Shown here one piece after another: positions 1-64,000 of a DNA stretch of 64,000 nt. Source of the DNA: Alphaproteobacteria bacterium (GTDB lineage Bacteria > Pseudomonadota > Alphaproteobacteria > MPNO01); assembly GCA_965248835.1 (NCBI GenBank), contig CBDFLJ010000002.1, positions 1,760,001 to 1,824,000 of the forward strand. The letters run 5' to 3'. The translations under genes and the position numbers were made by a program. Below the pieces are notes generated by a model that was given only the letters and a program-made list of their open reading frames with translations, was not told the DNA's origin and made no database searches. The number at the start of each line of letters is the position of its first letter. Positions within the stretch are counted from its first letter, which is position 1.

Positions 1-1119
1 GAGGGCAGCGAGCGCCTCTCGCAACGATCTTCGTACCATCACGATCCCTTGATCTGTCGTCGCCAGATTCTCGAGTGCATGGACGGTGATCGGGCCTTGG
101 CTGACCTGGGCCTCACGATCGTCTGGGCGCCTTTGAGTGTCCTCGTAGTCCCTAATCGGATCTTGGAAGACGTTGGAGCGTCCCGGCGCCGCTTCCGCCC
201 AAACTGATCCGTCGGTTCCGCCGTCATCCGAGACCTTCAAGGTCTCGATATGAAATCCGATCGTATGGGTGTTGTCGACGGGCACCCACCAACCGATATA
301 GCGGCCGCGTTCCAATTGCGGTGTCTTTCCGGTCTCGGTCTGCGGCGGCAACGACCTCGAGTTGGGTACGAAGTTCTCGCCGACGCGGCGAAACAGATTC
401 TCGTTGGGCAGGACCGCGTCGCGGACGTACTGGACGCTGATCGGCGTCCGAAGAAACGTCACGTCCGGGCGCGCCGCGTAGGCCTCGGTGAACTGAAGCC
501 CGCTGTGCAGGGAGTGGAGGAAATAGGTGTGGTACGGGTCGGTCCCGTTCTCTTGGATCTGCAACCAGTTGCATTCGGCGACCACGCCGCGGCTGACGTT
601 GCGATAGGCATGAAGCTTGAAGCCTTCCTGCAACCAGATGTCGTAGATGGGGAATTCCGGCTTCTTGTCCGGCGGCCCCATATAAGCGAACACGAGCCCG
701 CCGTACTCGTGCACCGGATACCAGGGCTGTCGGACTTTGGTATAGTAGTCGCTGTGTCGTGGCTCGCCCGGCTGTTCCAGGCAATGCCCTTCGACGTCGA
801 ACTTCCAGCCGTGATAGCAGCAACGGATACCGTCGTCCTCGAGCCGGCCGTATTCAAGGGACGTGCCGCGATGACAGCATTTGAGGCCGAGGACGCCGGC
901 GCGGCCGCTGCCGCTGCCGTCACGGAATACCACCAGATCCTCACAAAGAATTCTTATCCGCTTCGGCAAGTCCTGGAGCTCTGCCGACAACGCCACGGGC
1001 TGCCAATAGCGCCGCAGCAGTTCCCCCATCGGCGTTCCGAAATCCACGTGGGTCAGCGTCTCGTCCTCTTTCGGGACGACGGCAATTCTGCCGTAGCCGG
1101 AACCGTCCACACCCGCCAT
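1..1119 (-). CDS. Rieske non-heme iron oxygenase alpha subunit (phthalate dioxygenase/LigX-like), 3' end outside the window
   Basis: Absent from the ORF track because it runs off the edge. Manual translation from ATG 1119 gives TPMGELLRRYWQPV, Rieske ligands CCHRG...CCYHGWKFD and the Fe site ENGTDPYHTYFLH. GGAG RBS upstream. Confidence 0.9.
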   Translation of the reverse strand, partial: MAGVDGSGYGRIAVVPKEDETLTHVDFGTPMGELLRRYWQPVALSAELQDLPKRIRILCEDLVVFRDGSGSGRAGVLGLKCCHRGTSLEYGRLEDDGIRCCYHGWKFDVEGHCLEQPGEPRHSDYYTKVRQPWYPVHEYGGLVFAYMGPPDKKPEFPIYDIWLQEGFKLHAYRNVSRGVVAECNWLQIQENGTDPYHTYFLHSLHSGLQFTEAYAARPDVTFLRTPISVQYVRDAVLPNENLFRRVGENFVPNSRSLPPQTETGKTPQLERGRYIGWWVPVDNTHTIGFHIETLKVSDDGGTDGSVWAEAAPGRSNVFQDPIRDYEDTQRRPDDREAQVSQGPITVHALENLATTDQGIVMVRRSLREALAAL

Positions 1120-1415
1120 CCGATTGCTCCTTGTATCGGCGCCTTCCCAACCACGCAAAAATCGGAAGTCGATCGCCGGTTCGGAAAGCTTATTTGGCTG
1201 GCAATTGGGTGTCAAACCGGACCGCTGGAGACACTTTGGAGGGTTAATCCTAGCCTGTGGAGAATTGGTCCGAGGCCACCTCAGTCCATTCATCTCGTGC
1301 ACAAATGCGATTGCGCCCGTCTCCGATTCCATTAGACTTCTAATCAAGAAGCGGGCACGCGCTGCGAAGCCTGCGTAGTTTGGCAACCGAAGAACGAGGG
1401 AGGCTCGCTGACACA

Positions 1416-2387
1416 ATGTTGGAACACCGATTGATTATCGCCCTTTCCGCCATCGGCGTGGTGGCCGGATCCATGACGGGGATGGCCGCGGGGTTCCCCG
1501 AAAAGGACATTACATTTGTCATTCCCAACCGCCCGGGCGGGGGATTCGACGTCTACGCCCGGGCCACGGCGCGGTTCATGCAGAAGTATCTACCCAACAA
1601 GGTCCACGTCGTGCCGAAGAATATGGTGGGCGCCGGCGGCCGAAAGGGAACGACTGCGGTCTACCGTTCCAAGCCCGACGGCTACACCTTCGTCATCCTC
1701 AACATCCCGGGAATCGTGATCCCGCAGATCCTGGGTCAGAAGGTCGCCTACGACATCGGCAAGTTGACCTTCATTGGGCGCCTGTCGAGCGATAAGTACG
1801 CGATCGTCGTTCGCAAGAATTCGAGGTTCAAGTCCATCGCGGACCTTCAGAAGGCGGCCACGCCGACCAAGTTCGTCAGCCTGTCGCCGGGCATGACGCA
1901 GTACGTGTCATCCAAGATCTCGACCTCGGCCCTCGGCATCAAGGCCGCGGAGGTCTCAGGGTATCGCGGGATCCGAGGCATGCTGGTGGCGTTGATACGC
2001 GGCGACGGCGATGCCGCCGTCACAGCCGTGCAGACGGCGATCCCGTTCTTTGAGTCGGGCGACGTGGTTCCGCTCGCCTTCCTCAGTGCCAAGAGCCTGT
2101 ATGCGGGCGTACCGACGGCGAACGACGTTGGAAACTCCAAGCTCGGCTTCCTAGGGCTCGAACGCATCATCGCGGGTCCACCCGGCATTCCCGAGGACCG
2201 GCGACGCATACTCGAGACGGCCATCGAAAAGGCCGCCAAGAGCCCGGAGATGATCGCGTGGGCGAAAAAGGCCAAGCGCGACATCAAATGGGCCAACGGC
2301 GCCGAAGCGCAGCGCATCGTCGAGGGCGCGACCGAATTCTATCTCGGATACAAACAGTTCCTCGGGAAGAAAAAGAAGAAAAAATAG
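1416..2387 (+). CDS. Tripartite tricarboxylate transporter substrate-binding protein (Bug/TctC)
   Basis: Signal peptide followed by FPEKDITFVIPNRPGGGFDVYAR, N.VGAGG and PDGYT motifs. Confidence 0.9.
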   Translation: MLEHRLIIALSAIGVVAGSMTGMAAGFPEKDITFVIPNRPGGGFDVYARATARFMQKYLPNKVHVVPKNMVGAGGRKGTTAVYRSKPDGYTFVILNIPGIVIPQILGQKVAYDIGKLTFIGRLSSDKYAIVVRKNSRFKSIADLQKAATPTKFVSLSPGMTQYVSSKISTSALGIKAAEVSGYRGIRGMLVALIRGDGDAAVTAVQTAIPFFESGDVVPLAFLSAKSLYAGVPTANDVGNSKLGFLGLERIIAGPPGIPEDRRRILETAIEKAAKSPEMIAWAKKAKRDIKWANGAEAQRIVEGATEFYLGYKQFLGKKKKKK

Positions 2388-2505
2388 CGACAGCTGATCG
2401 GCCCGGTCGCAACATCTCGGGGCACCCCGTGACGGCGGTTTGATTGCCCCTTAGAACGGTCGACGGCAACGCGCGCATCACCTCGACGAGGAGTGCCGCT
2501 GTGTC

Positions 2506-4497
2506 ATGATTGAGGCCGCCGCAACCGGGCTCGAACATTTTCTGACGCTTGAGGCGCTCCTCTATCTCGTGCTCGGCTCAGCCATCGGGCTCACCTTCGG
2601 GGCGATCCCCGGCCTCGGCGGGCCGACCGCGCTGGCGCTTTTGATCCCCTTGACGTTCGGAATGGACAGTTTTGCGGCCATCAGCCTGTTCGGCGGCGTG
2701 ATGGGCGCCGTGCCGTTCGGCGGCTCGATAACGGCGATCCTGCTCAATACGCCGGGCACGGCGCCCAACGCCGCGACATGCTTCGATGGCTATCCAATGG
2801 CGCGAAAAGGACAGGCCGGACGGGCGATCGGCGCCGCCGGTGCGGCGTCGGCGATCGGCGGACTCCTCGGCATCTTCGTGCTCGTTGGATTCATGCCCAT
2901 ACTACGCGAGCTCGTCCTGCTGTTCGGCCCGCCGGAATTCCTGATGCTCGCGCTTCTCGGTCTCAGCGCGGTGGCGGTGGCAACGCCGGGCCAGTTGCTG
3001 CGCGGTCTCATGATGGGGGGCGTCGGTCTGATGCTCGCCCTCGTGGGGTTCGACCGGGTTCATGGCGGACTTCGCTATACCTTCGGCATCGAATATCTGT
3101 GGGACGGCGTGCGTCTCATTCCGGCCTTGATCGGCTTGTTCGCATTGGCCGAGATCATCAACATCTCGGTGCGCGGCGGATCGGTGGCGACGACCGAGGT
3201 CAATACACGAATTCACGGAGTCAGCTCGGGTATCGCCGACGTCTTCCGGCACTACAAGACTCTGATCCGAGGATCGGTGATTGGCGCGTTCGTCGGCGCG
3301 GTCCCTGGAGTCGGCGGCACCGTCGCCTCCTTTCTATCCTATTCGACGACGGTGCAGTTTTCTCGCGAACCGGAGAGCTTCGGCACCGGCAACGTCGAAG
3401 GTGTCATCGCGCCCGAATCGTCGAATAATGCCAAGGACGGCGGCTCTTTGATCCCCACCCTGGCATTCGGGATTCCCGGCAGCACTGAAATGGCGGTTTT
3501 TCTGGGCGCGCTCGTCCTCCATGGCATACAGCCGGGCCCGCTCCTCATCCTCGACAATCCGGACGTCATTTTCACCCTGATCTACGCCCTGTCGTTCGCT
3601 TGCATTTTCGCCTCGCTTTTCGGATTCGCGACGGCCCGCTACCTCGTCCGGATTACCGAGGTCGATGCCCAGATCCTTTCTGTGGTGGTTCCGGTGGTGG
3701 CGCTCGTCGGGGCCTACGCGTTGCGCAACAGTTTCGGCGACGTGTTGACGGCAGTCGTGTTCGGCATCGTCGGCTATCTGATGATCCGGCTTGAGTTCCC
3801 CCGGCTCACGCTGGTGATCGCGCTCGTGCTCGGCAGCCTCGCCGAGGTAAGCTTCTTTCAGAGCTCGCGGATCCTCAGCGACGACTGGCTCGCCATGATG
3901 TCGCGTCCCGCGGTCGGCGTGCTCGCGCTCCTGATTCTGGTCAGCCTTTCGGTCCCCGCTATCCAGCGGATCCTTCGCCGGCGAAAAGAGGCCCGAGACG
4001 CGCGCGCGGCGGCGGAGCCAAACCCCATCATTGTCAGCCGGGGCGAATGGGCATTTTCGGGGCTCGTACTCCTGTTTATCGCGGTCTATCTCATCGACTC
4101 TTACACCTACACGGAGGACGAACGAAAGGTTCCACTGCTCGTCGCCTGGGCGACTCTGGGAATCTTCGTGCTCGACGTTCTCGTGATGTCGAAGACGCGC
4201 GTCGGGCGGATGGTGGCGGTTGCGTTCCCACGAGTGCGTGGGCCGATCGATCACAGCCCACCGAAATTGGCAGGCTCATTGTTCGTCTGGTTCGCGGGTC
4301 TCGCAGCCGGAATCTATCTGGTCGGATTCCTCGTCGTGATACCGCTCTTCGCCGTCGCGTCCCTGATGTTGCGTGGCGGACGACGGCCCGGCGCGGCCGT
4401 GATCCTTTCGGCGAGCTTGTTCGCGGCCGTCTGGATCGTGTTCGAGTGGTTGATGGGCTACGAGCTCTATCGAGGAATCCTGCTGGGAGCGGTCTGA
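2506..4497 (+). CDS. TTT permease TctA with a fused C-terminal TctB-like domain
   Basis: GAIPGLG, TPGT..NAAT.FDGYPMA and APESSNNA TctA motifs, plus about 150 extra C-terminal residues with 4 hydrophobic helices. Confidence 0.88.
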   Translation: MIEAAATGLEHFLTLEALLYLVLGSAIGLTFGAIPGLGGPTALALLIPLTFGMDSFAAISLFGGVMGAVPFGGSITAILLNTPGTAPNAATCFDGYPMARKGQAGRAIGAAGAASAIGGLLGIFVLVGFMPILRELVLLFGPPEFLMLALLGLSAVAVATPGQLLRGLMMGGVGLMLALVGFDRVHGGLRYTFGIEYLWDGVRLIPALIGLFALAEIINISVRGGSVATTEVNTRIHGVSSGIADVFRHYKTLIRGSVIGAFVGAVPGVGGTVASFLSYSTTVQFSREPESFGTGNVEGVIAPESSNNAKDGGSLIPTLAFGIPGSTEMAVFLGALVLHGIQPGPLLILDNPDVIFTLIYALSFACIFASLFGFATARYLVRITEVDAQILSVVVPVVALVGAYALRNSFGDVLTAVVFGIVGYLMIRLEFPRLTLVIALVLGSLAEVSFFQSSRILSDDWLAMMSRPAVGVLALLILVSLSVPAIQRILRRRKEARDARAAAEPNPIIVSRGEWAFSGLVLLFIAVYLIDSYTYTEDERKVPLLVAWATLGIFVLDVLVMSKTRVGRMVAVAFPRVRGPIDHSPPKLAGSLFVWFAGLAAGIYLVGFLVVIPLFAVASLMLRGGRRPGAAVILSASLFAAVWIVFEWLMGYELYRGILLGAV

Positions 4498-4525
4498 TGG
4501 GTGCATTTCATAGGAGGACATCGAC

Positions 4526-5587
4526 GTGCCGCTGGTCATAACCGACGATGACGCACGACGCCTGCTTTCGATGAGCGAATGCGTGGACGCCATGCGGGTA
4601 TGCTTCCGCGATTTCGCCGATGGCAAGACGGTCAGCCTGCCCCGCGTACGCTATACGGTCGACTCGCCCGATCCGGAGCGGAGCTACTACGCCAACGTTC
4701 ACGTCGGGGCGGTCCCCAGCTTTGGCATGGCGTGCGTCCGCGCCGGCTCACATCTGATCGAGAAGGCGGGATACGACGATAGTCGCCGCCGCATGCGGAA
4801 TCCCGAACCGTTCAACTGGACTGTCGTGATCCTTTACGACATTGCGACCTCCGAGCCAGTCGCGTTCATGCACGAATCATACGTCAGCGGCGTCCGGGTC
4901 GGCGCCACGTCGGGCGCTGCCGTCGCCGAGGTGACGCGGGAGGATGCCGCGTGCCTCGGTCTCCTGGGCACCGGACGTCAGGCCATGGCGCACCTCGAGG
5001 CGATCTGCGGCGTGCGGCCCATCCGTCTCGTCAAGGTCTATAGCCCCAATAGGACACATCTGGAGAGCTTCGTTGCCCGCGCCCAACGCGACGACTGCGA
5101 GGTGGTAGCCGCTGCCAACGAACGCGAGGTCGTCTCCGGTGCGAATATTGTTTGTTGCGCCACCAACACCACCAGCCCCGTGCTCTTTGGCGACTGGCTT
5201 GAGGACGGTCAAATGGTCATTTCGATTGTCAATTCAGACACTACGGGAACGCGGCGCGAAGTCGACGAGGCGACCTTCGCCCGTAGTACCGACATCATCA
5301 TCAACGACTGGGACAGCGTTCACGCCAACAAGCAGATCGAACTCCTTGAGGCGATCGAGAAAGGCCTGGTCGACAGGAACCGCGTTCACCTGCTGGGCGA
5401 CGTGTTCAACGGGCGCGCCGCGGTCAAGACGGGCTCCGACGGCATCGTCTACTTCAAGAACAACACTGGTCTCGCTATGCAGTTCGCGGCCGTCGGCGCG
5501 CTGATCTACCCCAAACTCAGCGCCGAAGGCACCGACCGCATCATTCCTCGCGAATGGTTGGCGAGCGAGCAGTACGGTATCGGCTAA
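4526..5587 (+). CDS. Ornithine cyclodeaminase/mu-crystallin family protein
   Basis: RVGATSG motif, GTGRQA Rossmann motif, AT...P motif; AGGAGG RBS before the GTG start. Confidence 0.88.
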   Translation: MPLVITDDDARRLLSMSECVDAMRVCFRDFADGKTVSLPRVRYTVDSPDPERSYYANVHVGAVPSFGMACVRAGSHLIEKAGYDDSRRRMRNPEPFNWTVVILYDIATSEPVAFMHESYVSGVRVGATSGAAVAEVTREDAACLGLLGTGRQAMAHLEAICGVRPIRLVKVYSPNRTHLESFVARAQRDDCEVVAAANEREVVSGANIVCCATNTTSPVLFGDWLEDGQMVISIVNSDTTGTRREVDEATFARSTDIIINDWDSVHANKQIELLEAIEKGLVDRNRVHLLGDVFNGRAAVKTGSDGIVYFKNNTGLAMQFAAVGALIYPKLSAEGTDRIIPREWLASEQYGIG

Positions 5588-5637
5588 ACGCTGCGACACC
5601 CATCTGTCGAATCGACGCCGAAACCCACGGACCGCTG

Positions 5638-6726
5638 TCAGATAGTGAACTGCTCCTCCTCGGGGAACTCGCCAGCCATGAACAGGTCGCCGGGGAGTTC
5701 GGTGCCAATGCCGCGCTCGCGCGCGACCTCGATCACTCGCTTGCACACGGCGGCAAACTGAATGCCCATTCCAACGTTGTTATTGTGCAGGGTAATCTGG
5801 CTGTCGCCCAATCGGCCAGGGAACGTGCGCGTGCAGAGCTCGGACAACTCGTTGACGTGCTCCCAGGTGATGTAGCCCTTGCGCACTGGGTTCATGATTT
5901 CCGGCTGCATGTCCTGTTTAACTTGCGAGAGCGAGTTGACGATGATCACGTCGGCGCGGCGGGCCACGTCGTCGTCGAGCTCGCGCCGGGCGTCAAATCG
6001 GGGCGCCCCGATCATGCCCGTGAGGTGCATGCCGTCCTCGAGCCACTCACCCTTGATGAACGGGTCGATAGCCGTTGTCGCCGTAAATACGACGTCAGAA
6101 CCCCGTACCGCTTCCTCAGCCGAGGTTACTGGATTGGCCTCGACGTTGAACCGCCGCGACACCCAGGCGGCAAATTTCTCCCGCCTCTCCGGCCGCACGG
6201 AATACACCTTGATCGTCTTGATATCGGGCCGCACGGTCATCAATGCTGTGACCTGACCCACGGCCTGCTGGCCGGCACCGATCAGGCCGGCGATCTGGGC
6301 ATTCGCGCGCACCAGGTATTTCGCGGCGACGCCGGTGGTGGCGCCGACCCGCAACGGCGAGATCGCCTCGTCCTGAACGATCCCCAAGAGCTTCCGTGTG
6401 CTCATCTGCCAGACCATGACCAACCCTGTCATGCCGCCGCGATATTGCTTCCGCTTCTCGCCCCCGATGACAGGGAACGTGACATGTCGCGAGCCCAACC
6501 GTACCGCGCAAACGTCTTGGCAAAGGACGGCGCCTGGAATGACGTTGAGGAAATACCATGTCGGCTCGTCCATGTCCGGCAGCGGGATGTGCAACCGGCG
6601 CCGGTTGATGACCTGCGCGTTGTTGTGCCCGAGATCAGCATAGGCCTCTTCGACCAGCTCGATAGCCTCATCCATGCTGACAAGGCCACGGACTTCTTCG
6701 TTCCGAAGGATGAGTACGGTATCCAT
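5638..6726 (-). CDS. Ornithine cyclodeaminase/mu-crystallin family protein
   Basis: LRVGATTGVAAKYL, GAGQQA and RRELD motifs. Start placed at MDTVLIL. Confidence 0.88.
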   Translation of the reverse strand: MDTVLILRNEEVRGLVSMDEAIELVEEAYADLGHNNAQVINRRRLHIPLPDMDEPTWYFLNVIPGAVLCQDVCAVRLGSRHVTFPVIGGEKRKQYRGGMTGLVMVWQMSTRKLLGIVQDEAISPLRVGATTGVAAKYLVRANAQIAGLIGAGQQAVGQVTALMTVRPDIKTIKVYSVRPERREKFAAWVSRRFNVEANPVTSAEEAVRGSDVVFTATTAIDPFIKGEWLEDGMHLTGMIGAPRFDARRELDDDVARRADVIIVNSLSQVKQDMQPEIMNPVRKGYITWEHVNELSELCTRTFPGRLGDSQITLHNNNVGMGIQFAAVCKRVIEVARERGIGTELPGDLFMAGEFPEEEQFTI

Positions 6727-6867
6727 GACCAAGTTCCTTCCGCCCAGTTGAAAGTCGTACTGCGGTCGTGAAATCCTGATGGAGGCACCCTGCAGTCCAT
6801 CGAACTTCACTAAAGCATAGGGGTTCGATCGGGTAGTTTGCACCACGATGACGCGAGAAACATCTAA

Positions 6868-8480
6868 CCTGGATTATTCACTCCGACCCTGATTTTGGGT
6901 TGGTGGGCATGGCGTAACTCGTTGTCATCGTGTAGAAATTCGTTGTCGAGGCGCGTTTCTTCGCGAACAACGAACCGCCACACCCACCATGACGGACGAT
7001 AGCCTTTTTGCCTTTGATCTGCCAGCCGTCCGGCGCAAGAAAGTGCGCGCTGCCTTCGACGGCGGCCTGATCTCCTCTGACGGTGGCCTGGTTCTGCTGC
7101 GCGAGGCGGAACGCCGTCTGGGCCTGGCCGGTCTGCTGGCCGGGTGCATTCGGGATCGTCGCGATCCGGCGCTGATCACCCACACGCTGGCCGAGATGGT
7201 GCGCTTTCGCATGTTCGCGATCGCCTGCGGCTACGAGGATGCCGACGATTGCGACCGCTTGCGATCGGACCCTCTGTTCAAGCTTGCGGTGGGGCAGGCG
7301 CCGGAAAGCGGCCGCGAGTTGTGTTCGCAACCGACCATGTGTCGGCTGGAGAACATGCCCTCGCGGATCGAGGCGGCGCGGATGACGGCGGCGCTGGTCG
7401 ATATCTTCTGCCGCAGCTTCCCCGCGCCTCCCGCCACCATCACCCTGGACATCGACGACACCTGCGATCCGGTGCATGGCCACCAGCAGCTGTCGCTGTT
7501 CAACGCCCATTACGACACCCGCTGCTTCCTGCCCATCCACGTCTACCATGTCGAGAGCGGCAAGCCGGTGGCGGTTCTCCTGCGCCCGGGCAAGACACCC
7601 TCGGGAGCCGAGGTTCGCAGCGTCCTCAAGCATCTGGTCCGCCGCATCCGCCGGCACTGGCCGCGCACCCGCATCGTCTTCCGGGGAGACTCCCACTACG
7701 GCCGGCCGGAGGCCATGGCCTGGTGCGAGGACAACGGCGTCGATTACATCTTCGGCCTGTCGGGCAACAGCGTGCTGCGCGCTCTGGCGGACGAGGCGGC
7801 CGACGACCTCAAGGTGCGCCGCGCCAAAGCCGGCGCCGAAAAGATGCGGACCTTTGCCGCCTTCGCCTACGCCGCCGGCTCCTGGAAGCGCAACCGCCGG
7901 GTCGTCGCCCGTCTCGAGGCCACCCCCCGCGGCTTCGATGCCCGCACCATCGTCACCTCGCTGAGCGGCGAAGCGCGCCGGCTCTATGAAGAGAGCTACT
8001 GTGCCCGCGGCCAGGCCGAAAACCTGATCAAGCTGCACAAGACCCAACTCGCCTCCGACCGAACCTCTTGCCAGAGCCCGACCGCCAACCAGCTCAGGCT
8101 GGTCCTGCACACCTGCGCCTACTGGCTGATGCTCGCCCTGCGCAGCGCCATTCCACAAGCAGCGCCTCTCGCCAGAGCCGAGTTCGCAACCCTCAGGCTG
8201 TGCCTGATCAAGATCGGCGCCCGCGTCGTCGAAAAGGCCGCCCGCGTCCGCATCCACTTCGCCTCGGCCTGCCCCGACGCCGCGCTCTTCCGCTTGCTGG
8301 CGGGCCGCCTCGCAACCGCCGGACCCTGAACACAGGGGCCGCGTGTCCCACGAACCCGACGATCTTCAACCCCAAACGCCTGACAAGACAAAGACCGAAA
8401 ACAGACGCACCACCGCGTCAGCCACCCGTTCGCGCCACGCCCGCAGCATCGAAAATCACCGACAGGATGAATAGATCGGG
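6868..8480 (+). mobile_element. IS1380-family insertion sequence
   Basis: Left end CCTGGATTATTCA (6868); right end TGAATAGATCGGG (8468-8480); flanks CTAA and CTAG; encloses the transposase. Confidence 0.82.
6989..8329 (+). CDS. IS1380-family DDE transposase
   Basis: FDGG.ISSDGGLVLL, GYEDADD, LDIDDT.D..HGHQQ, RGDSHY and Y.ARGQAENLIK motifs. Confidence 0.95.
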   Translation: MTDDSLFAFDLPAVRRKKVRAAFDGGLISSDGGLVLLREAERRLGLAGLLAGCIRDRRDPALITHTLAEMVRFRMFAIACGYEDADDCDRLRSDPLFKLAVGQAPESGRELCSQPTMCRLENMPSRIEAARMTAALVDIFCRSFPAPPATITLDIDDTCDPVHGHQQLSLFNAHYDTRCFLPIHVYHVESGKPVAVLLRPGKTPSGAEVRSVLKHLVRRIRRHWPRTRIVFRGDSHYGRPEAMAWCEDNGVDYIFGLSGNSVLRALADEAADDLKVRRAKAGAEKMRTFAAFAYAAGSWKRNRRVVARLEATPRGFDARTIVTSLSGEARRLYEESYCARGQAENLIKLHKTQLASDRTSCQSPTANQLRLVLHTCAYWLMLALRSAIPQAAPLARAEFATLRLCLIKIGARVVEKAARVRIHFASACPDAALFRLLAGRLATAGP

Positions 8481-8579
8481 CTAGCGTCGCGCGATGGGGC
8501 AGGTCAGCCCCCTGTACGTCAGTCCTCTTGCATGTCGAGCCGTTCCGCGCCACGCTCAAGAAACCGGGAGGAACCCAAA

Positions 8580-8592
8580 TGGATAATCCCGG
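8580..8592. repeat. Second IS1380-like right inverted repeat
   Basis: TGGATAATCCCGG; its reverse complement matches the left IR at 11/13 positions. Confidence 0.5.
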
Positions 8593-8636
8593 CTTAAATC
8601 TGCCGTCTGCGAGCAGTCCTTAGGGGGAGGTCGACC

Positions 8637-9854
8637 ATGAAACGCCTGAACATACTACTGATGTTGTGCGCCTGCTTTGCGATGTTTAACGCCAACGCGC
8701 AGAGCCCGATCCTGATCGGTGATATCAGTTCGATGAGCGGCCCGCTCGCGATCGCCGGCGTCCCCGGGCGTCAGGGCACCATCTTGGCCGTGGAACAGAT
8801 CAACAAGGCGGGCGGCGTGTTGGGTCGTCAGATCAGGCTCCTCACACGCGACGATAAGACCCAACCCGAGGAGGCCGGCAAGCTCTTCAGCGAGGTTGCG
8901 GCGCTGGGTGTCCTGGCCGTCATAGGCTCGACCGGGAGCGGGACGTCAAAGGCAATGAACGCACGCGCGCGCGAGCTGAAGCTGCCGTTCTTCACGATCG
9001 TTGGCTACTCGCGCTTCCTCACCGAGGAGGCGGGGCACCGCTACTTCTTCCGGCTCATCACGAATGATCGCGTACTGGGCCAAGGCATGGCCGAAGCGAT
9101 GTCCAAGCAGTCGGCGAAAACGTACTGCACGATCGGCCTCGACTACGCGTACGGGCGCGACATCACGAAGGTCTTCATGGAGCACCTGACGAAGCTCAAG
9201 CCCTCCGCCAAGCTCATGTCGGGCTGCGAGTTCTGGGTATCGTTCGGCACCACGGATTTCACGCCGATTCTCACCGCCATGCTCTCGCGCCGGCCGGACG
9301 CGGTCATGTTCGGCGGGCTGGTCGCAGCGAGCGCACCGGCATTCGTCAAGCAGGGCAAGGCGTTCGGGCTCTTCAAGAGGTCTGTGGGCGTGCATCCCTC
9401 GATCGGCATGCCGGTCAACAACGCGGGCCTCACCCGCAAGGAGGACATCCCCGAGGGCATCTACACCGGTAGCGACTACCTCTATCCACCACTCGATAAC
9501 CCCGCGAACAATGCTTTCTTCAAGGCCTACAAGGCGCGCTGGAATCAGGTCCCGTTCGAGGAGTCGCTCAACGCTTACACGACGATTCGCTTTATGGCCA
9601 AGGCGATCGAAAAGGCCGGCAAGGTCGATCGCGAGGCGATGATCGACGCCGCCGAGGGGCTGTCGATCGACCACCCGGTGATGGGCACCATTGTCGTGCG
9701 CGAATTCGACCACCAGTCGACCGCCGGCTGGTGGTTTGGCTACCTCAACTGGGACCCGACCAACAACCGCGCCGGCATGCGCGATGCGAAGCTCGTCAAG
9801 TCGGAGGGCTACCTGCCGACAAAGGAGGAAATCGAGAAGCTGCGCTCCAAGTAG
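8637..9854 (+). CDS. HAAT/LIV-type ABC transporter substrate-binding protein
   Basis: Signal peptide; LAVEQINKAGGVLGRQI, DYAYGRD and TTDFTP motifs. Confidence 0.92.
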   Translation: MKRLNILLMLCACFAMFNANAQSPILIGDISSMSGPLAIAGVPGRQGTILAVEQINKAGGVLGRQIRLLTRDDKTQPEEAGKLFSEVAALGVLAVIGSTGSGTSKAMNARARELKLPFFTIVGYSRFLTEEAGHRYFFRLITNDRVLGQGMAEAMSKQSAKTYCTIGLDYAYGRDITKVFMEHLTKLKPSAKLMSGCEFWVSFGTTDFTPILTAMLSRRPDAVMFGGLVAASAPAFVKQGKAFGLFKRSVGVHPSIGMPVNNAGLTRKEDIPEGIYTGSDYLYPPLDNPANNAFFKAYKARWNQVPFEESLNAYTTIRFMAKAIEKAGKVDREAMIDAAEGLSIDHPVMGTIVVREFDHQSTAGWWFGYLNWDPTNNRAGMRDAKLVKSEGYLPTKEEIEKLRSK

Positions 9855-9863
9855 CAACAACCG

Positions 9864-10736
9864 ATGCTTATCGGTCTGCAGATCGTGAGCGGGCTTGTGT
9901 CCGCCGCGATCCTGTTCCTTCTCGCCTCTGGGCTGTCGCTGATCTTCGGCGTCTGCCGCGTGCTCAATCTTGCGCACGGGACGTTCTTCATGCTCGCGGC
10001 GTATCTCGCGTTCGCGGTGACGAACCAGCTCCACGAGGCGGGGGTGAGCTTTTGGTTGGCGCTTGCGTTCGCCCCGCTCGCGCTTGCGGGCATTGGCATG
10101 GCTCTCGAGGTGCTGATCTTCCGCAAGCTCTACGGCAAGGATATCCTCGTCCAGCTTCTGCCTACGATCGCCATCATATTCATCCTGGCGGACGTGATCC
10201 GCTTCATATGGGGGCTCGAGAGCAAGACCGTGCCATTCCCGAGCGGCCTGCCGCCGGCGATCACGATCTTCGACGTGATCTTCCCGAGCTACTATGCGGT
10301 GATTGTCGGCGCGGGCGCGGCGATCGCAGTGGGACTGTGGGCGGTGGTCTACCGGACGCGCTGGGGCACGCTCGTGCGGGCAGTCGCTCAGGACCGCGAC
10401 ATGAGCGCGGCGCTTGGCATAAACGAGACGGCGATCTACACCGGCGTCTTCGCGCTCGCGGCGTGGCTTGCCGGCACCGCCGGCGTGCTCTCCTCGCCGC
10501 TCGCCGGCGCCGCGCTCGGCAGTGATCTCGAAGCGGTGATCAACGCGTTCGTTGTCGTGGTCGTCGGCGGGCTGACGAGCATTCCCGGGGCGCTTCTGGC
10601 GGCGATCTTGATCGGCATGGTGCAGTCGTTCGGCATTCTCGTGATCCCGCAATTCGCCATGGCGTTCGTCTTCGGGCTCATGGCGCTGGTGCTGATCCTG
10701 CGGCCGAACGGACTGCTGGGACGGAAGGAACTCTGA
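9864..10736 (+). CDS. LIV-type ABC permease (LivH-like)
   Basis: SGLSLIFG...NLAHG, VVVGGL and RPNGLLG motifs. Confidence 0.92.
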   Translation: MLIGLQIVSGLVSAAILFLLASGLSLIFGVCRVLNLAHGTFFMLAAYLAFAVTNQLHEAGVSFWLALAFAPLALAGIGMALEVLIFRKLYGKDILVQLLPTIAIIFILADVIRFIWGLESKTVPFPSGLPPAITIFDVIFPSYYAVIVGAGAAIAVGLWAVVYRTRWGTLVRAVAQDRDMSAALGINETAIYTGVFALAAWLAGTAGVLSSPLAGAALGSDLEAVINAFVVVVVGGLTSIPGALLAAILIGMVQSFGILVIPQFAMAFVFGLMALVLILRPNGLLGRKEL

Positions 10737-10738
10737 CG

Positions 10739-11641
10739 GTGCGCCGGGCTGCGCTTCCCGCACTGATCGTCGCCCTCGCGGTATTGCCGTTCGTGGCGCC
10801 CCAGGTCGTGGTCATCTACACGACGGACCTGCTGATCTTCACGTTGTTCGCGCTGAGCCTCAATCTCGTCGTGGGCTACGCCGGCATGCTGTCGATGGGC
10901 CATGCGGCGTTCTTCGCGACCGGTGGCTACACCGCGGGGTTGCTGGTCACGCACCTCGGCGTTGCGATGCTGCCCGCTCTTATCGCCGGGCCGGTGCTCG
11001 CGGCGGCGGCGGCGCTCGTGATCGGCTATTTCTGCGTGCGGCTCACGCATGCCTATTTCATCATGCTGACGCTGGCGTTCGGCCAGCTCGTCTATACCGT
11101 GTTCTGGAAGTGGCACAGCGCCACCGGTGGAGACGACGGGCTGACCGGGATTATGCCGCACCCGTTGCTCGCTTCACAGACGGCCTACTACATGTTCGTG
11201 CTCGTGATCGTGCTCGCCTGCGCCTGGGCGCTGTATCGCATCGGCCGCTCGCCGTTCGGCAGCGCGCTGCTCGCGATCAAGGACAATCCGCGGCGCGCCG
11301 CATTTCTCGGTATCGATGTGAGGCGGACGCAGCTCGCGGCGTTCACCGTGGCGGGGACCTTCGCGGGCATCGCAGGCGTCCTACAGGCGTTCTTTCAGCG
11401 TGGTATGTTCCCGACCTCGGCGCATTGGCTGCTCTCGGCCGATGGCTTCGTCGCGGTGTGCATTGGCGGCGCCAACTACTTCTTCGGCCCGGTCGTCGGT
11501 GCGGTGCTGCTGAAGCTGGTGCAGCTCCTGGGGCCGCGGGTCACCGAGTACTGGCTCTTCATACTCGGGTCGTTCATCCTCTTCGTCGCGCTCGTCCGGC
11601 CCGCGGGCCTGCTGAGCCTGATCCGCCGACAGCCGGCATGA
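10739..11641 (+). CDS. LIV-type ABC permease (LivM-like)
   Basis: NLVVGYAGMLSMGHAAFF, YFIMLTLAFGQ and TGGDDG motifs. Confidence 0.92.
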   Translation: MRRAALPALIVALAVLPFVAPQVVVIYTTDLLIFTLFALSLNLVVGYAGMLSMGHAAFFATGGYTAGLLVTHLGVAMLPALIAGPVLAAAAALVIGYFCVRLTHAYFIMLTLAFGQLVYTVFWKWHSATGGDDGLTGIMPHPLLASQTAYYMFVLVIVLACAWALYRIGRSPFGSALLAIKDNPRRAAFLGIDVRRTQLAAFTVAGTFAGIAGVLQAFFQRGMFPTSAHWLLSADGFVAVCIGGANYFFGPVVGAVLLKLVQLLGPRVTEYWLFILGSFILFVALVRPAGLLSLIRRQPA

Positions 11642-12393
11642 GCGATAGCGTCCTGATCGTCGAGGATCTGTCGCGCAACTTCGGCGGCGTGCAGGCGGTG
11701 AAAGACGTGAACCTGAACGTTCCCACCGGCCAGATGCGCGCCGTGATCGGGCCGAACGGGGCCGGCAAGAGCACGTTCTTCAACCTGCTCACCGGCTCCA
11801 TACCGTGCAATTCCGGCCGGATCCTCTTCCAGGGAAAGGACGTCACCGGCCTGCCGCCGCATTCGTTGTGCCGGCTGGGGCTCGGGCGCACGTTTCAGAT
11901 CAACAGCATCTTCGCCAGCGCCACCGTGCTCGAGAACGTGCAGGTGGCGCTGCTCGCACACCGGCGCAAGATCTGGAACATGTGGACGGCGGCGGACACG
12001 CTCTTCGTGCGCGAGGCCGAGGCGCTGCTAACGACGCTCGGGCTCGAGGATCGCGCGAGACAGCTGGGATCGGAACTGTCCTACGGCGATCGGCGGCGCC
12101 TCGAGGTCGCCCTCGCGCTGGCGTGCGAACCGCAGCTTCTGCTGCTGGACGAGCCGACCGCCGGAATGTCGATCCCCGACAAACCCGGCATGGTGGAACT
12201 GATCCGCAACATCAGTCGTGAGCGCGGCGTGACGGTAATTCTGATTGAGCATGACATGGACATCGTCTTTTCGGTCGCCGACGAGATCACCGTGCTGCAC
12301 CAGGGCGCGGTCGTCGCGCACGGCACGCCGCAAGAAATCAGGGCGAACGAAGAGGTCCAGCGGATCTATCTCGGCGAGGACGCGGATGCTTGA
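11638..12393 (+). CDS. LIV-type ABC ATPase (LivG-like)
   Basis: GPNGAGKST, RTFQ, LSYG, LLLDEP and IEHDM motifs; ATGA overlap with the upstream gene. Confidence 0.93.
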   Translation: MSDSVLIVEDLSRNFGGVQAVKDVNLNVPTGQMRAVIGPNGAGKSTFFNLLTGSIPCNSGRILFQGKDVTGLPPHSLCRLGLGRTFQINSIFASATVLENVQVALLAHRRKIWNMWTAADTLFVREAEALLTTLGLEDRARQLGSELSYGDRRRLEVALALACEPQLLLLDEPTAGMSIPDKPGMVELIRNISRERGVTVILIEHDMDIVFSVADEITVLHQGAVVAHGTPQEIRANEEVQRIYLGEDADA

Positions 12394-13084
12394 GCTGCAG
12401 GACGCCTATGCCGGCTACGGCGACGGGCATGCGCTGTTCGGCGTGTCGATCTCGGTAAAACCGGGCGAGGCGGTCGGCTTGCTGGGCCGCAACGGCGCCG
12501 GGAAAAGCACGACACTCAAGACCATCATGGGCCTCGTGCCGCTCGCCCGCGGGCGCCTCACGTTCCTTGACCGCGATGTGTCGGGCATGCGCACCTTCGA
12601 GCGCAGCCAGCTCGGGCTCGGCTATGTCCCGGAGGATCGGCGGATTTTCCCCGAGCTCACCGTGCGTGAGAACCTCGACACGGCGGTGAAGCCCGCGACC
12701 GATGGTACCCCATGGACCCGGGATCGCGTGTTCGACCTCTTCCCGGCGCTCGGCGGGATGCAGAAACGCGCGGGCGGGCTGCTGTCGGGCGGCGAGCAGC
12801 AGATGCTGTCGATCGCGCGCACCCTGATGGGCAATCCGCGCCTGCTGTTGCTCGACGAGCCCTCGGAAGGGCTCGCGCCGCTGGTGATCGGATTGCTCCG
12901 CACGCAGATCAGGCGGCTGAAGCAGGAGGGCCTCACGATCATGCTGTGCGAGCAGAACCTCCGCTTCGCGATGGCGATCTGCGACCGCGTGTACGTGATC
13001 GATACAGGGCAGATCGGCTTCGCTGGAACGTTCGAAGAGCTGGAAAGCAATCCAGAGGTGAAGCGCGCGCACCTGATGGTGTAA
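12386..13084 (+). CDS. LIV-type ABC ATPase (LivF-like)
   Basis: GRNGAGKST, VPEDRRIF, LSGGEQQM and DEPSEGLAP motifs. Confidence 0.93.
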   Translation: MLELQDAYAGYGDGHALFGVSISVKPGEAVGLLGRNGAGKSTTLKTIMGLVPLARGRLTFLDRDVSGMRTFERSQLGLGYVPEDRRIFPELTVRENLDTAVKPATDGTPWTRDRVFDLFPALGGMQKRAGGLLSGGEQQMLSIARTLMGNPRLLLLDEPSEGLAPLVIGLLRTQIRRLKQEGLTIMLCEQNLRFAMAICDRVYVIDTGQIGFAGTFEELESNPEVKRAHLMV

Positions 13085-13225
13085 TCGGCGATCAAAATGC
13101 CGATGAACTCGCCCCCGGCCCAAAAGCGAACCTTCACCGGTTCGAAAGCGGGAATGAAGCGCTGTGATTTGACAGGCCGGAAATCGATGAACCAATATCC
13201 TTTGTCGTGAGCCCGACACCGAGCC

Positions 13226-13530
13226 CTATTCGATGAGCGCGATCACCTCGCACAGCATTAGCGTGTTTCCGATCAAGTGATCGTTGACGATGATGTGGCG
13301 TGCCGGGCGCGCGTTCTCGTCCGGGCAGGTTTCTATCCACTTGGCGTTGATCACGTCCTTGGGGACCGAGCTTGCGACGTAGAAGGTCAGGCGGACGATG
13401 GCGTCGATCGTCGCACCCCCTTCTTCGAGGATCCGGAACAAATTGTGGAACATCAGCGCGCATTGGGCTTCGGCGTCGTCGGGGATGGAGTCGCGTTCCG
13501 GATCGAGGCCGAAATGCCGCCGTTGACACT
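13226..13530 (-). pseudogene. RidA/YjgF family pseudogene (5'-truncated, frameshifted)
   Basis: GLDP...IPDDAEAQCALMFHNL..ILEEGGAT...RPAR...CEVIA. The upstream GGI lies in another frame and no N-terminus was found. Confidence 0.7.
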
Positions 13531-13832
13531 CGGAGGTATCGGATAATCCTCACAAGGACGAACCTATTGTGCCGTTTCTGTGTTGCTCACGGGGCCAGTC
13601 TGTTCCTCCATCAGGATCATACAGATGTTCCAAGGCGAATTCCATTTCCCACTTCCGCGAATGCAACTATTCAGCGACACAGGATCCATCTGTGTTATTC
13701 GAATCGGCCCCATCCGCCCTTGACTGGGACCCTAAGCCATTGTAGTACCACTCTGATACAGGGAAAGACTACGACCCTACAATACTGTCAGAGTACCTTG
13801 AACCACGAATATTGGGTGCACACCTTAAGCAC

Positions 13833-13858
13833 CTGTCCGATTTTCCGGGGCCACCTCA
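13833..13858. mobile_element. Isolated IS3-family terminal inverted repeat (IS scar)
   Basis: CTGTCCGATTTTCCGGGGCCACCTCA (reverse complement TGAGGTGGCCCCGGAAAATCGGACAG), typical of an IS3-type end. No transposase adjacent. Confidence 0.6.
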
Positions 13859-14079
13859 CGAGTGAATGGACCGGGAGAGCCGGGCGGACGCCGAGCGCGC
13901 AAGCCTTTGGCGCCGGTCCCGGGCAGCACCGGAGCATCGAAGCTTCACCCTCGGCCGGTCGCGCCGTAAACTCGTGCGGTCATGGCCAACGCCTGCCACG
14001 CCCGACCGGCTGCGCCCGCCGCCCGCGCCGGGTTCGGTTGTAACCGACGGCACGCCATGCTGCCGGGGTTCGACAGGCC

Positions 14080-15159
14080 ATGAGCGGCACCGCGCATCCC
14101 GCCGAGGTCGAAATCGTCCGCGGCCCGATGGTCGAAAGCCGGCATGTGGTGCACTACGCGGTGGTCGATACCGCCGGCAAGGTGGTCATGGCCGGTGGCG
14201 ACGTCGAGGCGCCGCTCTATCCGCGCTCCGCGGTGAAGCCGATCCAGGCGCTGGCGTTCGTCGAGACCGGCGCGGCCGAGACATTCGGTTTGGGCGCACC
14301 GCACATCGCCCTTGCCTGCGGCAGCCATGGCGGGGAGGAGCGGCATACCGAGACGGTGCTTGCCTGGCTCGGGCGGATCGACTGCACCGAGGCCGACCTT
14401 GACTGCGGCATCCATCAGCCGCTGAACGAGGAGGCGGCACGCGCCCTGGCCCACGCGGGCCGCGCACCCGGCGCGGCGCACAACAACTGCTCGGGCAAGC
14501 ACACGGGCTTCCTCAGCTTTTGCCGTGCCAGCGGTTCGCCGTTGACCGGCTACACCCGCATCGATCACCCGGTCCAGCAGCGCGTGCTGGGCATCCTGGA
14601 ACAGATGTGCGGGCTCGACCTGTCCCACACGGCCCGGGCGACCGACGGGTGCGGCATCCCGGTGATCGCGCTGCCGCTCGGCAACCTCGCCCTTGCCATG
14701 GCGCGTCTGGCCGATCCGTCCGATCAGCCGGACCGGCGCGCGCACGCCATCGGCCGGATCCGCATCGCCATGACCGCCGAGCCGTTCCATGTCGCCGGCA
14801 CCGACCGGTTCGACACCGCGATCATCGAGGCCTTCGGCGGAAGGGTCCTGGTCAAGGCCGGCGCCGAAGGTGTGTCCTGTGCGAGCCTTCCGGAACAGGG
14901 GCTGGGCATCGCCGTCAAAGCGCTCGACGGCGCCAAGCGGGCCGCCGAGGTCGTGATGGCGACGCTTCTCGGCCACCTCGCAGCGCCCGGCCCCGACGAG
15001 CGCGCTATCCTCGACCAATGGAGCCGACGGAAACGCCGCAACCACGCGGGGACGGTGGTCGGTCAGATCAGGATCTCCGCCGAAAACGCGGTGCGGCCTC
15101 CGATCCCGACCGATGCAGGCCCGCAGGACCGAACGCCTCCCGGAGCACGATCGCCATGA
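14080..15159 (+). CDS. L-asparaginase II (Rhizobium etli type, class 3)
   Basis: RG..VESRH, RSAVKPIQA, CGSHGGE, NNCSGKH, DGCG.P and K.GAEG motifs. Confidence 0.9.
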   Translation: MSGTAHPAEVEIVRGPMVESRHVVHYAVVDTAGKVVMAGGDVEAPLYPRSAVKPIQALAFVETGAAETFGLGAPHIALACGSHGGEERHTETVLAWLGRIDCTEADLDCGIHQPLNEEAARALAHAGRAPGAAHNNCSGKHTGFLSFCRASGSPLTGYTRIDHPVQQRVLGILEQMCGLDLSHTARATDGCGIPVIALPLGNLALAMARLADPSDQPDRRAHAIGRIRIAMTAEPFHVAGTDRFDTAIIEAFGGRVLVKAGAEGVSCASLPEQGLGIAVKALDGAKRAAEVVMATLLGHLAAPGPDERAILDQWSRRKRRNHAGTVVGQIRISAENAVRPPIPTDAGPQDRTPPGARSP

Positions 15160-15491
15160 CGCCCGACAATCTCGTCACCCTGGACCTCGCCAGGTTCACC
15201 AGCCGCGATATCGACAAGGTCGAAGCCCTGTCCGACAAGCTCAAGCTGATGCACCGCTGGTACCGATCCGAGCGCCGCTCGGTATCGGGCAGCGACCAGA
15301 TCGCGATCTTTTCCGGCGACCGGTCCAACATGCCCTATGCGAGCTATCGTATCGCCCGGCAGAACGACGGCGCCTACCACCTGAGCGATCACCGGACCGG
15401 GCGCTTGCTGGCCACCGCGCGCTCGATCGACCCGATCCTGGCGGCGATCCCGGGCGACTTCTACCATGCCGGTCCGCGCCGGCGGCAATAG
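15156..15491 (+). CDS. Hypothetical protein
   Basis: 111-aa ORF with host-like codon usage and an ATGA overlap with the asparaginase stop. Confidence 0.65.
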   Translation: MTPDNLVTLDLARFTSRDIDKVEALSDKLKLMHRWYRSERRSVSGSDQIAIFSGDRSNMPYASYRIARQNDGAYHLSDHRTGRLLATARSIDPILAAIPGDFYHAGPRRRQ

Positions 15492-15532
15492 CGACACGGC
15501 CGGGCATTGTTGCGCACACACCCGTGGGATAG

Positions 15533-16081
<549 letters not shown>

Positions 16082-16107
16082 CCGGCTCGCGCCGATCGGA
16101 CCATGCC

Positions 16108-17307
16108 CTAATGCCTGGACAGCGCCGGGGTGCCCTTGCGCAGGACGGCCATGGCGGCGTCCAGACCCTCGAGCGTCAGCGGGTACATACGCGCGGTCAT
16201 GAGCTGGTGGGTCATGCGCAATGACGGCGTCGACATCCAGCGTTGGACCGGGGTCGGGTTGATCCACACCGCATCGGGGTAGCCGGCCAGCATCCGGCGC
16301 AGCCACAGCTCGCCCGGCTCCTCGTTCCAATGCTCGATCGAGCCGCCCACTTCGGTGATCTCGAACGGGCTCATGGTCGCATCGCCGACGAAGATCACCT
16401 TGTAGTCCGGACCGTAGGTGTTGAGGATCTCCCAGGTCGGGATCCATTCATTGTATCCCCGCCGGTTCTCGCGCCACACCCGCTCGTAGATGAAATTGTG
16501 GAAGTAGAAATATTCCAGATGCTTGAGCTCGCTGCGCGCGGCCGAGAACAGCTCTTCGGAAACCCTGATAAAACTGTCCATCGAGCCGCCGATGTCGAAG
16601 AAGATCAGCGCCTTGATCCTGTTCTTACGCTCGGCCCGCATCCTTATGTCGAGCCAACCGGCGTTGTCGGCGGTCGCGCGGATCGTGGCGTCGAGATCGA
16701 ATTCGTCTTCCGCGCCGTCGCGGACGAATTTCCGCAAGCGCCGCAAGGCGATTTTTATGTTGCGCGTGCCGATCTCCGCGGTGCCGGACAGGCTGCGGAA
16801 CTCCCGTTTCTCCCAGACCTTGGTCGCGCTCTTGCCGCCGCCCTCGCCGCCGATGCGCACCCCGGCCGGGTTGCGGCCCGAATTGCCGAACGGCGAGGTC
16901 CCGCCGGTGCCGATCCAGCGGTTGCCGCCTTCGTGGCGGCCCTGCTGCTCCTGCAGCCGCTTGGCGAGTTCCTCCATCAGCTCCTGGAAGCTCATCGCCT
17001 CGAGCTTGGCGAGCTCTTCGGCGTCGAACACCCGCTCCGCCACGGCGCGCAGCCAGTCTTCGGGCACGACATTGGAGAAGATGTCCTCGGTCTGGTGCAT
17101 CGCACCCTTGAAGAAGTTCTCGAACACCTTGTCGTAGACGTCGAAATACTTCTCGTCCTTCACCATCGCCGCGCGCGCGAGGTAGTAGAAGCCGTCGACA
17201 TCGGCGTCGCCCTCCCCCTTGGACAGGGCCTCCAGCAACATCAGGTATTCGCGGATGGTAACCGGCACGCGGGCTGCGCGTAGCTGGAAGAAGAAGTCGA
17301 CGAACAC
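16108..17307 (-). CDS. VWA-domain protein (CoxE-like partner of MoxR)
   Basis: GGNRWIGTGGTSPFG, DIGGSMD (MIDAS), YFHN and VGDATMSP motifs; GTG start. Confidence 0.9.
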   Translation of the reverse strand: MFVDFFFQLRAARVPVTIREYLMLLEALSKGEGDADVDGFYYLARAAMVKDEKYFDVYDKVFENFFKGAMHQTEDIFSNVVPEDWLRAVAERVFDAEELAKLEAMSFQELMEELAKRLQEQQGRHEGGNRWIGTGGTSPFGNSGRNPAGVRIGGEGGGKSATKVWEKREFRSLSGTAEIGTRNIKIALRRLRKFVRDGAEDEFDLDATIRATADNAGWLDIRMRAERKNRIKALIFFDIGGSMDSFIRVSEELFSAARSELKHLEYFYFHNFIYERVWRENRRGYNEWIPTWEILNTYGPDYKVIFVGDATMSPFEITEVGGSIEHWNEEPGELWLRRMLAGYPDAVWINPTPVQRWMSTPSLRMTHQLMTARMYPLTLEGLDAAMAVLRKGTPALSRH

Positions 17308-17321
17308 GGCGCCCGCCCCGC

Positions 17322-18173
17322 CTAAGCTCCCGGGCGCCGGGACAGGAAGGCGAGCCGCTCGAACATGTGGACATCCTGCTCGTTCTTGAGCAGCGCTCCG
17401 TGGAGCTTGGGGATCGCCTTGGTCGAATCCTCGCGCAATTCCTCGGGCGACATGTCCTCGGCCAGCAGCAGCTTGATCCAATCGAGCAACTCCGAGGTCG
17501 AGGGCTTCTTCTTCAGCCCGTTGACCTCACGGACCGTGAAGAAGGTATCGAGCGCCTCTTTCAGAAGCGCCTTCTTGATGTCGGGGAAATGGACGCCGAC
17601 GATCCGCTCCATCGTCTCGGTGTCGGGAAAGCGGATGTAGTGGAAGAAGCACCGCCTGAGAAAGGCGTCCGGCAGCTCCTTTTCGTTGTTGGAAGTGATG
17701 ATCACCGCCGGCCGGTGGGTCGCCTTGATCGTCTCCTGGGTCTCGTAGACGTAGAACTCCATCCGGTCGAGCTCGCGCAGCAAATCGTTGGGGAACTCGA
17801 TATCGGCCTTGTCGATCTCGTCGATCAGCAGAACCGCCGGGCTGACCGAGGTGAAGGACTCCCACAGCATGCCGCGCTTGATGTAGTTGCGGATGTCCTT
17901 GACCCGCTCCTCGCCGAGCTGGGAATCGCGCAGGCGCGAGACGGCGTCGTACTCGTAGAGCCCGTGCTGCGCCTTGGTGGTCGATTTGATGTGCCATTCG
18001 AAGAACGGCCGGCTGAGCGCATCCGCGACCTCCTGTGCGAGCAGCGTCTTGCCCGTCCCCGGCTCCCCCTTGACGAGCAGCGGCCGTTCGAGCGTGATGG
18101 CGGCGTTGACCGCTGTCATCAGGTCCTCGGTGGCGATATAGGTATCGGTGCCGGTGAACTTCATGAAAGACAA
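17322..18173 (-). CDS. MoxR-family AAA+ ATPase
   Basis: GEPGTGKT, LLIDEIDKADIEFPNDLL and ELPDAFLRRC motifs. Confidence 0.93.
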   Translation of the reverse strand: MSFMKFTGTDTYIATEDLMTAVNAAITLERPLLVKGEPGTGKTLLAQEVADALSRPFFEWHIKSTTKAQHGLYEYDAVSRLRDSQLGEERVKDIRNYIKRGMLWESFTSVSPAVLLIDEIDKADIEFPNDLLRELDRMEFYVYETQETIKATHRPAVIITSNNEKELPDAFLRRCFFHYIRFPDTETMERIVGVHFPDIKKALLKEALDTFFTVREVNGLKKKPSTSELLDWIKLLLAEDMSPEELREDSTKAIPKLHGALLKNEQDVHMFERLAFLSRRPGA

Positions 18174-18280
18174 CCACCCAGCCTTGTTCGGAACGCGGCG
18201 CGACCGCCGCGGCGCAACCTAAATTACGCCCCCTGGGCGATCAAGCCTCGCCCGGGCAGAGCACCGGAAGGAATGCTGCC

Positions 18281-18742
18281 TTGTCCAGCTTGATGATCGC
18301 ACTTCACGTCCTGGCCGCCATCGTCTGGGTCGGCGGCATGGCGTTCGCGCTGATGGTGCTGCGCCCGGCCGCCGGGCCGCTCGAGCCGCCGCAGCGCCTG
18401 GCGCTGTGGCAGCGCGTCTTCGAGCGCTTCTTCGTCTGGGTGTGGGCGGCGGTGATCCTGCTGCCGGCGACCGGGCTGTGGCTGATTTTCTTTCAACACG
18501 GCGGATTCGCGGGCCTGCCGCTCCACCTGCATCTGATGCATGGGATCGGCTGGATCATGGTGCTGCTCTTCCTGCACCTGTGGTTCGTCCCCTACCGGCG
18601 GTTCAAGAAGGCGCTGGCCGCAAACGAGGTGCCGGCCGCGGCCCAGGCGCTCGACCAGATCCGCAAAATCGTCGCGACCAACCTGACGATCGGTCTGATC
18701 AACGCGGTGATCGGTAGCTCGGGCAGCTACTGGACGGGGTAG
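18281..18742 (+). CDS. CopD-like integral membrane protein
   Basis: LHVLAAIVWVGGM.F motif; 4 transmembrane helices. Confidence 0.75.
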   Translation: MSSLMIALHVLAAIVWVGGMAFALMVLRPAAGPLEPPQRLALWQRVFERFFVWVWAAVILLPATGLWLIFFQHGGFAGLPLHLHLMHGIGWIMVLLFLHLWFVPYRRFKKALAANEVPAAAQALDQIRKIVATNLTIGLINAVIGSSGSYWTG

Positions 18743-18775
18743 GAGGCCGCATTTTCGGCACCCGGGAGAGCATGC

Positions 18776-19384
18776 TTGAACGAATCCGATGTCGAAATCT
18801 CCCGGACCGAGAGGGTCCATGACGGATATCTGAAGGTCGACAGGCACCATCTGAGGCACCGGCGCCAGGACGGCGGCTGGACCGAACCCATGATCCGGGA
18901 GTCGATCGAGCGCGGTCATGCGGTGGCCGGCCTGCCCTACGACCCGGTGCGCGAGGAGATGGTGCTGATCGAGCAGTTCCGCATCGGGGCGCTCGCCGCC
19001 GGACTGCCGCCGTGGCAGATCGAGATCATTGCCGGCATCATCGAGCCCGGCGAGTCGCCCACCGCCGTGGCCCGGCGCGAATCCATCGAAGAGGCCGGCT
19101 GCGCGGTGAGCGCGCTGGTGCCGGCCTGCCGTTTCCTGACCAGCCCCGGGGTGATGTCGGAAACCGTCGAGATCTTCATCGGCCGGACCGATACCAACGG
19201 TATCGGCGGCGTCTACGGCGTCCGCGAGGAGGGCGAGGACATAAGGGCGTTCGCGCTGGGGTTCGAGGATGCGATGGCGCTGCTGGACTCCGGCCGCATC
19301 GAGAACGCGCCGGCGATCGCCGGGCTGCTGTGGCTAGGCCGTCACAAGGACAGACTCCGGCGGCGCTGGCTGGCTGAAGAATAG
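18776..19384 (+). CDS. nudF: ADP-ribose pyrophosphatase (Nudix)
   Basis: ERGHAV..LPYDP, LIEQFR and Nudix box G.IEPGE....ARRE..EEAG. Confidence 0.85.
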   Translation: MNESDVEISRTERVHDGYLKVDRHHLRHRRQDGGWTEPMIRESIERGHAVAGLPYDPVREEMVLIEQFRIGALAAGLPPWQIEIIAGIIEPGESPTAVARRESIEEAGCAVSALVPACRFLTSPGVMSETVEIFIGRTDTNGIGGVYGVREEGEDIRAFALGFEDAMALLDSGRIENAPAIAGLLWLGRHKDRLRRRWLAEE

Positions 19385-19509
19385 CGGAAACGGCGGCTCC
19401 AACAGGCTAGGCGGCCGGATTTCAAGGCTCCGCGGTGCAGCCCTCGACGGCGTTAACCAAAAATGCAAGGTTAGCCGGCGCTGGATAGGTTTGGGACAAG
19501 GAAAAAGCG

Positions 19510-20376
19510 GTGGCGGAGTTCGTTGAACCGGATGCGCTGGTCAGCACGAAATGGCTCGCGAAGCGGCTGAGCGAGCCGGAAATTCGCGTTGTCGACTCGA
19601 CGTGGTTCCTGCCCAATGTCGACCGCTCGGGCGGGGCGGAATTCGAAGCCGCCCACATCCCAGGCGCGCGTTACTGGGACATTGACGAGATCGCCGATCC
19701 GGGCGATCCGCGCCCGCATATGCTGCCGAGTCCGGCGGACTTCGAGGCCCAAATGGCGCGGCTCGGGATCGGCGCGGACACGCGCGTCGTGGTCTATGAC
19801 CGGGTCGGCATGATGACCGTCGGTCGGGTGTGGTGGATGCTGCGCTATTTCGGCCATGACGCGGTCTCGATCCTCGATGGCGGGTTCGCGAAGTGGACCG
19901 CCGAGGACCGGCCGGTCGAGAAAGAACCCGGCGTCTCGGCCGGCGCGCCGACGGTGTTCTTGGCCAGGCCGCGGCCGCACATGGTGCGCAGCCTCGACCA
20001 GGTCGCCAGCCTGCTCGAGCGGCCGGAGGAGCAGATCCTCGATGCCCGCTCGCCCGGCCGGTTCAGCGCCGCCGAGCCCGAGCCGCGGCCGGGGTGTCGC
20101 GCCGGCCATATCCCGGGGAGCATGAACCTGCCCTACAACGCCCTGGTCGATCCCGAGACCGGCACGATCCGCCCGGCCCAGGCCCTGTGCTGTCTGTTCG
20201 ACGGCGCCGGCGTCGATGTCGCCAAGCCGGTGGTGACGACGTGCGGCTCGGGCGTGACGGCCTGCATGCTGGCCTTCGGGCTCCATTTGTTGGGCCACGA
20301 TCGGGTCGCGGTCTATGACGGCTCGTGGTCGGAATGGGGCGCGCGGACCGACACGCCGATCGAGCCGGCGCCATGA
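19510..20376 (+). CDS. sseA: 3-mercaptopyruvate sulfurtransferase
   Basis: HIPGA, PHMLP, active site CGSGVTA and YDGSWSEW. Confidence 0.93.
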   Translation: MAEFVEPDALVSTKWLAKRLSEPEIRVVDSTWFLPNVDRSGGAEFEAAHIPGARYWDIDEIADPGDPRPHMLPSPADFEAQMARLGIGADTRVVVYDRVGMMTVGRVWWMLRYFGHDAVSILDGGFAKWTAEDRPVEKEPGVSAGAPTVFLARPRPHMVRSLDQVASLLERPEEQILDARSPGRFSAAEPEPRPGCRAGHIPGSMNLPYNALVDPETGTIRPAQALCCLFDGAGVDVAKPVVTTCGSGVTACMLAFGLHLLGHDRVAVYDGSWSEWGARTDTPIEPAP

Positions 20377-21542
20377 AGGAAGACACGATCATCACCTCCG
20401 TGGGGCGCGACCCCGCGGCGAATCACGGCATCGTCAACCCGCCGGTCTACCACGCCTCGACGATCACGCATGCCAGCGTTGCCGCGCTCGGCGCCGCCCG
20501 CGAGCGCCGGTTCGAGCCCGGCGTCTACACCTACGGCCGACACGGAACGCCGACCCACACGGCGCTCGAGGAAGCGGTCGCGGCAATCGAGGGCGGCGCG
20601 CGTGCGGTCTGCATGGGCTCCGGGCTTGCCGCCATCAACGCCGCGATCCTGGCCTTCGTCGAGGCCGGCGACCACGTCCTGATGGTCGATTCGGTCTACG
20701 GGCCGGCGCGCCGGTTCTGCGATGCCTTTCTCGGCCGGTTCTCGGTCGAGACGACCTATTACGACCCCTGCATCGGTGCCGGGATCGCCGCCCTGATCCG
20801 GCCCAACACCAAGGTCGTCTATGTCGAGTCTCCCGGCTCGCTGACATTCGAGGTCCAGGACATCCCGGCGATCGCCGAGGCGGCGCATGCCGCCGGCGCG
20901 GCCGTGGTCATGGACAACACCTGGGGGGCCGGGCTCTATTTCAAGCCGTTCGAGCATGGCGTCGACGTCTCCGTCCAGGCCGCGACCAAGTACATCGTCG
21001 GGCATTCCGACGTCATGATGGGCACGATCACCACAACCGAAGCGCTGTGGCAGCAGGTGCGCCAGGCGGCGTCGGACCTCGGCGCCTCCTCGGGACCCGA
21101 TGACGTCTATCTCGCACTGCGGGGCTTGCGGACGCTGTCGGTGCGGTTGAAGCGCCACCAGGAGACCGGGATCACGCTCGCGCGCTGGCTGCAGAACCGG
21201 CTCGAAATCCGGCGGGTGATGCACCCTGCCCTGCCCGAGGACCCGGGCCATGCGCTCTGGCAGCGCGATTTCCGCGGCGCCTGCGGATTGTTCGGCGTCG
21301 TGCTCGGCGCGTACTCCGCCACGGCGATCGCCGCCATGCTCGACGGCATGGAGCATTTCGCCATGGGGGCGAGTTGGGGCGGATTCGAGAGTCTGATCCT
21401 GCCGACCAACCCGGCCGGGGTCCGCACGGCGAAGGCCTGGACCGAGGGACCGACGATCCGGATTCATGCCGGGCTGGAAGATCCCGAGGACCTGATCGCC
21501 GATCTCGAGCGCGGGCTCGCGCGGCTCACCGCTTCGGATTGA
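20373..21542 (+). CDS. metC: Cystathionine beta-lyase
   Basis: [35 protein letters not shown] and SWGGFESL motifs. Confidence 0.93.
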
Positions 21543-21578
21543 GCCCGCTTCGCCTTCGCTTCGGCGCAATCGGGCCTT

Positions 21579-21607
21579 AAATTGGAGCGCACCAAATTGG
21601 AGCGCAC
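21579..21607 (+). repeat. Perfect tandem duplication AAATTGGAGCGCAC x2 (15-bp period)
   Basis: Copies at 21579-21592 and 21594-21607. Confidence 0.9.
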
Positions 21608-21627
21608 TGCGGCGCGGGAAGGCAACG

Positions 21628-22032
21628 ATGAACATATCCGAGGTCGGGATCGCCGAAGCCTTGAAGGAAATCGTCTTCGACGGCGACGGGCTGGTCCCGG
21701 CGATCGCCCAGCAGCATGATACGGGCGAGGTCCTGATGATGGCCTGGATGAGCGCGGAGTCGGTCGCGGAGTCCTTGCGCACCGGGCGGGTATGCTATTT
21801 CTCCCGCTCCCGCCAAGCGTTGTGGCGCAAAGGGGAGACCTCGGGACAGACCCAGCGGCTGGTCGCCTTCCGCCTCGACTGCGACGGCGATACGGTTCTG
21901 CTCGCGGTCGACCAGAAGGGCGTCGCCTGCCATACCGGCCGGCGGCGGTGCTTCTACCGCCTCGCCGGCGCGGACGGTCTTGCCGTCGTCGAGGATGTCG
22001 AGATCGAACCCGGGGAGCTCTACGGCCGATGA
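21628..22032 (+). CDS. hisI: Phosphoribosyl-AMP cyclohydrolase
   Basis: SRSR..LW.KGETSG, DCDGD and ACHTG...CF motifs. Confidence 0.95.
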
Positions 22033-23105
22033 CCGAAACCCGCGTCCCGCCCGAGCCCGAGGAGATCGTCCAGACCTCGCTGCTCACCGGTTTCCTGGGC
22101 AGCGGCAAGACGACGCTGATCAATGCGCTGCTCAAGCACCCGGACATGTCCGAGACCGCGGTGCTGGTCAACGAGTTCGGCGAGATCGGGCTCGACCATC
22201 ACCTGATCGAGCAGATCGACGAGGACACGGTGCTGCTCAATGCCGGATGCCTGTGCTGCACCGTGCGCGACGACTTGGCGCGTGCGCTGCGCGAGCTGTT
22301 CATCAAGCGCGTCAAGGGCGAGGTGCCGGCGTTCTCGCGCGTCCTGATCGAGACCACCGGGCTGGCCGATCCGGCGCCCGTCATCCACACCTTGATGACC
22401 GACCGCGTGATCGCCAACCGGTTCGCGCTCGACGGCGTGCTCACGACCGTCGATGGCGTCAACGCCGACCTCCAGTTCGAGCGCCACCGCGAGTCGGTCA
22501 AGCAGGCTGCGGTCGCAGACCGGATCGTCATCACCAAGTGCGATCTGGCCGAGGCGGACGACCTCGATCGGCTGGAGCAAAGCCTGCGCGCGCTCAACCC
22601 GGGGGCGGCGATCCTGCGCGTCGAGCACGGCGACATCCACCCCGACGCGCTGTTCGATACCGGGCTCTACAACCCCGAAACCAAGAGCCTGGATGTCCAG
22701 CGCTGGCTGCGCGACGAGGCCTATGCCGATCAGAGCCGCGACGACCAGGGACATCATCATCACCAGCACGACGTCAACCGCCATGACGAGTCGATCCGCG
22801 CCTACTGCGTCCGCTACGATGAGCCGCTCGACTGGGAGGCCTTCGTCGGCTGGATCCGAACCCTGATCGCCACCCACGGCGAGTGCCTGCTGCGCATCAA
22901 GGGCATCGTCCACGTCGCCGGCCGGGACAAGCCGATCGCCATCCACGGCGTCCAGCACCTGTTCCACGACCCGGCGGAGCTCCCGGACTGGCCCGACCAG
23001 GACCGGCGCACGCGGATCGTCTTCATCACCCAGAATCTCGAGCAGGGCGTGGTCGAAGAGCTGCTGGAGGACTGCCGCAGGCGATCGATCGGCGCGCAGC
23101 GCTGA
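22029..23105 (+). CDS. COG0523/CobW-family metallochaperone GTPase
   Basis: [27 protein letters not shown], His-rich tract and CobW_C motif LRIKG...HGVQH. Confidence 0.93.
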
Positions 23106-23121
23106 TCCGGCCGCTGGACAA

Positions 23122-23131
23122 ATCGATATAT
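23122..23131 (+). promoter_or_regulatory. Possible ModE-box half site upstream of modA
   Basis: ATCGATATAT matches the left half of the ModE consensus; the right half is not evident. Confidence 0.25.
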
Positions 23132-23156
23132 GATATCAATCAGTCCCCTTAACCGG

Positions 23157-23945
23157 TTGAAAAAACGTTTTTTTTCTTTCGTTTTTCCAGGTTTGGCGGT
23201 GCTTTGGCTGGGACTGGTGGCCGTGCCGGACCGGGCGCGGGCCGCCGATGTCCTTGTGTTCGCCGCAGCAAGCCTTATCAACGGGTTGGAAGAAATTTCT
23301 GCGGATTTCAGTGATCAATACGGGATAAAGGTTTCGGTTTCCTATCAATCGAGCGGCATCCTTGCGCGCCAGATCGCGCGGGGGGCCCCGGCTCAGGTCT
23401 TCGTCTCGGCCAACAAGGCATGGATCGATTATCTCGTCTCGCGCGGTTACCTGCGTTCGGGAGAAATCGGTGTTTTCGCCCGGAACCGTCTGGTTCTCGT
23501 TACCAATCGAGAGTCCGAATTCCCCGCGGGGCTGAGCCTTTCCGAGGCGCTGACCCGGCATCTTGGCCGCGGCCCGCTGGCCATCGGCAATCCCGGTCAC
23601 GTCCCTGCCGGCGAGTACGCCAGGACCGCCCTGGTGCAACTCGGACTGTGGGACGGCGTGCTCCGGAGGACCGCCCAGGCTAGCAACGTGCGCGAGGCCC
23701 TGGCCTATATCGAACGCGGCGCGGCGCCGTTGGGCATCGTCTATGCCAGCGACAGCACGGCGAGCGAACGGGTCAGGATCGTGGCCGCCTTTCCGCCCGG
23801 TAGCCATCCCGCGATCGCCTATTGGGCGGGGCTCGTCGCCGGTCCCGCGGCGCGGCGCGAAGGCCGGGACTTCTTCGCCTTCCTGTTCTCACCGGTATCG
23901 GGCTCGATCCTCGCGCGCCACGGGTTTCAGGCGCCGGGCGGCTGA
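23157..23945 (+). CDS. modA: Molybdate ABC transporter substrate-binding protein
   Basis: VFAAASL, SSG.LARQI..GAPA.VF.SAN, HVPAG.Y and GIVYASD motifs. Start is TTG 23157 or ATG 23130. Confidence 0.93.
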   Translation: MKKRFFSFVFPGLAVLWLGLVAVPDRARAADVLVFAAASLINGLEEISADFSDQYGIKVSVSYQSSGILARQIARGAPAQVFVSANKAWIDYLVSRGYLRSGEIGVFARNRLVLVTNRESEFPAGLSLSEALTRHLGRGPLAIGNPGHVPAGEYARTALVQLGLWDGVLRRTAQASNVREALAYIERGAAPLGIVYASDSTASERVRIVAAFPPGSHPAIAYWAGLVAGPAARREGRDFFAFLFSPVSGSILARHGFQAPGG

Positions 23946-23954
23946 ACCACGGCG

Positions 23955-24641
23955 ATGCTGAGCCCACTGGAGACCGAGGCCCTGTTGCTGAGCCTGCGGG
24001 TCGCCTTCTGGTCGGTGCTGTGCAGCCTGCCGCCCGGGATCGCGCTCGCCTGGCTGCTCGCGCGGCGGGAATTCTACGGCAAACCCTTGCTCGATGCGCT
24101 GATCCATCTGCCGCTGGTGGTCCCGCCCGTGGTGGTGGGCTATGTGCTGCTGGTGCTGTTTTCCCGCAGCGGACCGATCGGCGGCCTGCTGGACCGGGCC
24201 TTCGGCATAACGGTCGCGTTCACTTGGCAGGGCGCGGCGCTGGCTGCGGCGATCATGGGCTTCCCCCTGATGGTCCGCGCAATCCGGCTTTCCTACGAGG
24301 CGATCGACCCGCGCCTGGAACAGGCCGCACGAACGCTGGGCGCGGCCAAGCTCGACGTGTTCGCGACCGTGACGCTGCCGCTGCTGGCCAACGGGATCAT
24401 CGCCGGGCTGGTGCTGGCGTTTGCCCGCAGCCTCGGCGAGTTCGGCGCAACGATCGTTTTCGTCTCCTCCATTCCGGGCGAGACCCGGACCCTGCCGTTG
24501 GCGCTCTACGGCCTCGCCCAGACGCCCGGCGGAGAGGCCGGCGCGATGCGGCTTGCGATCATCGCCGCCCTGCTCGCGCTGGCCGCGATGCTTGCCTCGG
24601 CCTGGCTCGCCAGGCGGTTCGTCACCGGCAGCCGAGGCTGA
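23955..24641 (+). CDS. modB: Molybdate ABC permease
   Basis: HLPLVVPPVVVGY and FARSLGEFGATI motifs. Confidence 0.95.
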   Translation: MLSPLETEALLLSLRVAFWSVLCSLPPGIALAWLLARREFYGKPLLDALIHLPLVVPPVVVGYVLLVLFSRSGPIGGLLDRAFGITVAFTWQGAALAAAIMGFPLMVRAIRLSYEAIDPRLEQAARTLGAAKLDVFATVTLPLLANGIIAGLVLAFARSLGEFGATIVFVSSIPGETRTLPLALYGLAQTPGGEAGAMRLAIIAALLALAAMLASAWLARRFVTGSRG

Positions 24642-24645
24642 TCCG

Positions 24646-25755
24646 ATGACGTCCAGGATCGAGATCGATGTCGACAAGCGCCTGGGCGATTTCTCGCTCA
24701 CGGCCAGCTTCGCCGCGGACGCGACCGGCGTGATCGCGCTGTTCGGCGCTTCGGGTGCCGGCAAGACCAGCGTGATCGACATGATCGCCGGTCTGGTTCG
24801 GCCCGACCGCGGGCGGATCGTGATCGGCGATCGGGTGCTGTTCGATTCCGCCGCCGGGATCGATCGTCCCCCGGAGGCGCGCCGGGCCGGCTATGTGTTC
24901 CAGGACGCCCGCCTGTTCCCGCATCTGAAGGTTGCCGCCAACCTCGAATACGGCCGGCGCCGGGCGCCGCGCGAGGAGCGCGTGGTCTCGTTCGACCAGG
25001 TGGTCGGCGTGCTCGATCTCGCTCACCTGCTCGAACGGCGTACCCGGCATCTTTCCGGCGGCGAGCGTCAGCGGGTCGCCATCGGCCGCGCGCTCCTGAC
25101 CAGCCCGCGGATCCTGCTGATGGACGAGCCCTTGGCTTCCCTCGATCCGGCGCGGCGGATGGAGATCCTGCCGCTGATCGAGCATCTGCGGGATTCCTTT
25201 GCCATTCCGATCGTCTATGTCAGCCACCGGTTCGAGGAGATCGTCCGGCTGGCCGACACGCTGGTGCTGATGCGCGACGGCACGGTGCCGGCAGCCGGAC
25301 CGTTGGAGGAGATGATCAGCCGGCTCGACGACCGCGCGACCGAGACCCACCAGATGGCGGGCAGCGTGATCCACGCCCGAGTCCTCGAGCGCGGCGGGCT
25401 GCACGGCTCGGCCAAGCTGAGCTTCGGCGGCGGGACGATGGTGGTGCCCGATCCCGACCTTGCGCTGGGCGCACCGCTCAGGGTTCACGTCCGTTCGCGG
25501 GACGTCTCGATCGCGCTGTCGCGGCCGGGCGATATCAGCGTCCAGAACATCTTTGCCGGCACGATCGCGGAGGTCCGCGAGTCCACCGGCCCCCATGTCG
25601 ATGTCAGCGTCCGACTCGACGGCCCGGACGGAACGGTCCTGTGGGCGCGGCTGACGCGGCATTCCACCGTCGTGCTCGGGCTCCGCGCCGGGCAGGCGGT
25701 GCATGCGCTGGTCAAGGCGGTGGCGATCGACCCGCTGGGCGGCGGCCGTGCGTAA
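24646..25755 (+). CDS. modC: Molybdate ABC ATPase
   Basis: GASGAGKT, FQDARLFPH, LSGGERQRVAIGRALL and a C-terminal TOBE domain (S.QN...VKAV). Confidence 0.95.
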   Translation: MTSRIEIDVDKRLGDFSLTASFAADATGVIALFGASGAGKTSVIDMIAGLVRPDRGRIVIGDRVLFDSAAGIDRPPEARRAGYVFQDARLFPHLKVAANLEYGRRRAPREERVVSFDQVVGVLDLAHLLERRTRHLSGGERQRVAIGRALLTSPRILLMDEPLASLDPARRMEILPLIEHLRDSFAIPIVYVSHRFEEIVRLADTLVLMRDGTVPAAGPLEEMISRLDDRATETHQMAGSVIHARVLERGGLHGSAKLSFGGGTMVVPDPDLALGAPLRVHVRSRDVSIALSRPGDISVQNIFAGTIAEVRESTGPHVDVSVRLDGPDGTVLWARLTRHSTVVLGLRAGQAVHALVKAVAIDPLGGGRA

Positions 25756-26365
25756 GCCCGGCTCGATGCGCGCGCTGGAGGCGCTCGGGCGCGTCCGGCT
25801 GTCGCGTTCCTTCTACATGCGCGATTTCCTCTACAGCGAGATCGCAGCCCATTACGGGCTCTCCAACGTCCCCGACGATCCGGACCTCGCCATCGAAGCC
25901 GGTCGCCGGCTTTGCGAGACCTTGCTCGAGCCGCTCAGGGCGACCTTCGGCGCGATCGCCATTCGCTCGGCGCTGCGGTCCTGTGCGGTCAACGCCTTCG
26001 GCAACGCGAACGGCCTGAACTGCGCTTCGAACCCGGCGAGCTACGCGGGCCATATCTGGGACCGCCGCGATGAAGACGGCTGCATGGGTGCGACCGCATG
26101 CATCGTCGTGCCATGGTTCGCCGACCGCTACGCGCGCACCGGTGACTGGCGGCCGATGGCGTGGTTCATCCACGACCATCTGCCATACGCCAGCCTGTGC
26201 TTCTTTCCCAGGCTCGCGGCCTTCAACATCCAGTGGCACGAGCGCCCGAAACGGCGCATCGACAGCTACGCCCCGCCGAAGGGCTGCCTGACCCGCCCCG
26301 GCATGCCCGGCCACGACGCCGATCACGCCGGCCGGTACACCGGCTTCCCCCCGCTGCGGGTGTAA
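25748..26365 (+). CDS. Conserved hypothetical protein, peptidase M15-like
   Basis: GRVRLS..F.MRDFLYSEIA...N.PDDP...LLEPL...IRS..R pattern; overlaps the modC stop. Confidence 0.65.
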   Translation: MRKPGSMRALEALGRVRLSRSFYMRDFLYSEIAAHYGLSNVPDDPDLAIEAGRRLCETLLEPLRATFGAIAIRSALRSCAVNAFGNANGLNCASNPASYAGHIWDRRDEDGCMGATACIVVPWFADRYARTGDWRPMAWFIHDHLPYASLCFFPRLAAFNIQWHERPKRRIDSYAPPKGCLTRPGMPGHDADHAGRYTGFPPLRV

Positions 26366-26387
26366 GGATTTCAGATCGGCAATCGTC

Positions 26388-27359
26388 TCAGGCTGCGGCC
26401 TTCAGGCGGACACGGTCGTGCTGCGCGAGCAGGTCGATCTCCGGGCCGACGGGGACGATGCCGGTCGGGTTGACGTTCTTCTGGCCGCCGTAGTAGCCGC
26501 GCTTGATGCCGTCTATGTCGGTCGCCGCGGCGATCCCGGGGAGCTGGTAGAGCTCGCGCAGGTAGTTGGACAGGTTGTGGTAGTCGCTGATCCGCTTCTT
26601 GTTGCATTTGAAGTGGCTGAAATAGACCACATCGAAGCGCACCAGGGTCGGATAGAACCGCCAATCGGCCTCGGTCAGCCACTCGCCGCACAGGTAGCGG
26701 CGCTCCGCCAGCACCTCTTCGAGGTGGTCGAGCGTGTCGAACAGCTTGTGATAGGCTTCCTCGTAGGCGTCCTGCGACTTGGCGAATCCGGCGCGGTAGA
26801 CGCCGTTGTTGACCGTCGCGTAGATCCTTTCGTTGAAGACGTCGATCTCGCCGCGCAGATCTTCCGGGTAAAGGTCGAGCGCGCGGGCGCCGAGCCCGTC
26901 GAACTCGGTGTTGAGCATCCGGATGATCTCCGAGGACTCGTTGTTGAGGATCTTCCATTCCTGCTTGTCGAACAGCGTGGGCACGGTCACCCGGCCGGTA
27001 TAGTCGGGGTCCGTCGCGACATAGGCCTGGTGCAGCTCGAAAACGCCGTCGATCGGCTCGAGGTCGCGCCCGATCCCTTGCGAATAGGCCCAGCTCCGGG
27101 TTCGCGGCAGGTCGGACAGGGTGATCGAGATCATGTCCTCCAGACCCTTCAGGCGGCGAACGATCTGGGTGCGGTGCGCCCACGGACACGATGGGGCGAG
27201 GAACAGGTGATAGCGGCCGGGCTCGGCCTTGTAGCCCGACGAACCGTCGGCGGTGATCCGCACGCGGAACACCGATTCCGGCCGCACGAAGGCGCCGCCC
27301 TCCGGGTTGCGGTACGCCGCGTCGTCGTCGACCCAGGTCCCTCCGATCACCATGCCCAT
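26388..27359 (-). CDS. Glutathionyl-hydroquinone reductase (YqjG/Xi-class GST)
   Basis: GRYHL....CPWAHR, VTVP.L.D, NNESSEI and NNGVYRAGFA motifs. Confidence 0.93.
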   Translation of the reverse strand: MGMVIGGTWVDDDAAYRNPEGGAFVRPESVFRVRITADGSSGYKAEPGRYHLFLAPSCPWAHRTQIVRRLKGLEDMISITLSDLPRTRSWAYSQGIGRDLEPIDGVFELHQAYVATDPDYTGRVTVPTLFDKQEWKILNNESSEIIRMLNTEFDGLGARALDLYPEDLRGEIDVFNERIYATVNNGVYRAGFAKSQDAYEEAYHKLFDTLDHLEEVLAERRYLCGEWLTEADWRFYPTLVRFDVVYFSHFKCNKKRISDYHNLSNYLRELYQLPGIAAATDIDGIKRGYYGGQKNVNPTGIVPVGPEIDLLAQHDRVRLKAAA

Positions 27360-27514
27360 GTCTGTGCTCTCCCGTCTGGCGGCGTCGCTGCCGTGTCTTC
27401 CCCGAAGTTATGTTCGCCGCCCGGCGAAGACAAACCGGCCCACGCCGGGCCGGCTTGACCCCGCCAGCACCGGGCCGCTTACTGTGGCAGGAACTTTCGA
27501 AGGGGGATTGCGGG

Positions 27515-28729
27515 TTGGCCGAGCGGATCATCATCGCCGGTGCCGGACCGGTCGGGATGGTGCTCACCTTGGCGCTCTACAAGCGCGGCGTTCCGGTCAC
27601 GCTGGTGGAGCGCGAGCCGGCCCCGGTCGAGGATCAGCGCGCGGCCTCGATCCAACCCACCTCGGTGGTGATGCTCGACGATCTCGGCGTCGCGGCCGAG
27701 GCGATCGAAAAGGGCTTCAAGGCACCCTACTTCCACTACCGCGACCGCGTCTCGGGCGAGATCGTCGCCGCCTTCGACCACGGTCTTCTGAAGGACGACA
27801 TCCGCTTTCCCTTTGTCGTCCAGTACGAGCAGTTCAAGCTGGTCGAAACCATCATCGGCCACATCGGCAAGACCGACCTGGTCGATTACCGCTTCGACCG
27901 GACGGTCTCCGGCTTCGAGCAATCCGCCGACCGGGTACGGGTCACCATCACCGACGACCGCGGCGACGCCGAGATCCTGGAGGGTCTCTACCTCGTCGGC
28001 TGCGACGGCGGGACATCGCTGGTGCGCAAGGAGGCCGGCATCGCGTTCGTCGGCTTCACCTACTCCGAGCGTTTCGTGAAGATCGCAACGACGTTTGATT
28101 TCTTCGGCACCGAGCGCGGTTATTGCATGCGCAACTTCCTGTCCGATCCCCAGGAGTGGGCGAACCTGTTCCACGTCCCCGGCCGGGGGCCGCCGGGGAT
28201 CTGGCGCATGGTCTTTCCGACCCGTGTGGGCGAGACCGACGCGGAATGCCTGAGCGATGAGGGCGTCCAGGCGCGGCTGCAGAAATTCTTCCCCAAGACG
28301 GGCGACTACCCGGTCGCTTATACCGGGCTCTATTTCGTCCACCAGCGGGTCGCGGAGACCTTCAACAAGGGCCGGGTGCTGCTGGCCGGCGATGCCGCGC
28401 ACGTCAACAACCCGATCGGCGGGCTGGGCATGAACGGCGGCATCCACGATGCGGTGAACCTCGCCGACAAGCTCGCCCGGGTCGTCCAGGACGGCGCGCC
28501 CGAAACCCTGTTCGACCTCTACACCCGCCAGCGGCGCAAGGCGCAGCTGGACGGCGTCCAGGCCGAGACCATCGCCAACAAGAAGCTGATGGAGGCGCGC
28601 GATCCGGCGGTCCGCAAGACTCAACTCGACGCCATGCGGCGGACGGCCGAGGACCCGGTGCTGGCCCGCCGCTATCTCCGCCGCTCCTCGCTGATCGAAA
28701 GCCTGGCGGCGGCCGACGCCGTCGCCTGA
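27515..28729 (+). CDS. FAD-dependent aromatic monooxygenase (MhpA/PheA-like)
   Basis: GAGPVG, GCDGG and GRVLLAGDAAH.NNP.GG.GMN.G.HDA motifs; TTG start. Confidence 0.88.
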   Translation: MAERIIIAGAGPVGMVLTLALYKRGVPVTLVEREPAPVEDQRAASIQPTSVVMLDDLGVAAEAIEKGFKAPYFHYRDRVSGEIVAAFDHGLLKDDIRFPFVVQYEQFKLVETIIGHIGKTDLVDYRFDRTVSGFEQSADRVRVTITDDRGDAEILEGLYLVGCDGGTSLVRKEAGIAFVGFTYSERFVKIATTFDFFGTERGYCMRNFLSDPQEWANLFHVPGRGPPGIWRMVFPTRVGETDAECLSDEGVQARLQKFFPKTGDYPVAYTGLYFVHQRVAETFNKGRVLLAGDAAHVNNPIGGLGMNGGIHDAVNLADKLARVVQDGAPETLFDLYTRQRRKAQLDGVQAETIANKKLMEARDPAVRKTQLDAMRRTAEDPVLARRYLRRSSLIESLAAADAVA

Positions 28730-28752
28730 ACCCAACCCGCACGGAGACCATC

Positions 28753-29910
28753 ATGGATTTCGAGCTGCCCGAAGAGCTCCGGATGATGAAGGACACGCTG
28801 CGGCGCTTCATCGACACCGAGGTCATCCCGATCGAGCGCGAGGCCTATGACGGCCACGAGATGGTCCCCGAAATGCGCGACAAGCTGCAGGCCAGGGCCC
28901 GCGAGCTCGGCATCTGGATGATCGACGTGCCCGAGGAATATGGCGGCATGGGGCTCGGCCTGCTCGCCCGGGTGCTGGTCTGGGAGGAGACCGGGCGCAC
29001 CATCGCCTTCCCGCGACGCAAGCCGTGGATCTTCGGCCATGACGTCAGCCCGATCCTGCTTCAGTTCCTCCGCGAAGACCAGAAGGACAAGTATCTCTGG
29101 CCCTGCCTGCGCGGCGAGAAATATGCCGCCTTCGCCCAGACCGAACCCGATGCCGGCGGCGACCCGGCGAGCATGCGGACCACCGCCGAGCGCGACGGCG
29201 ATCACTATGTGATCAACGGCATGAAGCGGTTCATCACCGGAGCCGACAGGGCGGATTTCGCCCAGGTCGTCTGCGTGACCGACAAGGAAAAGGGTGCGCG
29301 CGGCGGCATCTCGTGCATCCTGGTCGACATGGACACACCGGGCGTCGAGGTCATTCGGCGCCAGGAGACGATGATGGACGACCTGCCCTGCGAGGTCGGC
29401 TTCCAGGACGTCCGCGTGCCGGTGGAAAACCTGATCGGCAACGAGGGCGACGGCTTCCGCATGGCGCAGAACTGGATCACCTTCGGCCGCATGCGCCACG
29501 GCGCCCTGGGACTGGGCACGATGGAACGCTCGCTCGAGCTCGCCGCGTCCTATGCCAAGCAGCGCGTGACCTTCGGCCAGCCGCTTGCCGAACGCCAGTC
29601 GGTGCAGTGGATGCTGGTCGACACCTATGCCGAGATGCACCAGCTCCGGCTGATGCTCTACGACGCCGCCGCGCGCTACGACAGCGGCCAGGACATCCGC
29701 TATCTGACCTACATGTGCAAGTATATCGGCGACCGGCTGGGCTTCACCGCCGCCGACCGCTGCATGCAGATCCACGGCGGCATCGGGCTGACCACCGATC
29801 TGCCGATCGAGAAGCTGTGGCGCGACACCCGCTCGTTCATGATCACCGAAGGCCCGGAGGACATCCTGAAGATGGCGCTCGCCCGCCAGGTGCTGCGCGA
29901 ATACGGTTGA
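28753..29910 (+). CDS. Acyl-CoA dehydrogenase
   Basis: FAQTEPDAGGD, NG.K.FIT, R.TFG, QIHGGIG and ITEG motifs. Confidence 0.93.
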   Translation: MDFELPEELRMMKDTLRRFIDTEVIPIEREAYDGHEMVPEMRDKLQARARELGIWMIDVPEEYGGMGLGLLARVLVWEETGRTIAFPRRKPWIFGHDVSPILLQFLREDQKDKYLWPCLRGEKYAAFAQTEPDAGGDPASMRTTAERDGDHYVINGMKRFITGADRADFAQVVCVTDKEKGARGGISCILVDMDTPGVEVIRRQETMMDDLPCEVGFQDVRVPVENLIGNEGDGFRMAQNWITFGRMRHGALGLGTMERSLELAASYAKQRVTFGQPLAERQSVQWMLVDTYAEMHQLRLMLYDAAARYDSGQDIRYLTYMCKYIGDRLGFTAADRCMQIHGGIGLTTDLPIEKLWRDTRSFMITEGPEDILKMALARQVLREYG

Positions 29911-30806
29911 GCCGGCCCGCCCCATCGGGCGGATCGGGCAATCTGCGCGCGATCGCGTTGATGCTGGTGGCGACGATCGCCTTCACCGTGATGCACGCCT
30001 CCATCCGCCAGGTCGCCCGGGACCTCCACCCGTTCGAGGTCGCATTCTTCCGCAACTTTTTCGGGCTGATCTTCCTTGCGCCCTATTTCTTCCGCTACGG
30101 AACGGCATCCCTGCGGACGGCGAACCTCAAGCTCCACAGCCTGCGCGCGGTCTTCAACCTGGCCTCGATGCTGTGTTTCTTCTACGCACTCACCATCGCA
30201 CCGTTCGCCGATGTGACGGCGCTGACCTTCACCGCGCCGATCTTCGCCAGCGCGCTTGCCGTGCCGATCCTGAAGGAGACCGTACGGCCGGTCCGCTGGG
30301 TGGCGATCGCGCTCGGCTTCCTGGGCGCGCTGGTCGTGCTGCGGCCGGGTCTGGGCACCGTCGGGTTGGGGCCGATCCTCGCGGTGAGCGCGGCGCTGAT
30401 CTGGGGCTTCGCCATGCTGGTGATCAAGACGCTGACCCGGACCGAGTCCTCCATCACGATCACCGCCTACATGATGATCTACCTGACGCCGATGTCGCTG
30501 GTCGCGGCAATCCCGTTCTGGACCTGGCCGTCGCTCGAGCAGTACGGGCTGCTGCTGTTCCTCGCGGTGCTGGGGACCACCGGTCACCTGTTCCTCAACC
30601 AGGCGCTCAAAGAAGGCGAGACGTCGGTCGTCGCCCCGGTCGATTTCGTCCGCCTGATCTGGGCCGCGGCGATCGGCTACCTGATCTTCGGCGAGTTCCC
30701 CGACACGCTGACCTGGATCGGCGGCGGCATGATCTGCGCCGGCGCCGCCCTGATCGCATACCGCGAGGGGCGGCGCGCCGGGCCGGGTGCTAAGATGCGC
30801 GATTGA
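29907..30806 (+). CDS. EamA/DMT-family transporter
   Basis: About 10 transmembrane helices; F.APIF...LKE...RW...GF.G.LVVLRP pattern. Start uncertain (29907 or 29961). Confidence 0.88.
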   Translation: MSRPAPSGGSGNLRAIALMLVATIAFTVMHASIRQVARDLHPFEVAFFRNFFGLIFLAPYFFRYGTASLRTANLKLHSLRAVFNLASMLCFFYALTIAPFADVTALTFTAPIFASALAVPILKETVRPVRWVAIALGFLGALVVLRPGLGTVGLGPILAVSAALIWGFAMLVIKTLTRTESSITITAYMMIYLTPMSLVAAIPFWTWPSLEQYGLLLFLAVLGTTGHLFLNQALKEGETSVVAPVDFVRLIWAAAIGYLIFGEFPDTLTWIGGGMICAGAALIAYREGRRAGPGAKMRD

Positions 30807-30847
30807 GACGGGGAGGGAGAGGTCATGGAAAACATCCGGATCGGCGA
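30790..30847 (+). repeat. 58-bp direct repeat, copy 1 (att-like)
   Basis: CTAAGATGCGCGATTGAGACGGGGAGGGAGAGGTCATGGAAAACATCCGGATCGGCGA; 56/58 identical to 34825-34882. Confidence 0.95.
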
Positions 30848-30954
30848 AATCGCGTAAGCCAAGCTGGGATTGTCCCTGCATCCACCGCAGCACGGACGCA
30901 AATGATGCAACCAACTTTTCCAGCGGCGGGTTGTCGGTTGGCCAGGGTTTGCCC

Positions 30955-31875
30955 GTGACCGGCAATAACACAAGGCACCGCCATGGACATGCCGGCGACA
31001 GGCACGGCAGCAACGTCCGGCGCATCTTTTGGGCTCTGCTGCTGACCGGCAGCTTCATGTTCGTCGAGGCGGTCGGCGGCGTGATCTCGGGATCCCTGGC
31101 GCTGCTTGCCGATGCCGCCCACATGCTTGTCGATACGGTGTCCCTGTTGTTTGCATGGATCGCCTTCAAGCTGAGCCGCCGCCCCGCCGACAAGGCACGC
31201 ACTTACGGCTATCACCGCTTTCCGGTTCTCGCCGCCTTCACCAACGGCATCAGCCTGATATTCATCGTCGGCTGGATTTTCATCGAGGCGGTCGGCCGGC
31301 TCATCGACCCGACCGAGGTGCTTGCGGCCCCGATGCTGGCTGTGGCGGGGCTGGGACTTGTCGTCAATGCCACCGCGTTCGTGGTGCTTCATGGAGCCGA
31401 CCGCAACAACCTCAATGTCCGCGGCGCCCTCTTGCACGTGCTGGGCGACATGCTCGGTTCGGTTGCCGCAGTCAGCGCGGCGCTGATCATCATGATGACC
31501 GGCTGGATGCCGATCGATCCGCTACTCTCGATCCTGGTCGGGCTGCTGGTGCTGCGCAGTGCCTGGTTTCTGGTGAAGGATGCGGCGCATGTGCTGCTCG
31601 AAGGCGTTCCCGGGCAATTGGACGTCCGCGAAATCGGTCCGGATCTGGTCTCGCATATCGCTGTCGTCGAGGATGTGCATCACGTGCACGCCTGGTCCTT
31701 GTCGCAAGACCGGTCATTGCTGACCCTGCACGCACGAATCATCGAGGGCGCCAACCCGGATTCGGCGGTTGCCGAGATTCGGTCACGCTTGGCGCAGCGT
31801 TTCGATATCAGCCACGTCACGGTGCAAATCGAGTTGGAAGGCTGCACCGACGATCCCGTCGCCGCGCTTGGGTGA
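30955..31875 (+). CDS. Cation diffusion facilitator (ZitB/CzcD-like)
   Basis: His-rich N-terminus; SGSLALLADAAHM..D, TYGY.R, NLN.RGA.LHV.GD and HH.H.W motifs. Start uncertain. Confidence 0.92.
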   Translation: MTGNNTRHRHGHAGDRHGSNVRRIFWALLLTGSFMFVEAVGGVISGSLALLADAAHMLVDTVSLLFAWIAFKLSRRPADKARTYGYHRFPVLAAFTNGISLIFIVGWIFIEAVGRLIDPTEVLAAPMLAVAGLGLVVNATAFVVLHGADRNNLNVRGALLHVLGDMLGSVAAVSAALIIMMTGWMPIDPLLSILVGLLVLRSAWFLVKDAAHVLLEGVPGQLDVREIGPDLVSHIAVVEDVHHVHAWSLSQDRSLLTLHARIIEGANPDSAVAEIRSRLAQRFDISHVTVQIELEGCTDDPVAALG

Positions 31876-31909
31876 ACACCGCGCCGTGGCGGAAGCCAGA
31901 GAGCGGAAT

Positions 31910-32713
31910 TCAGCGCGCGCTTCCCGCCGACCTGGGCCGTCGCATCCGGGTGATTATGAACAGCGCCAATGCAGCCACGACGATGGACGGACCCGACGGC
32001 GTGTCAAGCTTGGCAGAGGCGAGCAACCCCCCTGCGACCGCGACTGCGCCCGCCGCCGCCGCACCGGCGGCCATCTTCTCGGGGCTTGAGGCAAAGCGCC
32101 GGACTGTCGCCGCCGGTATGATCAGCAACGCGACGATCAGCAAAACCCCGACGATCTTGATGGCGGCGGCGATTACCGCCGCCACGAGGATCCCGAACAG
32201 CAGGCGCGCGCGCTCCGGCCGCAATCCCGCCACCGTGGCCAGATCGGCATTGACGGTCGCCGCCAGCAGCGGGCGCCAGATCCACCACAACACTCCCAGC
32301 GCGACCGCGCCGCCCACCCAGATCACAGCCAGATCGATGCGTGATACGGCGAGAATATCCCCGAAGAGCAGCGCCCGCAGGTCGAGCCGCATGTTGGGGA
32401 AGAAGGACAGGATGACGAGGCCGAGGGCGAGCCCGCCATGGGAGAGCAGGCCGAGCAAGGTGTCGGTCGGAAGCGTGTCGCGCCGTTCGAGATAGAACAT
32501 CACCAGCACGACCATGGAGGCGGTGACAAATATGCCTATCGCCAAGTGAAGGTCGATCAGAATGGAGATCGCAACGCCGAGCAGGGCCGAGTGCGCAATC
32601 GTCTCGCCAAAGTAGGCGAGCCGCCGCCAGATGATGAAACATCCCGCCGGTCCGGTGACGAATGCCAGCCCGATACCGGCGAGCAAGGCGCGCACCAGGA
32701 AATCGTCCAGCAT
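31910..32713 (-). CDS. znuB: Zinc ABC permease
   Basis: MLDDFLVRALLAG, WRR.AYFGE..AH.ALLG, LFGDIL and LLIIPAA motifs. Confidence 0.92.
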   Translation of the reverse strand: MLDDFLVRALLAGIGLAFVTGPAGCFIIWRRLAYFGETIAHSALLGVAISILIDLHLAIGIFVTASMVVLVMFYLERRDTLPTDTLLGLLSHGGLALGLVILSFFPNMRLDLRALLFGDILAVSRIDLAVIWVGGAVALGVLWWIWRPLLAATVNADLATVAGLRPERARLLFGILVAAVIAAAIKIVGVLLIVALLIIPAATVRRFASSPEKMAAGAAAAGAVAVAGGLLASAKLDTPSGPSIVVAALALFIITRMRRPRSAGSAR

Positions 32714-32716
32714 GGT

Positions 32717-33409
32717 TCAGCCCGACGACACGCCGCCGTGATGCCCGGTAGCGAGCGCAGAGCCGCCTGCGGCATGGGTCGGCTCGTCATGTTCGTGGGG
32801 CACCAGGACCACCAGATCGTCGCCGGTATACACGGCCTTTTCAATGTCATGGGAGATCAACAGGACACCGCAGTCGAGATCGCGGCGGATGTCTTCTATC
32901 AGTTCAAGGAGCACATCCGCTCCGGCGGTATCGACGCCCTGGGCCGGTTCGTCGAGGATCAGCAGATCGGGCCGGTGAATCAGTGCCCGAGCCAGCAGCA
33001 GCCGTTGGAGCTCGCCGCCCGACAGAGTCGTGACCGGCGGGTCGCCGAGTCGTTCCAGACCGACGGCGGAAAGTGCGGCGTCAATGTCGCGGGCAGCGAA
33101 ATGGCCGGTCAGCGTCATCAGACGGCGCAGGGTCAAGGGCAGCGTAGGGCTCACCGCCAATCGCTGCGGCACATAGCCCACCTCCAGCGACGGCGCCCGC
33201 TCGACCGTCCCCTCGTCGATGTCGATCAAGCCAACGACGGCCTTCGCACAGGTCGACTTGCCGGCGCCGTTGGCGCCGATCAGATAGACCAGCTCGCCGC
33301 GAACCACCTTGAGGTCGACATGACGGATGATCCAGCGTTCGCCGCGCCGCACGCCGATGTCGCGGGCGCTGACAAGCTGGCGGGAACCGCCGGGCTGCGC
33401 GTTTTCCAT
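32717..33409 (-). CDS. znuC: Zinc ABC ATPase
   Basis: GANGAGKST, GYVPQRL, LSGGE.QR.LLARAL and LDEP.QGVD motifs; His-rich tail. Confidence 0.9.
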   Translation of the reverse strand: MENAQPGGSRQLVSARDIGVRRGERWIIRHVDLKVVRGELVYLIGANGAGKSTCAKAVVGLIDIDEGTVERAPSLEVGYVPQRLAVSPTLPLTLRRLMTLTGHFAARDIDAALSAVGLERLGDPPVTTLSGGELQRLLLARALIHRPDLLILDEPAQGVDTAGADVLLELIEDIRRDLDCGVLLISHDIEKAVYTGDDLVVLVPHEHDEPTHAAGGSALATGHHGGVSSG

Positions 33410-33652
33410 GGTCACATCTTCTGCGGGAGCCGGCGCGCAGGATTCCATTGCGACGCAGCGCCCACACTTATCGCTGAACCGCGCCGCGTGGAAGAAACGC
33501 ACGCGGCAGCTTGCATGGCCATGGTTGTCCCAATTCGAACGCGGGGTAAAGTGATTATCAGGCCGGACGCTGTCACACGAGTCACCGTATGAACAGCGAG
33601 GCCGGACACGAGATCACCGTGACTATTCCCGCGCATTTATGGAGATACACCC

Positions 33653-34696
33653 ATGGGTCGTCCATCGCCGATGCTGCGACGCTTCCGTCTCGCGACCGCC
33701 GCGGCGGCGTTCTTCAACTGCGCGGTCGCCGGTCCTGCGGCAGCCGACGGCGCCGTTCGGGTCGCGGCCTCGATCAAGCCGGTGCATTCGCTGGTGAGCG
33801 CCGTGATGGCCGGCGTGGGCGAGCCTCGCCTGATCATGCGCGGCGCTACGTCACCGCATACCTTCAGCTTGCGTCCGTCCGACGCTGCCGCGCTTGAGGA
33901 TGCCGACGTCATCTTCCTGATCGACGAGTCAATAGAGACCTCCCTCGCCGGCCCGATCGACACGCTCGCCGGCAACGCCCGGGTGATCACGTTGTCCGAG
34001 GCGAAGGGCCTGGTCCGCAGGCCGTTCCGCGAGGGAGGAACGTTCGAGGCCCACGACCATGGCAACGACGATGACCACGGGCGCCATGAAGGCGAGGAGC
34101 ACGCCGGAGAGCGGCCGGCCGCGCACGGGGACGATGACCGCGACGCCGATGAGCACGCTGCGCTCAACATGCACATCTGGCTCGACCCGGTGAACGCCGG
34201 AGCGATGGCACGCATGATCACCGGCACTCTGTCCGAGGCCGACCCCGCCAATGCGGCGATGTATGCGGCCAATGCCCTGGTGCTCCTCCGCCGGTTGGAC
34301 GAACTGACTGCCCAGATCTCCGCGGAGGTGGCTTCGGTCCGCGGCAAGCCGTTCATCGTATTCCACGACGCCTACCGGCATTTCGAGGATCGCTTCGGCC
34401 TGACCGCCGCCGGCTCGGCCGTGGTCAGCCCGGAACGATCGCCCGGCATCCGGCGCATTCTGGAGCTCCGCGGCAAGGTGCGCGACCTCGGCGCGACCTG
34501 TGTGTTCGCCGAGCCCCAGTTCGAGCCGCGCCTGGTCAACACCATCATCGAAGGCACGCCGGCACGGGCCGGCACCGTCGATCCGTTGGGCGCCGCCATA
34601 GAGAGCGGACCCGAGTTGTACTTCACGCTCCTGCGCAACATGGCTGCATCGTTCAAGGACTGCTTGGTTTCGGCAGGTCGGGGGCGAAACGAATGA
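33653..34696 (+). CDS. znuA: Zinc ABC substrate-binding protein
   Basis: SIKPVHSLV, SPH...LRPSD, His/Asp-rich loop, H.WLDP, FHDAY and EPQF motifs. Confidence 0.93.
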   Translation: MGRPSPMLRRFRLATAAAAFFNCAVAGPAAADGAVRVAASIKPVHSLVSAVMAGVGEPRLIMRGATSPHTFSLRPSDAAALEDADVIFLIDESIETSLAGPIDTLAGNARVITLSEAKGLVRRPFREGGTFEAHDHGNDDDHGRHEGEEHAGERPAAHGDDDRDADEHAALNMHIWLDPVNAGAMARMITGTLSEADPANAAMYAANALVLLRRLDELTAQISAEVASVRGKPFIVFHDAYRHFEDRFGLTAAGSAVVSPERSPGIRRILELRGKVRDLGATCVFAEPQFEPRLVNTIIEGTPARAGTVDPLGAAIESGPELYFTLLRNMAASFKDCLVSAGRGRNE

Positions 34697-34824
34697 AGAA
34701 AAACCGAGCCGATGCGCATAACCGTATCCGAAGCCGTCCCGCTCCTTGCGGTGGAGGAAGCCCGCGCGGATACGCCGCTGATCTCACAAATGCAGGATGG
34801 GCTCCGGCGTAAAATGATTCCGTT

Positions 34825-34882
34825 CTAAGATGCGCGATTGAGACGGCGAGGGAGAGGTCATGGAGAACATCCGGATCGGCGA
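34825..34882 (+). repeat. 58-bp direct repeat, copy 2 (att-like)
   Basis: Contains the RBS and first codons (MENIRIG) of the MBL gene. Confidence 0.95.
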
Positions 34883-35735
34883 TGTCGAGGTCGCAAGCAT
34901 CATCGAGCGCACCGGACCGTGGCGGGATCCGACGGCGATGTTTCCGACCGCCGAGCGGGCGCTGATCGACCGGCATCTGGCCGAGATGCCCGACTACGTC
35001 TACGACGCGGTGCAGGATCTCCTGGTGATCACCTATCAGACCTTCGTCCTGCGCACGGGGCGGCACACCATCCTGATCGATACCTGCGTCGGCGAGGACA
35101 AACCGGCCCGCGGCCCGAAGCTCGACTATCCCAAGAAACCCTGGCTCGACGGGTTTTCGGCGCTCGGGCTGCGCTTCGAGGACATCGACTATGTCTTTTG
35201 CACCCACCTGCATGTCGATCACTGCGGCTGGAACACGCGCCTGGTCGACGGGCGCTGGGTGCCGACCTTCCCCAAGGCCAGATACGTCTTCAGCCGGCGG
35301 GAATACGAATTCTGGGAGGCCGAGACCGCCAAGGGAAGCGATCCGCCGGGCGAGGTGTGGCGCGATTCGTGCCTGCCGGTGCTCGAGGCCGGCCAGGCGC
35401 TCCTGGTCGATGACGACTACGCGCTCGACGACAGCATCTGGCTGACACCCACGCCCGGCCATTCACCGGGCCATGTCTGCGTCAACGTCAAGTCGGGCGC
35501 GGCAAGGGCGATCTTCACCGGCGACCTGATGCACCACGCGCTGCAGTGCCGCGAGCCGCACTGGTGCTCATGCTTCTGCTACGACGAGGCGGGCTCGACC
35601 GCCTCGCGGCGCAAGATCCTCGAGGCGGTGGCCGATACCGACACGCTGGTCATGCCGTGCCACTTCCCCGGTCCGACCGGCGGGCACGTGCGCACCCAGG
35701 GCGCTGCGTTCCGCTACGCGTTCCTCGATGGTTGA
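34860..35735 (+). CDS. Metallo-beta-lactamase-fold hydrolase
   Basis: THLHVDHCGWN, TPGHSPGH, GDLMH and HFP motifs. Confidence 0.92.
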   Translation: MENIRIGDVEVASIIERTGPWRDPTAMFPTAERALIDRHLAEMPDYVYDAVQDLLVITYQTFVLRTGRHTILIDTCVGEDKPARGPKLDYPKKPWLDGFSALGLRFEDIDYVFCTHLHVDHCGWNTRLVDGRWVPTFPKARYVFSRREYEFWEAETAKGSDPPGEVWRDSCLPVLEAGQALLVDDDYALDDSIWLTPTPGHSPGHVCVNVKSGAARAIFTGDLMHHALQCREPHWCSCFCYDEAGSTASRRKILEAVADTDTLVMPCHFPGPTGGHVRTQGAAFRYAFLDG

Positions 35736-35797
35736 GCGCGGCGCCGGTTGGCACACGAGATAGAACGAAGTTGGTTGACCAGGAATTGACCCCGCTC

Positions 35798-36199
35798 ATG
35801 GCGGTTGATCCACGCGACGGCCCGCCGGTTCCGCCGACGCTTTTCCACATCTGCCGGCGTCAGGATTGGCACGCCGCTGCGGACAGCGGCCGGTACGGCG
35901 GCACGGCGGTCGACCGCCGCGACGGGTTCATCCATTTCTCGACCGCGGCACAGCTTCCGGGCACCGCCGCGCGCCACTTCGCCGGCATGGACGGGCTGAT
36001 CGTCCTGGAGGTCCGCAGCGCGGCACTCGCCCCTGCGCTCAAGTGGGAACCCGCACCGAACGGGACCCTTTTCCCGCACCATTACGGCGCGATCGCGGCA
36101 AGCTGGGTGGTCGCGGTCCACCGGCTCGAATGCGGCGCCGACGGCGCGCATCGCTGCGAATTTCTCGTGCCCGAGAGCGCTCGGGACAGGGCGGAATAG
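35798..36199 (+). CDS. DUF952 family protein
   Basis: D..DGFIHFST..Q...TA..HF and LKWE......FPH.YG motifs. Confidence 0.85.
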   Translation: MAVDPRDGPPVPPTLFHICRRQDWHAAADSGRYGGTAVDRRDGFIHFSTAAQLPGTAARHFAGMDGLIVLEVRSAALAPALKWEPAPNGTLFPHHYGAIAASWVVAVHRLECGADGAHRCEFLVPESARDRAE

Positions 36200-36393
36200 A
36201 GGCGAATGTCCGTCGATCGGGCCGGGCTTGCGGTGGTCCCCGCGACCATGCCGGCGGCCAAATTTAGCGGCATCCAAGCCGCGCTGCGATGCAATCATCT
36301 TCGGCCGGACCGGGCATGGACGTGCGCCCGGCGGTGTGGCCGGTAGGCCGGATTTGGGCGTAAGAACAGAATGATAGCGACAGGAGGCATATC

Positions 36394-37413
36394 GTGAGCG
36401 GTCTTGTAATCTCGGCGCGGACGGGCGTTGCAGGCTTAGCGATGCTCTGACTGGCGCACGTCGCCGGCGGTGCGGCGGCGCAGAAATACGACATGAAGAT
36501 CGGCTTCGTGACGGTGAACGATTCCCAACACGAGTCGGCCAAGATCTTCGCCGAGAAGATCAAGCAGCGCACCGGCGGCGAGGTCGGGGTACGGATCTTC
36601 CCGCTCGCCCAGCTCGGCACCATCCCGCGCCAGGTCGAGGGCATCCAGCTCGGCACCCAGGAAGGCTTCCTGTCCCCGCCGGGCTTCTTTGTCGATCTCA
36701 ACCCGGCATTCCAAGCCCCTGACGCACCTGCGCTTTTCAAATCGCAGTTGCATCAGCACAGAACGCTCAACCACCCCACGGTGCGCGACAAGTTCCTCAG
36801 CCTGGCCGCGCATGCAGGCGTTATCGGCAACTACACCTGGTCGGCCGGTGCGACGGCGGTGGCCTCGCGCAGGCCGATCAAGACGCTCAAGGACTTCCGC
36901 GGCATGAAGATCCGGGTGCTGGCGACCAAGATGGAGACCGCGGTGCTGGCCACCGTCGATGCGACGGGGATCCCGATGCCCTATTCGGAGGTGCTGCCGG
37001 CGCTGCAGCGCAATGCGCTCGACGGGGTGCGCTCGGGAATCATCGTCATTGGGCCGTCCAAGTTCTATACCGTCGCCAAACACATCTACAACGAGAAGTC
37101 GGGCTTCATCCCGAGCGCCTTGTGGATGAACAGGGGCTGGCTCAACAAGCTGCCCGCCCAGCACCGGGCGGCGATCTTCGAGACCGGCAAGGAGATGGGC
37201 GACATCACCGGGAAGATCGCCGTGGAGATCACCGCACGGTGGGAGAAGCTTTAGATCGAAAAGGGCGGCACGTTGACCGAGCCGACTGCGGCCGACCGTG
37301 CCGAACTGTTCCGGCGGGCGCGCCCGCTGGGGGACGAGTATTTGGGCACCAATCCCAAGATCAAACCGATGTACGAGCTGATCAAGAAGGCTGCGGCGAT
37401 GACCGCCGGCTGA
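36394..37413 (+). pseudogene. TRAP transporter substrate-binding protein (DctP) with two in-frame stops
   Basis: One frame from GTG 36394 to TGA 37413 with internal TGA (36448-50) and TAG (37252-54). QLG, DF.G.KIRV and EV.PALQ...DG motifs. Confidence 0.8.
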
Positions 37414-37575
37414 GACCGATCGCGGACGCGCCGGGATTCCGTCCGAGGCCGGACCAAACGCTCCGAAGGACGGCTTGCGCGCAAGGAACCGCCGGCTCGA
37501 GGGCGCCCGGCGCAACCGGCAGAAACGGGTTGGCTGCCCGATCCTGCATGGCCGTTCGGAAACCTGGCGCGCCCG

Positions 37576-37603
37576 GTGTCGCATAAACCACTTTATGAGG
37601 CAC
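37576..37603. other. dif-like/tyrosine-recombinase-type palindromic site
   Basis: GTGTCGCATAA-ACCACT-TTATGAGGCAC: 11-6-11 architecture with CATAA/TTATG inner motifs. Confidence 0.5.
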
Positions 37604-37748
37604 CGATCGAAGGGCTCGCCAGGAAGGCGGCCCACCCTGGAGGCATGCCGATGTTGTAGCTGGGCCGAAGGTTGTGAGGCGAGCCGTGCAGGCTGAGAAA
37701 GCTGTGGACTTCGTGCCACGTATACCGTTGTGTGAAGCGTCCGCACAT
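37593..37748 (-). pseudogene. SOS-response-associated peptidase (SRAP/YedK) N-terminal fragment
   Basis: MCGRFT...LRPSYNI, after which similarity is lost. Confidence 0.75.
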
Positions 37749-37897
37749 GGCTACGAGACTATCGGCCTTTCGCGACCTCACCCAGCTTGTTCCATGAAGA
37801 GACCACGGTGCAGGCGCTTAAAGAGCCCGGCGAGACGGCGCGTTCGAAGTCCCAACTCTGGGCGCAGATGGACGAACGGAGGCGCTAGGTTGTTCGT

Positions 37898-40800
37898 CTA
37901 TTCGGCCGCTACGCGGAATAACCTTTGAAACCTAGCGTCGGTCTCTAGATGCGGCATTGCTGCTCTCATCTTCTCGAGCATCACGCGAAGCGCGTGCAGA
38001 TGTTGAGGTTGCACCCCGTCCTGCCCCACCACTCGGTCGAGAATCTTAAGCGTCACCTCCGGATGCGTTCTGGGCGGTTCGCTGTCGTGAAGGCGATATA
38101 GGTCTCCTTGCGTGGGTTGCAGGTAGTTCAACGACCAGGCGGCTGCTTCTGGAAACGCGTCGCCACACGCCCCACCACTCGGTCGAGAATCTTAAGCGTC
38201 ACCTCCGGATGCGTTCTGGGCGGTTCGCTGTCGTGAAGGCGATATAGGTCTCCTTGCGTGGGTTGCAGGTAGTTCAACGACCAGGCGGCTGCTTCTGGAA
38301 ACGCGTCGCCACACGCTGCGAGCATATTCAGCATGCCTTTCGACGTCGCGGCCGTATTGCGGGCGGCTGCCGGTGGCCAATATCTCTCAAGCCACGGACC
38401 TACTTTCTCGCGCCAGACCTGTGCTTGCTCGGCAGCTTCGCCGGTCAGGCGTTGCGTCAGGCACTCGAGGACTGTTTTCAAGTCTTGCTCCGTCATCGAG
38501 TTCGCAACGCTGCGGCGCTCCTCTTTCGTCAGCTCATTGGGTGCTTCAAGGCAGATCGCCATGAAGATCATCGTGAGATTGTGCTTTGTGCGCGCGCCTA
38601 CCTTGCCGTCTCTCAGTGCTTCGAGGAACGGCTCCTTGATCGCCTGGAGCAGGTCGGGTCCGATAGTCCGGGACCATCCGTAGGCGTACCAGAGATTGGT
38701 CGCCTCCGCCGAGACCTCCAGGCTGAGAAGCGGTATTAGCTGTCTCTTCGCCCAATCCTGGTCCACCGCAAACAAGTACGGCAATCGCGTCGCGAGCATC
38801 ACGCGGCCGAGGTGTCCGCGCGGGTTATCAGCAATCGCATCGAAGTACGGGCGCACAGGTGCCGGCAGGCCATCGCCTGCGCTTGGTTCGTACTTCAGCA
38901 GTCGAAACACCGCTGCATCTGCCAGTTTTCCTGCCGAATCATTCAACGCATCGGTGATCGGGTCGTTCGAATCGACAATCTCGGCGGGTTCTCCCATGCC
39001 GAGCGCGTTCCATGCCTTTGTCCAAAGTGTTTCGACTTCCTGCTCTCGGTCCGTCTCGTACGTGTTCGCTAGTCCCTTCACGAACTCCGCCGCTGCCGAC
39101 CCGACCCCGGCAAGGAGTTCGTCAGGCGCCTTGGCAAGAATGTGGGCTACATGTTTCTGCAATCTGGCATTGGGCTTCCGCCGTTCAGCCGAATTGGCAG
39201 TGGTCCACAGGACCCACTGCCAGTACATTGGGGGCCATTTGTCGTCGGACGTCAGCCGCCGTAGCGCCCGCACGACCTTCACCGGCTTTGCCGCCGCAAG
39301 CCCGCGAAATGCATCTTGTTGAATGCTTTCGTTCTCGAGCGCTGCAGCGACATCGTCGACGTTTGCATCGAGCAGATCCTCCGGCGCCAGTTCCTCCTCG
39401 CCGATCCATCGTGCAGCGCCGTGCCATTTTGTGAACTCGTCCCGCTCGATGGGTTCGCCTTGAGGCGGCGGTTGGTATTCGCTGGCCAGGTTCATGGCCT
39501 TCCTGTCGAGCCGTGCTCCCGATGAAGCGAGCTTGTGAAGGCGCAACGCTTGCTCTCTGCGGATCCGCTCGTCGTAGCCAGGTGGCAATGTTCTTGGCTT
39601 AGTCCTCGGTCCCGCGTGAATGGCTCGCACTATTTCGGTGCGCAGGCTGCGCGGCAGCCGTGACCCTGCCCGTCGAAGGAAGCGCAGCGTCTCGCGGCGA
39701 AGTTCGCTCTCCCATATACCGGGTCTCCGGCCCGCGATGAGCAGCTTTTTCGCCAAGTGGATGTCGGACTTCGGATTCTCGGTAAGGGCGTGAAGAGCCT
39801 GTCTCCGGAACAGTAGCTGCTTCGACAGCGCCCAGCGGTGTAATAGGTTGGCTGCTCGCGCTCTGTCGCTCCCTGCCAACGCTCGATAACCGTCGCGAAC
39901 CAAGTCGATTAGGTGGTTCAATCCTTTCTCATCCTCATCGTGACGTGGATTCTGGTCATGCGCGGCAATCGAAGGTCGGTAGAGGGATGAATCCGGATAG
40001 ACCCCATCAACCTCCTGCGCCAGAGCCAGGGCCTGGTCCAGATAACCTGTCAGCGTTTCCGCGTGTCGTGACAGAACATTTTCCTTCTCGAGAATTTTGT
40101 TGATCTGGTACCGGGACTCCTTATCGCTGACCGCAAGCTTCAGATGACCGCACGCCTCGATGGGTGGAACTGGGCGGTTCTTGCCTTCAACGTGCCGCTC
40201 GAACTCCAGGCGCGGCGCGGGGCCGGGGGCCACAGTGAGCCGCGGCGCCATGCTCTCGACTGCCGCATCTTCGATGCATCGACGCTCCGTGTCCCAGGCG
40301 GCTCTTGCATGCTGGCTGGCGATGAAGAGGAACTTCGCCGTTTCCTCCGGATCCTGGTTCGCGAGGACGGTCCACAGCAGCCTCAGCCTCGGCGCGATCT
40401 TCCTGGACGGGTCGCTTAGATTTGCTTGCACCGAGCTTCGCAACTTCGGGTGCATGTGCCCTCCGCTTCGCAGCACCCAGGCGAGGACCTGGGGCACGTG
40501 CAGATGGCGCGCTATCCAGAAAGCAAGGTGCCCCCTCGTCTTGTCGAGGTTGTTGGGATTCTGTGACTCAAACCCGCTGCCCACGAGCCGCACGAAGATG
40601 GGTGCTTGGTCCCCTGCGCCCGGGTTTGCGTTCGCAGGAGCGCATTGGAGCAACCCCCTTTGCGTGAACATCTCAAGCCACATCTCAATCTTCGGATAGT
40701 CGTTTTCATCCACGATGGGAGGGTTGTAGGCCAGCGCCTCTAAGGCAACCGGGTCTCCCAACGCCCAGATCATTCGTTCGACCACGGGATCGTTCGGTCC

Positions 40801-41748
40801 GGCGGGCATTTTGGAAATTCCATTGAGGGCGATTTTGGAACGGGCCTCGAAGGGGTCGTTTCGGACCCGCGCCCACTCCGTCAGTGTCTCGGCGAGGAGA
40901 CGGTGACCGTCCGAACGATCATACAGGATCGGTTCGACGTTCTTTGCGAGCCATCCATTCCGTGCTCTCTCGATCCCCTCGGACGAGCCATCGTGATCGG
41001 CAAAGGCGTAGGCTTTCTCGATTCGCGCGCCTTTGTCGCGTTCCGCGGCCAGCGCATCGACCAAATAGGCCATCACTGGATCACTGACGCTGTAGCCCAC
41101 GAAGAGGACGGTGAATTCGCGAAACAGTTCGGCGACAAATCGTGCCGCCCATCGCTCGGTCAGATATGCACGCCCGAAGTCCGCTGCCGTGAGGACCAAG
41201 TTCGAGCCGTCGTCCCCTTCGACGATCCGTCCATGCAGGTGCACTAGACTCGACCAGCTGTGTCGCTTCGGCACAGGCAGTTTGGGAGCTGCGTCAACGA
41301 GGGGTTTGACCGGCACAGCTTCGACAAATCGGTTGTCGAAGTTCGTGGTTATCAGGCGAACCCCGTGTTCGGTTCGACCCAGTTCGATCAGTGCCCTGTG
41401 AACACTGAGTTCACCGGATGGCGGTTTCGAGAGGCGTTCGATAACCGTTCGCCGCAGTGCCTGGGGTCCGAGACGATTCGGTCGCTCCAGTAAACCAAGC
41501 GCCTTATCGAAAAACGGCCGTCTACGGTTTTCGTTTGGCTCATCACAGTCGAGGGCCTCTGCCTCGACCGCGTCGGGGATCATGCCGTTCTTGGCGTATA
41601 TGTGCTTTACGAGTTCTGCGAAGCTGGGAAGTTTGGAGTTCCGATCCATCGAGACGCCGGCGCCGCAAAAGAAGACAACGTCGCCGCTGTCGGCCTCATT
41701 CATGACGCTGACGGGAATTGTTGGACCGTTGGACACCAGTTCAGGCAT
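37898..41748 (-). CDS. Defence-associated sirtuin, Dsr1-like (SIR2 domain plus long C-terminal region); C-terminus frameshifted by a 146-bp duplication
   Basis: NGP.IP, VVFFCGAGVS, LITTNFD, AP.LP.PK...W..LVHLHG, DFG.AYLTERWAARFV.ELFR and FVGYS..DP motifs. The native C-terminus is in ORF 37898-38131. Confidence 0.85.
38023..38314. repeat. Exact 146-bp tandem duplication
   Basis: 38023-38168 is repeated at 38169-38314. Confidence 0.95.
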
Positions 41749-41787
41749 GACGGGTATTCTCCACTCTCCGGCGTGCGAGAAAGAAGT

Positions 41788-41997
41788 TCATCGAGCAACC
41801 GAGAATAACTTCATAGAGTTGGCGTCCAACTCCGGCTCATCCCATCTCCGGGCGACCGTCTCCCAGCGACCTATCGCGTCCTGAAAGCGCAGATCGTCGG
41901 CCAACAGGTGAAACGCGTACAGCCAGTTGACGACCTGCTTCATCAGATCGCGCACCGTATCGGCCATTCGGGGAATCCAATGCCTAGGGAGATGCAA
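41788..41997 (-). other. Short ORF or gene fragment of unknown origin
   Basis: 69-aa ORF between the endonuclease fragment and the SIR2 gene; no recognised motif. Confidence 0.3.
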
Positions 41998-42547
41998 TGT
42001 ACGAATTCCGCAGTCCCATCGTGGCTCCGATACGTCTTTCGCGCTCCCGTTCCCACGCCGCGACCGGATCGGACTCGTGCCATTTCAGCAATTTGGCCTG
42101 TGCCATTCTCACTTTCACTCCATACCGGTCCGCCATATAGAGCATCGCTCGGGCAATCTCACCCCGAACGCCATCTGCGGGCTCAGACACCTTCGGCCGG
42201 CCTCCCACCTCAAAATCACACGCTCCATACTCCCGCGTCTCGCCCTCGACAGCGCCGAACGAGTGAGCGGAACGATCGCCGTTCACCTCGCCTCCGGCCG
42301 GAAAGAGGTTGTGGGGGTCGGTGTAGGCCGCCATGAACGCAGGATCCACGCCTCGCTTGGCGCAGCATTTCCGGCTCTTGAACGGCGTGCCGTCCGACTT
42401 CACGCAGAGCCCGGGACCCTCGGTCCAGCATGAACGCTCCCGCCCGAACCAGGACGCCGGCACGACGTGTTCCCACTCGATGCGATCGGAGCATCTCTCG
42501 TTGCTGCGGGCCTCGAGACTGCAGGCCACTCGGTCAATGTCGCCGCC
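41984..42547 (-). pseudogene. Endonuclease I (EndA/Dns-like), N-terminally truncated
   Basis: IEWEHVVPAS.FG, D.HNL.PA.GEVNGDRS, RG.IARA.LYM..RY and DPV..WE..R motifs; signal peptide and N-terminus missing. Confidence 0.82.
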
Positions 42548-42767
42548 CGAGCTGGCCGGCGGAGAAGACCCGCACGTCGACCCGGTTGCCGATGCGCCGC
42601 TCGACGTTCTTCTCGAAATTGATCATCCACTGGTGGACGGTGTCCTTGATCGTCACCGAACCGATCTTGATCTCGATCTTGTCCTTGGCCCACGCGCCGG
42701 ACGCGAGGACGAGCGATGCCGCGAGGTAGGCGACGAGCGTGCGAGTGGGGGTGAGGATCGACTTCAT
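42534..42767 (-). pseudogene. DctP (TRAP substrate-binding protein) N-terminal fragment
   Basis: Signal peptide, then IKIGSVT..D..HQW...F...VE......V.VRVF.AGQLG, then a stop. Confidence 0.75.
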
Positions 42768-42938
42768 TCTCCATTAGCGGACCGATCCCCGGGGCGGATC
42801 GTGCGCGACGTTCCCGGCGGAGGAACGATGACATCGTGGGCGAGGCCGGCAAATTTCGCCCCTTCTCCGGCGCGGTTGACTTGCCGAACGGGGTTGCTAC
42901 CGTTGCCTGGAGCGAACCGTTCTGGAGGTCCGCGGTCG

Positions 42939-43667
42939 ATGCGCTGCCTGGTATTTCTCGCAACCTGGCTGCTGGCGAGCGCCGCCTGGGCCCAAACCTG
43001 CGGCCAGATAAAAGTCGCCATCGACGCCCCCGGCCTCGATTGGTCCACTGAAAACGAGTTCCGCGAACGCTTCGTCGCGGCGGCGAACAAGGTTTGCGAA
43101 TGGTGGGGGCCGACTTACACGAAGGGATTCGAAATCGTTGTCGACCGCTATCGCGGCCCTTCGATGGCGCTGGTCCCGGCCTGGCGCGGCAGCCGTGGCA
43201 GTATGATCTTCCGTTCCCCACGCGTCCGGCAATCGGCCTCTGCGATCGTCCACGAAGTCACCCACGTTCTGGCACCCAACGCGAATCGGTTCCTTGCCGA
43301 AGGCTTGGGGGTTTACGCGCAGGAAAAGCTGCGCGGCCAGGCTGCCTTCCCGAATTTCGGACGCGACCTGCATCGGGAAGCCGCGAAGCTCGCCGAGAGC
43401 GCAGATATCGCCGAACTGGAGCGCTATGCGACCCCGAAGCGCCTCCGGTCCGGAGCGTTTGACGAGCGTGAAGCCTATATCGTCGTCGGATCCTTCGTCC
43501 GGTATCTGATCGAGACCTACGGGCTGGAGATGTTCCGAGAACTCTACGCCCTGACGCCTCTGGTCCCCCGGGGACGGGACGCCGGCGACCCCGGTCGCTG
43601 GGACAGGATCTACGGAAAATCGCTGTCGGCGCTCGCCCGGGAGTGGAAGTCGATGCTCAAGAAGTAA
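42939..43667 (+). CDS. Secreted HEXXH metallopeptidase-like protein (gluzincin/peptidase MA-like)
   Basis: Signal peptide; IVHEVTH...FLAEGLG.Y and AY...GSFVRYLIETYG motifs. Confidence 0.75.
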   Translation: MRCLVFLATWLLASAAWAQTCGQIKVAIDAPGLDWSTENEFRERFVAAANKVCEWWGPTYTKGFEIVVDRYRGPSMALVPAWRGSRGSMIFRSPRVRQSASAIVHEVTHVLAPNANRFLAEGLGVYAQEKLRGQAAFPNFGRDLHREAAKLAESADIAELERYATPKRLRSGAFDEREAYIVVGSFVRYLIETYGLEMFRELYALTPLVPRGRDAGDPGRWDRIYGKSLSALAREWKSMLKK

Positions 43668-43796
43668 GGGAGACCTCCCGCCCTGGCCCGCCGTTTCGCC
43701 ATAAGCGGGACCCGGTCGGTTTGAAGCAGGCTGTGTCGGCCTGCGCCGACCATGACGCGCTGGGGCGCGGCGGGGCCGGCGCGGCCTCGCCGCCAA

Positions 43797-43871
43797 CATC
43801 GCTGGTGCGCCTGGAAGGTCCGCCTCATCCACGCCTCCAACCCGGGCTGGGACGACTCGTTCGAGACGCTG
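43797..43871 (+). pseudogene. Possible GIY-YIG nuclease C-terminal remnant
   Basis: HRWCAWKVRLIHASNPGWDDSFETL resembles the W.R.WK..LIE..NP.W.DL consensus. Confidence 0.45.
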
Positions 43872-44026
43872 CCTCCCACCGTAAGACGCAGAACCATCGG
43901 TGCTGAGGGGCGTTACGGCCGTTGTCCGGGAGTTCCGGCTCTCCCATGCGCAGGTGGAATCCCTATTTGCCGCCGCGCCGGTCCGCATTCTCTACGCGGT
44001 TGACAGACCGGCGCCGGACACGGGAC

Positions 44027-44503
44027 TTACTTCGCCCGGTCCGTCGGGGACGGGTTTCCGTGGCTCAACTTGGCCGCGACGCAAGATTGCACGATTTCCC
44101 ACGTTTTTCTCCAGCGGGATCGTTTCGTCCATGCCGAATACCAGACCGCGCGGTCGTCGACGACAACGGCCCATCGCGGCGCCCCACTCTTGATCTTCAG
44201 CGTGTCGCGGACCCATTTCAGGTCTTGCGGCCATCGCGAATCGTAGGCGGTATCCCTGTAGGTATAGGCCGCGACCTGGCGCCACTTGATGTGCCTCCAT
44301 TCCCGACTGGCCTCGATTCTTGCCATGTGACGATTGTACCAGGCGAAGCACGGCGGGCAATTCCAGGCCGAGATGTAGACGACGGTGATTTTCGAGTCCG
44401 GCCTGACATGGGGAGTACACGTGTCCAACTCGGCAGAATCGGACTTCGTCTGGACGAACAGGATCGCCGCGCCCAAAACGCTTGCCAACAGCATTCTGAA
44501 CAT
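44027..44503 (-). CDS. Secreted thioredoxin-like (CxxC) protein
   Basis: Signal peptide; YISAWNCPPC and G.P.W motifs; AGGAGG RBS. Confidence 0.7.
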   Translation of the reverse strand: MFRMLLASVLGAAILFVQTKSDSAELDTCTPHVRPDSKITVVYISAWNCPPCFAWYNRHMARIEASREWRHIKWRQVAAYTYRDTAYDSRWPQDLKWVRDTLKIKSGAPRWAVVVDDRAVWYSAWTKRSRWRKTWEIVQSCVAAKLSHGNPSPTDRAK

Positions 44504-44749
44504 CGTCCCCTCCTAGTCTACGGTCCCATTTTGGCCGCGATCTCTTCAGTAGCGCGGCACCTTCATCGAGCTGACACTGCATTTTACTTCATATGCAGGC
44601 GTCGGGGAAAGATCGCAGCGGGGCAATGGGCTTTCCTTTCCGTTATGGTCGGACGCAGAGCGCAGCGAGGCCTTGCGGGCCTCGGCGTCGAATCTCCAGG
44701 GCCGGATCGGCCGGTTGCTGACCGCGATCAAGGAAGGCATCGATCCCAA

Positions 44750-44930
44750 GAAGGCGGCCGCAGCCTGGTGCCACAGCGCTGGCCGATCCCGAGCAGCGGC
44801 GCCAGATCCTCCGCCGCCTGGGCGATCTCCTCCCATCCCGGCTGTTCCGCCGTCCTCGGCAGGTGCTCCAGAAACCGCTTGCCGGCCGCCTCCAGCACGC
44901 TCAGGACGGACACGTGCTGGATGCCCGTGT
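44750..44930 (-). pseudogene. Possible RepC (repABC replication initiator) C-terminal remnant
   Basis: PGWEEIAQAAEDLAPLLGIGQ/LWHQA (frameshifted) resembles the RepC C-terminal W..L..AA..L...LGI....W..A pattern. Confidence 0.4.
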
Positions 44931-45073
44931 CGGGCCGCCACACTCGGCACAAGTGGGCGGCCCTTCTGATTCAGCGATCAAATCCGACGACTCGCGAGGC
45001 AACCCCGCCGTTGCCCCGGAGCTTGCCAAGCTTCACTCGCGATTCTAGGGTACCGAGGAGTCGGATGAAAAAC

Positions 45074-45150
45074 TGGCGCGCCCGGCAGGATTCGAACCTG
45101 CGACCTGCGGATTAGAAGTCCGCTGCTCTATCCGGCTGAGCTACGGGCGC
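45074..45150 (-). tRNA. tRNA-Arg(TCT)
   Basis: 77-nt cloverleaf GCGCCCGTAGCTCAG...GCGGA-CTTCTAA-TCCGC...GTTCGAATC...CCA. Confidence 0.97.
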
Positions 45151-45235
45151 GTGGCGGCATCTGCGGCCGTTTCTACACCACCACGGCCGGGGCCGCATCC
45201 TTCTTGGGCGCCCGCCCGGCCGTGACCGGAAGACG

Positions 45236-46366
45236 GTGAACATGGCCGAAGATCTCCTTGCGTTCTCGCCCGACTATGCGGCGGCCCGCCAAAAATTCCG
45301 ATCCGCGGCGGACCGGGCCGACGCCGGGCTGGAACGCTACGACCACCCGGCGGTCGGGCCCGGCGGCGTGGCGCTGTCGACCGATGTGGCGACTCTCGGT
45401 GCCGCCGATGCGAACCGGGTGCTGCTGGTCAATGCCGGCACCCATGGGGTCGAGGCCTTCGCGGGCTCGGCGATCGAGATCGCCTTTCTCTCCGCCGGTC
45501 ACCGGATCCCGGACGATGTCCGGGTGGTCCTGATCCATGCGATCAACCCGCACGGCTTCGCCTGGCTGCGCCGGGTGACCGAGGACAATGTCGATCTGAA
45601 CCGCAACTTCATCGACCACGCGGCCGCCCGTCCGGCCAACCCGGAATACGCTGCGCTGCATCCGCTGATCTGCCCGGCGCGCCGGGACGAGGAGAGCCTG
45701 GCGCAAAGCCTGCGCGTCCTGGAAGACTATGTCGCAAGGCACGGCGCGTTCGCGCTGCAGTCGGTCCTCACCCGCGGCCAGTACGACCACGCCGAGGGCA
45801 TCTTCTACGGCGGCACGGCGCCGACCTGGTCGAACCGGACTTTTCGGGCGATCGCCGAACGACATCTTTCCGGTGCCCGCCTGATCGCTTTCATCGACCT
45901 TCACACCGGGCTCGGCCATTACGGTGCTGCGGAGATGATCGCCGGGGCGAGCGCGGAGACGCCCACCGGAAGGCGGCTGCGCGCCTGGTACGGCGATGCG
46001 CTGACTTCGCCCTCCGCCGGCACCTCCTCGTCTGCGCCGTTGCGCGGGGTGATCGCGAGCGCGGTGCGGGCAGCAGCCGGCGGCGCCGACGTGGTCAGCG
46101 CGACGCTCGAGTTCGGCACCTACCCGGTGCGGGTGGTGCTGGATGCGCTGCTGGCCGACAACTGGGTCCATGCCCACGGCGATCCGGAAAGCGCCGAGGG
46201 GCGGGCGATCAAGGCGCAGACGCGCAAGGCGCTCTTCCCCGACGAGGACGACTGGAAGGAATTGGTGCTGGTCCGCGGCCGCCAGATCCTTGGCCACGCG
46301 TTGGCCGGTCTGGGCGCGGACCGGGACCCGGCGCTCAGACCAGAAACGCGCGGACCGCCGCGATGA
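45236..46366 (+). CDS. M14-like metallopeptidase (DUF2817)
   Basis: GTHGVE, INP.GF...RR..E.NVDLNRNF, D.HTGLG and LEFGT motifs. Confidence 0.88.
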   Translation: MNMAEDLLAFSPDYAAARQKFRSAADRADAGLERYDHPAVGPGGVALSTDVATLGAADANRVLLVNAGTHGVEAFAGSAIEIAFLSAGHRIPDDVRVVLIHAINPHGFAWLRRVTEDNVDLNRNFIDHAAARPANPEYAALHPLICPARRDEESLAQSLRVLEDYVARHGAFALQSVLTRGQYDHAEGIFYGGTAPTWSNRTFRAIAERHLSGARLIAFIDLHTGLGHYGAAEMIAGASAETPTGRRLRAWYGDALTSPSAGTSSSAPLRGVIASAVRAAAGGADVVSATLEFGTYPVRVVLDALLADNWVHAHGDPESAEGRAIKAQTRKALFPDEDDWKELVLVRGRQILGHALAGLGADRDPALRPETRGPPR

Positions 46367-47174
46367 AGTCCTCCGGGTTGTCCTCGAAGACCATGTGCTC
46401 GGCGCGCTCGATCTCCACCAGCCTCGCCTCGGCGATGGTCTCGATCATGCGTTGGGCGACGTCACGGTCGAGGATGTCGGTCTCGGTTGCGCGCACGACG
46501 AGGGTCGGACAGGTGATCTTCTCCAGGGCTGGCCACAGGTCGAGCGGCGGGATCGGATCGCCGCGCCGCCGCGCCTCGCGGATCTCGCGGTCATACCGCC
46601 AGCCGATCCTGCCGTTGGGCAGCGCACGGGTCGCGTAATATTCGCGCCGGTGCATGACCGACGCCGACGCGTAGCGGTTGAACTGCGTCATGTAGGCGAT
46701 CGCATCGTCCAGCGTGTCGAATTCCTCGGGGACGTCGATCAGCTCCTTGGCGATCCGCTGGCCGCCCTTCGGATTGACCTGGGGCCCGAACTCGCTGAGG
46801 ACGAGCTTGTCCAGCATGTGCGCATGCGTGTCGGCGAACGCCATCGCGTTGCGCGCGCCCATCGAATGGCCGATCAGGATGAATTTTTGCAGCCCGACAG
46901 CGCGGCAGAAACCCACCAGGTCGCCGACGAAGGCATCGACGCCGTAATCGCCGTCGGGCGCCCAATCGGTGCCGCCGCGGCCGCGCTGGTCGAGCGCGAG
47001 CATGTGGAAATCCGCACTTAGCGCCGCCGAGACGTCGTCCCAGGAATGGGCGTGACCGCGCAGCCCGTGCAGCAGGACGACCGCGGTCTTGGCCGAGTTG
47101 CCCCAGTCCAGGTAGTGCATCTTCAGACCGCCGATGTCGACGGTGCGGTCCTGCGGCTCGATGACGGTGCTCAT
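46335..47174 (-). CDS. Alpha/beta hydrolase
   Basis: LLHG, DQRGRG, GHSMG nucleophile elbow and C-terminal His. Confidence 0.9.
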   Translation of the reverse strand: MSTVIEPQDRTVDIGGLKMHYLDWGNSAKTAVVLLHGLRGHAHSWDDVSAALSADFHMLALDQRGRGGTDWAPDGDYGVDAFVGDLVGFCRAVGLQKFILIGHSMGARNAMAFADTHAHMLDKLVLSEFGPQVNPKGGQRIAKELIDVPEEFDTLDDAIAYMTQFNRYASASVMHRREYYATRALPNGRIGWRYDREIREARRRGDPIPPLDLWPALEKITCPTLVVRATETDILDRDVAQRMIETIAEARLVEIERAEHMVFEDNPEDFIAAVRAFLV

Positions 47175-47193
47175 TGCGCCCCCGATCGGTTGT

Positions 47194-47502
47194 TCAATGG
47201 GTCCAGCTCCCGGTGCGGGTGTAGCTGAAATTCTCGGCATAGGTCTTGGGCGCGATCTTGCGCTCGCGCGCCGGCTCGACCTCGTAGCTCAGCCCATGGC
47301 GCTCGGCGAACGCCACCGCCTCGCCGCTGGTGGCGAACTCGAGCCTGACCTGGCACCGCGTGTCGCCGCGGCCGGCCCAGCCCATCAGCGAATCGCGGCG
47401 CTGGGCAAGCTCCGTGGAGAACTCGAGCACCCAGGCCCTGGTCCGGGCCCGGCCGGACTGCATGGCCGTCTTGGCCGGCCGATAGATCCGCACCTCGCTC
47501 AT
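47194..47502 (-). CDS. Complex I accessory subunit (NDUFS4-like)
   Basis: RIYRPAKTAMQSG, LMGW...D...QV.L.F and YAENF motifs. Confidence 0.93.
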   Translation of the reverse strand: MSEVRIYRPAKTAMQSGRARTRAWVLEFSTELAQRRDSLMGWAGRGDTRCQVRLEFATSGEAVAFAERHGLSYEVEPARERKIAPKTYAENFSYTRTGSWTH

Positions 47503-47604
47503 CCGATCCTCCGCGTGGTTCCTGCCGGCGGTGCGACGCAACCGCGCGATCCAACTCAAGGTTAGGCGCAAAAGCGTCTGCGATCCAAGCCCCGGAAACT
47601 CGGC

Positions 47605-48594
47605 TCAACGGTTGACCCGCGCCATACCGTCCTCGGGATAGCGCGTGCCCGAAGCCGCGCCCACGGGGAAGGCGGCATTCAGCGCCTGGAGATCGGCGGG
47701 CGCAAGGGCGATCTCCGCTGCCGCGATGTTCTCTTCGAGGTGCGCGCGGGTCTTGCAGCCGGGGATGGGAAAGACATGCTCGCCCCGGTGCAGGAGCCAG
47801 GCCAGCGCGACCTGCGCCGGGCTCACGCCGAGCCCGCCGGCCAGAGCCTCCAGGGTGTGGACCAGCGCACGGTTGGCGGCGAAGTTCTCTCTTTGAAAGC
47901 GCGGGAACTTCGAGCGGATGTCGCCTTCGGGCAGGTCCCCGGACGCGGCGAACGCGCCGGTCAGGAAGCCGTAGCCAAGCGGCGCATAGGCCATCACCGC
48001 CATGCCGGCGTCCTTGCAGGCCGTCAGATGACCGTCCTCGGGATCGCGCGACCACAGGGAATATTCGATCTGCAGCGAGATCAGAGGATGGACCGCGGCC
48101 GCGCGCCGAACGGTCGCAACTGCGGCTTCGGACAGGGCGATGAACCGGGTCTTTCCCTGTTCGGCCAGCCGGGCCATCGCACCCACGGACTCCTCGATCG
48201 GCACCGAAGGATCGACCCGCGACAGGCAGAACGCATCGAGCGCCTCGATGCCGAGGTCCTTCAGCGACTGCTCGCACACCGCACGCAGCCGCTCCGGCGC
48301 GCCGCTGCCGTGCGCGTGGCTGCGCCCGCCGCGGTCGCGGATCGAGCCGGTCTTCGAATGGATGAAAACCCGATCGCGGCGGCCGCGGACCGCGCGCCCG
48401 ATCAGGCGGTGATTGTGCCCCTGCCCATAGCTGGCCGAGGTATCGAGCAGCGTGATCCCGCGCTCGACCGCACGGTGGATGGTGGCGATCGACTCCGCGT
48501 CATCGGCCGCCCCGTAGGCCCCCGACATCCCATAACAGCCGAGCCCGATCCGCGAGACGGCAGGCTCGCCCAGCCCGAACGGCCGATAGTCCAA
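47605..48594 (-). CDS. Aldo/keto reductase
   Basis: IGLGC.GMS..YG, DTS..YG, QIEYSLW.R and PIPG......LEEN motifs. Confidence 0.92.
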   Translation of the reverse strand: MDYRPFGLGEPAVSRIGLGCYGMSGAYGAADDAESIATIHRAVERGITLLDTSASYGQGHNHRLIGRAVRGRRDRVFIHSKTGSIRDRGGRSHAHGSGAPERLRAVCEQSLKDLGIEALDAFCLSRVDPSVPIEESVGAMARLAEQGKTRFIALSEAAVATVRRAAAVHPLISLQIEYSLWSRDPEDGHLTACKDAGMAVMAYAPLGYGFLTGAFAASGDLPEGDIRSKFPRFQRENFAANRALVHTLEALAGGLGVSPAQVALAWLLHRGEHVFPIPGCKTRAHLEENIAAAEIALAPADLQALNAAFPVGAASGTRYPEDGMARVNR

Positions 48595-48645
48595 TCCGTT
48601 ACCTATGTCTTCGGGTCGGAACGTGCTCCGAGCCTCTGATTGAAT

Positions 48646-48722
<77 letters not shown>

Positions 48723-48795
48723 GACCCTGCAACCGCCCGGGTTTTAAGGTGAATCGCGCCGCCCCGCAACTCACCGGTGCGGGTGGGCGCCGGGC

Positions 48796-49092
48796 TCACG
48801 CGGTGCCTTGCGCCGGGCCGCCGAGATTGTCCTCGGCGATCCTGAGCTCGATGTCATCGAGCAAGCGGCCGAGCGCGGTCTCGACATCGTCGCGCTTGAA
48901 GCCTTCCTCGAGCAGGACCCCGAGCAATTCCGCAGCGCCGTTGAGCGCGACCGAGTAGCGCGGCAAGTCGTTGTTGACCTCCCAGGCCGCCGCCGCCGGC
49001 AGCAGGGCGATGTGGACCAGGTCCTGCGCGCGGCACACCGGACAATGCTCGCCGGGGTCGTGCTCGACCAGGTCTTCCAAGGTGATCTTCAT
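48796..49092 (-). CDS. Hypothetical acidic protein with an HCxxC motif
   Basis: 98-aa ORF with host-like codon usage and a GGAG RBS. Confidence 0.65.
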   Translation of the reverse strand: MKITLEDLVEHDPGEHCPVCRAQDLVHIALLPAAAAWEVNNDLPRYSVALNGAAELLGVLLEEGFKRDDVETALGRLLDDIELRIAEDNLGGPAQGTA

Positions 49093-49246
49093 GCGAACCG
49101 CTCCGCTCCGGCCGAAGGTCGAGCGGCGATCATAGCAGCAAGTCGGTAAATCTTCGCGCGTGATCGTCCCGCATGGCAGTTCCGGACCGGCTTCCATACT
49201 ATGCGGTGCGCCGCCGCACCGACGGCGTGCTTGACAAGGTATCTGA

Positions 49247-49918
49247 ATGGCTCTCTCCAACGAATTGATCCCAAACGAAATTCATCGCTATCTCGTGGCC
49301 CATTCGGTGCGCGAACCCGAGCCGTTGCGCGGGCTTCGCGAGGCCACCGCGCTGCGGCCCGATGCGGAGATGCAATCGCCGCCGGAGGTCGGCCAGTTCC
49401 TGGCACTGCTGGTCGAACTGACTGGTGCGCGCAAAATCCTCGAACTCGGCACGTTTACCGGCTACGGCACGCTGGCCATGGCCCTGGCGATGCCGGCGGA
49501 CGGGCGGATCGTCGCCTGCGACGTCAATGTCGATGCGCATCGGCTGGCTCGCCGGTTCTGGGGTGAGGCCGGCGTGGCCGGCAGGATCGAACTTCGGGTC
49601 GGCGAATGCGCCGATGCGATCGCCGAACTGATCGCCGAAGGCTGTGAGGCGAGCTTCGATTTCGCCTTCATCGACGCCGACAAGCCGGGCTACACCGACT
49701 ACTACGATGCCTGCTTCACCCTGCTGCGGCCGGGCGCGCTGATGGTTTTCGACAACGTGTTCATGCGGGGCGCGGTGGCGCAGCAGACACCCGGCCGGCG
49801 CTACACCGCGGCGATGCAGCGCTTCAACCGGCGGCTCCACGCCGATGAACGCATCTCGCTGTCGATGCTTCCGCTCGGCGACGGGTTGACCCTTGCCCGC
49901 ATCCGCCCCAGAGCGTGA
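49247..49918 (+). CDS. SAM-dependent O-methyltransferase (CCoAOMT/COMT-like)
   Basis: LELGTFTGY, FDFAFIDADK, DNV and LGDGLTL motifs. Confidence 0.92.
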   Translation: MALSNELIPNEIHRYLVAHSVREPEPLRGLREATALRPDAEMQSPPEVGQFLALLVELTGARKILELGTFTGYGTLAMALAMPADGRIVACDVNVDAHRLARRFWGEAGVAGRIELRVGECADAIAELIAEGCEASFDFAFIDADKPGYTDYYDACFTLLRPGALMVFDNVFMRGAVAQQTPGRRYTAAMQRFNRRLHADERISLSMLPLGDGLTLARIRPRA

Positions 49919-50005
49919 CGCCGCCGCGTTGACCAGTATCGGAGCATGGTCCGCGCGCCGGGTTGAGCCGCGATATTGGGACGCCGGTGCGCCTGACCGA
50001 AACGT

Positions 50006-50548
50006 TCAGACGGCGTCCGCCGCGATCCCGAAAGTGTCCTCGCGCCAGGCGTCGACCTCGCGGAAGCTCGGATCGCCGCCGAACCGCTCGCGTGTGACGC
50101 GGTCGATCCCGGCGTCGTCGAGCGCGAAGTCGAGCACCTCACGCTGCGGCTGGACGACGTAATACGGCGTGTCGATGAACACTTCCAGCCGGTTGCCCTC
50201 CGGGTCGCGGAAATAAACCGACCAGGCGTTGCCGTGATCGACCGGGTCGATATCCTCGACATCGTGCGCGACGAGGTGCTCGTAGTATCGCCGCAGTTCG
50301 GTGACGCTTGCGAGCTTGAGCGAGATCTGGTTGATCACGTTGAACGAGCCCGCGGGCCGTCCGGGCACCAGAACGATCTGGTGATGATCGCTCGGGTTGC
50401 GGCTGAGGAACAGGAGCTCGGAGTCGCGGAACGGGCCGCGATCGGTGACCTGGAAGCCGAGCACATCGGTATAGAATGCGGCCACGGCCTCGATGTCGGT
50501 GACGTGAAGGCCGATATGGCTCATCGTCCAGCGCGGCAGTTCGCTCAT
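50006..50548 (-). CDS. VOC/glyoxalase family protein
   Basis: SHIGLHV.D, FY..VLGF, HHQI and HGNAWSVYF.DPEGN.LE motifs. Confidence 0.9.
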   Translation of the reverse strand: MSELPRWTMSHIGLHVTDIEAVAAFYTDVLGFQVTDRGPFRDSELLFLSRNPSDHHQIVLVPGRPAGSFNVINQISLKLASVTELRRYYEHLVAHDVEDIDPVDHGNAWSVYFRDPEGNRLEVFIDTPYYVVQPQREVLDFALDDAGIDRVTRERFGGDPSFREVDAWREDTFGIAADAV

Positions 50549-50710
50549 CCCTCGTCCTTCCCAGGAGCCGTTCCAGATCCGCTATCCTAAAGTACGACCG
50601 TGCCGGCGCGAAGGCATTTACGCGGCCCGCCCGGGCTTCTATAGCTTGGGCTCGGGGAACCGTCCCGCCGGAACGGCCCGGGCGGTGCCGCATCCGCAAA
50701 CGGAGGTGAG

Positions 50711-51310
50711 ATGAAGCTTTACTACACCAAGGGCACATGCTCCATCGCGCCGCACGTGGCGCTGCGCGAGGCCGGGGCGAAGTTCGACCTCATCGCCGTC
50801 GATCTGCGGGAAAAAAAGCTCCCAGACGGCAGCGACTATCTGGCGATCAACCCCAAGGGCTATGTGCCGTTGCTGGAGCGCGACGACGGTCAACGTCTGT
50901 CGGAGTGCGCCGTCATCCTGCAATACGTCGCCGACCAGAACCCGGATTCGGGCCTCGCGCCGCCGGCCGGATCCGACGACCGCTACCGGCTCCAGGAATG
51001 GCTGAGCTTTGTCGGCGGTGAGCTGCACAAGGGCCTGCCGCCGTTGTTCCTGCCGACGGTCCCGGAGGAGATGCGACCGGTCGCCCGCGCGCGGCTGACC
51101 ATTCGGATGAACTTCCTCGACCAGGCGCTGGAAGACAGGCAATGGCTGATGGGCGACGGCTTCTCGGTGGCCGATGCCTATTGCGGCGGCATCCTCAACT
51201 GGACCAAGCCGGCCAAGTACGACCTGTCAGAGCACCCCAACGTGGCGGCCTACTACGACCGGTTTTGCGCGCGGGACGCGGTCAAAGCGGCTCACGCCGC
51301 GGAAGGCTGA
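50711..51310 (+). CDS. gstA: Glutathione S-transferase (beta class)
   Basis: MKLYY..G.CS.APH, NPKGYVP.L, ELHK and FSVADAY motifs. Confidence 0.9.
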   Translation: MKLYYTKGTCSIAPHVALREAGAKFDLIAVDLREKKLPDGSDYLAINPKGYVPLLERDDGQRLSECAVILQYVADQNPDSGLAPPAGSDDRYRLQEWLSFVGGELHKGLPPLFLPTVPEEMRPVARARLTIRMNFLDQALEDRQWLMGDGFSVADAYCGGILNWTKPAKYDLSEHPNVAAYYDRFCARDAVKAAHAAEG

Positions 51311-51950
51311 CGCTCGCCCGTCCGTCGTGGACGATCCTCAGCACCGCGCCGTCGATCCGGCCGAGAAACCGGTCCAGGCGCGGCTGCTCCAGCGCCATGG
51401 CGCTGTAGAGGCTGAGCATGTCGAACCGGGCGGACGGCGCGCAGGTCCGGATCAGCGCAGTCTTGAGGATCCGCCGCAACGGGCGCCGCACCATCAGGCG
51501 ATCGAACCACCACGGAGAGCCGAGCGTGGTCACCGCCAGGCAGTGCTTGAGCCCGTCGAGCCGGGGCGTGATGCGCCCGCCGGGCTCGCTCGGGTGATCG
51601 AACGCGGCACCGGGCGCCCAGACCCGATCGAACCAGCCCTTCATCAGCGCCGGCAGCCCGAACCACCAGGTGGGGAAGACCAGGACCAGTATCTCGGCGC
51701 GCTGCAATTGGGCGATGTGCGCGCGCACGGCGGTGTCGTCGAACGCGCCGGTGAAATAGCCGGTTCGCTCCGCCGCCGACAGCGGAGCGTCGAAGCCGGT
51801 CTGGTAGAGGTCCAGATGCTCGATCTCGATCGGATGGCCGGCGAAGGTCTGTTTGACGCGGGCCACCAAGTGATTGCACAGGCTGTCGGCCAACGGGTGG
51901 CACGAAACCAGCAGACACCGGCGCCCGCTGTTCGAAAGGCTCTCGGTCAT
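51282..51950 (-). CDS. NAD(P)H dehydrogenase (flavodoxin-2 fold)
   Basis: HP...S, DLY...F and FPTWW.G.PA.MKGWFDRV motifs. Confidence 0.9.
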   Translation of the reverse strand: MTESLSNSGRRCLLVSCHPLADSLCNHLVARVKQTFAGHPIEIEHLDLYQTGFDAPLSAAERTGYFTGAFDDTAVRAHIAQLQRAEILVLVFPTWWFGLPALMKGWFDRVWAPGAAFDHPSEPGGRITPRLDGLKHCLAVTTLGSPWWFDRLMVRRPLRRILKTALIRTCAPSARFDMLSLYSAMALEQPRLDRFLGRIDGAVLRIVHDGRASVSLPRREPL

Positions 51951-52051
51951 TCTCGCACCTGTGCCGTGGCCGTTTCGGGCGAGACTAGCGCAATCTCGGC
52001 TTCGGTGGAATTCGCTCCGGCTGGCCGGTGCGAGCCTGATGAGGATCAAAG

Positions 52052-53017
52052 ATGACGGTGAAACTCGGATATCTCCTGCCCACCCGGGAACGGATCATGG
52101 TGGGGGTGCACGAGACCGCGCGCATCCTGGAGCTCGCCGAGACCGCGGAGGCGGTCGGGCTGGACTCGGTCTGGATCGGCGATTCGCTGCTCGCCAAGCC
52201 GCGTCACGAGCCGCTGGCGTTGCTCGCAGCCATCGCCGGGCGGACCCGCCGCATCACGCTGGGTACGGCGGTGCTGCTGCCGATGCTGCGCAACCCCGTG
52301 CTTCTCGCCCACCAGGCGGCAACGATCGACCAGATCAGCGAAGGCCGCCTGATCCTCGGCGTCGGCGCCGCACGCGACGTGCCGGCGATCCGCGCCGAAT
52401 TCGAGGCCGCCGGGGTGCCGTTCGAAAAGCGCATCGGTCGGATGCTGGAGGGCGTGCGCCTGTGCCGCGCGCTATGGACCGGCGAGCCGGTCGACTGGCG
52501 GGGCCGCTGGACGTTGGAGAACGCGGTGTTGGCGCCCCTGCCCTTCCGGAAGGGCGGCCCGGTGATATGGGGCGGCGGCGGGGTCCCGGCCGCGCTCAAG
52601 CGCTGCGCGCGCAACTTCGCGGGCTGGTTCCCCTCCGGCCCCGGCGGAGGCGCCGAATGGGGTGCGAGCTGGACCGAGCTCCTGGGATACGCCGCCGAGG
52701 CAGGGCGCGAGGAATCGGAGATCACCGGTGCCGCCTACATCACCGTGGCGGTCAACGACGACCGGGGCGAGGCCGAAGCCGAGCTTGACGACTACCTGTC
52801 GCGCTATTACGGCCGGCCGGCCGTAAAGATCAGGTCCGAACAATACGCCTTCGCCGGCGACCGCGCGGCGGTGACCGCCTGGCTCAACGGCTTCGTGGAG
52901 AACGGCGCCAGCCACCTCTGCGTCCGCTTCACCGGGTCGGACGACGCGCGGCAGATCGCGATGCTGGCCGAGATGGGCCGGTCTTTCGGGTGGGATGGTT
53001 CGGCAACGGTTTGCTGA
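52052..53017 (+). CDS. Luciferase-like (LLM) flavin-dependent oxidoreductase
   Basis: G.DSVW.GD, LGTAVL, P..LA.Q.AT.D..S.GRL.LGVG motifs. Confidence 0.9.
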   Translation: MTVKLGYLLPTRERIMVGVHETARILELAETAEAVGLDSVWIGDSLLAKPRHEPLALLAAIAGRTRRITLGTAVLLPMLRNPVLLAHQAATIDQISEGRLILGVGAARDVPAIRAEFEAAGVPFEKRIGRMLEGVRLCRALWTGEPVDWRGRWTLENAVLAPLPFRKGGPVIWGGGGVPAALKRCARNFAGWFPSGPGGGAEWGASWTELLGYAAEAGREESEITGAAYITVAVNDDRGEAEAELDDYLSRYYGRPAVKIRSEQYAFAGDRAAVTAWLNGFVENGASHLCVRFTGSDDARQIAMLAEMGRSFGWDGSATVC

Positions 53018-53305
53018 ACCCCCTCTTGAAATCCCGATTTGGGAATTTGGTGTCTGGCTGGAAATGAATTGAGTGATTTCAGTGCGTTGTGTTTCGATGG
53101 TTGTGGATCAACAAACATCGAAACACAACATGTGGAATGAAATCACGCGCCCGAGCTATGCGCGCGATGGGCTGCGCTATGCAAGCGAAGTGACGGGCGA
53201 GGCGTGGGCGCTTCTCGAGCCGCTGTTGCCTGCGGCCAAGGCGTTGGGCCGGCCACGGACGACGGATCTGCGTGAGGTGGTGAACGCGATCGTGTACATG
53301 CTGCG
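53018..53305 (+). mobile_element. IS5-family (IS1031-like) left-end remnant with transposase N-terminus
   Basis: From ATG 53130: MW..ITR..Y.R.GLRYAS..T...W.LLEPLLP.....GRPR..DLREVVNAI.Y.LR. An 18/19-bp stem (53086-53104/53111-53129) precedes the ATG. Confidence 0.8.
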
Positions 53306-53636
53306 TGAGCGTGCTGTCCGCCCCTCCCCGCCTGGAAGACAACCACTGGGTCATCGTCGGCAGGAACCCCGCGCGCATCTCACCGACCTCCAGAAGCCCT
53401 GGCGCCGCATCCGGGCCCGGGCCGGGCTCGACGACGCGCGAATCCATGACCTTCGTCACAGCTTTGCGTCCAGGGTCTTGGCCCTTGGCGAAAGTTTGCC
53501 GATGATCGGCAAGTTGCTCGGCCACACCCAGGTGCAGACAACCGCGCGGTACGCGCACCTCGCAAACGAGTCCGTGAAGGCATCCGGCTCACGCGTGGGC
53601 GACAGCATCGGCCTTCACATCGCTGGCGACGGATAA
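53306..53636 (+). pseudogene. Tyrosine integrase C-terminal fragment
   Basis: W.RIR..AGL.D.RIHDLRHSFAS, IGKLLGH.Q.QTT.RYAHL motifs; N-terminal part absent. Confidence 0.85.
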
Positions 53637-53767
53637 AGTTAGGGTTCCTCATACGCCCCCGCGTGCGACGCCGACCAGCGCGGTAGGGCCAACGCGGAAC
53701 AACGACTCAGTCGATCCCCTGTCTGTGCCCTTGCGATAGGCCTTCTCTCAGTTGGGTCATTCCGGCC

Positions 53768-53796
53768 TTGCGGATAGTCCATTTATAGACTATATT
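53768..53796 (+). promoter_or_regulatory. Sigma70-like promoter with overlapping palindromic operator for the toxin-antitoxin operon
   Basis: TTGCGG-17 bp-TATATT; inverted repeat ATAGTCCAT-TT-ATAGACTAT (53774-53793). Confidence 0.6.
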
Positions 53797-53813
53797 GTCT
53801 TTAGGACACATAT

Positions 53814-54230
53814 ATGGAGCCTTCCATGACTGCACAAGCACGTCTGGCAACGGCGTTTGACCGCAAGGGCCTGTCTGGCCCGGCGTTGCGCACGTTCTTT
53901 CGAATCGCAGATCTCTGGAGCCTCTCGGTCGAGGAACAGATGACCCTACTCGGGCTGACAGCTCGATCGACCTTCTTCAAGTGGAAGAAGGACTCGAACG
54001 CTGTTCTGCCAAAGGATACGTTGGAGCGCATTTCCTACATCCTGGGCATCTACAAGGCACTTCAGCTCCTGCTCCCCGACGAAAAGGCGGCCGATGAATG
54101 GGTGAAGCGTCCGAACGCCGCACCACTGTTCGCTGGTCGGTCTGCTCTTGACCGGATGTTGTCCGGCCAGGTGGCGGACCTCTTCGTCGTACGGCAATAC
54201 CTCGACGCACAGCGGGGTGGTTGGGCATGA
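53814..54230 (+). CDS. Xre/MbcA/ParS-family antitoxin
   Basis: LR.FF.IA..W.L, ERISY.LGIYKAL..L, W...PN..P.F.G..AL..M and VR.YLD..RG motifs. Confidence 0.9.
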   Translation: MEPSMTAQARLATAFDRKGLSGPALRTFFRIADLWSLSVEEQMTLLGLTARSTFFKWKKDSNAVLPKDTLERISYILGIYKALQLLLPDEKAADEWVKRPNAAPLFAGRSALDRMLSGQVADLFVVRQYLDAQRGGWA

Positions 54231-54922
54231 CGTTGCCGGTTGCCCGCATCGAATGGAAGCCGTGCTGGCGGATCATCCCCAGCCGGTTTCCGCCCATTCA
54301 GCTCTTCGAGCGGGTGACCGATCCGGACGACCTTGAAGCGATCTTCGAGTTGGACGCGCTCACGAATCCCAGGCTTCGTGAAGAGGCTGGCGATATCGAA
54401 CTCGTACCGCCCGAAGACCGCATCAGTGGGCCCGGGACCTCCGTCATCATGGCAACTTTTACCCATCTGAACCCGAACGGCAGCCGGTTCTCGGATGGCA
54501 CTTATGGTGTTTTCTATGCCGCGAACGACCTCGACACCGCCATTGCCGAAACCAAGCACCATCGCGAGCGGTTCCTGAGCGCCACGGCCCAGGAGCACAT
54601 GGAACTGGACATGTGGGTCAATATGGTTGACCTCGACGGAGATCTGCATGACCTGCGCGGCCAGAAGGCCGCCCAGCCGCTCGTCTACCACAACGACAAC
54701 TACTCAGCGGGCCAGCATCTGGCGAGAACCCTGCGCGAGGCCGGGTCAAACGGGATTGCCTATGACAGCATCCGCCGGACAGGGGGCGAATGTGTCGCCG
54801 TGTTCCGACCTCCCCTTCTCTCGAACGCCCGCCAGGAGCGGCACCTCTGCTACGTATGGAACGGACTTCAAATTGTCACGGTCTACGAGAAAAGAGAATT
54901 CGGCGCCGACGGTAAGTCGTGA
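54227..54922 (+). CDS. RES-domain toxin (NAD+-targeting family)
   Basis: R (WRIIPSRFP), SRFSDG.YGV.YA, E (TAIAET) and S (YDSIR); ATGA overlap with the antitoxin. Confidence 0.9.
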   Translation: MTLPVARIEWKPCWRIIPSRFPPIQLFERVTDPDDLEAIFELDALTNPRLREEAGDIELVPPEDRISGPGTSVIMATFTHLNPNGSRFSDGTYGVFYAANDLDTAIAETKHHRERFLSATAQEHMELDMWVNMVDLDGDLHDLRGQKAAQPLVYHNDNYSAGQHLARTLREAGSNGIAYDSIRRTGGECVAVFRPPLLSNARQERHLCYVWNGLQIVTVYEKREFGADGKS

Positions 54923-55037
54923 CCTTCGTGTGAGGCACGTGTTGACAAGCACCCAGAACGCGACCTTGCAAGCCGATGTGGTGCAGGCCAAACGTCGGGC
55001 CGCCGACCGGCGGCCGGCAAACCGGGTTGCATCCCGG

Positions 55038-55541
55038 CTAGGGCGCATCCCATGGCCGCCAACGGGGTATCCAACGCGGCACGTTCGCCTTGTAGCGTCG
55101 ATAGTTTTCGCCGAACCGCCGTTCGAGACCCGGCTCCTCGACCAATGAGAAATAGAGCGTGTTGACGAGGAAAAAAACAAGCATCCAACCGGCCAGATGC
55201 CACGAGCCAAAGAAAAGCGACTCGGCACCGAGCATGAAAACCACACTCGTGATCATCGGATTTCGAACATGGCGGTAGGGCCCGCGAACAACCAGACGCT
55301 TCGGCGGATCCCATGGCGCAGGTGTACCCTCGCCGGCGGTCAGAAATAGCCTGACCGTCCAGACGGCAAAAACGAGTCCGGTGACAGCCAGAATAATGCC
55401 GATCCAGAACCTGGGTTGTGCGAGTCCCGCCGGCGCTATGGCCGCTGGCGAGTCGACCAAAAGCCATAGTATCGCGCCCGGAATGAAGACGAGGACCGTC
55501 CCCGGAAGGATGATGATAGTCTTGATGAGCTGCAGATTCAT
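55038..55541 (-). CDS. Isoprenylcysteine carboxyl methyltransferase/PEMT-family membrane protein
   Basis: GTPAPWDPP..LV..GPYR.VRNPM and EE..L..RFG..Y..Y...VPRWIP motifs. Confidence 0.9.
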   Translation of the reverse strand: MNLQLIKTIIILPGTVLVFIPGAILWLLVDSPAAIAPAGLAQPRFWIGIILAVTGLVFAVWTVRLFLTAGEGTPAPWDPPKRLVVRGPYRHVRNPMITSVVFMLGAESLFFGSWHLAGWMLVFFLVNTLYFSLVEEPGLERRFGENYRRYKANVPRWIPRWRPWDAP

Positions 55542-55708
55542 CCGGGTCCCTGATGAAATGTCGTCACGATTGTTGCGGACGCCGTCATGAAAGCACCGCC
55601 GACCCAAATCTACAGATCCGACACTTCGGTAATACGATAAAGCCGATCAACAAGGCGAACGGCCGGCGCGGAATCCTCTGTCAAACGGGGATAAAGAAAC
55701 CGGTGCCA

Positions 55709-55744
55709 CAATTCACCCAATTCACCCAATCCAACGAATTCAAT
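55709..55744 (+). repeat. Degenerate 9-bp tandem repeat (CAATTCACC x2, CAATCCAAC, GAATTCAAT)
   Basis: Read directly; overlaps the aminotransferase stop codon. Confidence 0.7.
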
Positions 55745-56906
55745 CCAGCTTCGGTTGGAGCCGATCGAGTGCGTGCGACAGGGTTTCGGGATCGGCGGCG
55801 AAGCACAGCCTGAGCCGGCCCTCGCCTTCCACGCCGAAGGCGCGCCCAGGCGCCAGGCCGACACCGGCGGTCTCGATCAACTCGCGCGCGAAGGCCAGGC
55901 TGTCGCGCACGCCGTCGACCGCGAAGAAGGCATAGAACGCCCCGTCGGGATGGGGCAGCCGGACCCGGCGCATGGCTCCCAACCGCTGGACCACCAGGTC
56001 GCGGTTCCGCCGGTAGCGCTCGAGGATCTGCTGGACGAACGGCTCGCCGTCCTCGACCGCGGTGACGCCGGCATGCTGGACGAAAGTCGTCGGGCCGGCC
56101 AGGTTGTACTCGTTGAGCTTGGCAAAGCTCTCGCCCAGTTCCGGGGCGTGGGTCAGCCAGCCCAGCCGCCAGCCGGTCATCGACCAGGACTTCGAGAAGC
56201 TGTTGATGACGATAACCCGGTCCTCGGGCTCGGCGATGTCGAGCATCGAGGGCGCGCGCGGGCCATTGAAGGCGAGCCGGATATAGACCTCGTCGGCGAC
56301 CACGTAGATCCCGCGCGGCCGGCACCATTGGAGCAGCGCGTGCTGGTCCTCGGCGGTCATCACCCAGCCGGTCGGGTTGGCCGGCGAATTGACGAACACC
56401 GCCACGGTGCGCTCGTCGCATGCGGCGAAGACCTTTTCCACATCGAGCCGCCAGCCGCCGTCCGCTGCGACATCCAGCGCAACGATCCGCGATCCGCCAC
56501 CCATCACGTGGATGGTCTCCACGCAGTTGGGCCAGACCGGACCCACGGCCACCATGTTGTCGCCCGGCGCCACCAGAAGCTGGGAGACCAGCATGATCGC
56601 GCTCATCCCCGAGGCGGTGACGGTGATCCGCTCGACATCAATCGGCCTGTCGTGAAGGGCGCTGACATAGCGCGACAGCGCGGTCCTCAGCGGCGGGATG
56701 CCGCGGTTCTGGGTATAGAAGACGTGATCGGCCGCCAGCGCCCGGTTCGCCGCCTGCTTGATGAAATCGGGCGTCGGCGTGTCCGGCTCGCCGAACCACA
56801 GCGGGATCACGTCCGCCCGGCCCATATTGTCGTCGGCTACCGCACGGATCAGCGATCCGCCAAGCTCGGCGATCTCCGGGCGCATGAGCCGGCGCATATC
56901 GACCAT
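55740..56906 (-). CDS. Class I/II PLP-dependent aminotransferase
   Basis: LWFGEPD..TP, NSP.NPTG, ADEVY and NSFSK.W.MTGWRLG motifs. Start 56906 (RBS) or 56978. Confidence 0.92.
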   Translation of the reverse strand: MVDMRRLMRPEIAELGGSLIRAVADDNMGRADVIPLWFGEPDTPTPDFIKQAANRALAADHVFYTQNRGIPPLRTALSRYVSALHDRPIDVERITVTASGMSAIMLVSQLLVAPGDNMVAVGPVWPNCVETIHVMGGGSRIVALDVAADGGWRLDVEKVFAACDERTVAVFVNSPANPTGWVMTAEDQHALLQWCRPRGIYVVADEVYIRLAFNGPRAPSMLDIAEPEDRVIVINSFSKSWSMTGWRLGWLTHAPELGESFAKLNEYNLAGPTTFVQHAGVTAVEDGEPFVQQILERYRRNRDLVVQRLGAMRRVRLPHPDGAFYAFFAVDGVRDSLAFARELIETAGVGLAPGRAFGVEGEGRLRLCFAADPETLSHALDRLQPKLD

Positions 56907-57006
56907 CGGCCTCTCCCGAATGTTCTCCCGCCGATCCAGCTTAGACGCCGGGACCGGCAATGAGTAGGGTTCGCTCATAGCACGAGCCATTTCGGGAAGC
57001 GGGGCG

Positions 57007-57933
57007 GTGAAGGCGATCCGGATCGAACGCCACGGCGGCAGCGAGGTGATGGACCTGGCCGAGGTCGCGCTGCCCAGGATCGCGCCGGGCGAGGTGTTGG
57101 TCGCCGTCAGCGCCGCCGCGATCAACCCGGTCGACTGGAAGATCCGCGAGGGCCTGCTCAAGGACCGGTTCACGCTGCGCATGCCCCATGTGCTGGGTCG
57201 CGATTTCGCCGGCGTCGTCGCCGCGACCGGACAGGATGTCCGGCGATTTGCGGTCGGCGATCGGGTCTGGGGAGCCGCGCCCGGCACCCGCTGGGGCAGC
57301 CACGCCGAGTACCTTGCCGTCGCCGAAGACATGGTCGGGCGCGCGCCGGAGGCGCTTTCCGATGTCGAGGCGGCGGCGATGCCGCTGGCCGCGCTGAGCG
57401 CGCTTGCCGGAATCCAGGCATCGGGGCTGGCCGCGGGCGAGCGCATCCTGATCCATGCCGGAGCCGGCGGGGTCGGTGGGCTCGCCATCCAAATGGCCAA
57501 GCACCGCGGCGCCGAAGTCGCAACCACCGTCGGGCCGAGGAACATGGACTATGTGCGCGCCCTCGGCGCCGACATCGCGATCGATTACCGGGAAGGGGAT
57601 TTCGCCGCAGCGATCAGCGATTGCGATGTCGTGCTGGATACCATGGGCGGCGAGGTCCACCGCCACTCGTTTGCCGTCCTCAAGCCGGGCGGACGGCTCG
57701 CCTTCCTGATCGCAGCCCCGTTAGACAAGACCCCGCCGCGTGCCGACATCTCGGTGATGCACGCCCGCGTCTCCTACGACAACGAAAGCCTCGAACGCAT
57801 CGCGACGATGGTCGAGGCCGGCGCGATCGCCCCGCAGGTCGAAACGACTCTGCCGCTGGAGCGCGCCGTCGAGGGCTATGACTTGAGCCGCACCGGCCAT
57901 GCCCGCGGCAAGATCGTCCTGACCATCCGATAG
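57007..57933 (+). CDS. NADP-dependent quinone oxidoreductase (MDR family)
   Basis: INPVDWK, LG.DFAG, HAGAGGVG and GHARGKIVL motifs. Confidence 0.92.
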   Translation: MKAIRIERHGGSEVMDLAEVALPRIAPGEVLVAVSAAAINPVDWKIREGLLKDRFTLRMPHVLGRDFAGVVAATGQDVRRFAVGDRVWGAAPGTRWGSHAEYLAVAEDMVGRAPEALSDVEAAAMPLAALSALAGIQASGLAAGERILIHAGAGGVGGLAIQMAKHRGAEVATTVGPRNMDYVRALGADIAIDYREGDFAAAISDCDVVLDTMGGEVHRHSFAVLKPGGRLAFLIAAPLDKTPPRADISVMHARVSYDNESLERIATMVEAGAIAPQVETTLPLERAVEGYDLSRTGHARGKIVLTIR

Positions 57934-57954
57934 GAACCGCAAGGGAGCTTTGAC

Positions 57955-58788
57955 ATGCCAAGACGGATCGAACACGCCTGCGTTCTCACCGAGATCGATG
58001 AAGAGGGCATCGCCTGGGTGAACTTCAACCGCCCGGAAAAGCGCAACGCCATGAGCCCGCAGCTCCATTACGACATGGAGGCGGTGATGATGGAGATCGA
58101 GACCGATGAGGAGGTCAAGGTCACCGTGCTGACCGGCGCGGGCGAGTCGTGGAGCGCCGGGATGGACCTGCGCGAGTATTTCCGCGCGACCGACAAGGAT
58201 CCGACCGCGCAGTTCCGCTCGTTCACCGCGAACCGCCACTGGAGCTGGGATATCCTGTCAATGTCGCGAAAGCCGACCATCGCGATGGTCAACGGCTATT
58301 GCTTCGGCGGGGCGTTCATCCCGCTTTGCGCCTGCGACATCGTGATCACCGCCGAAGATGCAGTCTTCGGCCTGTCGGAGATCAACTGGGGCATCCTGCC
58401 AGGGGGGATCGTCTCCAAGGTGATCCAGGACTTCCTCGCCCAGCGCGATGCGATCTTCTATGCGATGACCGGGCGGACCTTCAACGGCACCCAGGCGGTC
58501 GAGATGAAGCTCGCCAATATCGCCGTGCCGCGCGACCGCCTGAAGGACGAGACGCTCGCGCTGGCCCGCGAGCTGATGGAAAAGAACCCGACCGTCCTCG
58601 GCTACACCAAGCAGGCGGTCAAGGCGGTACGCCAGATGGATGTCGACATGGCCTACGAATACCTGCGCGCCAAGTCGTTCGCCCTGCGCTTCGCCGATGC
58701 CGAGGACACCCGCGAACGCGGCATGACCGAGTTCCTGGACAACAAGACCTACCGCCCCGGCTTCGCCCCGGTGGGCAAGGGGTCCTGA
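57955..58788 (+). CDS. ech: p-hydroxycinnamoyl-CoA hydratase/lyase
   Basis: NRPEKRNAMSP.L, AGMDL.EYFR, NG.CFGGAF, FGLSEINWGI.PG, YL.AK and FLD.K.YRPG motifs. Confidence 0.9.
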   Translation: MPRRIEHACVLTEIDEEGIAWVNFNRPEKRNAMSPQLHYDMEAVMMEIETDEEVKVTVLTGAGESWSAGMDLREYFRATDKDPTAQFRSFTANRHWSWDILSMSRKPTIAMVNGYCFGGAFIPLCACDIVITAEDAVFGLSEINWGILPGGIVSKVIQDFLAQRDAIFYAMTGRTFNGTQAVEMKLANIAVPRDRLKDETLALARELMEKNPTVLGYTKQAVKAVRQMDVDMAYEYLRAKSFALRFADAEDTRERGMTEFLDNKTYRPGFAPVGKGS

Positions 58789-58827
58789 CGCCCGATATCG
58801 GCATGGTATCAGGCGCCGAAGCGGGCC

Positions 58828-59742
58828 TCATCCTCCCGCGGTTTCGGCAGAAGGTGCCGAGGACGCCACGGCGGGGCGCTGCCGGCGGTCGGATTCGGTC
58901 TGCGCGATGAAGCTGCGCCAGACTGGGGCGATCCGGGCGCCCTGCAGATCCGACACCTCGGGGTAGGGAACCACGTTGAAGACGCTGTCCCATTCCGCGC
59001 GCGTCATCACCGGGTCGTGGTAACGCGCGTTCGGGAGAAGCCGGTGAATCCTTTCTGCCGCTTCGGTCGGGTGGACCGGATCACAACCGCCGGTCACCAC
59101 CGCGGGAACCTCGATCGATGCCCATTGCGCCTCGCTCGCGCGGCAGCCGGCAGTCGGCAGGTCGCCGCTGGTGGTGAAGAACGCCTCCCAATAAGCCCTT
59201 TGGCGGACGAACCGGTGCGGCTCCATGGCCAGCAGGCGGTTGCGGTTGGCCGGGTTCCGCCTGATCGAGGCGGCGAACAGCGGTGTCTCGGCGACCGCCT
59301 CCATGCCGTGCCGCAGCGCCGCCTGTATGTAGGGCCGATAGATGCTTCGGGGCAGACGCTCGGCCGGCACCTCGCCGCCCGACGGCCAGGCGAGCATCAG
59401 CCCGCGAACCAGCTCCGGGTGCTTCAGGCACAACAAGGGGCTCGTCCGGCAGCCGGCGTATTCACCGACATAGCAGGGCGCGATGCCGAGCTCTCGGATC
59501 AGCGCGGCGAGTTGATCCGCCCACAAATCCGCTTCCGAGCCGTCGCCTTGGATCACCACGCTCGCGCCGCCCTCGGTGTTCGAGCGGTCCCAGGTCACGA
59601 CGCGGCAATCGCGGGCGAGCTCGGCTGCGACCACGCGCAGGACATCGCCGCCCCATCTTCCGCCGGGCGTCAGCACGACCGGAACCCCCTGGCCGCGCGC
59701 CTCGTATTCCAGATCGTAGCCGTCGAAAGAAAGTTGGGCCAT
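58828..59742 (-). CDS. Alpha/beta-hydrolase-fold protein with an atypical nucleophile elbow
   Basis: G.G.PVVLTPGG, WDR.N, D.LAALI..L and I.VP......DP.HP motifs; elbow reads VGEYAG. Confidence 0.78.
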   Translation of the reverse strand: MAQLSFDGYDLEYEARGQGVPVVLTPGGRWGGDVLRVVAAELARDCRVVTWDRSNTEGGASVVIQGDGSEADLWADQLAALIRELGIAPCYVGEYAGCRTSPLLCLKHPELVRGLMLAWPSGGEVPAERLPRSIYRPYIQAALRHGMEAVAETPLFAASIRRNPANRNRLLAMEPHRFVRQRAYWEAFFTTSGDLPTAGCRASEAQWASIEVPAVVTGGCDPVHPTEAAERIHRLLPNARYHDPVMTRAEWDSVFNVVPYPEVSDLQGARIAPVWRSFIAQTESDRRQRPAVASSAPSAETAGG

Positions 59743-59797
59743 TGCGGCTCCTCGGGTCCGGTTGCCGGCCGCATCGAACCGGCAGGCGGCCGCAGGG

Positions 59798-61102
59798 CTA
59801 CGCGCGATCCGGCGCGCAACCGTGCAGGGCGTTGCGCTGAAGCGCGACCTCGACATGGGGCCGGATGTCGATGATTTCCGCGCTCGCACCCTGGTCCGTG
59901 GTGGCGAGCGCAACCGGGCCGCCGCCCTCGGCGTTCAACTGCCAGACCTCGGGCATCAAATCTGGTGGACGTTTCCATTCCGTCATCGGTCTGCCGGCGA
60001 GCATGGCGTCGAGCTCCCTGCGATAGAGTCTGCGGATGGCGATCACGCCGGCGTCGCCGCGGCCGAGATGCTCCGCGGCTCGGTTCGCGACCGTGCCCTG
60101 CCCGACTTGGGCGATGTCGTCCTGCAGGCGCACCAGGTCGACCCGGCCGCGGTCCACGTCCTGGAGGCTCATCCGGCCGCCGAGGATCGCTCGGCAGACC
60201 TCCTGGTGCGCAAGATCGATGGCTGCGCACCGGCGCGCGCGGCGCTCCTTGAACCGTCGCGCCGCCTCACCCTTGACCGGGACCCGGTGCAGGCTGAACT
60301 GGATGTGCCGCGCGTCGTCGATCGGGACCCACCAGAACAGCGATTCCTGCCAGCCGATGTCGCGTTCGGTCGGCAACGCGGTCATGTAGAAGACATTGGG
60401 CATCCCGAACTGCTGGACCCTGCGCGCCCCGTCCGGCCGCTTGAACGTGTAGGTGACGCCCCATTCGGATTCCTCGGCCACCAGGCGCCGGCCCAACCCG
60501 ATGCCGCCGAAGGATGCCGGGTTGTCGGAATGCACGAAGCCGACATGGCTCATGTCCAATGCGTTCTCGACGTTCTGGAATTGGTTGCACTCGCGCAGGT
60601 AGGAATCGATTTCGACGAGCCCGTCGAAGCGTTCGAACATCGGAAAAAGCGGCAGGTCGGGCGGCGTACCCTCGCCCAGGAACGCGAACACCAGCCCGAG
60701 ATACTCGCGCGTCGGCCAGGAGCGGATGCGAATCTTGTGGGCAAACTCCGACTCCTCGGCCGGCTGCTCGATGCAGCGGCCATCGCTTGCGAATTTCCAT
60801 CCGTGATAGAAGCAGCGCAGCCCCTCCCCTTCGATCCGGCCGGCCGAAAGCTGCGTCCCGCGATGCGGGCACCTTCCGTCGACGAGATGGATGCTCCCGT
60901 TCTCGCCGCGGTAGAGCGTCAACAGCTCGCACATGATCTTCAGCGGAACCGCCTGGCCGGGCTTCAGGTCCGTGGAATGGTAGACCGGCTGCCAAAACTG
61001 CCGAAGATAGGCGCCGGCTGGCGTCCCCGGGCCGGAGAGCGTGAAGTCGCTCCGGTCGGATTGCTGGAAGGACTGCGGCATCGGCCGGGAATCCGGGCTC
61101 AT
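59798..61102 (-). CDS. Rieske oxygenase alpha subunit (phthalate dioxygenase/LigX-like)
   Basis: GPGTPAG.YLR.FWQPV, CPHRG...CFYHGWKF, ENALD.SH..FVH and W.VPIDD motifs. Confidence 0.92.
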   Translation of the reverse strand: MSPDSRPMPQSFQQSDRSDFTLSGPGTPAGAYLRQFWQPVYHSTDLKPGQAVPLKIMCELLTLYRGENGSIHLVDGRCPHRGTQLSAGRIEGEGLRCFYHGWKFASDGRCIEQPAEESEFAHKIRIRSWPTREYLGLVFAFLGEGTPPDLPLFPMFERFDGLVEIDSYLRECNQFQNVENALDMSHVGFVHSDNPASFGGIGLGRRLVAEESEWGVTYTFKRPDGARRVQQFGMPNVFYMTALPTERDIGWQESLFWWVPIDDARHIQFSLHRVPVKGEAARRFKERRARRCAAIDLAHQEVCRAILGGRMSLQDVDRGRVDLVRLQDDIAQVGQGTVANRAAEHLGRGDAGVIAIRRLYRRELDAMLAGRPMTEWKRPPDLMPEVWQLNAEGGGPVALATTDQGASAEIIDIRPHVEVALQRNALHGCAPDRA

Positions 61103-61132
61103 TGTCTCGGCTCTCCCTCTCGACCTCGACGA

Positions 61133-62734
61133 TCACGGGCGCTTGAGCGCGCGCAGGTCATGGCAGCCTGCAAGGCCGCGCGGGTCGCCGCCGGCTTCGG
61201 CCAGCGTGACCTTGCGGACCTTGTTGGTCGCGGTCATCGGCAATGCATCGACGAACATCACATAGCCCGGCGCCTTGTAGTAGGCGAGCCGCGCGCGGCA
61301 CCAGGCGAGCAGGTCCTCGGCGGTCTCCCGCGTTGCCTCGCCCCCCGGCGGCGGGACGACGAAGGCCATCACCTCTTCGTCGCGCAGCGCATCGGGCACG
61401 GCGATCACCGCGATTTCGGCCACCGCGTCGTGGGCGCCGAGCACGGTCTCGATCTCGAGCGCGGCGATGTTCTCGCCGCTGCGCCGGATGATGTTCTTCG
61501 AGCGGTCGACGAACGCGAGCGAGCCGTCGGCGGTCCGGGCGACGATGTCGCCGGTATGGAACCAGCCGCCCTCCCAGGACGCCTCGGTGGCCGCGTCGTC
61601 CTTGTAGTAGCCGGCGAAGAATCCCCGCCGCGGTGCGGCGGCCGAATTGCGCACCAGGAAGTGGCCGGGTGTGCCGTTCGCGCATTCGGCGCCCGCCTCG
61701 TCGACGACGCGGACCTCGCAGGTGCGCGGCCTGCCGAAATTCCGCGTGCCGACGTGGCGCGGCTCGCGGTCGGCCGACAGGGTCGCACCGGACCCGGTCT
61801 CGGTCATTGCCCAGGCCTCGATCAGCGCGAAGCCGAACCGGGCCTCGAAGGCTTGGTGGTGGGCCGGATCGAGGTTGGCGCCGAAACCGAACCGGACCGC
61901 ATTGTCGCGGTCGTCATCGCGCGCCGGCAGTCCCATCAGGATCGCCGGCATCACGCCCAGATAGTGGATGATCGTCGCCGCGGTCTCGCGCACGTCCGCC
62001 CAGAACCGCGAGGGGTGGAACCGGTCGAGCTGCACCACCGTGTTGCGGCTCATCATCATCGCGGTGCTCGAGCACGCCATCGCGTTGATGTGGAACATCG
62101 GCAGCGGTGTCAGCAGCCGGTCCTCGCCCGGCCGCACCCGCGCCAGCAGACCCTGGTCGAGATACCACTGGCCCAGCCCGGTGAAATAGGCGTTGGTGAG
62201 CATGCAGCCCTTGGGGCGGCCGGTCGTGCCCGAGGTGTAGAGCAGCCCGCACTCGCTGTCGGGTCCCGGCCGGCCGGCGTGCGGTGGCCGCGGCGCGGCG
62301 GGGAATTCGGCCGCTTCGGAATCGATCACCGGCACCTTGGCCTCGCGGTCCGACGCCGCGGCGACATCGTCCGTGCGCTCGGCGATCGACACCGCCAGCA
62401 CCGAATCGCTGTGCGCCAGGAGATACGCCGTCTCGTCGACCTGATGGTAGGGATTGATCGGCACCACCGAGACACCGAGCGCGTTCAGCGCGAGCCAATG
62501 GATGAAATAGTCCGGCCGGTTCTCCAGCAGGATCGCCACGCGGTGGCCGTGGCCATAGCCGGCCCGCGCGTAGCGGTCGCGGCAGGCCTCAACGCGCGCC
62601 AGTAGGTCCTCGTAGCTCAGCGTGACGCCGGCGGGCGCATAGGCCGCCGCGGCGCCGGGCGGGATCACCAGGAACGGGTGGGAAGGTGCCGCGCGCGCCG
62701 AGGCAACGAAGGCATCGAAGACACTGTCGGGCAT
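61133..62734 (-). CDS. Acyl-CoA ligase (CaiC-like AMP-binding enzyme)
   Basis: YTSGTTGRPKG, AMTETG, GWFHTGD, DR.K.IIRRSGENI and T.T.KV.K motifs. Confidence 0.92.
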   Translation of the reverse strand: MPDSVFDAFVASARAAPSHPFLVIPPGAAAAYAPAGVTLSYEDLLARVEACRDRYARAGYGHGHRVAILLENRPDYFIHWLALNALGVSVVPINPYHQVDETAYLLAHSDSVLAVSIAERTDDVAAASDREAKVPVIDSEAAEFPAAPRPPHAGRPGPDSECGLLYTSGTTGRPKGCMLTNAYFTGLGQWYLDQGLLARVRPGEDRLLTPLPMFHINAMACSSTAMMMSRNTVVQLDRFHPSRFWADVRETAATIIHYLGVMPAILMGLPARDDDRDNAVRFGFGANLDPAHHQAFEARFGFALIEAWAMTETGSGATLSADREPRHVGTRNFGRPRTCEVRVVDEAGAECANGTPGHFLVRNSAAAPRRGFFAGYYKDDAATEASWEGGWFHTGDIVARTADGSLAFVDRSKNIIRRSGENIAALEIETVLGAHDAVAEIAVIAVPDALRDEEVMAFVVPPPGGEATRETAEDLLAWCRARLAYYKAPGYVMFVDALPMTATNKVRKVTLAEAGGDPRGLAGCHDLRALKRP

Positions 62735-62742
62735 CGCCGTTC

Positions 62743-63528
62743 TCAGGCCTGGTCGAGATATTCGCGCAGGGCTTCGGGCGAAGGCTTGGCGAAACGCGCC
62801 CTGCGCGAGATGGCGATGCCGTCGGCCCGGCGCAGCTTGACCGCCGCCTCGGCGAGCTTGAGCAGTACCGAGACTCCGTTGAGCACCGGCGCGCCGCCGA
62901 CCCTGAGGTCGGGGTCGCCGCACAGCAGCAGCATCGGCAGCCCGCCGGCGGGGATCAGAATCTCGGCACCGGCTGCCAGCAACGGCTCCGCTTCGGCTTC
63001 GAACTGCGCCAGGACCGCCGCGCGTGCGGCCGGGTCCCGGAAGGCGGCCATGTAGTCGGCCGGCGAGGTCCTTACCGCCCGCACGCCGGCCGAGCGCGCC
63101 TCCAGCCCCTGGAGCCTGATCTGATCCTCGTGCCAGGGAACGTAAATCGGATCGATGGTGATCAGCCCGAAGCGGTGCCCGAGCAGGCAGGCGTAATGCA
63201 TCGACGCCTCGCCGAGACCGAGCACCGGGATGTCGACCGCCGACTTGACATCGACGATCCCACCCTCCTGGAAGTGGCCGACGGCAAACCCGTCGAAGCC
63301 TTCGCGCTCGGCCTGCAGCGCGTTGCGCAGCACCTGGCGGGCGCAGCGCGCCTCGGTCAAGCGGTGAAGCTGGGTCGAAGGCGGCACGATCCCGCGGATC
63401 CCGATCTCGGTGGCCGGATCGGCAATGCGCTCCAGATGCGCCTTGAGGATCTCGAAATAGGGACCGTGGACCTCGGGGTCGATGAAGCTCTGGTACCACA
63501 GGCGGATCGGACGGTCGTCCTGGGTCAT
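62743..63528 (-). CDS. Asp/Glu/hydantoin racemase family protein
   Basis: AEREGFDGF..GHF.E.G, DIPV.GLGEASM..A and GAE..IP.GG motifs. Confidence 0.8.
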   Translation of the reverse strand: MTQDDRPIRLWYQSFIDPEVHGPYFEILKAHLERIADPATEIGIRGIVPPSTQLHRLTEARCARQVLRNALQAEREGFDGFAVGHFQEGGIVDVKSAVDIPVLGLGEASMHYACLLGHRFGLITIDPIYVPWHEDQIRLQGLEARSAGVRAVRTSPADYMAAFRDPAARAAVLAQFEAEAEPLLAAGAEILIPAGGLPMLLLCGDPDLRVGGAPVLNGVSVLLKLAEAAVKLRRADGIAISRRARFAKPSPEALREYLDQA

Positions 63529-63720
63529 GGCGGTCCCGTTGTCGGCGATCGGGCGGTGAAGTCTAACGCGCCCTGGTCCGTTAGAGTACCGGTGCGAAAC
63601 CGATATCCTATGGGACTGCCGTGACGCTCAAGGGCGCCGAGCGCGCCGCAAAACCGCGCTCGAGAAGGAGGATCTGCAGCGCCGGCAGCGCCACCGCGGT
63701 CATTGTCGAGATCGGCGGGC

Positions 63721-64000
63721 CTATTGGCCGATCCTGCCGCGCCGCATGCGGCTCGCCGCGACCAGGGCGTCGAAGTCCCGCTCGACCGTCTCATTGAGCG
63801 GCGAGGAGCCGTCATCGGGCAGGTCGAGATGGAGCCGACCGTCCTCGACCCGCAGGCGCGAGCGCTCCAGGATGTTGCCGGCCCCGCCGCTGACCCTGAA
63901 TGCGAGTCCCAGCGCCTGGCCGACGATCTCGCCGCGGCGCAGGTTGCGCTTGGACATCAGCCGGTAGACCGGCTGGACCTCCGGCTCGGCCGGATCGCCG
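63721..64000 (-). CDS. C-terminus of a probable Ppx/GppA phosphatase (partial)
   Basis: Frame open to the window edge; G.ALGLA.R.SGG...IL....L......L.L resembles alphaproteobacterial Ppx C-termini. Confidence 0.5.
   Translation of the reverse strand, partial: GDPAEPEVQPVYRLMSKRNLRRGEIVGQALGLAFRVSGGAGNILERSRLRVEDGRLHLDLPDDGSSPLNETVERDFDALVAASRMRRGRIGQ

Follow-up and report, generated by a model that had tools for sequence, protein, structure and literature searches.

A zinc-homeostasis gene cluster between two copies of a 58-bp target duplication in an alphaproteobacterial operon

We found a compact cluster of predicted zinc-homeostasis genes between a transporter gene and a hydrolase gene in a 64,000-nucleotide stretch of an alphaproteobacterial genome assembly (the window), where two short direct repeats enclose it. 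To its left lies an EamA/DMT transporter gene (29907..30806, + strand; Pfam EamA, E 3.4e-39), which starts either at TTG 29907, overlapping the ACAD stop codon, or at ATG 29961, and whose TGA stop codon (30804-30806) is inside the left repeat; the orthologues of relatives also come after ACAD. To its right, an intact gene for a metallo-beta-lactamase-fold (MBL) hydrolase with an HLHVDH motif (34860..35735, + strand; Lactamase_B, 1.3e-18) is 62-86% identical to the orthologues that adjoin DMT in relatives. Pfam searches found only four genes in the 3,977-bp segment between the repeats (30848..34824), predicted to encode a ZnuABC zinc importer and a CDF exporter. They are a CDF (CzcD/ZitB-like) divalent-cation efflux gene (30955..31875, + strand; Cation_efflux, 8.3e-44; ZT_dimer, 1.1e-07), a znuB-like ABC-3 permease gene (31910..32713, - strand; ABC-3, 3.6e-66), a znuC-like ABC ATPase gene with a possibly internal start (32717..33502, - strand; ABC_tran, 2.6e-25) and znuA, whose translation is a periplasmic zinc-binding protein with a His/Asp-rich loop (33653..34696, + strand; ZnuA, 4.9e-61). 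All four reading frames are intact over these domains. The CDF gene, the frame of which was checked, has a His-rich N-terminus and probably starts at GTG 30955 or TTG 30949. Only about 107 (upstream of the CDF gene), 34, 150 and 128 bp (downstream of znuA) are non-coding, and a palindrome was not detected between znuC and znuA. A 38-codon ORF at the right end (34712..34828, + strand), with its TAA within the right repeat, probably occurs by chance; a tblastn search of the genome and of the relatives' loci gave no credible homologue, and phmmer against 1.84 billion proteins gave a single match, to a repetitive retroelement-like protein. The G+C content of the cluster equals that of its flanks. 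The insert begins and ends in non-coding sequence, with no visible truncation of a gene, as would also be expected of a defined mobile unit.

The two repeat copies (30790..30847 and 34825..34882, both + strand), read directly from the sequence, are identical at 56 of 58 positions and start 4035 bp apart. Each contains the final five codons and the TGA of DMT, an 18-nt spacer with the ribosome-binding site (RBS), and the first 7 2/3 codons of MBL. The left copy holds the DMT tail and stop codon, the RBS spacer and a dead MBL start, which reads on into the insert as a stub ORF, MENIRIGEIA* (30825..30857, + strand, from sequence reading); in the right copy the DMT tail is dead and the MBL start, behind its RBS, is live. 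One mismatch is intergenic (G at 30812, C at 34847) and the other synonymous (A at 30830, G at 34865; GAA/GAG), leaving 22 bp as the longest perfect run common to both copies. At both sites the right copy has the base of the closest relative, G002, and both substitutions are located in the non-functional part of the left copy. Identity ends sharply at the outer edges of both copies, and remnants of a larger duplication were not found. With up to three mismatches allowed, the 58-mer occurs at two places in the window, with a match in none of 100 dinucleotide shuffles, and the 4,892,227-bp genome contains these two sites only. Our re-reading agrees with an earlier note on this DNA as to the identity of the copies, their course from DMT end through RBS to MBL start, the kinds of mismatch and the dead stub, the start of which we place at 30825.

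The assembly has two contigs and an estimated contamination of 9.5%, and a misjoin at a short repeat has to be considered. We compared the locus with contigs that another assembler had produced from four public runs, all of a single sample; these runs may be the assembly's own source and to that extent leave room for an artefact. The left junction is bridged by record 2 of X1 (30759-31140) and record 24 of X4 (30400-31146), and the right junction by record 8 of X1 (34743-35244) and record 31 of X4 (34492-35093), in each case with 0-1 differences. The depth of the X1 contigs is 16.6-20.5 in the insert versus 18.8 and 20.1 in the flanks. In two of the four runs, contigs stop exactly at 30847 and the next begins at 30818, which could mark a rare boundary variant. 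As to excision or amplification through the repeats, which the earlier note held possible, the depth of the insert equals that of its flanks, and none of the 15 contig joints listed connects 30847 to 34883 (a 4,035-bp skip), in a comparison of contigs only. Against a misjoin stand the bridging of both junctions, the even depth and the two differences between the copies. An artefact is extremely improbable, and the view that this is no simple assembly repeat stands, with contigs of the four runs bridging both junctions.

In 13 of 40 related genomes, G005 and the whole of genus g6 (12 genomes), a single contig carries matches to DMT and MBL separated by 15-44 bp; tblastn confirmed the ACAD-DMT-MBL order in nine of these. 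In an alignment of eight such empty sites with both copies, every relative has one junction copy. The left copy runs on leftward into the relatives' DMT 3' end, and the right copy runs on rightward into their MBL. In G002, which belongs to the same genus, a DMT tail is joined to the junction and MBL, and the cluster is absent. Because both copies align to the single DMT-MBL junction of relatives, the locus represents a genuine insertion that duplicated 58 bp of its target. Removal of 4035 bp restores a tight DMT-MBL operon, as the earlier note had proposed, and the empty sites it suggested looking for in related genomes exist. Its other suggestion, different cargo between such repeats at this locus, found no counterpart in the relatives examined at this level: no junction repeat surrounds other cargo in G006, G026, G029 or G032. 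G006 has 8.5 kb of other genes at the DMT-MBL junction, again without the repeat, and three examined genomes of family f4 have an amidohydrolase gene at this position.

Cassette-type ZnuB (81-86% identity) is found in the study genome (G000) and in five of the 12 g6 genomes, and in none of the seven genomes of genera g1-g5. The cluster is absent from both other members of the genus, G001 and G002; a second, distant znu locus is common to G000 and G002. In the five g6 genomes (G007, G010, G014, G015 and G018) the homologous cluster occupies one syntenic locus, different from DMT-MBL and without flanking repeats, and it does not neighbour the DMT-MBL locus in any relative. Judged by this distribution, the zinc cluster is accessory. 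Its nearest relatives are in MAGs labelled as other phyla, and in our tree G000 pairs with a MAG labelled Halieaceae (SH-aLRT 84, below the 95 mark). This tree is compatible with either horizontal transfer or relocation of the cluster and does not settle between them. The cluster was most likely gained horizontally. A closer cluster was not found; the best matches were 70% (ZnuA) in the genome contig collection, 58% in metagenome contigs and 68% over 42% in plasmids.

In agreement with the earlier note, the insert carries no integrase, transposase or tRNA. Profile searches gave no tyrosine (PF00589) or serine (PF00239) recombinase inside or adjacent to it and no transposase (Pfam) inside it, and the tRNA and Rfam searches of the insert were also empty. 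The nearest PF00589 matches are a partial one at 53376-53567, 18.5 kb away, and another about 41 kb upstream. Terminal repeats of the insert are not beyond chance (inverted, 71 of 500 shuffles; direct, 427 of 500 shuffles). DNA folds of both 58-bp copies, with and without flanks, gave z values of 0.06 to 0.86, and no dyad or hairpin was found in the site. A DNA transposon or insertion sequence was rejected on the absence of a transposase and of inverted repeats beyond those of shuffles, and on the 58-bp length of the duplication; an integron gene cassette (attC) was rejected on the lack of a hairpin fold.

The earlier note had favoured an att-type integration, mobilised in trans or left by a decayed element. 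On such a reading the 58-bp copies would be attL and attR, and the integrase would be encoded elsewhere. CIMEs and decayed genomic islands are att-flanked elements without an integrase of their own, and the present locus resembles them in having direct repeats around accessory genes and no recombinase inside. Identity segments of att sites can have this length, and the genome has 26 tyrosine-recombinase matches as well as tRNA-end repeats around islands. However, no related integrase-bearing element accompanies the insert, the integrase matches nearest to it being those at 18.5 and about 41 kb. The insertion did not enter a tRNA or a gene end known as an att site, and reuse of the site was not seen: there is no third copy, and no relative examined has repeat-flanked cargo at this junction. 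The five genomes that carry the cluster without flanking repeats, together with the lack of a dyad or hairpin, also argue against site-specific recombination by a decayed or cis-mobilisable (CIME-like) element, which we consider quite unlikely.

The footprint instead fits insertion with long target duplication (ILTD), a class already published, and the earlier note's reading as an undescribed element is not supported. This recombinase-free footprint is real and rare, and was reportedly first described by Nobusato and co-workers in 2000 (Gene 259:99, cited in PMC2853133). ILTD has been described mainly for restriction-modification (RM) genes, and the screen set out in one such study asked for a direct repeat of >30 bp other than a tRNA, unique in the genome, around an insert of <20 kb without other mobile-element genes, with both copies aligning to one empty-site copy in a related genome (Furuta, Abe and Kobayashi 2010, NAR 38:2428, PMC2853133). 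The duplications given there are 46-423 bp long and often span a start or stop codon; restriction and modification genes in the insert were a criterion of the screen and not part of the footprint (PMC2853133). Here a genome-unique 58-bp repeat, an empty site and a 3,977-bp insert without mobility genes or tRNA are present, and the cargo consists of CDF, ZnuB, ZnuC and ZnuA in place of RM genes. As in ILTD, a stop and a start codon lie within the repeat, both neighbours are intact, and the insertion lies within an operon-like row of genes. In contrast, the cargo is for zinc uptake and efflux and has no nuclease or methyltransferase, and the published proposal that the cargo itself makes the triggering double-strand break cannot apply here. 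The host has a high G+C content, and Ku was not found in its genome. Non-RM cargo is not unprecedented, since ILTD is reported for RM systems 'and other DNAs' in the wording of one account (PMC3457768).

We therefore consider a single, illegitimate, recombinase-free insertion of the ILTD kind, which placed the roughly 4-kb zinc cluster in the ACAD-DMT-MBL operon, to be the probable origin of the locus, with a fair measure of doubt. In this scheme the incoming segment of about 4 kb would have been a complete accessory cluster (CDF exporter, znuCB and znuA) with its own control regions, and its target the ancestral ACAD-DMT-MBL operon. The target strands would have been opened or switched 58 bp apart, giving joints 15 nt before the DMT stop codon and 23 nt into MBL. 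The sequence between the joints would have been copied to both sides of the insert, so that DMT keeps its stop codon and MBL its RBS and start. A single step may have sufficed, either the filling of gaps at a staggered break or a template switch during replication. The two substitutions would have arisen later, in the useless part of the left copy; this order is our reading of their positions.

The same product geometry, direct repeats with both genes intact, would result from a Campbell-type integration, in which a circle carrying the cluster and a copy of the DMT/MBL junction underwent one RecA-dependent crossover at the empty site. The circle could come by excision from a strain that already had the insertion, so that homologous recombination would account for the spread of the arrangement and not for the original event, and the two mismatches could then be differences between donor and recipient. 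However, the duplication would still have had to arise, only in a different strain. It also needs a circle that already has the 58 bp, of which only 22 bp are now perfectly identical, a length at or below the minimum that is efficient for RecA pathways. No other genome with the cluster at this junction was found among the 40 relatives, the loci of the genome contig collection and the metagenome contigs. Substitutions confined to the non-functional part of the left copy, with a right copy like G002, fit drift after duplication. We regard such an integration as unlikely.

For rRNA operons, the same account (PMC3457768) considers as its second pathway a route of several steps: here, a tandem DMT-MBL duplication followed by deletions or homologous replacement that left 58 bp around captured DNA. 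The locus is prone to rearrangement in the family, given that DMT is present as two tandem copies in G006 and has been lost from G002. On the other hand, at least three events are needed, with end points that spare both genes by chance, and the sharply bounded identity, the lack of remnants of a larger duplication and the fact that no relative has the cluster beside this locus speak against it. This origin is very unlikely.

A second ILTD is found in the same genome (G000 C1:2011689-2013998). It is recombinase-free, directly follows the stop codon of an SDR gene and has an 86-bp duplication at 95% identity. Two relatives, G002 and G005, have the empty site; in G002 the two flanks overlap by 91 bp. 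The cargo comprises a truncated higB, a HigA-like HTH gene, an ankyrin-repeat gene and an inverted higB-like fragment; it thus includes an addiction module like published ILTD cases and unlike the zinc insert. For the mechanism of ILTD, the main published idea is breaks made by carried restriction enzymes. The zinc cluster shows that the footprint needs no cargo-encoded nuclease. This suggests that the host supplies the process, for instance by template switching or by the repair of staggered breaks, and the second, independent event supports this view. Classical NHEJ capture is unlikely because the genome lacks a detectable Ku. It is possible, although we hold this only tentatively, that ILTD is a cargo-independent, host-driven pathway that has been repeatedly active in this lineage, where the 58-bp and 86-bp events occurred without Ku and one of them moved a metal operon that carries no selfish module.

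Insertion at gene ends without a recombinase would then be a general route for the relocation or acquisition of whole operons, and the flanking repeats would make such gains reversible or amplifiable. Short duplicates of gene junctions are also a usable annotation marker for recombinase-free gene gain. In the present case, an accessory metal-homeostasis cluster has been wired into an existing operon without damage. The oppositely oriented znuCB genes presumably cut MBL-DUF952 off from the ACAD-DMT promoter, and MBL and DUF952 are now probably transcribed from the znuA promoter, with the gene for a zinc-dependent MBL-fold hydrolase directly downstream of znuA.

We found the two copies of a 58-bp direct repeat, at 30790-30847 (left) and 34825-34882 (right), to be identical at 56 of 58 positions and spaced 4,035 bp apart, and reading both copies directly confirmed this claim of the earlier note. 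The copies differ at a spacer position (30812 G versus 34847 C) and in a GAA/GAG codon (30830 A versus 34865 G). Each comprises the five terminal codons and the TGA (30804-30806 in the left copy) of an EamA/DMT transporter gene (DMT), an 18-nt spacer including the ribosome-binding stretch GGAGGGAGAGG, and the opening codons of a metallo-beta-lactamase-fold gene (MBL), which read MENIRIG. The live start of MBL is ATG 34860 in the right copy, while the left copy continues into the stub MENIRIGEIA* (30825-30857). With up to three mismatches allowed, the 58-mer matched the window at the two copies only, none of 100 shuffles matched, and there is no other such place in the whole 4.89-Mb, two-contig genome. 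The folding of the 58-mer revealed no attC-like or other special fold (z 0.06 to 0.86).

The 3,977-bp insert between the copies (30848-34824) carries four genes assigned by Pfam: a CDF exporter (Cation_efflux and ZT_dimer) with a probable start at GTG 30955, znuB (31910-32713) and znuC (32717-33502), both on the minus strand, and znuA (33653-34696). These genes occupy the insert apart from non-coding spacers of about 107, 34, 150 and 128 bp, in which a simple scan detected no Zur-box-like palindrome. The G+C content of the insert (0.62-0.69) equals that of its flanks, and no homologue of its right end (34690-34830) occurs in the 19 other genomes of the family. A 38-codon ORF has no paralogue and no match among the fetched loci; we rejected it as a truncated gene, its sole phmmer match, to a repetitive retroelement-like protein, being judged a chance one. 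The insert opens with AATCGCG (30848-30854), the reverse complement of CGCGATT in the repeat (30798-30804), a post hoc observation with a chance estimated at a few percent.

The possibility of a misassembly, raised in the earlier note, was addressed with contigs of four public runs (X1-X4), all belonging to a single sample and study, from which the assembly itself may derive. Both junctions are bridged with 0-1 differences, the left one by contigs of X1 (30759-31140) and X4 (30400-31146) and the right one by contigs of the same runs (34743-35244 and 34492-35093, respectively). The depth of the X1 contigs within the insert (16.6-20.5) equals that outside (18.8 and 20.1). Among the 15 of 21 joints that were listed, which concern the stretches covered by contigs, there is no 4,035-bp skip and no empty-site or circle joint, and rare variants may escape detection by contigs. 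In X2 and X3, a 1,078-bp contig stops exactly at 30847, where the left repeat ends, and its successor begins at 30818, while the contigs of X1 and X4 run through. This break may be a graph branch arising from a rare variant at the boundary of the insert.

We searched 40 related genomes with window positions 29900-36200 for the empty site, that is, the DMT-MBL junction without the insert. In 13 of them, namely one genome of genus g4 (G005) and all 12 genomes of genus g6, the matches to DMT and MBL share a contig and are separated by 15-44 bp. Searches of the fetched loci with tblastn confirmed the order of DMT and MBL behind the preceding gene (ACAD) in nine of the 13. In the alignment, the left copy runs leftward into the DMT 3' end of the relatives and the right copy rightward into MBL, with one junction per relative. 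The earlier note's proposal of an insertion between contiguous neighbours is thus borne out. The genome G002, of the same genus as the genome under study, has lost most of DMT, with 532 non-coding bp following ACAD (8119-8650 of locus L023), and the DMT tail is directly joined to the junction and MBL, without the zinc cluster. At both mismatch sites, G002 has the base of the right copy, so that both substitutions plausibly arose in the useless part of the left copy, as judged from this single outgroup sequence.

Other relatives have a different arrangement at this locus. In G006 (4886-15130 of locus L118), DMT is present twice in tandem and is separated from MBL by 8.5 kb of other genes, one of which encodes an rve_3 transposase. 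An amidohydrolase gene fills the gap in the three genomes of family f4 that were examined, and G008 has 3.3 kb at the locus and no DMT. The earlier note had suggested looking for the same termini around different cargo, and no junction repeat was found at the variant loci of these five genomes.

The footprint of the zinc-cluster insertion matches a published class. Furuta et al. (2010; PMC2853133) define insertion with long target duplication (ILTD) by an insert of <20 kb, a target duplication of >30 bp, the absence of any other mobile element and repeats that align to an empty site. They give repeat lengths of 46-423 bp, and describe the repeats as often covering a start or stop codon, whereby the target gene survives. 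The zinc-cluster insertion shows every one of these footprint features, and the earlier note's reading as a candidate for an undescribed element is not supported. However, restriction-modification (RM) cargo, whose double-strand breakage is suggested as the common cause in the same source, is absent from it. Lim et al. (2012; PMC3457768) refer to the mechanism as recognised for RM systems 'and other DNAs', and no metal-transport cargo appears among the titles listed for 'long target duplication'. The insertion is a new member, unusual in its cargo, of a known and mechanistically unsolved kind.

Most likely, the insertion arose in one illegitimate step, with the target strands opened or switched at points 58 bp apart and the intervening gap then copied. 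The earlier note instead favoured an att-type integration, which is not supported: every supporting feature of site-specific recombination that could be tested is absent. As that note had stated, there is no recombinase or tRNA inside. Searches found no tRNA, no Rfam family and no tyrosine or serine recombinase in the insert, and the 26 PF00589 and three PF00239 matches of the genome all lie elsewhere. One of the two nearest lies about 41 kb upstream. The other is partial, covering only profile positions 106-170 of Phage_integrase, and is located at 53376-53567, 18.5 kb downstream of the right repeat. Transposon-like ends were also rejected, since the inverted and direct repeats at the insert ends were equalled in 71 and 427 of 500 shuffles, respectively. 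Campbell-type integration of a circle would yield the same product, but it already presupposes the duplication, and the unbroken identity remaining is only 22 bp. Capture by Ku-dependent classical NHEJ is unlikely because no PF02735 match was found in the genome (the control was positive in B. subtilis). Likewise, delivery of a 4-kb fragment (insert plus one repeat, 4,035 bp) by a GTA was dropped because the marker GTA_TIM (PF13547) was not found, with a positive control in Caulobacter.

We also investigated the origin of the zinc cluster. A cassette-type ZnuB (81-86% identical) exists in the genome under study and five of the 12 g6 genomes, and is missing from all seven genomes of genera g1-g5, in which at most a 49-52% paralogue is present. 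A paralogous znu locus is common to the genome under study and G002. In the five g6 genomes, the cluster resides at one syntenic locus downstream of clpB without flanking direct repeats, and its homology to the window begins at about 30923-30975 and ends at about 34665. A donor-site scar beside clpB was considered for the genome under study, where the right-flank genes of g6 lack conservation. In terms of protein identity, the cluster is about equally near to its own family and to MAGs labelled Halieaceae, Arenicellales, Binatia and Syntrophobacterales. The nearest znu/CDF relatives (loci L038-L045 and L051; ZnuB 78-85%, ZnuC 74-82%) belong to MAGs labelled Gammaproteobacteria, Binatota and Thermodesulfobacteriota, several of them from sponge-named bins. 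These labels suggest cross-phylum transfer or binning error.

A ZnuA+B+C tree of 22 rows (G007 was omitted, one HSP covering <80% of the query) paired the genome under study with a Halieaceae-labelled MAG at an SH-aLRT of 84, which is not decisive, and no branch around it reached 95. We also looked for a closer donor or an empty site in the same species. The exact 22-mer had no match in metagenome_contigs, where ZnuA loci showed at most 58% identity. In genome_contigs, ZnuA identity was at most 70%, and DMT or MBL adjoined none of the 14 loci inspected of 80. A plasmid origin was rejected, the best plasmid match being 68% over 42% of the insert. The lack of a closer relative in these three collections, together with the distribution described above, points to an accessory cluster that was probably transferred horizontally. 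The cassette-type znuB is in two pieces in G007 (C1:1669890-1670601) and has one in-frame TGA in the matched stretch in G010 (C12:329141-329938) and G014 (C1:2961885-2962676). Decay of the znu cluster may be under way in some relatives.

A self-comparison of the genome (contigs C1 and C2) yielded 43 direct-repeat pairs of 30-400 bp, 0.4-25 kb apart. A 47-bp exact repeat at window positions 13600-13646 (C2:1773600) recurs with similar flanks 21.6 kb away, upstream of the window (C2:1751968), and a tyrosine-recombinase match (C2:1748859-1749278) adjoins this pair; the window's initial 13.6 kb may be part of an integrated island. The 3' end of a tRNA recurs as an exact 46-bp repeat at a distance of 19.6 kb (C2:500296-500341 and 519910-519955), with tyrosine-recombinase matches at C2:498513 and C2:519366. 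In contrast to the zinc-cluster insertion, these are islands of the ordinary tRNA-targeted type. Outside the window, the 5' portion of a UDP-GlcNAc 2-epimerase gene occurs twice, as a 357-bp direct repeat (96.9%; C2:1071572-1079101, 5573-13102 of locus L126), and the 7.2 kb enclosed contain a DDE transposase, a phage-lysozyme-domain gene and a B12-binding-domain gene. A 211-bp repeat pair is situated alongside. Also outside, 49-bp direct repeats (93.9%) surround a single manC-like gene (NTP_transferase and MannoseP_isomer) at C2:666414-668502 (2415-4503 of locus L211), a third ILTD candidate with no DNA match in G002, G005 and G007.

We found a second ILTD at C1:2011689-2013998 (2190-4499 of locus L212), again outside the window. 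The 3' terminus of an SDR gene, stop codon included, is present in two copies as an 86-bp repeat (95%; 2011689-2011774 and 2013913-2013998) that flanks a 2.1-kb insert. This insert contains a HigA-like HTH gene, an ankyrin-repeat gene and two higB-related pieces, one a truncated higB (Pfam positions 23-91 of 91) and the other an inverted higB-like fragment. The flanks of this insert overlap by 91 bp in G002 and abut in G005, and the higBA piece exists at different loci in G002, G005 and G007. The 86-bp duplication and its empty sites in G002 and G005 indicate that this lineage has experienced ILTD at least twice, in one case with an addiction module and in the other without it.
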